Shown here piece by piece: positions 1 to 32,000 of a stretch of DNA of 32,000 nt (its first letter is position 1; each line of letters starts with the position of its first letter). Under the pieces are notes generated by a model that saw only the letters and a program-made list of their open reading frames with translations, did not search any database and was not told where the DNA came from. The DNA lies in assembly GCF_000014265.1 (NCBI RefSeq), contig NC_008312.1, positions 4,800,001-4,832,000 on the forward strand, in the 5' to 3' direction. The position numbers and the translations under genes were made by a program. The stretch comes from Trichodesmium erythraeum IMS101 (lineage in GTDB: Bacteria > Cyanobacteriota > Cyanobacteriia > Cyanobacteriales > Microcoleaceae).

Positions 1-163
1 TACAAATGATTTAGGATAGCTGATTATTAATCAAGACTTACCCAGAAACCGGGTTGATGAACTACAATTTACAATCATTTTGCGTTAAATTAGGGTAATA
101 AATCTGGTTTCTTGGTTAGGGTTATAATAGAAGCCCAGTTTAATGAAAAAATAACTATCACTT

Positions 164-823
164 ATGATTAAAATCAAACATTCAATTAATCTCCATAAGG
201 GTACCACCTTGATTTTCATATTGGTACTAATGATAGCCTACCAAAACTTTACTTTAGGTCCTTGGATTTATCTAGCTCTACATGGTACCTATGGAATTTT
301 ATGGCTACTAAAAGACCGTATCTATCCAGACAAACAATGGGAGGAAGAAATACCTGTTATACAAAGTATTATGATGTTTGTAATTATAGGTTTATATTGG
401 GTAGCTCCTTATATTTTAATTAGCAGTGGAACTGAACCTCCAATACCTTTAGTAGCTGCTGCTATTTGTCTTAATATTTTTGGAGTTTTCCTCCACTATA
501 GTAGCGACGCTCAAAAATATTATACCCTCAAATATAAGCCAGGATTAATCACAGAAGGATTCTTTGCTCGTTGCCGAAATACAAACTATTTAGGGGAAAT
601 GTTTATTTATATTTCCTTTGCAATGTTAGCCCAACATTGGCTACCTTTTTTAATTTTAGGAGGTTTTTTTGCCTTAATATTTATTCCTAATATTCTGAAA
701 AAAGATAAATCTTTGTCTCGTTACCTAGAATTTACAGAATATAAGACTAATTCAGGTTTAATTATTCCTCAACTATGGGGTGATAATTTTATTAACCAAG
801 AAGCTAAAAAAGTTAGTAAATAA
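164..823 (+). CDS. polytopic membrane protein, DUF1295 / steroid-5-alpha-reductase / ICMT-like family
   Basis: 219-aa ORF with several hydrophobic segments. The C-terminal motif RCRNTNYLGEMFIYISFAM resembles the R-x-P-N-Y-x-G-E signature of this family. Family assignment is from motif memory, not a search. Confidence 0.65.
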   Translation: MIKIKHSINLHKGTTLIFILVLMIAYQNFTLGPWIYLALHGTYGILWLLKDRIYPDKQWEEEIPVIQSIMMFVIIGLYWVAPYILISSGTEPPIPLVAAAICLNIFGVFLHYSSDAQKYYTLKYKPGLITEGFFARCRNTNYLGEMFIYISFAMLAQHWLPFLILGGFFALIFIPNILKKDKSLSRYLEFTEYKTNSGLIIPQLWGDNFINQEAKKVSK

Positions 824-869
824 AATAGTTAAAACATTTATTAAAAAATAAGTAGGAATAGCTTAGATC

Positions 870-986
870 ATGTCCGGATAATTATAAAAAAGCCTATGGT
901 TTGTAGTAGGGCTTTCCAATTTTAAATATTTACCCTAGATATCTTGCCCTACTACAAGCTTTAATTATAACTATAAATGCGGACAT
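870..986. repeat. nested inverted repeat (hairpin or MITE-like element) downstream of the 164..823 CDS
   Basis: Outer arms are atgtccg (870-876) and cggacat (980-986). Inner arms are a perfect 12-bp pair, ttgtagtagggc (901-912) and gccctactacaa (946-957), with a 33-nt loop. Confidence 0.4.
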
Positions 987-1176
987 AATATTAATTGAAG
1001 ATTTACTTTATAAAGCTTTCAAAAACTAAAAATAATTAAATTATTTATTTGGCTTTAAAACTAAACAAAATTCCCCAAATATATCAGACAATACCAATAA
1101 ATTTAAAACCTTCTCTTTGAAATATATGATATCTAATGGTATGGTAAACTTTCCTAATATTTAAGCAAGGAGGCAT

Positions 1177-1208
1177 GAAAAAAACTTGGCTATATTAAAA
1201 TTTGTATA
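1177..1208. repeat. copy 1 of a dispersed ~30-bp repeat (gaaaaaaacttggctatattaaaatttgtata)
   Basis: About 80% identical by eye to 18378-18407 and 18608-18640. Lies immediately outside the left end of the IS5-like remnant. Confidence 0.4.
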
Positions 1209-1218
1209 CTAACTCTAA

Positions 1219-2115
1219 GAGGGTATCTGTAAAAAAAAAGATTAAAATAAAACAAGGGGTAAGTAAAACAGAGAAAATGGAAGTGATCAACTAGAAGTGA
1301 AACATTGAGAACATGACTTGCTCTTCCCTATTCCACAGACCTAAGAAAGTGATAGCCCCCATACTACCTGTGGCTAATTCCGAAACATCCAGAGGTAGGA
1401 AACAAACAGTGGAGTTATCAGAAGTTGTTAAAAGTATTCTCTACAGTCGTAGTAGTAGTTGTGCCTGGGAACTTTTACCCCATGACTTCCCAGCAGCCTT
1501 GACTGTGTATGGTGATTTGCCGAAAATGGCAGGAGTATTGGAATCTGACAACAGATTCACCCTCGCCCACGAGCTCATGTATGCTAATAAGAGGGACAAA
1601 ACCTAAAATCCATAGGGGGGATAATTGATAGCAAATTAGTGAAAAAAACTTAGATACGATGAGTAGAGCGTGGCTTTTATTGAGGCTAAAAAGTCAAAGG
1701 TCGGAAACGCCACACCCTAGTAGAAACATTGGGGCTGGTATTAGTGGTGCTAGTTCATGCTGCAAATATATCATATTTGATAGCTGGGAGGATATTGCTA
1801 GCAGAATCTAGCCTTTCAGTTCCAAGGCTATAAAAGGTTTGGGCTGAACGAGGTGTTCGAGGTGAGGGGTTACAGCAAGTCGCGGATGAATGGGAGCTTC
1901 ACCAGGAGGAGGTTGAACGTTATTAAAAGAATTTTGAGTTTGAACTTTGAGGTTAGGTGGTGGATAAAACTTTAGGTAGGCTGGGACGCCAAAGACAACT
2001 CAGTAAAGATTAGGAGGGTTTACTGGAAGTAAGTAAATTCGTTGTTCATATAGCTATGATTTCACTGATTTTAAATCGCCTTGTCCCTTAAGGTTTTATT
2101 TACAGATATCCTCTC
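1219..2115 (+). mobile_element. decayed IS5-family insertion sequence (~0.9 kb)
   Basis: Terminal inverted repeats: aagagggtatctgtaaa (1217-1233) versus the reverse complement of tttacagatatcctctc (2099-2115), 15/17 matching. The interior translates to IS5/DDE transposase-like peptides broken by stops. No clear target-site duplication was resolved. Confidence 0.6.
1313..2090 (+). pseudogene. IS5-family (DDE, DUF4096-type N-terminus) transposase, disrupted
   Basis: The N-terminal ORF (1313-1606) contains ILYSRSSSCAWELLPHDFPAALTVY, resembling the conserved ILYVLRTGCQWR-LP-DFPPWQTVY motif. Downstream frames read IIDS..VK, KVKGRKRH.LVETLGLVLVVLVHAANI, VWAERGVRGE and LGRLGRQRQLSKD.E....SKFVVHIAMISLILNRL, with several in-frame stops and frame changes. 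Confidence 0.6.
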
Positions 2116-2149
2116 AAGTTATTGCCTCAAATTTTTATTAAATCTACCA

Positions 2150-2965
2150 TTAAGCTTGCTTTTCACCCCGTGAGTTCTTCTTCACTCTAATCGCAATTAC
2201 GGTAATATTATCCTTGCCCCCATTCTCTAAAGCTGCTTTTACACAAGCCTTTGTTAGCTTTTCTGACGAATCTCTAAACTGTTCGACCAAACTTTCTAAT
2301 ACTTCCTGACTTACTTCTCCATGTAACCCGTCGCTGCACAACAACAATAAATCTCCAGAATGCAATTTTCTTACTGGTGAAGGGGGAGAATCCCATTTTG
2401 GGTCAATAGATAATTGTGCTTTTCCCCTGCCTCCCAAACAAGAGTTAACGACGGAACGCATCGGATGACTCGACACTTCTTCAGGGGTAATTTTTCCTAA
2501 CTCCAGGAGTACCCCTACTACTGAATGATCGGCGGTGATGTAGGGGGGAGAGTTACAACTAAAGTGGTATAAGCGACAGTCTCCGGCATAGAGATGGATT
2601 AATTCTGTGGGGGTGACGATCGCTGCTATTATCGTTGTCCCCATATTCATCAATTTGAAGTCTTGAGAAGCTTGCTCTCGAATGGCGCGATCAGCTTCGT
2701 AAAATCCTTTGAGCAGTAATTCATATCGTCCAAAAGCTTCTGGGGGAAAGGGTTGTTCCAGCAATCCCCGAAAGGTATCCACAGCAATTTTTGAGGCTAC
2801 CTCTCCTCCTTTATTTCCTCCCATACCATCAGCTACTACGGCTAATATGGCAGTTTCGTCTTCCCAGAGTTCCAGCAAATAATTATCTTGATTGATTTCC
2901 CGCTTGTTGCCCCGATGGGTTTTGACTTCACGAGTTAGGGACCCTACCACTAATGGTTTATTCAT
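2150..2965 (-). CDS. PP2C-family (PPM) Ser/Thr protein phosphatase
   Basis: Motifs REINQDN, VADGMGGNKGGEVAS, LCSDGL and GGKDNITVIAIRV. The start overlaps the stop of the upstream FHA gene (ATGAATAA, 8-nt overlap). Confidence 0.9.
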   Translation of the reverse strand: MNKPLVVGSLTREVKTHRGNKREINQDNYLLELWEDETAILAVVADGMGGNKGGEVASKIAVDTFRGLLEQPFPPEAFGRYELLLKGFYEADRAIREQASQDFKLMNMGTTIIAAIVTPTELIHLYAGDCRLYHFSCNSPPYITADHSVVGVLLELGKITPEEVSSHPMRSVVNSCLGGRGKAQLSIDPKWDSPPSPVRKLHSGDLLLLCSDGLHGEVSQEVLESLVEQFRDSSEKLTKACVKAALENGGKDNITVIAIRVKKNSRGEKQA

Positions 2966-3362
2966 TAATTATCACCTCAAATTTTAAATTACCTAGTTTG
3001 ACCTGACTTCCTGGTTTTAAACTGACAGGAGATGAGGGCTGGTTGGGGATAACGGGAGAGAGCTTTTCTCCATCTACAAAAGTGCCGTTACTACTGCCTA
3101 AATCTACAATTTGCAGGTTGCATCCTACCCACTCAATCTCTGCATGACGGCGGGATATAGCTGGCGGACTACCGATTTCGCAATCAGTTAAATTGATGTC
3201 TACTTTGATATTGGGTGGGTCGTTGCGACCAATAACTATTCGCATCTGGTTGAGGGGAAATATCCTGTGGGCTCCAGGTCCATTGAGTACCTGCAGTTGT
3301 GCGGTATCGGGAGTAAACCGATTTAAACCTGGAGGGGTGTCGATGCCGAAGCTGTTACTCAT
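2958..3362 (-). CDS. FHA-domain protein
   Basis: FHA signature IVIGRN ... ISRRHAEIEW ... IVDLGSSNGTFVDGEKL. The ORF track starts at a TTG (3419) that overlaps the vWA gene. I place the start at the first ATG (3362, MSNSFG...). The exact start is uncertain. Confidence 0.85.
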   Translation of the reverse strand: MSNSFGIDTPPGLNRFTPDTAQLQVLNGPGAHRIFPLNQMRIVIGRNDPPNIKVDINLTDCEIGSPPAISRRHAEIEWVGCNLQIVDLGSSNGTFVDGEKLSPVIPNQPSSPVSLKPGSQVKLGNLKFEVIINE

Positions 3363-3402
3363 GTTGGTTTTGAAGATAATATTTAAACTGGAAAACTGGG
3401 GA

Positions 3403-4665
3403 TTAGTCTGTCTTTCCAAGATTGCGCGAATCCCTCAATATTCCCGTGGCTTTGTCTGGATTCAAATTTCCTGTCTTTTGCAAATCGTCTAGTTGTTGGG
3501 CGGCTTGGCTGGCAAGATCTAGTTCCCCGGCTTTGGCTGCTGTAACTTGAATTTCTGTTAGCAACTCTCCAGTGCGCTTAGGATTACTATTACCAATGTC
3601 TATCATCTCTTTGCTGTAAAGGTTGATTTCCCAACATTGCCGATCACGATTTACTTCTGTATTAACTTTTTGTGCTTCGCTGTAGGCAGTGGTGTAGGTA
3701 ATAGCGGCTGTTTTTTTTATGGGGGTTTCTAATCCCCTAGCTGTTAGTTCTACTGAAATTATGTCGCGACTTCCTAGGGGTTCGCCAAAACTGATGGAGG
3801 GAAGATCCAAACTAATTAAAATATCTGTAGGGTAATCCCTACGGAGTGTTCCCAGGCTTAATTCATTGGGGCGGGTTTCTTCTAGGGGTAAATATTCTGG
3901 ACGGAAGCGACAGTAGCTTGTCGCTTTAACTCCGGAAGCTAATAGTGTTAAGTGAAGTTTGGCATCTACAATGGCAATTTCCTGATCCGCTTTTAATCTG
4001 TTTTGTAGATCGCTCAATAGCTTGTCTGGAGTATCAGCATAGATAAATGCTCCTCCACCTTGATCGCTTAAGTCTGTCAAAAAGGATGTGTTGAAGTTAG
4101 CAGCATCACCTAGTCCTACAGCACACAGGATAATGCCACAACTTTTCATGTTCCTGGCTTTGACAATAAAGGGTTTCATATCATCTAAAGGCGTTCCTCC
4201 AGCATTTGTAGCATGACCATCGGTAATTAAAACCCCCACGAGTGGTGGGCTTTTTTCTGGAAGGAGACTTTCTTCAATCCAATCTAATGCTAAGTCGATG
4301 CGAGTAACACCCCTTGCTTGTAAATCAGCGATCGCCCCTTCGGCGAATCCCGCAGCAGCACCCCCACCTGCTAGAGATTCCAGCAAAGGTGTGACTCTGG
4401 TAGAGTAACCTGCTAGAGATAAGTAGTCTGGGTCCCGTAAATGAGAAACGACGGCAAGACAAGCTTCTTTAGCGCGTTGCAGTTTTTCCCCTTTCATTGA
4501 TTGACTGGTATCAAGAGCGATCGCCATCCGTATTGGTAAACTGGGCAAATTGGCATCTGTTTTAGGCTGAATGCGGACTCGTAGGACGTGACTGCCGTCT
4601 CGGTAATTTGCCTGTTGGGAGTTAAGTTTTGCTGGTCTATCCCAGGTTAGTTCTAGGTCAAACAT
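3403..4665 (-). CDS. von Willebrand factor type A (vWA) domain protein with an uncharacterised ~190-aa C-terminal region
   Basis: MIDAS-type D-x-S-x-S motif (ALDTSQSMKG), followed by LITDGHATN and a Rossmann-like alternation typical of vWA domains. Confidence 0.85.
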   Translation of the reverse strand: MFDLELTWDRPAKLNSQQANYRDGSHVLRVRIQPKTDANLPSLPIRMAIALDTSQSMKGEKLQRAKEACLAVVSHLRDPDYLSLAGYSTRVTPLLESLAGGGAAAGFAEGAIADLQARGVTRIDLALDWIEESLLPEKSPPLVGVLITDGHATNAGGTPLDDMKPFIVKARNMKSCGIILCAVGLGDAANFNTSFLTDLSDQGGGAFIYADTPDKLLSDLQNRLKADQEIAIVDAKLHLTLLASGVKATSYCRFRPEYLPLEETRPNELSLGTLRRDYPTDILISLDLPSISFGEPLGSRDIISVELTARGLETPIKKTAAITYTTAYSEAQKVNTEVNRDRQCWEINLYSKEMIDIGNSNPKRTGELLTEIQVTAAKAGELDLASQAAQQLDDLQKTGNLNPDKATGILRDSRNLGKTD

Positions 4666-4737
4666 AGTTGGTTATTTTGCGGTAATTGATTTGATTTTAC
4701 TCTTTACTGGTCTTTAAAAATATCGATCTCTAGATCG

Positions 4738-6717
4738 TTAGTCGCGTTTAATCAACTGACTTGCAATCCATCCCTGTCTCTGATACTGTGGACTATAAAT
4801 TTTGTACCAAAGATAATTATCTGAGTTATACCTCTCGTCGAGGACTCTAACAGGACTCCCAATAGTTAATTCAAAAAGAACCTCTGTCTCAGTAGAGCTT
4901 CCAGAGCGAACATTCTTGGTCTCCCAAGAAGTGCCTGTAACAGTTGCATTTGTCAGTTTTTTATTTATTTTTTTGCAAGCTGCAAAAGCGTCTGGAAATT
5001 TTTCTAAGTCAAGGTAAATAGAACATTTTTTGTCCCAAACATGGGTTATACTATATTCTCCAAATTCCCCATTACCTTCTATCGCCTTCTCAAAAGCATC
5101 TAAAGCCTTATCTCGCCATCCTCTGTCCTGGTAAATCACTCCTATTTTATACCAGACTTCTGAATCGTCTGATTTAAATTGAACAGCTCTCCAGTAGGAA
5201 TTTAATGCTTGACGTTTACCCTTTAACTTCGACAAAGCATTCCCTCGCTCCTTCCAAGCTCGATAATCATAATCAACCAGCTCGACTCTTTGATTGCAGG
5301 CATAATAAGTTTCTTGAGTGTCTTCTCCCTGTTCAGCTAAAAGATAGCATTTTTTCTGCCAAACATCCGCTATACTGAATTCTCCAAATTCTCCATTACC
5401 CTTTATAGCTTTGTTAAAAGCATTTAAAGCTTCATTTATCTCTCCTTTGTTTTCCCAAATCAAACCTATCTTGTACCAAACTTCTGAATCATCTGATTGA
5501 ATTTCTACAACTTTTTGATAGGATTCTAATGCTTCTTCTTTTTGATCCAATTTCCATAAAGCATCTCCCTTTTCTTTCCATAGAAAGTGATTATAGCGAT
5601 TAAAACTAATAGCTGCTTTACAGACAGAAATAGTTGTTTCTGGCTCAGAGTTTTTTACAAGATTGAGTATCAAACAAGCTCGTATCGGAGCATCCGCTGA
5701 TTCAGGTAGAAGTTCAAAAACTTCAAGGTATTTTTCTAGCGCACTTTCATAATTCCCTATTTCTTCTAGGCTATTAGCTTCTTCAAGTAAAATTTTAGCT
5801 TTTTTTTCTTTTAACTGAGGAATCAGAATATTAGTGACAGCAAAAAATCCTCCTATTCCCATTGTAACTATTAAACCTGTGATTATTTTAGGTTTAATAT
5901 TAGACCTCTCCAAAAACACCAATTTACGAACGGTAGCATAAAGGCTTGAGAACCTTTTCTGGAGAGGCCTGTTTTCAGGAGCATCAACTGATGGTAATGA
6001 CGATAAGGGTAACGGAGTTAATTCAGGGATTTCACTTCTGGATACCAAGTCTGGTAAAGGATATTTTTCAACTGTATTAAGTCGTTCTTCTCTGCTGATA
6101 ATAAATTGACGGTAAAGAGCATTTGCCCTTGTTAGTAATTTATGATCGGTAAAAATGTAAAGCAAGCGATTTGTGTACCAATACACATTGTCTCCATAAG
6201 GAGCGAGAACAAAATTTCCTTCTCTAATGGGTAATACAAGCCCGCACTTAAAAATTAGATAGTATATTTTTCCGGAAAATGGCAGGATGATTAATGCCAA
6301 AACCAGAGCAAAAATTATCCCTGCAATCGAACTAAGAGTGTAAGTTATTGCTGCTATTACAGCTCCTATATGAATATACAAAGCTAATTTACTCGGTTTG
6401 TAAACAAAACCACTATTTATGTGCTCTAAATAACCATCTTCATAATTCAGTTCCCCAAAATAACCTACACTAATATGTGCTATCCGACGCTCAGTCACAC
6501 AAGCAAATTGACGATTTCCCAAACAAAAAAAACCTTGAATACCTAAATATCTCGCATCATAAATCTCCTCATCTTCAGGAATAAATTGTTGAAACATGGT
6601 TTTAATAGCATCAAAATCACCTTCACAACCTAGCTTAAGCAGACTTTTCTGAAGTTTAATATCGCCCTTTTTAGGCTCTATTTGAGTGGAATAAATATTA
6701 GAAAATGGATTGCTCAT
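4738..6717 (-). CDS. membrane protein: conserved N-terminal domain + TM hairpin + third TM + TPR repeats + C-terminal SH3b-like domain
   Basis: 659 aa. Hydrophobic stretches are LALYIHIGAVIAAITYTLSSIAGIIFALVLALIILPF and IITGLIVTMGIGGFFAVTNILI. TPR-like repeats include an internal ~100-aa duplication (SDDSEVWYKIG...AF.KAI.GNGEFGE.SI..VW.KKC, twice). The C-terminus VRSGSSTETEVLFELTIGSPVRVLDE...YLWYKIYS..YQRQGWIASQLI looks like bacterial SH3. The N-terminal ~200 aa are paralogous to the next gene. Confidence 0.8.
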   Translation of the reverse strand: MSNPFSNIYSTQIEPKKGDIKLQKSLLKLGCEGDFDAIKTMFQQFIPEDEEIYDARYLGIQGFFCLGNRQFACVTERRIAHISVGYFGELNYEDGYLEHINSGFVYKPSKLALYIHIGAVIAAITYTLSSIAGIIFALVLALIILPFSGKIYYLIFKCGLVLPIREGNFVLAPYGDNVYWYTNRLLYIFTDHKLLTRANALYRQFIISREERLNTVEKYPLPDLVSRSEIPELTPLPLSSLPSVDAPENRPLQKRFSSLYATVRKLVFLERSNIKPKIITGLIVTMGIGGFFAVTNILIPQLKEKKAKILLEEANSLEEIGNYESALEKYLEVFELLPESADAPIRACLILNLVKNSEPETTISVCKAAISFNRYNHFLWKEKGDALWKLDQKEEALESYQKVVEIQSDDSEVWYKIGLIWENKGEINEALNAFNKAIKGNGEFGEFSIADVWQKKCYLLAEQGEDTQETYYACNQRVELVDYDYRAWKERGNALSKLKGKRQALNSYWRAVQFKSDDSEVWYKIGVIYQDRGWRDKALDAFEKAIEGNGEFGEYSITHVWDKKCSIYLDLEKFPDAFAACKKINKKLTNATVTGTSWETKNVRSGSSTETEVLFELTIGSPVRVLDERYNSDNYLWYKIYSPQYQRQGWIASQLIKRD

Positions 6718-6788
6718 TTTTTACCCAACCAGTTTATTTTTACTTGATTGACAATAATTTAAAGTTACTTTACTAAAGATGTCTATTA

Positions 6789-7334
6789 TTAAACAACACC
6801 TCTTAACTTAATGCGATTTTCTCTAGCGATCGTAAGATCGCGAAGAAGTTCATTTGCCCGTGTTAACAAACCACGATTTGTAAAAATATACACAGGCAGT
6901 CCCCCTCTAACTGCTATAACTATTCCACATTTGTTGAATCTGTAATATGTTTGAACGACAAAAGGTAATAACAACAAACCTATTACGGTAATTCCTACTA
7001 CTGCAACTATTAAGTACAACCATAACTTAGAAGGTTGATAAATAAAAGTGCTGTTGATATGTTCTAAATAACCATCTTGATAAGTAACTTGACCAAATCG
7101 GCCTACGGTAATATCGGCGACACGACGATCTGTTAGACACACAAACTCTCGATTTCCAAAACCCCATAGTCCTTGCAATCCCAAATACCGAACCAAACAA
7201 ATTTCTTCTGCTTCTGGAATGAACTGTTGAAACATGGTACGAATTGCGTCTTGATTGTCTTTCGATGCTCTTTTAAGCAAACTAGAAGAAATTCTAATCT
7301 CCTGTTTTGAACCTTTATCTGGATTTTTTGTCAT
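6789..7334 (-). CDS. membrane protein, short paralogue of the N-terminal module of the 659-aa protein
   Basis: Shares DAI(K/R)TMFQQFIPE.EEI..(A/V)RYLG.QG....GNR.F.C.T.RR.A.I.VG.FG...Y.DGYLEHINS.F.Y.PSKL.LY and a later KCG.V......G....IFT...LLTRAN with the 659-aa ORF. The start is moved to ATG 7334 (MTKNPDK), which has GGAG about 9 nt upstream and removes a 143-nt overlap with the kinase gene. Confidence 0.75.
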   Translation of the reverse strand: MTKNPDKGSKQEIRISSSLLKRASKDNQDAIRTMFQQFIPEAEEICLVRYLGLQGLWGFGNREFVCLTDRRVADITVGRFGQVTYQDGYLEHINSTFIYQPSKLWLYLIVAVVGITVIGLLLLPFVVQTYYRFNKCGIVIAVRGGLPVYIFTNRGLLTRANELLRDLTIARENRIKLRGVV

Positions 7335-7380
7335 AATTATTTCTCCATTACAGTATTTTGTGAATAAAAACTTACTACCT

Positions 7381-8442
7381 TTAGAAAGAGTTATCGTCAA
7401 ATAAAGAACTAAACCATCCCCAAAATCCCTTGGCTCTTCCCCATCGATCAGGATGAATTTCTTGATTTTGGGGACTTGATTCTGTAGGTTTTGGATGGTT
7501 AGATGAAGTATCTTCCCCTTCATTTACTGGGTTAATCGGTAGTTCTACTAGGGTGCTAGAATCTACAATTCTTGTAAAAATTTGAGTTTGGGGACTTAAC
7601 TTTGTAGTTTTTGAATCATTAGAAAAAGTATATTCCACTTCTGTTAAAATTTGCTTTACTGACCAACGTTTTTGCCGATTTTTTTGCAAACATCCCCGAA
7701 CCATCTGCTCAAAACTTTTTGGCAAGCCTGATAAATCTGGTTCTCCATTGCACACCTGTTTTTGTAACTGTTGTGGCGTATCTCCTTCAAATGGCATTTT
7801 TCCTGTCAACACTTGCACAATAATTACCCCCAAAGACCAAACATCCCATGATGTCGCTACTTTACCTTCATAAGCCTCTGGTGGGGAGTAGCCTGGAGTT
7901 CCTGTAAGATTAACAGTATCCATCACACTATTTTTTCCGATCGCCCTTACCAACCCAAAATCTGATAATTTCCATTTATCTCCCACCCTAAGTATATTTC
8001 CAGGCTTTAAATCTCTATGGGCAATGGAATTTTGTTCATTGTGGAGATAGTCTAAAGCTCCTGCAATATAGTTTACTAACTGCAGCGTTTCTGTTTCCGA
8101 TAAAACCCCCTCATTTAACTGCTTTTCCAAACTAAACTCAGCTACCTCCATTACTAAATAAAGAAAATCGGCAGCATTAAGATGACATTCGTTGACATCA
8201 AAGCAACTGATGAGATTGGGATGTTTTAAAGACATAGATGCCTGGAGTTCGTTTAATTGAGCCTGGTTATTATCATCGGCAACAATCAGTTTTATCGCCA
8301 CCTGACGCATCAGCTTATTTCTAACAACATCATCAGCAAGAAAAACTCCTCCAAAACCACCCGCACCTAAAAGTTCTCGGAGATAATATTTTTTTTCAAT
8401 AACTTGCCCTTCTAGCATTTTCCAAAGTAAAGTATTGTTCAT
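7381..8442 (-). CDS. Hanks-type Ser/Thr protein kinase with a short low-complexity C-terminal tail
   Basis: LGAGGFGGVF (glycine loop), VAIKLI (catalytic Lys), HRDLKPGNIL, SDFGL and GTPGYSPPE. No TM segment was seen. Confidence 0.9.
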   Translation of the reverse strand: MNNTLLWKMLEGQVIEKKYYLRELLGAGGFGGVFLADDVVRNKLMRQVAIKLIVADDNNQAQLNELQASMSLKHPNLISCFDVNECHLNAADFLYLVMEVAEFSLEKQLNEGVLSETETLQLVNYIAGALDYLHNEQNSIAHRDLKPGNILRVGDKWKLSDFGLVRAIGKNSVMDTVNLTGTPGYSPPEAYEGKVATSWDVWSLGVIIVQVLTGKMPFEGDTPQQLQKQVCNGEPDLSGLPKSFEQMVRGCLQKNRQKRWSVKQILTEVEYTFSNDSKTTKLSPQTQIFTRIVDSSTLVELPINPVNEGEDTSSNHPKPTESSPQNQEIHPDRWGRAKGFWGWFSSLFDDNSF

Positions 8443-8486
8443 AGTAGATTCTTTTACTAATTAGTTGAACTCTATTAATTAATCCC

Positions 8487-10394
8487 TCAAACTCGATCTA
8501 CCTCTAACTCTCCATTGCTTTTTATCCCCACTTTCAGCGTATGTCCTGCTAATTCGCTGGTGTCAGAAAAATTCTTAAAAATCCAACTATTAAGCGGACG
8601 TTCAACCAAACTTTCCAATACAGTTTTAATTCGTCGTCCTCCAAACAGCAAATTATCTCCTTCTCCCATCCTTTTCCTCAAAACACCATAAACTGAAGGC
8701 TGAAATTTGAGTATTAACTGATACTTTTCTGCTGCTACTTCTGCCAATTTTAGTAATAACTTTTTTCCAATCATACTGACAAATTGCGATCGCAACAAAT
8801 CAAACACCACAATATTGTCCCCCAAACGACTCAGCAACTCGGCCCGACCAATGAGACTCGTAAAATACCAATACACCTCAGCCTCAAAATGAGTTTTTAC
8901 CTCTTCATAACCAAAAACATCCCCATCTTTAACGCGATTCATAATTCCCTCTCGGATAATATTACCAGTTTGGGGGTCAGTTTTGTCAGATGCTCCAATA
9001 TTGCTAGTAAAAATAATCGCCGTTTGGCTAAAATAAGCAGTTTGTCCCTTACCATCGGTCAGTCTGCCATCCTCCAAAATTTGCAGAAATTTATCTAAAA
9101 TTTTAGGATGTGCTTTCTCAATTTCATCAAACAGTAAAATGCTGTAAGGGTAGTCAATAACTCGATTAGTTAGCTGTCCCCCTTCCTCATAACCCGTATA
9201 GCCAGGAGGGGCACCAATTAGCTTTTGGTCCGCGTTTTCTTCCCTATACTCACTCATATCAAAGCGGGCAAAAGCCTCCTCATTACCAAAAACCAGCTTA
9301 GTCATCGCCTTTGCCAGTTCGGTTTTGCCCACACCCGTCGGCCCCACAAAAAAGAAAACCCCTTTCGGTTTACCGCTGGGACCCTTGTTGCTGCTCATGC
9401 TCAACCCCACCCTAGCGGAACTCAACATCGTAGTGACAGCAGAAATCGCCCTCTCTTGTCCCAAGACCATCTCAGACAGTTCTTTCCCGGCATTTGCGAC
9501 TTTATCCGCGCTCAACTTTTCCCAGGGGTCTTCCCGTTGGCCAAACTTATAAAAGTTAACCAACCGCCATATTTTATTAGTTTCCAGGGGAATTTTTTCC
9601 TGCCAGGAAGTATGACGCAAAGCCTCCAGATCCCAGATTTGAAATTCCTCCGTCAGGTCCGCAAACTCCTCTGCCAAGACTTCTAGTTCCGAGGGCTGTT
9701 CTGGAGAAGGGGGATGGACTTCGATACGATCGCCCTCATAAAATCCCCCCATCCCGTTAGCCATAGGAGCAAAAAAGCGCAATGCAAACTCGCGGCGTTC
9801 GTCCTTACTGGGAAGCGAAACTTGTATTCTCCGCAAAAAAGGGTTTTTATGGTAAAACCATTGGGGTACAGTTTCAAGTTCGTTAACTAAAATTACCAGA
9901 GTATTGCGAAATCCTTTTAAAGCACCATTGGCGATTAAAGATGCTTCTAAAGTAGATTTTTTCAACATCATGAGAGGATGTCGCCCGCTGCCTTGACTAA
10001 TACTCTTCGACGCCAACATATCCCCCAGTTCCACCGTCACCGCCACGGATGTTTTTGGTTGGGATAATAACCCAAATATTTGCCGAAACGATTCTTCTAT
10101 AGGTAGATAAGTTTCCAAAGCACCACGACGCAATGCCAAGTTATCAAAAAGTTCCGTCATATCAGGTTTAGCAAACTTGAACTTTTCTATATCGTCGTAA
10201 CTAACAACCAGATCGAACTGGTTATCTAAGAAATAAGATTTTAGGAAATGGTGGATACTCTGATAAGCGCCGCGCCACAAAAAATGGTCGTAAATGTTTC
10301 CGTATAAAATAATATGTTGGCGACGGTGAATCAGCTTTTCAAATTCCTGAATCCATCGTATTTTGAAACTATCGTCAACCACTTTTTTCATCAA
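8487..10394 (-). CDS. AAA+ ATPase: degenerate N-terminal AAA-like domain + ClpA/ClpB D2-type ATPase module
   Basis: aa 310-470 closely match my recollection of ClpB D2: LGQERAISAV...GVFFFVGPTGVGKTELAKA...FDMSEY....KLIGAPPGYTGYEEGGQLT...PYSILLFDEIEKAHP.....LQILEDGRLTDGKGQT..F..T.IIFTSNIG. The N-terminal ~230 aa look like an AAA fold with lost motifs: IILYGNIYDHF in place of Walker A, LVILVNELE in place of hhhhDE, and RRIQVSLPSKDERREFALRFF. Confidence 0.85.
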   Translation of the reverse strand: MMKKVVDDSFKIRWIQEFEKLIHRRQHIILYGNIYDHFLWRGAYQSIHHFLKSYFLDNQFDLVVSYDDIEKFKFAKPDMTELFDNLALRRGALETYLPIEESFRQIFGLLSQPKTSVAVTVELGDMLASKSISQGSGRHPLMMLKKSTLEASLIANGALKGFRNTLVILVNELETVPQWFYHKNPFLRRIQVSLPSKDERREFALRFFAPMANGMGGFYEGDRIEVHPPSPEQPSELEVLAEEFADLTEEFQIWDLEALRHTSWQEKIPLETNKIWRLVNFYKFGQREDPWEKLSADKVANAGKELSEMVLGQERAISAVTTMLSSARVGLSMSSNKGPSGKPKGVFFFVGPTGVGKTELAKAMTKLVFGNEEAFARFDMSEYREENADQKLIGAPPGYTGYEEGGQLTNRVIDYPYSILLFDEIEKAHPKILDKFLQILEDGRLTDGKGQTAYFSQTAIIFTSNIGASDKTDPQTGNIIREGIMNRVKDGDVFGYEEVKTHFEAEVYWYFTSLIGRAELLSRLGDNIVVFDLLRSQFVSMIGKKLLLKLAEVAAEKYQLILKFQPSVYGVLRKRMGEGDNLLFGGRRIKTVLESLVERPLNSWIFKNFSDTSELAGHTLKVGIKSNGELEVDRV

Positions 10395-10528
10395 ATCTCA
10401 TGCTTTTTTGATAAATTAGCCTTGTATTTTGTGAGAAGCAGGAGTGCTGTTTTAGATAACAAAAAGCAATTATATTCAGCAACTCCGGCGACCAAGTCAA
10501 CTTTTAGAGTAGATTACTAAACAATAGC

Positions 10529-10648
10529 CTAGTAACCTTTGCGATACTGAGCTATTAACCACTCTACACAATAATCTACTGCCTTGCGTAGAAGCTCTTT
10601 AGCAACTTCTTTAGCGACAGTCTTTAAGAATTCAGTCCAAACCGACAT
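10529..10648 (-). CDS. small unannotated ORF, 39 aa, predicted amphipathic helical peptide
   Basis: ATG at 10648 preceded by GAGGAG (reverse complement of ctcctc at 10654-10659). The peptide is MSVWTEFLKTVAKEVAKELLRKAVDYCVEWLIAQYRKGY, with a TAG stop at 10531-10529. It is below the ORF-track length cutoff and lies between the 109-aa ORF and the AAA+ gene on the same strand. Confidence 0.45.
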   Translation of the reverse strand: MSVWTEFLKTVAKEVAKELLRKAVDYCVEWLIAQYRKGY

Positions 10649-10704
10649 TTTTTCTCCTCACTATCAAGTTGTTTTGCTTAAGTTAACATTAATTTTGAGA
10701 AACT

Positions 10705-11034
10705 TCAAGACTGGAATTTCTGTGTCTTTTGCTCGTTTTCTTCCCCTACCTCTACAACGGAAGTAGGCTGTTTTTTTAGCTGTGAAGACTCAACTTCCGC
10801 TAATACCTCTTCAAAATTTCTATCGGTTCCTGGTTCGTAAGAAGCCACCTCCGCTAAACCTGTTCCCAATTTACCTCCACGGATTTTTTGCATCATTATT
10901 TTCTTGTTTTCTTCATCTGATAAATTGGGGTCAAAATCATCTCTCATGCCATCAAGGAACCTTTGTGGAGTCAAAGACGGAGCCACGGTATTGATAATTC
11001 CAAAAGCTGCTTTAACTAAATAGTCGAGAATCAT
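10705..11034 (-). CDS. hypothetical protein, 109 aa, acidic C-terminal tail
   Basis: ORF with AGGAG about 9 nt upstream of the ATG. Same strand as, and first gene of, the 2150-11034 cluster. No recognisable motif. Confidence 0.55.
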   Translation of the reverse strand: MILDYLVKAAFGIINTVAPSLTPQRFLDGMRDDFDPNLSDEENKKIMMQKIRGGKLGTGLAEVASYEPGTDRNFEEVLAEVESSQLKKQPTSVVEVGEENEQKTQKFQS

Positions 11035-11301
11035 GTATTTTTAACTCCTGTTAGTGTGTTTAGTCGATAAAAGCACTGCTGTCCTCTCCTTTACTTGGCG
11101 TACTAGCAGTTTGACTAGCTTTACCCTTAAATTTTATTCTAACTTTTGGGGCAGGGGGCGTCAACTTCAACTTCAAGCATTCATTTTTCCAATGAGTTAA
11201 CCGGTTTTTGGGCCATGTAGAGAAACCCGGTTTTTCCAAATGTTTACCTATCATCAACCCCATCATTTATTTGAGATAAAATTTTCTCCATCTCAATAAT
11301 A

Positions 11302-11550
11302 GTGATAAAAATTTCATCTATCAATAAGTATCTCAAACAATTAGAGAAATCTGTAAGCCTTGCACAGATCAATGCAAGCATCAAAATTGTTAAAGTTGCT
11401 CTACTTCCTAAGCACCCATATCTGGCCACGCAACTGAATAACCAGGCTTTCTTATATTATTCTCAAAGGAAATACGAACCAGTGGAAGTATTGCTCAAAC
11501 AAGCACTGGATATTTTTGAGCAAATATATAGGTGGGGAACATCCTCCTAA
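11302..11550 (+). pseudogene. fragment of a TPR (TPR_12 / kinesin-light-chain-like) repeat protein
   Basis: HPYLATQLNNQAFLYYSQRKYEPVEVLLKQALDIFEQI resembles the HP-x-(V/T)A-x-SLNNLA-x-LY-x-xQG-x-YxxAExLxxxAL-x-I consensus. It is truncated, has no plausible N-terminus and is followed by stops. Confidence 0.5.
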
Positions 11551-11944
11551 GATTATGTGCAAAAACTGTGAAGCTTGTCACCAACAACAACAAAGCTAGA
11601 CATAAATTAGGTCACAGATAAGCTTTTGATATTATGTCTCTTTCCTAGAAATATGCAAAAATCTCATAAAATCTATAATAAAGACCGGATTTAACTTTTG
11701 TGAGGCACACTTACGCAGATAATATTTAAGTAATACAGTGTTTTTATGGTTTATCTTGTACCTCATTTATCTGAAATATGCTGTATCTGATTTTTGATCT
11801 AGGTGGGTTGAGGTAGGAAACCTCATAAAAATTAAGGGGGTGTTGGGTTTCACCGTGTTTCTACCCAAACTACTCCTATCCCACATTCCGCACTTCTTAA
11901 GATGAAACTGATAATTTTATCAGGACTTACGCAAAGACACTATA

Positions 11945-12215
11945 TATAGCGCATAGTCAGTAAAGCGATGGCTATAATTTTTAGAGAGCGATCGCTTACT
12001 ATTGGTGGTGTAATCCCTTTCACCCGCGCAATTCCTCTAATACCCATACCGTTAACGTACATTCTCAAGCACAGCCTTTTAAGATCATCGCCGTATTCTC
12101 GTGGTTGAGAAGGTTCGATGAACTGACTGCTACAAGGGACACCAATATAATTCTGCTTGCCTCATTGATGGCCATTTTTGCGGATATGCTAGCAGCCACA
12201 GCCAGGATATTGCAT
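11945..12215 (-). pseudogene. IS1-like transposase N-terminal fragment (zinc ribbon + HTH), disrupted
   Basis: The minus-strand frame reads MQYPGCGC*HIRKNGHQ*GKQNYIGVPCSSQFIEPSQPREYGDDLKRLCLRMYVNGMGIRGIARVKGITPPIV, with two in-frame stops and no DDE part. Confidence 0.5.
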
Positions 12216-12522
12216 AGGTTGAACTCTCACAGGTGTTAATGACGTCAACTATTATAAACCAACAAGCTATTTAAAAAAAATAGATTCATCCCGCTATCTA
12301 CCAACGCCCAAAAAAGACCTTGCTCTACCTGAAGCAGTTGATTATCTTGATAGAACGGATAGAGTTATAATTTACGGGCAAGCATTTTATCTGTTCTTTT
12401 GAAAGAGCATCAATATCCCCTAGTTATACATACTTATTTTTGATACATGGAATGTGCTTCAACATAAACTTCTGAAATAGCTGTATCCCGACAATAAGTT
12501 TATCTATCAAGGTTATTTTTTT

Positions 12523-12890
12523 ATGGGCGCTCGTTTCAGGATTTTTCTCACTAGTGAGCAAGACCAAAAACTACTGAAGCTTAAAACTGAGGATGTACCA
12601 CAGAAAGTCAAACACCGAGCAGAAGTAATTAGGCTCAATGTCTATGGTTGGTATGTCGAAAAAATAGCAGCTCACTTCAACTGGAGTTCACAAACAGTCA
12701 CAACAGTATTGCATAAATGGCAAAAACTTAGCTAAGAAAGACTTTTGGACTCACCAGGGCGAGAGGAAAAACTAAAGTGGTCTGAAGAAGATATGGTCTT
12801 TCTAGAACAATGCCTAACAAAAGAGCAACGTACATATAACTCTGGCCAATTAGGGAAAAAATTAGCTAGCGATCGCCAAACAAAATAAAA
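12523..12890 (+). pseudogene. IS630-family transposase N-terminal (HTH) fragment
   Basis: LTSEQDQKLLKLKT..VPQKVKHRAEVIRLNVYGWYVEKIAAHFNWSSQTV, then a stop, then PGRGEKLKWSEEDMVFLEQCLTKEQRTYNSGQLGKKLA. This is the typical IS630 ORF N-terminus. The DDE domain is absent. Confidence 0.55.
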
Positions 12891-12962
12891 ACTTAGCCCC
12901 GAATTTTCTACTTTACAGGACTAAAAAATTAAGATAAGAAATTTTCATTATGTTTAAGTAAA

Positions 12963-13033
12963 AGCGGGTGGGGGGAATCGAACCCCCATCATTAGCTTGG
13001 AAGGCTAAGGTTTTACCACTAAACTACACCCGC
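12963..13033 (-). tRNA. tRNA-Gly (anticodon UCC)
   Basis: The reverse complement folds as a cloverleaf: acceptor gcgggtg/cacccgc, D arm gttt-agtggta-aaac, anticodon arm ttagc-cTTCCaa-gctaa, T arm ggggg-ttcgatt-ccccc, discriminator U. No encoded CCA. Confidence 0.9.
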
Positions 13034-13105
13034 AGTAGTCATTTAATAAATATAGCACAGTTTCTCAAAATTGCAAGTAAATCAGAAAAAAATATTTTGG
13101 CTCTA

Positions 13106-16100
13106 TCAATTTTCACTTATGGGACTTCTACTCACCAGAAAGCCCAAAATATCTTCATCTATGCCTTTTAGCTTTAAAAATCCATACTTCTTCACCATCC
13201 GACTATCTAAATACTGGGCCACTGTTGCTGATACCAAAATTGTATTTGGCTCTGCGGCCTCTTCTAAACGAGCTGCAATATTTACTGATGGGCCAATCGC
13301 TGTATAATCAGAACGCTTTGGACCACCAAACATCCCTACTACAGCATTCCCCTGATGAATTCCACAACGAAACCTCACAGGAGGCACCCCATTACTTCCA
13401 ATCAATTGCAGATTTTGCCAGCGCTCATTCAACTTATCTAAAGCTTTCAACATTGCCTGAGCCGAAGCTACTGCCCGTCGCGCCTGCTCCTGTGGAGTCA
13501 ACTCTTCAGGTGAACCATAAATTGCCATCACAGCATCTCCCACAAACTTATCTACAGTACCACCATTAGCAAAAATAGCTCTTGTCATTTCTGCCAAATA
13601 TTCATTCAATAAGTCTGCAATACGAGACGACTGCAAAATATTCGACATCCGAGTAAAACCGACAATATCACTAAATAAAACAGTTACCAACCTTGTTTCT
13701 GGTGTAAAATCCAAAACCAACTCTCCTGCTGCTGCCCGTTGCACCATTTCCGATGGTAAAAACCGCTGTAAAACTGACTCCGTCAAATAATAATTCAACT
13801 CCTGCATATGTCGCTCATTCTCTTTCAAAACCAATAAATTTCTAACTTCTGCTAACAATTCTCTATCATTAAACGGTTTTGACAAATAAGCATCTGCTCC
13901 TCTTTCTACCCCTTCAATTCTAGTATCTTCATCTGCTTTAGCAGTTAACAAAATAATAGGCGTACCTCGCAATTGTTTTTCTTCTCTAATCATCTTAATT
14001 AAATCCAAACCAGACACAACTGGCATCATCAAATCAGTTATAATTACATGAGGATGATGAATTTCTGCAAACTCAAATCCCTCAGCTCCATCCCTAGCTA
14101 ACACTACATTAAAGTTAGACTTTCGCAGAATTCTTGAGACATAGTTTCTCAAATCTGGATTATCATCTACAACCAAAATAGTAGTTACTGCCATATCATC
14201 ATAATTAACTGTAGCAATACTTTCTTGTTGGTCTACAGTTTGTAAATCCTCTACTTCTTGTAACTCTGCTTCTACATCCGCCAACTCAACAGCCAACTTA
14301 GTAGCATCAAATTCAGCTGGTGTTTCTAATACTTGGGCTACAGGTAAATGACTCTTTCCTGTTCGCATCCAAACTTTAAAAGTAGTACCTTGACCATAAA
14401 CTGACTCTACACTTATTTGAGCACCGTGAAGTTCCACTAATTCTTTGACTAAAGCTAAACCCAAACCACTTCCTTCGTAAGAACGATTTGCTGAACCTTC
14501 TGCCTGCCGAAATCTTTGAAACAAAAAGGGAATTTGTTCTTGACGAATTCCAATACCAGTGTCTTCTACCTTCAACAGACAATATTCCTGACTAGATTCA
14601 ATTGAGATCCTAATACTACCTCCAGCAGGAGTAAATTTCATAGCATTTGAGAGCAAATTATAGATAACTTTATCAAATTTTTCTACATCTAAATAAACTA
14701 GTAAACAAGTATCACTAAAGTCTGTAACTAAACTTAGTTCTTTTTTCTGGCAGTAGGGGGTAAATGATTCAACAATATTACGACACAGATCCACAAGACT
14801 ACAAGGGCGAAAAGAAGGCTGCATTCGTCCCGCATCAAGTCTTTGTAAATCTAGTAATTGATTAACTAATCTTAAGAGACGACGAGAATTACGCAGAGCG
14901 ATCGCAGAAGATTCTAAAGGTAAATCTTGTTGATAGTTGACTGCTTCCTCTAATAATCCAATCATCAGAGTCAGAGGAGTACGAAACTCATGGGATATAT
15001 TCTGGAAAAATTCTGTTTTGAGGCGATCTGCTTCCAGTAGTCTTTCTGCTTGTTTTCTAGTAGTTTGATAAAGACGGGATTGTTGAACAGCGATCGCCGC
15101 TTGGGAAGCTAGTGCTTCAGCCAGTTCAATTTCTGAAGCCTGCCATTGGCGCTCATAAGAATTATTGCGTAGAGAAATACTACCAATAATTTCACCATCA
15201 ACAATGAGAGGTACCACCATCAAAGCACGAGAATTAGATCGTAACGGGAGATCAGATTTATCAAGTTTTTGATGTTTATTCAGATCGCTAATTGCCACCG
15301 TTTTTTTTGTTTTTAGCAATTCTCCTAAAACAGGATTACTACTAATAGGAACCACTGACTGAGGTAAGTTCATTGAAATCAAGAAGTTTTCATCATTAGA
15401 AACTTGTGTTTCCATCACAGATTGATCTGAAAGAGCTTCGACTTCAGTGGTACTTACAGAAGATTTAGCTTGAGCATCATATAACCCCACAGTCTGAACA
15501 TATTCATCTGCTTCTGTCCACAAAGAAAGAGCACAACCATCTACTTCCAAGGCTTGGCCTAACTCTTGAGTGATAGCAGTAAAAATCTCTTGAGGGTTAA
15601 GACTAGAGCGAATAGCAGTTGTGATCGTATTCACCAGAGTTTCTCGTTGAGCTAGACTTCTCAGTTGTTCATAAGCACGAGCTTGAGATAGAGCTAGAGC
15701 AGCTTGATCAGTAACTGTAATTAACAATTGAACTTCATAGTCTAACCAATTACGGTATTCTCCACACTGGTGTAGTGCTAAAACTGCAATTAATTCTGAT
15801 CGGGAAAATAGAGGCACAATTAAACTAGAATAGACATTTGCTTCTAGATAAGCTTGTTGGCGTTTTTGAGCTTCTACAGTTTCTCCTTTGAGCTTTTCGT
15901 GATTTTTTGTATCTGAAATTATTTCTACAGTATCTGTTTTCCAGATTAATGAAGCCAAAATTTCTTGTGGTATTTTAGGAAGATTATTATTGGTTGATTG
16001 TTTAGAGTTATGTTCTTGATCCTGATAAATAGCAAACCATTCATCTTCTCCATGGTTATCTTGGAAAGGACAGCAGATCGCCAAGTTCACTTCCAACATT

Positions 16101-16624
16101 TGACCAATACTTTCCACTATCCTCTGAAGCATCTCCCGATAATTTGGGGCAGAGCGAATAGTATTAGTAACTGCGTATAGAAGAGATTCTTGCTGAAGAG
16201 CACGACGTAGTTCCTCAGTATGGGATTTTAGGACATTGTGGGTGTCAACTCCCTGCTTTACTAATGCTTTAAGCTCATGATCATCCCAAGGTTTAGTTAC
16301 ATATTTAAAGACCTTACCAGAGTTTATTGCTTCTACTAAGTCTTCTACATCTGTATACCCAGTCAAAATAATCCTAATAGTATTAGGATATTTTTCAGCA
16401 GTAAGACTTAAAAATTCTGTACCACTCATTTTGGGCATTCGTTGGTCTGAAATAATTACAGCTACTTCCCCAGATTTTTCCAGAACTTCGAGGGCTTCTG
16501 AACCACCTTCGGCTCGTAGCACCTTGTAGTTTTGGAAAAAGGTGCGGTACAGAAGATCTAAATTATATGGTTCGTCATCGACAACCAAAATTTTCGTTTT
16601 AGGTTTTTCTTGTCTGAAACTCAT
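13106..16624 (-). CDS. cyaC: multidomain signalling adenylate cyclase: REC - GAF - GAF - HisKA/HATPase_c - REC - class III cyclase
   Basis: N-terminal receiver (ILVVDDEP...IISDQRMPKMSG...KP). Two GAF-like regions. H-box ISHEFRTPLT. N/G boxes LSNAMKFTP, DTGIGI and GSGLGLALV. Second receiver (ILVVDDNPD...IITDLMMPVVSG...SKP). Cyclase core VTVLFSDIVGFT...KFVGDAVMAIYG...GIHQGNAVVG..G.....YT.IGPSVNIAARLE. This domain order matches the published CyaC of Anabaena/Spirulina. Confidence 0.85.
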   Translation of the reverse strand: MSFRQEKPKTKILVVDDEPYNLDLLYRTFFQNYKVLRAEGGSEALEVLEKSGEVAVIISDQRMPKMSGTEFLSLTAEKYPNTIRIILTGYTDVEDLVEAINSGKVFKYVTKPWDDHELKALVKQGVDTHNVLKSHTEELRRALQQESLLYAVTNTIRSAPNYREMLQRIVESIGQMLEVNLAICCPFQDNHGEDEWFAIYQDQEHNSKQSTNNNLPKIPQEILASLIWKTDTVEIISDTKNHEKLKGETVEAQKRQQAYLEANVYSSLIVPLFSRSELIAVLALHQCGEYRNWLDYEVQLLITVTDQAALALSQARAYEQLRSLAQRETLVNTITTAIRSSLNPQEIFTAITQELGQALEVDGCALSLWTEADEYVQTVGLYDAQAKSSVSTTEVEALSDQSVMETQVSNDENFLISMNLPQSVVPISSNPVLGELLKTKKTVAISDLNKHQKLDKSDLPLRSNSRALMVVPLIVDGEIIGSISLRNNSYERQWQASEIELAEALASQAAIAVQQSRLYQTTRKQAERLLEADRLKTEFFQNISHEFRTPLTLMIGLLEEAVNYQQDLPLESSAIALRNSRRLLRLVNQLLDLQRLDAGRMQPSFRPCSLVDLCRNIVESFTPYCQKKELSLVTDFSDTCLLVYLDVEKFDKVIYNLLSNAMKFTPAGGSIRISIESSQEYCLLKVEDTGIGIRQEQIPFLFQRFRQAEGSANRSYEGSGLGLALVKELVELHGAQISVESVYGQGTTFKVWMRTGKSHLPVAQVLETPAEFDATKLAVELADVEAELQEVEDLQTVDQQESIATVNYDDMAVTTILVVDDNPDLRNYVSRILRKSNFNVVLARDGAEGFEFAEIHHPHVIITDLMMPVVSGLDLIKMIREEKQLRGTPIILLTAKADEDTRIEGVERGADAYLSKPFNDRELLAEVRNLLVLKENERHMQELNYYLTESVLQRFLPSEMVQRAAAGELVLDFTPETRLVTVLFSDIVGFTRMSNILQSSRIADLLNEYLAEMTRAIFANGGTVDKFVGDAVMAIYGSPEELTPQEQARRAVASAQAMLKALDKLNERWQNLQLIGSNGVPPVRFRCGIHQGNAVVGMFGGPKRSDYTAIGPSVNIAARLEEAAEPNTILVSATVAQYLDSRMVKKYGFLKLKGIDEDILGFLVSRSPISEN

Positions 16625-17380
16625 GCACCGCTCTCCGTGCTTTCAGGTCAGTTATAATAAATTATTATTTCGCAGGTACAGTATAGATATAACTCCATTC
16701 CGCTTCCCTACTGATTGATAGATGGCCAATCATATCTATTTAATCAACCAAGAAGCCTTATTTCTTCACTTTGGTATTTGTTTAAGTGAAAAAGGCTACT
16801 TCCATAGTAATATTGCGGTTCAAAATTAAATAAGATACAATAAAAGCTTGAATTAACAAGCTTTTCAGCTTTAAATATGTACCTCATTCTTCAGAGAAAT
16901 GCTATAGTTGTGATTAAAGGTTCACTCCATTAAATTTGTAATATTTATAAATGAGTGTTTGTTTGTAAGATTCAATTCTTGAACATTTTATAATAGTTTT
17001 TTATTCAGAACAAAAACTGTTTCTTTTTAGAACAAAATCAACTAAATTTGATATATTTTATCATTTTTTAACCTTTCTCCACACATTACTTTTTTCCCAT
17101 ATAGTAAATTTTATTTGGCCTTTTTTTATCAATTACCCCCTTGCTATCCCTTTAATTTAGTATACTCAAGCCTGTGAAAAAATTTATTAGAATCATCTAT
17201 TAATTGTAACCAGTTTTCATATTTTCATACAAAAATTACGATTTATCTTTAAATCTATTTAAAACTTTAATCTGAATTTAAGCAGAATACCTGTGTTCTT
17301 AGGTAAGTTTTCTACCCGATGCCAAGGTGAAAGATAACACAATATAAGAGAACTATTATAACAATACCAAGGGATTATTA

Positions 17381-17599
17381 TCATGAATGAAGAATTTCAT
17401 CAATGTATTCCTTGAATTTTTCAACACTAACACCAAATCTACTGAGTATGAGAAGGTATTTTTTTTCACTTTCAGCCATTACTAAATCAGGGGTTTGGCG
17501 ATAAAAAAATCCGGCTTTTATACCATAATTTCGTATTATACTATCTCTTGAAAATAATACTACCAACTGAAGGTATTCAACTAGGACTGGATAAATCAC
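17381..17599 (-). CDS. hypothetical 72-aa ORF (GTG start), possibly a gene remnant
   Basis: The only ORF in a 2.1-kb AT-rich spacer. It has no SD sequence and no motif. Confidence 0.2.
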   Translation of the reverse strand: MIYPVLVEYLQLVVLFSRDSIIRNYGIKAGFFYRQTPDLVMAESEKKYLLILSRFGVSVEKFKEYIDEILHS

Positions 17600-18377
17600 A
17601 GAAATTAGTTAACAATGAAATTACCTCAATAAATAGTATTTAGAAATATAAAACTTTAATATACTTAATTTTTTTGACAATTGCTCTTAGAATATAACAG
17701 TTAAGTAGTTGTTCCAAATTAATTACACATCTATACAAGCTAAATTATTCACCTTATTGTGTTTTAAAATAATTAGGCTTAGCTAAAAAAACTGAAAGAA
17801 TTTACTTAAATATTACTAAATATTTTTTTTTAATGTAAAATAATTTGGTATTAGTTAGTTCAAAATGAATAATTTTGAGTGATTAAGGGTAGAAAAATTG
17901 AAAATAGCAATTCTGACTACATCTTCTCTAATCCCCATATATTCATTACTCTGTGCCTCAATCCAATCCTGTCTGCCTGCCTCTTACCCTCCCCATAAAT
18001 ATATTCAGCAAGTCCTAACTAATTAGAATAAGTAAATAAGAATATAACGCCACTTATACACATAATAAATTCCATGAAAAAACACTTTTTTTTCTAATAA
18101 ACTTTGGTAAATTTATCATAAAAATTGTTAGAAAATATTATCTTGGTTTCTGTACTAATTTAGTTAAATAATTTACTAAAATGTTGTTGTAGTTACAGCC
18201 AATAGTATACCTATATGCTCAGATACACTATTAATTTATATAAATTCACAATTGTTCTTTTCTAGGGCATTAAAATTGTTTATTCAATAAAAGCTAAAAT
18301 TTCATTTGCAAATAGTCATATTGATATATAAATACTTATAGCAATACACTATTACTCCATATTAAGTAGGTAGATGT

Positions 18378-18407
18378 GAAAAAACTAGCTATATTAAGAT
18401 TTATATA
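18378..18407. repeat. copy 2 of the dispersed ~30-bp repeat
   Basis: gaaaaaactagctatattaagatttatata aligns with 1177-1208 and 18608-18640. Confidence 0.4.
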
Positions 18408-18607
18408 TTAACTTCAAGCTCTTCTACAGATTTGATTTGAGTTTAATTTACATTTTATTACATAGCAACCAATTTCAACACCGACTTACTTAGACGAAAA
18501 ACACATGATGATGTATATTAGTAAACTATATCTTAAATAAGATAAATCTTCGTATTTTTCAAAGTGAGATTATACACCAATAAATATAGAAGAGTCCATC
18601 GAATCAG

Positions 18608-18640
18608 TAAAAAAGTTTGGCTATTCAAGATTTGTATATA
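18608..18640. repeat. copy 3 of the dispersed ~30-bp repeat
   Basis: taaaaaagtttggctattcaagatttgtatata aligns with 1177-1208 and 18378-18407. Confidence 0.4.
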
Positions 18641-18735
18641 AGCATTTTTTCAATCTATGTCTCTCAAAATGAATAGCTCGTGGTAGTTAATTATAGACAT
18701 TTTTAATTTATATAGATATAGTTTTTAAGTATATT

Positions 18736-19386
18736 GTGAATCCTTTATTTTTTTTCTCAAAGTCTGTTAAACCTCAAGTCAGAAAATATCATCAATTTGA
18801 CTTTTCAATCCGCATTGCTAAACCACAGGACCTCAAGAGTATTTCCGAAATATTAACTAATAGTTTTCATTCCCGTAAAGGAATTATGGGTTATATTTAT
18901 CCTTTTTTACAAGTAAGTATTTACGAAGATTTACGTAATCGTATCGGCTCTAAAAGTGATCATTATTTATGTATTATTGCTATGCTTCTCAAAGAGACTA
19001 AGTCTACTGAGAATTTATCTGCTCTTGAGGGCCATGATTTGGTGGGAACTGTAGAAATTAGTATACGGTCACTTCAGCAGAATAGACTTTTGTTGATAAA
19101 TCCTTGGCAGTTAGATAATCTTGAGTATGCTTACTTGTCAAATTTAGCTGTTGATCCTGATTATAGAAGACTAGGAATTGCCCAACAGTTGTTAAATTTT
19201 TGTGAACATAAGGTGTTAGAATGGGGGTTTTCTGAACTATACCTTCATGTATTAGAAAATAATCATAGTGCCCAGAGACTTTATTATAAAGCTGGTTACA
19301 GATTAGAAGAAGCTGAGTGGACTTTTGGCTCTCTACTATTTGGGCAACCCCGAAAGTTACTTTTGCGTAAATCTTTTTCAGGTTAA
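18736..19386 (+). CDS. GNAT-family N-acetyltransferase
   Basis: Acetyl-CoA binding motif LSNLAVDPDYRRLGIAQQLL followed by LHVLENNHSAQRLYYKAGY. GTG at 18736 is the first canonical start after the upstream in-frame stop (18694). Confidence 0.8.
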   Translation: MNPLFFFSKSVKPQVRKYHQFDFSIRIAKPQDLKSISEILTNSFHSRKGIMGYIYPFLQVSIYEDLRNRIGSKSDHYLCIIAMLLKETKSTENLSALEGHDLVGTVEISIRSLQQNRLLLINPWQLDNLEYAYLSNLAVDPDYRRLGIAQQLLNFCEHKVLEWGFSELYLHVLENNHSAQRLYYKAGYRLEEAEWTFGSLLFGQPRKLLLRKSFSG

Positions 19387-19407
19387 GATTTAATCTGCAT
19401 CCATTAG

Positions 19408-19653
19408 TCAAAACTTAAGTATAAATAAAAAATCAGGAATTAGGAGAAAATAATATTGATTAAAGCTCATAGTAATAGCATATTCCAATGAAGCAGGTAT
19501 CCAAATACATGAGCTAAAAATTACTAGACCCAAAAAAGATTTCTTAGATAGCAACAATTTTGGGCTTGAGCAAAACGTCAATGTAAAAAGGATAGCAACC
19601 CCCAAAAAGACTGGAAAGAAATTGAAGTAAAAATATAGATCTTTGCTACACAT
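19408..19653 (-). CDS. hypothetical small hydrophobic protein (81 aa)
   Basis: ORF with two hydrophobic stretches, but in very AT-rich, low-complexity DNA. No RBS was evident. Confidence 0.2.
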   Translation of the reverse strand: MCSKDLYFYFNFFPVFLGVAILFTLTFCSSPKLLLSKKSFLGLVIFSSCIWIPASLEYAITMSFNQYYFLLIPDFLFILKF

Positions 19654-20300
19654 GATGGACTAAAACTAGCTGAACAATATGAGCCTCAGATAAAAAGATA
19701 TATTATGTTCTTATGCTAGATATAGGACATAATATTTTGGAGATTGTGAAACAATAACAGATGCATTAAAAAATATAAAAAAATAACCTAAATAAATCAG
19801 TAAGATAAAATTTTATACCTAATCTTTATGACTACTCAAGTACCACAAATAGCTGTGAAATAAGAAATAAAATTTTAATGGTTTATTATCATCAGTGCCA
19901 TAAAAGCGATTAATACTAATAATAATAATGCCTTAAAAACTATTATTAGTAATGTCGGCGGTGTAATTATATTTATAGTAGCAATTATATTTAATCAAGA
20001 AAAAAATTAATCCTAAATTTGATGTATTTTGGTAGGTTAGAGCATCAAAATAAAAAATTTAGGCGTAGTAAGGTAGCAAATTATTAGGGAAAGTAATGGA
20101 GCTACCTATATTTCAAAATCCAGCAGAATGAATTACTAGAATAATTGACATCTACTAAGCTCCTTATTGATATAGATTTTGATGAGCCATAACGAGAGCT
20201 AGTTTAATATTTTGTTTATGAATTAGCTCTTTATTTTTAGCAGTTAGAACCCAAGTAAAATTCAATAAAACACTCCTAATTCAACTATATTTTACTTAAA

Positions 20301-22412
20301 TTAATTACCAAAATTTTCAGGTAATTCTATCTTAAGGTTTCTCAGCAAAAAAGCAAATTCATCTGTAATTTCTGCAATTATTTTCGTAGTAGGTTTTCCG
20401 GCTCCATGACCTGCTTTAGTTTCAATTCTAATTAACACTGGATGATCTCCTATATGAACTTCTTGTAAGGTAGAAATAAACTTAAAACTATGAGCTGGAA
20501 CAACCCGATCATCATGGTCAGCAGTAGTAATAAAAGTTGGAGGATAAGATGTTTTTGGCTTTAAATTATGTAGAGGAGAATAAGCATATAAAGCTTTAAA
20601 TTCTTCGGGATCATCTGGGGAACCATACTCAGCAGTCCATGCCCAACCAATAGTAAATTTATGGAAACGTAACATATCCATTACTCCTACTGCGGGTAAA
20701 GCAGCACCAAATAATTCTGGTCTTTGAGTTATACAAGCACCTACTAATAAACCACCATTACTAGCACCAGTAATAGCTAACTTTGGAGAAGAAGACCAAT
20801 TATTTTCTATCAACCATTCAGCAGCACTAATAAAATCATCAAATACATTTTGTTTTTGTTGTTTTATTCCTGCTTGATGCCACCCTTCACCATATTCTCC
20901 ACCTCCACGAATATTGGGCACTGCGTAGACTCCCCCCATCTCTAACCAAATTAATCTACTAATAGAAAAGTTAGGAGTCAGAGAAATATTAAATCCTCCA
21001 TATCCATAAAGAATAGTTGGGTTATTGCCATCTAGTTTTACACCTTTTTTATGAGTAATAAACATGGGGATGCTTGTACCATCCTTACTACTATAAAAAA
21101 CTTGCTTTGTTTCAAATTGATTAGGATTAAAATCTACATTTGACTGACGATAAATTTTACTTTCACCACTCACCATATCGTAATGATAAATAGTTGAGGG
21201 AGTTGTGAAACTAACATAACTATAAAATGTGCTTGTGTCGTGACGTCTACCATAAAAACCAACTACTGAACCAATGCCAGGTAATTCTACATTTCTGACT
21301 GGGGAACCATCAAGATTAAATATTTTTATCTGAGTATGAGCATCTTTTAAATAGAAAGTAACAAACTGATTATTAAGTGTTCCTATCCCTTGCAATGCAT
21401 CTGTAGCTTCAGGAATAATTTCTTGCCATTTATTTTGATTTTCTCCTCTCACTAAAGAAGGAGATGGAGGGTTGTTAATATCAATGGCAATAACTCGTCT
21501 TTTTGGAGCATTTAAATCTGTGAAAAACCAAAAAATATTCTGATAATTATCTATCAAAAGGTATTCAGCTTCAAATTCGCTAATAAGTTCCACTATTGGC
21601 GCATTTGGTATACTTAAATCCTGATAAAAAACTAGATTTTTGCGTTCTGTACTTTGCCAAACTGTAATAATTAAATACTTATTATCTTCTGTGACATGAC
21701 AATTAAAACTCCATTCTTTTTGTTCAGGTTTTTCATAAATTAGTACATCATTATCTTGAGAAGTTCCTAAACTATGATAGTAAACCTTATGTAAATAGTT
21801 AGTATCTTTTAACTTCCCTTCTTTTGGTTGTTCGTAACGACTATAAAACAGACCCTGATTATCATTTTTCCAAGTTGGTATATAGAATTTAATCCATTGC
21901 AAAACATCCGGGAAATGTTCTCCAGTATCAATATTTTTGATGCGCCATTCTTGCCAGTCTGAACCAGACTTGGAAATACCATAGGCGATATATTTGCCAT
22001 CTTTACTAATAGCAATTCCTGAAAGAGCGACTGTTCCATCTTCTGAGAATTGGTTAGGATCTATCAAAACTTTTGGTTCTGCATCTAGAGTAGGCAATGT
22101 ATATAATATACTTTGATTTTGTAAACCATCATTTTTATAATAGAAGTAGCGATCGCCTTCTTTAAATGGGACACTATATTTTTCATAATCCCAGATTTTA
22201 GTTAGTCGTTTTTTGATAGTTTCTCCTTCGGAAATTTCTGCCAAATAGTTAAAAGTAATTTCATTTTGAGATTTTACCCACTCTTTAGTTTTTTCTAAGT
22301 TAGGGTCTTCTAACCATCGATAAGGATCTGCAACTTCAACACCGTGATAATTTTCTACTGTATCTGTTTTCTCAGTGATAGGATATGTTAAAGGTTGTTT
22401 TTTCTCTTTCAT
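20301..22412 (-). CDS. prolyl oligopeptidase (peptidase S9A)
   Basis: 703 aa. N-terminus YPITEKTDTVENYHGVEVADPYRWLED. Catalytic triad context ITGASNGGLLVGA (Ser), TTADHDDRVVP (Asp) and KAGHGAGKP (His). Confidence 0.9.
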   Translation of the reverse strand: MKEKKQPLTYPITEKTDTVENYHGVEVADPYRWLEDPNLEKTKEWVKSQNEITFNYLAEISEGETIKKRLTKIWDYEKYSVPFKEGDRYFYYKNDGLQNQSILYTLPTLDAEPKVLIDPNQFSEDGTVALSGIAISKDGKYIAYGISKSGSDWQEWRIKNIDTGEHFPDVLQWIKFYIPTWKNDNQGLFYSRYEQPKEGKLKDTNYLHKVYYHSLGTSQDNDVLIYEKPEQKEWSFNCHVTEDNKYLIITVWQSTERKNLVFYQDLSIPNAPIVELISEFEAEYLLIDNYQNIFWFFTDLNAPKRRVIAIDINNPPSPSLVRGENQNKWQEIIPEATDALQGIGTLNNQFVTFYLKDAHTQIKIFNLDGSPVRNVELPGIGSVVGFYGRRHDTSTFYSYVSFTTPSTIYHYDMVSGESKIYRQSNVDFNPNQFETKQVFYSSKDGTSIPMFITHKKGVKLDGNNPTILYGYGGFNISLTPNFSISRLIWLEMGGVYAVPNIRGGGEYGEGWHQAGIKQQKQNVFDDFISAAEWLIENNWSSSPKLAITGASNGGLLVGACITQRPELFGAALPAVGVMDMLRFHKFTIGWAWTAEYGSPDDPEEFKALYAYSPLHNLKPKTSYPPTFITTADHDDRVVPAHSFKFISTLQEVHIGDHPVLIRIETKAGHGAGKPTTKIIAEITDEFAFLLRNLKIELPENFGN

Positions 22413-23230
22413 ATTATTGAATAGTGAATGATTAGTTTAATCTTAGAAGTAAATTTACCTTTGATCAAGTTTTTTATAAATTTAGCTTTGACATTCTCGC
22501 TAAAATGCTAAAATTCAGATCATATACAAGATAAATTAAACCTTTAGAAGAGCTACTTTTTCTATTATTTAGGAGCTTTTTAATACTTTTTTTATCTGCC
22601 ATTATTGCCAAGATAAACCAGCTTTATAAATACCATAAACGATATATTTAGCATCTTAAATAATAGCAATTCTTCAAAGATAAACTGTTCTATCTTCTGA
22701 GAATTTATTGGGGTTTATCAAAGTTTTGGTTTCTGGGTATAGAGTAGGTAAAGTCTATAAAAGAATTTGATTTTGTCAACCATCATTTTTGTAATAGAAG
22801 TAGCGATCGCCTTATTTAAAAGGAATACTATATTTTTCATATTCCCAAATTTAAGTTAGTCATTTTTTTATAGTTTTAACTTAGGAATTTTCTGCCAGAC
22901 AATTAAAAATAGTTTTATTTTTAGACTTAACCCAACCTTGATTTTTTTTCTGATTTAGGGTCTTCTAATCATTGATAAGGATAGAAAATTTGAATGCCAT
23001 AACAATTTTCTACTGATCCTGCTTTATCAGTAGCAATATATGCTAAAAATTATTTTTATTATTTTATATTTTTGATTTGTTAATCAGTAATTTAACCTCA
23101 GAAACAAATTTCACCTTTATCAAGTTTTTGTTGCAGTTTTGCTTCTATACTATTGTTAAACTTCAGGTCAAATACTAGATCAGCTAAATCTCTATAGGGA
23201 TCATTTTTTCTATTATTTATCAGCTTTTTT
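21927..23230. repeat. tandem duplication, two units of ~650 bp (21927-22581 and 22582-23230)
   Basis: Each unit holds the first ~162 codons of the oligopeptidase gene, a ~30-bp spacer and the last ~44 codons of the 600-aa gene. Anchors: gccattcttgcc at 21944 versus gccattattgcc at 22598; gtagcgatcgcc in both units (from 22147 and 22801); ATG complement cat 22410-22412 versus tat 23065-23067; ttctattatttaggagcttttt at 22560 versus ttctattatttatcagcttttt at 23208. Confidence 0.8.
22582..23067 (-). pseudogene. decayed duplicate of the 5' ~160 codons of the prolyl oligopeptidase gene
   Basis: Alignable base for base with 21927-22412 at roughly three-quarters identity by eye. It has many indels and stops, and the start codon is mutated (ATG to ATA). 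No ORF is left. Confidence 0.8.
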
Positions 23231-24900
23231 CTTTTGTCAGCCCTAATACGCAAACCTTTGAAAGCAATTTCTAACTCAGCTTCACTTGCTGTATTGATAT
23301 TAATAGTAGTTGATACCTTTGAATCTAATGATGAAGTTGGTTTTGTTTCAATACCTTTATTTCTAGTTGAACTTGTTAAATTTGGTAATTTAGTTGATAC
23401 TTTATCAATAACTTTATCTGCTTGAATAAATTCTATATTTTTCAAATCTAGCTTTCTTTTCAGAAGTTCTGAACATGAAGGAGCAATAATAAAAGCTAAG
23501 TCTGGAGGAACATCTTCTGAAGGGTATGGCCTAAAGTCTAAATCATCTAACCAGGAACTAAAATCATCCAAGTGGCCAAGAATCAATTTATAATTTTTCG
23601 CTTCACCAAAAGCTCTAGCTATTATTCTATCATTATGCAGCAATTCTACATAACAATCTAAAGCGTGTTTTTGTCTAGTTTTTTTGCCTTGAAGTACTTT
23701 TGTAGTTTCAACTGCTGATAGTGTATATGCTTTCTTAATTAAATATTTTTCCCATCTTTTTTGACATTCTGCTTTGACTAATTCACGAGCATCACCTTCA
23801 AATTTTTGCTCTTCTGCTTCGGAAAAATACTTTTCATGTATTTCTAGAACTTTTCCTGAATAATAGTTACAAAATTCTCGGAAATGTTTATCAAATTTCA
23901 AGGGTATATTTTGAATTTCTTGCCAGGCTTTATGAAATTTTTTATATCCTTTATATGCTCCTTTTAACCTTTCATCAATCTCTTGTTTAATCATCATAAA
24001 TTCTTTCTTAGAACCTTTACTAAGATTAATTACAGACTCTTTTACCAAGCTTTTTAATACAAAGTCTCCTTCAATTAAAGAACTTACATTAACTGATGTA
24101 CCTACCAAATAAATTAGTAGAGGAATATTTCCTCCAAATTTCTGAACAGTATGCTTTAGTAATGCTCTAAAAATAACTCTAGTTTCTTCTAGATCTTGAG
24201 GAAATTTTGCTAATGAATCTAATTCATCTATTAGATATACAAAAGTAAAGCTAGGGTCTACTCTTGTGACTTGGGATATCACATCAAAAAATAACTCTAC
24301 CAAATTTACTTCAATTTGGTTGAAAAGTTTATTAAATTTTGAGAGGAAAGGATTTAATTTTACCTCCTTTTTAATTCCTGTATTTAATAACGACTCTGCA
24401 TCATATTCTGCAAGGATATTTTTAGCAACTTCTTTTACAGATGGTAATAGCTTTTGATTATGTATTAACGTCCAAAAAGTATACCCTAAAACATAATGGT
24501 AAAATTTAACGCTAAAATTATGATTACTACGAACTGTCCGCAAACTATAAAGTGGAAACTTAACTACTACAGAATGGTTTTCATAATTTGCCTGAGTTTG
24601 TATTAACTTATGCAAATAATTTAATAGGGAAGTTTTACCACTGCCAAGAGGTGCCGCCACGAATCTAAATGTAAAATATCTATCATCAAAAGTATGTTCA
24701 AGATCGTCTTGAAGTAGTTCTGTTATATTTGATATTGAGGACTTGCGAGATATACTTTGAGCTGTAATATAACCTTCACCGTCTTTCCCTGGTAATCTTA
24801 CATCACGTTCAATCCAAATATCTTCTACATAACCTTCTCCTGGTTTAATTTCGTTTAAAAAATTTCTAATATATCTTTTTTTTCCTGCATCTTCCGGCAT
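23098..24900 (-). CDS. P-loop NTPase fused to a PD-(D/E)xK-like nuclease motif region and a C-terminal ComEA-like helix-hairpin-helix domain
   Basis: Walker A FRFVAAPLGSGKTSLLNYL (aa 79-97, nt ~24631-24645). Walker B FVYLIDELDSL (aa 220-230). LLIYLVGTS is sensor-like. Candidate nuclease motif ALD(415)CYVELL-x12-FGE(433)AK(435)NYK. HhH motif ININTASEAELEIAFKGLRIRADKRKKLINNRKNDPYRDLADLV (aa 533-575). SD-like GGTGGA lies upstream. The start is 3 nt after the stop of the upstream gene. Confidence 0.8.
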   Translation of the reverse strand: MPEDAGKKRYIRNFLNEIKPGEGYVEDIWIERDVRLPGKDGEGYITAQSISRKSSISNITELLQDDLEHTFDDRYFTFRFVAAPLGSGKTSLLNYLHKLIQTQANYENHSVVVKFPLYSLRTVRSNHNFSVKFYHYVLGYTFWTLIHNQKLLPSVKEVAKNILAEYDAESLLNTGIKKEVKLNPFLSKFNKLFNQIEVNLVELFFDVISQVTRVDPSFTFVYLIDELDSLAKFPQDLEETRVIFRALLKHTVQKFGGNIPLLIYLVGTSVNVSSLIEGDFVLKSLVKESVINLSKGSKKEFMMIKQEIDERLKGAYKGYKKFHKAWQEIQNIPLKFDKHFREFCNYYSGKVLEIHEKYFSEAEEQKFEGDARELVKAECQKRWEKYLIKKAYTLSAVETTKVLQGKKTRQKHALDCYVELLHNDRIIARAFGEAKNYKLILGHLDDFSSWLDDLDFRPYPSEDVPPDLAFIIAPSCSELLKRKLDLKNIEFIQADKVIDKVSTKLPNLTSSTRNKGIETKPTSSLDSKVSTTININTASEAELEIAFKGLRIRADKRKKLINNRKNDPYRDLADLVFDLKFNNSIEAKLQQKLDKGEICF

Positions 24901-24903
24901 AAT

Positions 24904-25479
24904 TTATTCCACCCATTGAATTAATTCTTTATTGTTTTCTTGTACTGCAAATACTAGACCATTAGACTTCAATTTGTCAAAATATTTTTCTAGTAGCAAT
25001 TCAGAAATATGATTATTTTGCCTAAACTTATAGCACATTTCTTGACTACAAATAGCCACAACACCTTCCAATTCTTGACGCTTTCTTTCTTCAAGGTAAA
25101 GCTCTTTAAACTTATCTACAAAAGTCTCAAAATCCATATCTTCATTTTGAGAACTTGTCTGATTATATTTTGTTGCTAACTTTAAACAAGCTATCAAAGC
25201 ATTTAAAATTTTAGCTCCTTTGTTAGACCTGAACTTATATTCTGTTGTTTGAAGACTAATAACCAGAGCCTTCATCCCAATCTCAGTAATTTGAATTCTG
25301 CCTCGTTTAGGAGATTCCAATAACTTCAACTCACATAAAGTCTCAGCCACTGATTTTGCCCATACGCGGTCTTTTTCAGATAAATTGTTCCTTACTGTAC
25401 TCTTAGTTACCGTTCCCTCTATTGAGTAAGCAAAAGTGTAAAGCAAATAAAGCATTTGTTCAGTCGAAATTTCTCTCAT
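24904..25479 (-). CDS. hypothetical protein with an N-terminal winged-helix-like region, partner of the 600-aa NTPase
   Basis: 191 aa. AETLCELKLLESPKRGRIQITEIGMKAL resembles a MarR/PadR-type recognition helix plus wing. AAGAGGA SD lies 7 nt upstream of the ATG. Translationally coupled to the downstream gene. Confidence 0.7.
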   Translation of the reverse strand: MREISTEQMLYLLYTFAYSIEGTVTKSTVRNNLSEKDRVWAKSVAETLCELKLLESPKRGRIQITEIGMKALVISLQTTEYKFRSNKGAKILNALIACLKLATKYNQTSSQNEDMDFETFVDKFKELYLEERKRQELEGVVAICSQEMCYKFRQNNHISELLLEKYFDKLKSNGLVFAVQENNKELIQWVE

Positions 25480-25636
25480 TAGTTCCTCTTATTAATTTTA
25501 TTAATGAATATATTTAAGACTTCCAATAATCCTGAAGTATAAATTTATAGAATAGTCATTTTACTAGATAAAACGAAATAGATTTGTAACTGTGACATAG
25601 ACTATCTCCACAGCTTATAAACTGAGAATAAATATA

Positions 25637-25658
25637 AAATTAAATTTAAATTTAATTT
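25637..25658. promoter_or_regulatory. perfect 22-bp palindrome aaattaaatttaaatttaattt, candidate operator
   Basis: The sequence is its own reverse complement. It lies ~160-180 bp upstream of the 191-aa gene start (25479), in the only spacer that can hold the promoter of the two-gene operon. Confidence 0.3.
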
Positions 25659-26056
25659 AATACGAATAATTCTGATAATTTTTTTTTAATCAGATCAATT
25701 CTCATTTAACCATAAGGTAATTTAGTTGACTCAAAATCCCTAATTTAAAAGTAATTATTACAGTTATTTTTATTTATATCAACATAAATATGTTTCAAAT
25801 ACAGACAATAATTACTTTAGCATTTTTTTGTTAGTATTAAGTTATATTGAATAAAAAAAATCTCTTTTACTACTATAAAGATGCAAAACAATATTAGGAA
25901 ATTGACAAAATTAAAATACTTTAAAAACAATAATTTTGAATTGATCTGATAACGTATTTATCTACAATTAGCTATTATATAGCTAATAGCTTAAATCTAA
26001 GCTATAAACATTGAATTATGACCTAAGTCAAGCCGATGATAACTACAGAATAATAT

Positions 26057-26836
26057 TCATTTCATATCTCCACGAAATACAGTTGATTTTTTACTAAAAG
26101 ATTCTCCAATTAGTTTGTAAACTTCTCTTAAATCTTCAGTTGTAAATGACTTAATTAACTTTTCGGCTGCCTTCTTAGGATTCTTAGCAACTACTATCCA
26201 TAATTCTTTATTTAATTGACCTTCTGGTTGTTGTTCCAACCAATTTTTTACTGCAGTTTTTCCTGATTCAGTAATTTGATAAAAACCTCTTCCGCCACTT
26301 TTTGATTGTTCCAACCATCCCAAATGTTCCCATCGTTTTCTCCATAGTTGAGCAGTACTATGAGCATAATCTAATATTTCTCCTATTTTAGATGCGTTTA
26401 AAACTTGATTTTCTGGACAAGCTTCCACAAGTTTAGAAAACTTATGAAAATAATTTGATGGATTTCCTAAATCTTTAAGTGGATCTTCTAAAATGTCAAC
26501 TTTTTTGATTTCAGTTGATTCTAGTTCAGTAATTAATTCCTCAATTTCTTTTGGTTCACAACCTAATCCATATGGCGGTTGAGCATGACATAATTCTTCA
26601 TAATTATTAAATGGCTTTCCTTCCTCATCAAGTAATTGCTGATAAGCTGCTGGTTGTTTTATTAATTCACGCCATGCTTTTAATTGTTCTGCATTAGCAA
26701 CGATACTTTTTTTGAGAACAGATTGTAATTTTAACTTAATTGCAAGTGCCCATTGTGGTGTTCCAGGAGTTGTGGTAATTCCTCCTGTTTTCCCTAAAGT
26801 TTCATAATCCATTTTTCCCTGCATAGCAAAGGACAT
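26057..26836 (-). CDS. hypothetical protein with a C-terminal winged-helix-like DNA-binding region
   Basis: 259 aa. STAQLWRKRWEHLGWLEQSKSGGRGFYQITESGKTAVKNWL resembles a wHTH (helix, then a G-rich wing, then TE.G). No SD is obvious, and the start could be at an internal Met (M5 or M9). Confidence 0.6.
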   Translation of the reverse strand: MSFAMQGKMDYETLGKTGGITTTPGTPQWALAIKLKLQSVLKKSIVANAEQLKAWRELIKQPAAYQQLLDEEGKPFNNYEELCHAQPPYGLGCEPKEIEELITELESTEIKKVDILEDPLKDLGNPSNYFHKFSKLVEACPENQVLNASKIGEILDYAHSTAQLWRKRWEHLGWLEQSKSGGRGFYQITESGKTAVKNWLEQQPEGQLNKELWIVVAKNPKKAAEKLIKSFTTEDLREVYKLIGESFSKKSTVFRGDMK

Positions 26837-26926
26837 TTTATTCTAGGTTATCTAAGATAATTTTTGAGTTTCCAAGGATTTTATTTTTTGCTAGCTCATA
26901 CTTTAATAGGTATATTTTTAGCTATT

Positions 26927-26969
26927 AATTTTTTCCTATATTTCCTAATTTTTTCCTAGAATATGAGCT
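26927..26969. promoter_or_regulatory. phased direct repeats flanked by an 8-bp inverted repeat, upstream of the 259-aa gene
   Basis: aattttttccta occurs at 26927-26938 and 26947-26958 (20-bp period), with a third tttcct at 26941-26946. The repeats are flanked by agctcata (26893-26900) and tatgagct (26962-26969). Confidence 0.3.
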
Positions 26970-27148
26970 GAAACAAAATTTTTACTAGCAAGTATTTTAC
27001 CTAACAATAGAATTTGTTGGCTTCTTTATACTAACTATTTGTATATTTTCTATTTTAACTAAAGCTTCAAGAAGCTTAATACTATAGCCTATGAGAATTG
27101 CATAAGATAAATCTAACGTCAATTAGTGGGGCATTGAATCCTATTAAT

Positions 27149-27316
27149 TTATAAATATTGCTTTTTGCATTCTTGGCAAAAGTTGATGTTATCATAACTG
27201 TAATCAAGCAAATATTTCCCAAAATGCACTCTTATTACTTCCCTAGGGTATTGTATTCTTAAAGCTCGTGGAGTCCGACAGGATAAGGAAGCTATCTGAG
27301 CAGAAGTCCACACCAT
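27149..27316 (-). CDS. possible small HTH (excisionase/AlpA-like) protein, 55 aa
   Basis: MVWTSAQIASLSCRTPRALRIQYPREVIRVHFGKYLLDYSYDNINFCQECKKQYL. The WTSAQIASL..RTPRALR....IRVHFGKY pattern resembles the HTH_17 layout. No SD sequence. Below the ORF-track cutoff. Confidence 0.25.
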   Translation of the reverse strand: MVWTSAQIASLSCRTPRALRIQYPREVIRVHFGKYLLDYSYDNINFCQECKKQYL

Positions 27317-27851
27317 AAGTGTAAAGTTTGTTCGGTGTGGATTTAAAATTCATGATTAACAAAGTTAAATACTGGTCTGTCAAGATTGATTTTATCCCCC
27401 TTATCTACTTTTTCTCCTTGTCTTCTCCATTTAGTTTTAACCCATCATTTGAAAATTTACAAACCACTATCTGTATGTTAAAGAAAAAATTACAGGTTGA
27501 TAAAATTAGAAAAGCCAGTAAATTAGTACTTTGATAGTTGATTAGGCCCTAAATTAAAGATTGACAGACCAAAACTCCGGGGACAAATATATTATCTTTG
27601 CCACCAGAAAAGCTAATTAAAAAAAGGCAGATTCAATACTTGGCTTACCCATCTTGTCAATAAACTGAGAAAATTATTAATAAACAAGGTTTTATGGCGT
27701 TTGTTAATAATAGACTTTCCACTTCTAGTATTTCTAAAAGCTTGAAAAACACTATATATATGAATCAGTAAATCAAAGATGGGTTGGGCCTGATAGCCCT
27801 GGGAAGTGAGCTTTTCTTGATTAATACACTCCTATAATCATATCTACCTAC

Positions 27852-28892
27852 CTAAATTCTTTGTAAAATTAACTCTTTTCCTAACTTTATCGCTGCTTTC
27901 ATACTCGTAGCATCAGCAATACCTCGACCCGCTATATCAAATGCTGTACCATGATCAGGAGAAGTCCTAACAAATGGTAAACCAATAGTAGTATTAACAG
28001 CTAAATCAAATGCCATTAGTTTTATTGGAATTAAACCTTGATCATGATAAAGTGCCAAATAAGCATCGCAAGTCAATGCTTCTAAACCTCGCCAAGCAAG
28101 ACCCGGTTTAACCCAAATGGTATCCGGTGGCACAGGTCCATACAATTGTATATCTGGTTGGCGATCGCTTTCTTTCTCTAACCAAGGAATTAACCAATCT
28201 TCTTCTTCTGTTCCTAATTGTCCATTTTCTCCACTGTGAGGATTTAAACCGGCAACAGCAATTTTTGGTTTAGAAATACCAAAATCCTTTTGTAAACTTT
28301 CCACCAATAATTCTAATTTCCAACTCATTAACTCTGGTGTTAGAGCTGCTGGTACTTGACTTAATGGTATATGTGTGGTAGCTAAAAGAGAACGAAGTAC
28401 AAAATTACTGTGGGGTGAGTGGGCAACAAATAACATTCCAAAATTTTTTACTCCTGCAATTTCGGCTAAAAGTTCTGTTTGACCAGGATATTTATGACCA
28501 GCCATCTGCCAGCAGGTTTTGGAAATAGGAGCAGTGACAATACCTTGAAACTCTCCAGCTAAAGTTTGGGCGATCGCGGTTTCTATGTAACAAAAACTAG
28601 CTTCCCCACTCACAGCATTACCTTTCCCCAGAGAAATATCTTCTAAATTTCCATCAAACTCTACATCTAAAATTTTCAAATTTTCCCAATAGACAAGTTT
28701 TTCCAGAGATAGTTGTTGGTAAGTTTCTTGCAAAATTTGACGACTCCCAACTATTGTCAAATCACAATTTTCTCTCACCTTCGGATCTGCTAAAGCTTTC
28801 AGAACTATTTCTGGTCCTATACCTGTAGGATCTCCAATAGTTATTGCTAAACGAGGAATTGGACTTTTTATTTCACTCACGGCTGTCTTCAT
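27852..28892 (-). CDS. pdxA: 4-hydroxythreonine-4-phosphate dehydrogenase
   Basis: [23 protein letters not shown] and [19 protein letters not shown] are motifs typical of PdxA. Confidence 0.9.
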
Positions 28893-29123
28893 AATGGCTT
28901 AAAATACATATACACTTTGTATAGGAGTATTTTAAGAATATGAGTGGTGAGATTTTCAATGCAGCAATTTTGTCTTTTTCTGTAATCTTAATTGGTTTAG
29001 CAGGAGGCTTCCTCTTACTTAAATTACAAGGAGGCGAATAGTTATAGCAGTCTAAGCAAAGATAAGCAACATTACTAAATACTAAAACCAAGTCATATAT
29101 AACTCCTGACTTATTGTGGGGAG

Positions 29124-29151
29124 TTATGAGTTATGACTTATGACTTATAAC
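29124..29151. repeat. short tandem heptanucleotide repeat (STRR-like), ttatgag ttatgac ttatgac ttataac
   Basis: Four imperfect 7-bp units in the divergent pdxA/ycf39 spacer, preceded by an 8-bp-stem hairpin, ataactcc (29099-29106) / ggagttat (29120-29127). Confidence 0.5.
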
Positions 29152-29514
29152 TTGCGCGTAGAGCTATAACTTTCTGCTTTAAGATATAGCACTACGCATT
29201 TAAGGCGTAGATATTGCTAAATGCTGTTTTGCTACACAATAAATATACTTGCAGAGCATTCCATGGAGAAAAACTCATTTCAATATTACTCCCAACTTGG
29301 GCATGGGCATAGCTCTATACTTAGCAATATTTTCTTTTTTTATCCTGTGTATAAGCCTAACTATAGTATCATAGTATCCTTAATAATAAGAAATAAAGTG
29401 ATCAATTGATCAATCCAAATATTACTATTACTGCAAAATATTAAGTTTTGTAAAAAAATGAGATAAACTTGCTAAAGTGATGAATGAATATTTAATATAA
29501 TTAACACAACTTTT

Positions 29515-30492
29515 ATGAAACTATTAATTTTAGGTTCTACTGGTACTCTGGGTAGACAAATAGTACGTCATGCCCTCGATGAAGGTTATGAAGTACGCTG
29601 TGTAATCAGAAGTTATAGTAAAGCATCCTTCTTAAAAGAGTGGGGAGCCGAACTAGTAGGGGGAAATCTCTGTAAACCTAAAACTCTAATACCCGCTTTA
29701 GAAGGAATTGATGCAGTTATAGATGCTGCAACGGCAAGAGCAACAGACGCTCTAAGTATCAAACAGGTAGACTGGGAAGGAAAAGTATCACTAATTCAAA
29801 CTCTAGTAGCTCAAGGTATAGAACGTTTCATATTTTTCTCCTTTTTAAATGCAGAAAAATACTCCCAAGTTCCTCTTTTAGAAATTAAGCGGTGTACAGA
29901 ACTTTTTATTGCTGAATCTGGGTTAAAGTACACAATATTGAAACCCTGTGGCTTTTTACAAGGATTAATAGGTCAATATGCAGTACCAATTTTAGATAAG
30001 CAAGCAGTATGGGTACCTGGTCTTGGGTCAGCCATTGCATATATGGATACTCAAGATATAGCAAAATTTGCTGTGGGCGCTCTTTCAGTTCCTGAAACAG
30101 AAAATAAGAGCTTTCCAGTAGTAGGTCCTCGTGCTTGGGATGCCAATGAAATTATTCGGATGTGTGAACGACTTTCCGGTGAAAAGGCCAAAGTAACTCG
30201 CACTAATATTAACCTATTGCGCATATTCCGTCAGTTTACTAGGTCATTTCAATGGGGTTGGAATGTGGCAGATAGGCTAGCTTTTGCAGAAGTATTAGCC
30301 AGCGGTCAGCCAATAATTGCTCCTATGGATGATGTATATTCTTTATTTGGTATTAATCCTCAAGAAATAACCACCCTAGAGTCTTATTTGCAAGAGTATT
30401 ATAGTCGAATTATGAAAAAACTGAAGGAAATAGAATACGAACAAGCAAAACTAGGAAAAACAACTTCTAAAAATAAACCTTTCTTTTTCTAG
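29515..30492 (+). CDS. ycf39: NmrA-like NAD(P)-binding protein, Ycf39 homologue
   Basis: N-terminal Rossmann motif ILGSTGTLGRQIVRHALDEGYEVRCVIRS, with overall length and layout typical of cyanobacterial and plastid Ycf39. Confidence 0.8.
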   Translation: MKLLILGSTGTLGRQIVRHALDEGYEVRCVIRSYSKASFLKEWGAELVGGNLCKPKTLIPALEGIDAVIDAATARATDALSIKQVDWEGKVSLIQTLVAQGIERFIFFSFLNAEKYSQVPLLEIKRCTELFIAESGLKYTILKPCGFLQGLIGQYAVPILDKQAVWVPGLGSAIAYMDTQDIAKFAVGALSVPETENKSFPVVGPRAWDANEIIRMCERLSGEKAKVTRTNINLLRIFRQFTRSFQWGWNVADRLAFAEVLASGQPIIAPMDDVYSLFGINPQEITTLESYLQEYYSRIMKKLKEIEYEQAKLGKTTSKNKPFFF

Positions 30493-30519
30493 AGCTTCTA
30501 ACTACCCTGAACTAGATTT

Positions 30520-31443
30520 TTGCGAGTGTCTAAAATAGGAATTATTTATAACGATGCTAAACCTATAGCTTGTCGCATAACTAATGAATTGAAAGACAAG
30601 CTGAAGGCTTATGGCTATGATGTTCATCTCGTCATTGGGGCCGAGGGAATTTTAGGTTATCCTAATCTAGAACGCCCTGTATGCCATACTCCTATAGACC
30701 AGCTAGTTCCCTCTGGTTTTACAAAAGATATGAAATTTGCCATTGTTTTAGGAGGAGATGGTACTGTTCTATCCGCATTTCGTCAAGCTGCACCCTCCCA
30801 GATTCCACTATTAACTGTCAATACAGGCCACATGGGTTTCTTAACTGAAACTTTTGTCAATCATTTGTACCCAGCTATTGAACAGATTCTAGCAGGAAAC
30901 TATGAAATAGAAGAGCGGACTATGCTAGAAGTACGTCTGTTCCGAAATGATAAGTTATTCTGGGAAGCTCTCTGCTTAAATGAAATGGTTTTGCATCGGG
31001 AACCGATGACTTGTATGTGCCATTTTGAAATTAAAATTGGTAAACACGCTCCCATAGATATTGCTGCTGATGGTATTATTATATCTACTCCCACTGGTTC
31101 TACTGCTTATTCTTTATCCGCAGGTGGCCCTGTTATCACTCCAGGAGTTCCAGTTTTAGAGCTCTCACCTATTTGTCCCCATTCTCTTGCATCCCGCGCT
31201 TTAGTTTTTGCTGATACTGAACCTATAACTGTTTTGCCAGCAGGTCCAAATCGTCTAATGATGGTTGTAGATGGTAATGGAGGATGTTATGTTCTTCCAG
31301 AGGATAGTATACAAGTCAAACAATCTCAGTATAAAGCACGTTTTATTCGACTTAAAACACCGGAGTTTTTTCACATTCTTCGGGAGAAATTGGGGTGGGG
31401 ACTACCACATATTGCCAAGCCAACTTCTGTGGAACTGCCATGA
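30520..31443 (+). CDS. nadK: NAD(+) kinase
   Basis: GGDGTVL, NEMV and [22 protein letters not shown] motifs. The track start is TTG 30520; GTG 30526 is an alternative. Confidence 0.9.
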
Positions 31444-31665
31444 TATTCTCCTGCTATTAGAATAACGAAATGCTAACTGGAGTCTGTGGACTTATACCTT
31501 AAAGTGAAGCTTTCAACCCGATTTTTTGGTCAATATAGTATTTGAATCTGCTATTTGCTAGTTTTTATTCTTGTTCTCATTTTTTGTAACAATTCTCAGT
31601 GCTAGACTAACTCTGATGTTTTAAAAAAATCAGGATTATATTAAGTGATGTAAATCTAATATTCA

Positions 31666-32000
31666 ATGAGTCTTAGTATGAGTACCCTAACTGTTGACCA
31701 AAATCTTTCTGTCTTAATAATAGAGACTGATGAAACTTTAGCCCAATATGTGAGTCTAGACCTACAAGAGTCAGGTTACAATCCAATTGTTGCTAATAAC
31801 TCTAGTAATGGTTTTCATAGAGCTATGGAGCTTCAACCTGCTTTGATCGTGATTGATCGAATGTTGGCTGGTGAATCTGGACTATCATTATGCAGTAATC
31901 TGAGGAAAATGGGTAACAAAAAGCCCCTGCTACTTTTGATGGCTAGTGATCAGGTAGAAGATCGAGTGGCTTGTCTAGAGTCTGGAGCTGACGATTATTT
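31666..32000 (+). CDS. response regulator receiver domain (OmpR-type, possibly NblR-like), 3'-truncated by the window end
   Basis: The ATG at 31666 opens a frame that runs to the window end: MSLSMSTLTVDQNLSVLIIETDETLAQYVSLDLQESGYNPIVANN...ALIVIDRMLAGESGLSLC...LLLLMASDQVEDRVACLESGADDY. The acidic pocket, phospho-acceptor Asp and the end of the receiver are visible. Confidence 0.75.
   Translation, partial: MSLSMSTLTVDQNLSVLIIETDETLAQYVSLDLQESGYNPIVANNSSNGFHRAMELQPALIVIDRMLAGESGLSLCSNLRKMGNKKPLLLLMASDQVEDRVACLESGADDY

Follow-up and report, generated by a model that had tools for sequence, protein, structure and literature searches.

Comparative genomics has predicted an anti-invader role for Orc/Cdc6-type AAA+ ATPases combined with restriction endonuclease-fold (REase) domains, multi-wHTH partners and TIR fusions, and places the ATPases of Tn7 and Mu within the Orc/Cdc6 radiation, with NTPase+REase effectors derived from them (PMC10853773). 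The BREX proteins BrxC, BrxD and BrxA (PMC12839542) provide a further point of reference. The window, that is, the whole stretch of 32,000 nt from Trichodesmium erythraeum IMS101 analysed here, carries a previously unnamed two-gene module that can be set beside these systems. As the initial annotation stated, it fits no named system: neither protein scores above threshold with any Pfam, NCBIfam, PADLOC or PHROG model, and the sole PADLOC match (mad8, E 0.01) is at chance level.

Both genes start with ATG and, like all features given below with nucleotide coordinates, lie on the minus strand (-). Gene A (24904..25479) is an ORF of 191 aa with two winged-helix domains, and gene B (23098..24900) is an ORF of 600 aa that fuses an AAA+ ATPase, a PD-(D/E)xK-like nuclease domain and a helix-hairpin-helix (HhH) domain. 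The junction (24898..24913), read directly from the sequence, is ...CAATGGGTGGAATAA-ATT-ATGCCGGAA; the TAA stop of A (24906..24904) is followed by a 3-nt spacer (24903..24901) and the B ATG at 24900. Both this close spacing and the SD-like sequences reported earlier for the two ORFs are there, AAGAGGA for A (25490..25484, 4 nt 5' of its ATG) and the purine run GGTGGA for B (24913..24908), which falls within the last codons of A, 7 nt 5' of the B ATG. Such an arrangement of SD, stop, spacer and start implies that A and B are translationally coupled. The spacing is 3 nt in 44 of 53 loci, the junction ..CAATGGGTnGAnTAAnnnATGCC.. is conserved across orders, and non-coding blocks upstream of A are conserved too, with AAGAGGAAC kept there in Okeania-clade loci.

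Protein A had been described as wHTH-like; its AF2 model (mean pLDDT 88.6) in fact has two winged-helix domains, aa 1-78 and about 117-191, with an H-H-H-beta-beta unit at each end and long helices connecting them. All of its Foldseek matches are wHTH proteins (SarS, MarR-family, Sso10a, MukE, JetB), all weak (best E 1.9e-3), and no relation to DndG, SspB or FokI domains is detectable by Foldseek.

The AF2 model of B has a mean pLDDT of 80.5, and conservation was read from a 27-sequence alignment. The N-terminal region (aa 1-75, 24676..24900, beginning MPEDAGKKR...) has a mean majority fraction of 0.75, one of the highest values in B, and M1, E3, G6, K8, I28, R32, S49, S51, D65, D66 and F71 are invariant. 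It is followed by the AAA+ core (aa 76-295, 24016..24675; strand and helix order from the model). The proposed Walker A (G86-S-G-K89-T-S, aa 86-91, 24628..24645, in FRFVAAPLGSGKTSLLNYL) and Walker B (YLIDELD, aa 222-228, 24217..24237) hold up, with G86/S87/G88/K89/T90 and D225/E226/D228 invariant, and T268 is a sensor-1 candidate. After strand 2 the core contains a variable helical insert (aa about 117-214), of which aa 121-210 are the most variable structured segment of B. A helical lid bundle (aa 296-360, 23821..24015; helices 298-316, 322-330 and 340-358) completes the AAA+ module and carries the invariant R311 and R341, candidate Arg-finger/sensor-2 residues. The best Foldseek matches of B are ORC4 and archaeal Orc1/Cdc6 (E 2e-5); of the other named AAA+ proteins, two defence ATPases rank high, RdrA (RADAR) and BrxC (BREX), and Clp, TRIP13 and p97 come lower. 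By Pfam, B of the window matches AAA_16, KAP and AAA_22 weakly and lies below threshold for PF10923 (BrxC_BrxD), 7 of 27 family members match NACHT weakly, a clade of relatives at 33% identity reaches 23.1 bits for PF10923 against a cutoff of 22.2, and archaeal relatives carry PF10923 as precomputed annotation. By its predicted structure the P-loop part of B is of the ORC/Cdc6-type AAA+ kind found in BrxC/BrxD (former DUF2791), in line with the likeness to ORC/DUF2791-type ATPases proposed in the initial annotation.

The nuclease-like domain (aa 361-495, 23416..23820) has a predicted alpha-beta-beta-beta-alpha-beta fold of canonical topology (AF2: H363-382, E398-404, E411-422, E425-434, H437-453, E468-473, H478-486, E490-493), with an acidic helix (E361/E364/E368) at its start. 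The postulated restriction endonuclease-like site is in place within HALDCYVELL...FGEAKNYK, where D415 (23656..23658) and E433-A-K435 (23596..23604) lie on adjacent strands of the model. H412, D415, E419 and G432/E433/A434/K435/N436/Y437 are invariant, and the intact triad makes the nuclease look active. The fold assignment comes from the predicted model and a single low-ranked Foldseek match, the NucS endonuclease 2vld (rank 50, E 8e-3, 130 columns), the only nuclease among the matches listed for B; no Pfam nuclease family matches any of the 27 members. A disordered, hypervariable linker (aa 496-532, 23305..23415; pLDDT below 50 for aa 496-530), free to vary in length and sequence, leads to a ComEA/GspK-like HhH domain, predicted to bind DNA (aa 533-600 plus stop, 23098..23304; ININTASEAELE...DLADLV from aa 533). 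This domain has four helices (pLDDT 87-91); in B of the window it matches NCBIfam GspK at 2.4e-4 and, below the Pfam threshold, T2SSK (E 0.0024) and HHH_3 (E 0.099). Family-wide, T2SSK is matched in 10 of 27 members and HHH_3 in 5 of 27 (best 3.1e-5), so that the ComEA/HhH-like segment seen initially extends across the family.

Full-length homologues of A and B, about 45-95% identical, occur in many cyanobacteria, and this, together with the invariant motifs, puts the observation far beyond chance. In all, 248 B homologues were found; 70 loci came from 185,579 scanned species genomes, and an HMM search of 1.84 billion representatives yielded only 80 matches. A and B are adjacent in about 60 cyanobacterial genomes, almost always separated by the same 3 nt, from Nostocales, Oscillatoriales and Chroococcidiopsidaceae to Acaryochloris, Chamaesiphon and Synechococcales MAGs. 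The module is found almost only in cyanobacteria and is patchy there, most of them having no copy. The linkage of B to its 191-aa partner was one of the points set out for checking, and practically all intact loci have A immediately 5' of B. The tree of A agrees with that of B, and from genus to genus the pair is flanked by unrelated genes; the two genes are a genuine autonomous cassette. Inheritance appears largely vertical with genus-level synteny, and at least 10 Okeania/Trichodesmium/Dapis genomes share the same locus. Among these, the flanks are 83-89% identical, A 61-82% and B 49-77%, with the AAA+ core down to 41-46%, so at a fixed position the module changes far more quickly than the genes around it. 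Across orders, core regions remain about 50% identical and the N-terminus is invariant. At least 7 copies have decayed independently, in addition to a Trichodesmium fusion of A with the oligopeptidase that lacks B; remnants often lack the A C-terminus and B N-terminus together.

In the window the neighbours of the pair are genes for a prolyl oligopeptidase, PdxA, an NmrA-like protein and NAD kinase. The 113 neighbouring ORFs of 29 loci are likewise mostly housekeeping, without any dominant defence family, and the defence-island setting considered earlier is absent from most genomes, the window included. Toxin-antitoxin (TA) modules are frequent near the pair (ParE/Phd, YoeB/Phd, HepT/MNT, RES/Xre, DUF433/DUF5615). 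The initial annotation saw a very AT-rich, HIP1-free islet, suggestive of horizontally acquired defence genes or of plasmid- or phage-derived cargo. The GC content of B (0.301, GC3 0.170) and A (0.325) matches that of the prolyl oligopeptidase gene (0.332, GC3 0.186) and the upstream 259-aa gene (0.327, GC3 0.150), and with 11 HIP1 sites in 32 kb the 5.4-kb gap spanning the pair (22803 to 28161) is unremarkable. Nor were plasmid or phage copies found, PHROGs likewise holding no relatives, and with the shared synteny described above this reading is not supported. The window has no tandem repeats; no locus examined has a DDE transposase, TniQ or terminal repeats next to the pair, and the pair is accompanied neither by a methyltransferase nor by any other evident self-protection partner. 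Of the 50%-identity cluster representatives, five bear a C-terminal TIR_2 domain (E 4.6e-22 to 8.6e-16) and one a C-terminal WD40 propeller, with an A homologue upstream of every such paralogue. One TIR-variant locus (L078) also contains ThsB_TIR, TIR_2+LD_cluster2, two TIR_2+GUN4 genes, an integrase, Dam and an AAA_15 ATPase; in another (L086) a ThsB_TIR gene starts 3 nt past the B stop, followed by an SNF2 helicase, ParB_N and ParA.

We judge the chances to be about even that A and B form an autonomous nucleic-acid-targeting conflict module (anti-phage or anti-plasmid) of the ORC/Cdc6-AAA+ plus restriction endonuclease-fold type. Translational coupling would yield both proteins in fixed proportion; the two winged helices of A would provide DNA recognition or scanning, analogous to BrxA, SspB or DndG, and B would bind DNA non-specifically via its HhH domain and the variable insert of its AAA+ core. 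ATP binding would drive ORC/Cdc6-style assembly on DNA, and this would license the PD-(D/E)xK domain (E364/E368, D415, E433, K435) to cut DNA. In paralogues the same switch would carry a TIR domain after HhH, as an NAD-consuming or signalling effector, or, in one, a WD40 sensor replacing HhH. The earlier proposal of a defence module is plausible and is strengthened by the fusions to TIR or WD40, the loci rich in TIR genes, the rapid evolution of the module and its patchy occurrence with repeated decay. It is further supported by strict A-B linkage with congruent trees and changing flanks, by the RdrA and BrxC structural matches and invariant D...ExK, and by a domain logic that fits the published predictions for Orc/Cdc6, REase and multi-wHTH combinations. 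It is weakened by the mostly housekeeping neighbours, the apparently largely vertical inheritance, the lack of plasmid, phage or PHROG relatives and of a self-protection partner, by conserved cores and an invariant N-terminus, unusual for arms-race proteins, and by the lack of a nuclease Pfam family or PADLOC model and the change of K435 to T in archaeal relatives.

Archaeal Hef/XPF proteins combine a motor, an REase-fold nuclease and HhH2 in that order. The ATPase-nuclease-HhH order of B mirrors this, and B could be a structure-specific endonuclease like Hef/XPF/Mus81 or NucS/EndoMS, loaded by its AAA+ part onto stalled forks, flaps or junctions with A as targeting or regulatory subunit, so that the pair would be a lineage-specific repair or recombination nuclease that helps to maintain polyploid chromosomes in mostly filamentous cyanobacteria. 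The NucS match, the chromosomal, largely vertical and housekeeping setting without mobile-element copies, and the strongly conserved catalytic core and N-terminus all suit such an enzyme. Yet TIR/WD40 fusions and ThsB-TIR neighbours are out of keeping with one, most cyanobacteria lack the module, which decays repeatedly and far outpaces its flanks, B has a plain D...ExK rather than the ERCC4-type GDxnERKx3D motif, and XPF, Mus81 and Hef structures are absent from its top 50 Foldseek matches; we regard this explanation as rather unlikely. Distinctly less probable still is a TA-like or abortive addiction module, in which A would act as autorepressor and as antitoxin to B, the toxic ATP-dependent nuclease, the pair persisting selfishly or firing on stress without direct recognition of invader DNA. 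A small DNA-binding gene immediately 5' of a larger enzymatic one, translationally coupled to it, is in keeping with this, as are the TA neighbours and the conserved upstream blocks, which could serve as operators, but A is big for an antitoxin (191 aa, two wHTH domains), remnants often delete the A C-terminus and B N-terminus together rather than the toxin first, and known TA families show no homology to either protein (Pfam, PADLOC, NCBIfam). This reading overlaps the conflict-module one, because abortive defence is itself a form of defence.

That ORC4 and archaeal Orc1/Cdc6 are the best structural matches of B, that A is a wHTH protein weakly resembling the kite proteins MukE and JetB, and that both genes lie on the chromosome in stable synteny would also fit a role in replication or chromosome organisation, with B as an ORC/Cdc6-like initiator or loader acting with a winged-helix partner at specific chromosomal sites, for example in the DnaA-independent replication of cyanobacteria. 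Patchy distribution and frequent loss are unsuited to a core function, the nuclease triad is invariant, some paralogues carry TIR, the model of B lacks the canonical C-terminal ORC wHTH, and the module outpaces its flanks, all of which makes this very improbable. Cyanobacteria are rich in Tn7-like elements, which is one point in favour of a domesticated, now immobile Tn7/Mu-type remnant, with B joining a TnsC-like AAA+ regulator to a TnsA-like REase nuclease. Another is the published assignment of the ATPases of Tn7 and Mu to the Orc/Cdc6 radiation (PMC10853773). With no transposase, TniQ or terminal repeats beside the pair in any locus examined, no tandem repeats in the window, a stable genomic position, and TnsC, TnsA and MuB absent among the top Foldseek matches of B, we give such an origin hardly any weight.

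Among known systems, Thoeris and other TIR immunity resemble only the TIR-bearing paralogues, through their fused TIR_2 and the adjacent ThsB_TIR genes of two loci; B of the window lacks TIR, and no ThsA/SIR2-SLOG partner is seen. Hef/XPF-Mus81 and NucS/EndoMS share with B the order of motor or ATPase, REase-fold nuclease and HhH, and NucS is among the Foldseek matches; Hef and XPF-Mus81 have an SF2 helicase motor and ERCC4 signature in place of AAA+ and a classical D-x17-ExK, there is no sequence or high-ranked structural match to any of these, and the TIR/WD40 variants have no repair counterpart. RADAR RdrA and the STAND/Avs proteins, like the B family, fuse or couple an ATPase switch to an effector; structurally RdrA ranks with the best matches, weak NACHT matches recall STAND/Avs, and the C-terminal WD40 or TIR domains of paralogues recall STAND/NLR-like proteins. 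There is no RdrB deaminase, and B of the window has no repeat-type sensor, is far smaller than Avs, and has ORC/Cdc6 as nearest folds rather than NACHT or NB-ARC. BrxC/BrxD of BREX (PF10923) belong to the same ORC/Cdc6-type clade as B, with a Foldseek match to the N-terminal structure of BrxC (9zll), marginal PF10923 matches in the B family and a small multi-HTH DNA-binding partner alongside (BrxA); PglZ, the BrxX methyltransferase and BrxB are not near the pair, and BrxC is about 1200 aa against 600 aa and lacks the nuclease and HhH of B. The systems of PMC10853773 (NAR 2024) join, like B, an Orc/Cdc6-clade AAA+, an REase-fold domain and a DNA-binding domain in one polypeptide, with a fast-evolving multi-wHTH partner encoded by a gene of its own and, in some versions, TIR fusions. 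They differ in an 'inactive REase' where the triad of B is intact and invariant, in a C-terminal wHTH where B has HhH, and in genes not found beside the pair (HerA/FtsK, ASCH-REase, KAP, a second Orc/Cdc6 gene). Methanocella relatives of B (hhalign probability 97.7%) have a C-terminus that looks winged-helix-like by eye, and the degenerate ExK of archaeal relatives, with T for K435, would in Methanocella fit that 'inactive REase'. The domain combination is less unprecedented than the initial annotation implied, its theme having been published as a prediction (PMC10853773).

The gene for A, a 191-aa protein with two winged helices (24904..25479, minus strand), lies directly upstream of the gene for B, a 600-aa fusion of an AAA+ ATPase, a PD-(D/E)xK-like domain and a helix-hairpin-helix (HhH) region (23098..24900, minus strand). 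The junction reads ...CAATGGGTGGAATAA ATT ATGCCGGAA, the TAA of A being separated by exactly 3 nt from the ATG of B. A purine run (GGTGGA) lies inside the last codons of A, and a second run (AAGAGGA) is found 4 nt 5' of the ATG of A. The window sequence bears out the two adjacent ORFs, 3-nt gap and SD-like runs of the initial annotation, and all of the motifs it quoted are at the residues given for B (Walker A, Walker B, D415/E433/K435, and ININTASEAELE... from aa 533). The same annotation saw a very AT-rich, HIP1-free islet, and this view does not hold. The G+C of B (0.301; GC3 0.170) and A (0.325) is close to that of the flanking genes, for prolyl oligopeptidase (0.332; GC3 0.186) and an upstream 259-aa protein (0.327; GC3 0.150), and the 5.4-kb gap in HIP1 sites around the pair is ordinary, since only 11 such sites occur in the 32-kb window. 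An acquired AT-rich islet is rejected on this composition together with synteny.

In the window the pair is surrounded by housekeeping genes, those for prolyl oligopeptidase, PdxA, an NmrA-like protein, NAD kinase and a GNAT. No tandem repeats or RNA families were detected near the locus in a scan of the window, and predicted promoters and terminators in the window did not exceed shuffle expectation. Non-coding blocks 5' of A (25480..25810, minus strand; equivalents at the homologous loci L006-L010, L021 and L028) are conserved across the Okeania/Trichodesmium clade, examples being GTGGAG..ATAGTCTATGTCACAGTTATAAATCTATTTTGTTT and GGATTACTTTTAAATTAGGGATTTTGAGTCAACTAAATTA; they may act as promoters or operators, and scanning for consensus promoters gave no signal above chance. 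Elsewhere in the window, a stretch of about 2.1 kb (16625..18735) has a G+C of about 0.25 and lacks any ORF reaching 90 aa, and comparable long AT-rich gaps occur at 11035..12962 and 22413..23097. Such gaps are consistent with the large non-coding fraction of Trichodesmium genomes. A 1172-aa signalling protein (13106..16624, minus strand) combines GAF, HisKA, HATPase, two receiver domains and an adenylate/guanylate cyclase, and its gene is adjoined by that for tRNA-Gly(UCC) (12963..13033, minus strand).

There are 248 detectable homologues of B, all cyanobacterial, the full-length matches being at about 48–95% identity, from genera that include Okeania, Trichodesmium, Dapis, Nostoc, Planktothrix, Tychonema, Microcoleus, Stigonema, Gloeotrichia and Lyngbya, and several are on chromosome-sized contigs. 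Homologues of A number 78, the nearest (98%) coming from a Trichodesmium MAG. A scan of 185,579 species, with one genome per species, gave 70 loci. All are cyanobacterial save one MAG contig labelled ‘Eubacteriales’, which we take to be mis-binned; they extend to Chroococcidiopsidaceae, Acaryochloris, Chamaesiphon, Halomicronema and Synechococcales MAGs, and include a divergent Laspinema/Oscillatoria clade at 33% identity. Among 1.84 billion representative proteins, an exhaustive HMM search returned only 80 matches at E up to 1e-3, mostly fragments of the same family. At every locus with both genes intact, A is immediately 5' of B; a spacer of exactly 3 nt recurs in 44 of 53 loci, and conservation of the junction sequence extends across orders. 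The flanks are PriA with CobN on one side and a glycosyltransferase on the other in Planktothrix, ParE/Phd with alcohol dehydrogenase and a radical-SAM gene with PHO4 in Nostoc, and the 259-aa protein and prolyl oligopeptidase in Okeania and Trichodesmium. Genes on either side thus show no relationship from genus to genus, and what is conserved as a unit is the gene pair itself.

The trees of A and B are congruent and broadly taxonomic, with two lineages in the Nostocales (Nostoc mirabile has both), and inheritance is mainly vertical, with synteny at the genus level. An origin as plasmid- or phage-derived cargo, which had been suggested, is rejected, because B had no tblastn match in 72,556 plasmids or 50,697 phage genomes, and the viral structures matched by Foldseek were no more than generic ATPases of the AAA+, KAP and NLR-like kinds. 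The family is accessory, being present in few genomes and subject to repeated decay: at least seven copies (L049, L061, L063, L068-L071) have independently acquired internal deletions or frameshifts. Anabaena PCC 7120 and Synechocystis appear to lack the pair. Decayed copies (around 3500-5700 of the respective loci) come from genomes of Nostoc, Tolypothrix, Brasilonema and Dapis and from one uncultured-cyanobacterium MAG; the deletions, with differing breakpoints, join the N-terminal part of A to the C-terminal part of B, and the frameshifts split B. In P0196, a protein from a Trichodesmium MAG, the N-terminus of A is fused to prolyl oligopeptidase and B is gone. At the fixed locus of Okeania, Trichodesmium and Dapis, identities are 83-89% for the 259-aa protein and 83–87% for prolyl oligopeptidase, as against 61–82% for A and 49–77% for B. 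The AAA+ core of B falls to 41–46% there, as distant as Trichodesmium is from Nostoc.

The 259-aa HTH protein is encoded 577 bp upstream of A (26057..26836, minus strand) and gave only sub-threshold matches in Pfam, NCBIfam, PADLOC and PHROGs, including weak ones to HTH_23, IS630-N and Mrr_N. It was considered as a third component and rejected. Synteny with the pair is limited to Okeania, Trichodesmium and Dapis, its conservation is that of the oligopeptidase flank and far above that of A or B, it has no profile similarity to A, and in Dapis M126 it is still intact where the pair has decayed. From its flank-level conservation and its survival in Dapis M126, this gene does not appear to belong to the module. 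The wHTH wing of the 259-aa protein (aa 167–224) resembles the N-terminus of a small protein encoded beside archaeal relatives of B in Methanocella (pairwise BLASTP E 1e-5, 23/61 identical), probably a generic wHTH similarity.

The AlphaFold2 model of A (30-sequence alignment, mean pLDDT 88.6) predicts two winged-helix units, aa 1–78 and about 117–191, joined by long helices. Foldseek found generic wHTH proteins only (SarS, MarR family, Sso10a, MukE, JetB), all of them weak, with FokI (2fok_B) at rank 49 (probability 0.20). The description of the small protein as wHTH-like is borne out by the model and these matches; nothing exceeded threshold for A in Pfam, NCBIfam, PADLOC or PHROGs.

Six parts can be distinguished in the AlphaFold2 model of B (27-sequence alignment, mean pLDDT 80.5). 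A conserved N-terminal region (aa 1–75) is followed by the AAA+ core (aa 76–295) with a long helical insert (aa about 117–214), a helical lid (aa 296–360; helices 298–358), a nuclease-like domain (aa 361–495, from the model and motif conservation), a disordered linker (aa 496–530) and four confidently predicted C-terminal helices (aa 540–594). Walker A (GSGKTS, aa 86–91, G86-S-G-K89-T-S) and Walker B (YLIDELD, aa 222–228) are invariant in the 27 sequences, and fit the intact motifs of ORC/Cdc6-clade AAA+ proteins (GxxGxGKT/S and hhhhDE). In the model the insert lies between strand 2 (110–116) and the Walker B strand (219–225). Its aa 121–210 form the most variable structured segment in the alignment, and we take this insert to be the counterpart of the DNA-contacting insert of ORC/Cdc6 proteins; conservation is unusually high in the catalytic core and over the first 15 residues. 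Foldseek against the PDB was led by ORC4 (7tjj_D, E 2e-5), human and fly ORC, and Aeropyrum and Sulfolobus Orc1/Cdc6 (E 2e-5 to 1e-3), with RdrA of RADAR and the N-terminal module of BrxC of BREX interleaved among them. As modelled, the ATPase and lid would thus be structurally like ORC/Cdc6 proteins, with a post-strand-2 insert and a C-terminal helical bundle. The C-terminal wHTH expected after the lid in this clade is absent from the model of B, and winged helices are found instead in the separate protein A.

Profile searches agree weakly with this assignment. PF10923 (BrxC_BrxD, formerly DUF2791) does not match the window B at E up to 1; it matches 3 of the 27 family members (E down to 3e-4), just passes its cutoff in P0216 of the 33% clade (23.1 bits vs 22.2) and is precomputed for the Methanocella relatives. 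NACHT is weak (E 0.003 or worse) in 7 of the 27. The ORC/DUF2791-type P-loop suggested in the initial annotation therefore appears correct, given the ORC/Cdc6 and BrxC matches and this weak Pfam agreement. For B itself nothing exceeded threshold in Pfam, NCBIfam or PHROGs, and a PDB sequence search with B alone or the family profile gave only noise (best barnase and StARD4, E > 0.6).

The nuclease-like domain has the predicted topology alpha 363–382, beta 398–404, beta 411–422, beta 425–434, alpha 437–453, beta 468–473, alpha, beta. D415, E433 and K435 are invariant in the 27 sequences, as are E361, E364 and E368 on the preceding helix and H412, E419, N423, N436, Y437 and H443. In the model the second core strand has D415 close to its start, the third ends with E433-x-K435, and we infer from the register of the 411–422/425–434 hairpin that D415 would be set opposite G432/E433. 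On the predicted model, this would be the canonical PD-(D/E)xK layout, and aa 361–495 would be a PD-(D/E)xK nuclease. The proposed restriction-endonuclease-fold active site gains from the invariant D...ExK, the acidic helix and the fitting topology, while nuclease families of Pfam match none of the 27 members and the NucS endonuclease (2vld) appears only at rank 50 of the Foldseek search. A 6-residue insertion (KKTRQK or KKTGKK; aa 406–411, 23668..23685, minus strand) in the loop before the D415 strand is confined in the alignment to Okeania, Trichodesmium and Dapis sequences (window, P0004, P0010, P0013, P0050). The ComEA/HhH reading of the C-terminus, a putative one, draws on the family level, with matches to T2SSK/GspK in 10 of 27 members, HHH_3 in 5 (best E 3.1e-5) and HHH_6 in 1, besides the four confident helices; the window B itself stays below threshold (T2SSK 18.6 bits vs 24.2, HHH_3 13.2 vs 27). 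Some sources label homologues of B ‘ComE-like DNA-binding protein’.

Paralogues carry other C-terminal domains. In five representatives of about 725 aa the HhH is followed by a TIR_2 domain (E 4.6e-22 to 8.6e-16), and in one of 816 aa a WD40 propeller takes the place of the HhH. All examined loci of these variants have a homologue of A directly upstream (36–45% identity). Two of the four TIR-variant loci are immune-like (L078, L086). The loci of P0213, P0199 and P0215 have housekeeping and toxin-antitoxin contexts. L078 (1..18202) contains ThsB_TIR, a 685-aa TIR_2+LD_cluster2 protein, an integrase, Dam, an AAA_15 ATPase and two unusual TIR_2+GUN4 fusions (351 and 353 aa). At L086 (1..10762) a ThsB_TIR gene begins 3 nt past the stop of B and is followed by an SNF2 helicase, ParB_N and ParA; it and a 156-aa gene apparently share an operon with A and B-TIR. 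More distant relatives of B (about 570–590 aa) occur in Methanocella, an archaeal methanogen, and are homologous over aa 6–486 (hhalign probability 97.7%, E 1.6e-12). Their AAA+ and REase-like parts align, with D415 and E433 kept and K435 replaced by T, and their C-terminus differs and has no HhH (L075 58..2405; L077 7340..9761). A 208–218-aa gene precedes them at a gap of 4–5 nt, so that the two-gene layout spans Bacteria and Archaea. Homology of A to this small upstream protein was undetectable (hhalign probability 0.4%).

From the gene coupling, domain architecture, invariant motifs, distribution, fusions and contrast in rates computed here, we infer a phenotype and a series of biochemical steps in which the pair acts as a conflict module by DNA recognition and ATP-licensed cleavage, an explanation that has roughly an even chance of being right. 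A and B would be co-translated, the two winged helices of A would recognize DNA, and the HhH and variable AAA+ insert of B would hold it. An ATP-dependent assembly of ORC/Cdc6 type would then license the PD-(D/E)xK site to cleave, and paralogues would have added a TIR effector or exchanged the HhH for a WD40 sensor. Self DNA might be spared through recognition of modified DNA, free ends or replication intermediates. Arguing for defence are the swapping of TIR and WD40 on a constant ATPase-nuclease scaffold, the TIR-rich loci L078 and L086, the divergence of A and B beyond that of their flanks at a fixed locus, the accessory distribution with repeated decay, and published precedents among Orc/Cdc6 conflict systems (PMC10853773, PMC12839542). 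Against it are the housekeeping neighbours in the window, mainly vertical inheritance with no plasmid or phage copies, the conserved catalytic core and first 15 residues, and the lack of a methyltransferase partner. The failure to match a PADLOC system also counts against: in PADLOC-DB v2.0.0, B gave only mad8 at E 0.01 (13.3 bits) and A gave none. The pair indeed matches no named system, as the initial annotation held, with Pfam, NCBIfam, PADLOC and PHROGs giving nothing above threshold for either protein, and no paper naming the family was found in the literature searched. Enrichment beside defence genes, which it proposed as a check, is not apparent in the neighbours scanned: across 113 neighbour ORFs of 29 diverse loci no single defence family stands out, what there is being methyltransferases, Uma2 and ABC-type ATPases in scattered places, with matches to mad2, mad3, mad8 and PDC-S03. 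For the HhH-only form of the window the defence-island signal is weak.

Among other explanations, a repair nuclease like Hef/XPF or NucS is unlikely but deserves the most attention. It would suit the HhH helices and the NucS match; the ERCC4 signature GDxnERKx3D with (HhH)2 is not present in B, where the motif is H-A-x-D...G-E-A-K-N-Y with no ERK, and no ERCC4 Pfam match was found in the window B or its family. A toxin-antitoxin-like or abortive module, with which the order and coupling of the genes are compatible, is a good deal less probable, and overlaps the conflict-module explanation. It is very improbable that the pair is not immune and serves instead as a cyanobacteria-specific chromosomal DNA-transaction machine. 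The ORC/Cdc6-type initiator-like ATPase, nuclease and HhH, guided by the double winged-helix partner, would in that case nick or process specific chromosomal structures, for example in a recombination-dependent, DnaA-independent start or restart of replication in polyploid cyanobacteria. An ORC-like replication or organisation factor, favoured by the Foldseek matches and disfavoured by the missing C-terminal wHTH, is marginally less credible again, and a domesticated TnsC/TnsA-like remnant, in which an ATPase and nuclease would survive from a transposon, is the least probable of all.

Should the prediction of a conflict module hold, cyanobacteria would have a compact immune module of their own, with distant relatives in Methanocella, that targets DNA with two genes and no methyltransferase, and in which an ORC/Cdc6-type ATP switch is coupled directly to a restriction-fold nuclease that appears to be active. 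The pair would provide a tractable minimal model for the way BrxC/BrxD-like ATPases read DNA and license an effector. It would also enlarge the little-charted set of defences known from bloom-forming and nitrogen-fixing cyanobacteria (such as Trichodesmium, Planktothrix and Nostoc), a set that bears on phage ecology and on how tractable these hosts are to genetics. With the HhH-only, HhH+TIR and WD40 forms, the exchange of effectors and sensors on a single scaffold can readily be compared, and the pair is a solid, testable candidate.

Orc/Cdc6 AAA+ ATPases have been described as a mainstay of conflict systems, including cases with an REase domain between the ATPase and a C-terminal DNA-binding domain in one polypeptide, operons with fast-evolving partners of 2–4 wHTHs, and TIR fusions (PMC10853773). 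The same clade takes in BrxC and BrxD, whose multi-HTH partner is BrxA (PMC12839542). The pair is of a kind already predicted, ahead of experimental validation, and its domain logic has precedent: B, as judged from model and motif, shares the order of ATPase, REase-fold and DNA-binding domains. It differs from the published neighbourhoods in that the catalytic triad is intact and the REase looks active, B appears to end in an HhH rather than a wHTH, and the pair is confined to cyanobacteria with largely vertical inheritance. The cassette also consists of two genes only, genes for HerA/FtsK, a second REase, an ASCH-REase or a KAP NTPase being found neither in the window nor in the list of the 25 commonest families of neighbours. 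RADAR, Thoeris, Avs/STAND and the PADLOC systems do not include the pair; a NACHT/NB-ARC with C-terminal repeat sensor, as in STAND proteins, is not seen in the window B, which has no repeats, and WD40 occurs only in the paralogue P0199. Nor is it a member of BREX, since it has no BrxX/PglX methyltransferase partner and PglZ is found neither in the window nor in the list of the 25 commonest families among the 113 neighbour ORFs (29 loci). Set beside BREX, the two genes resemble a stripped-down BrxA plus BrxC/D pair with a built-in nuclease.
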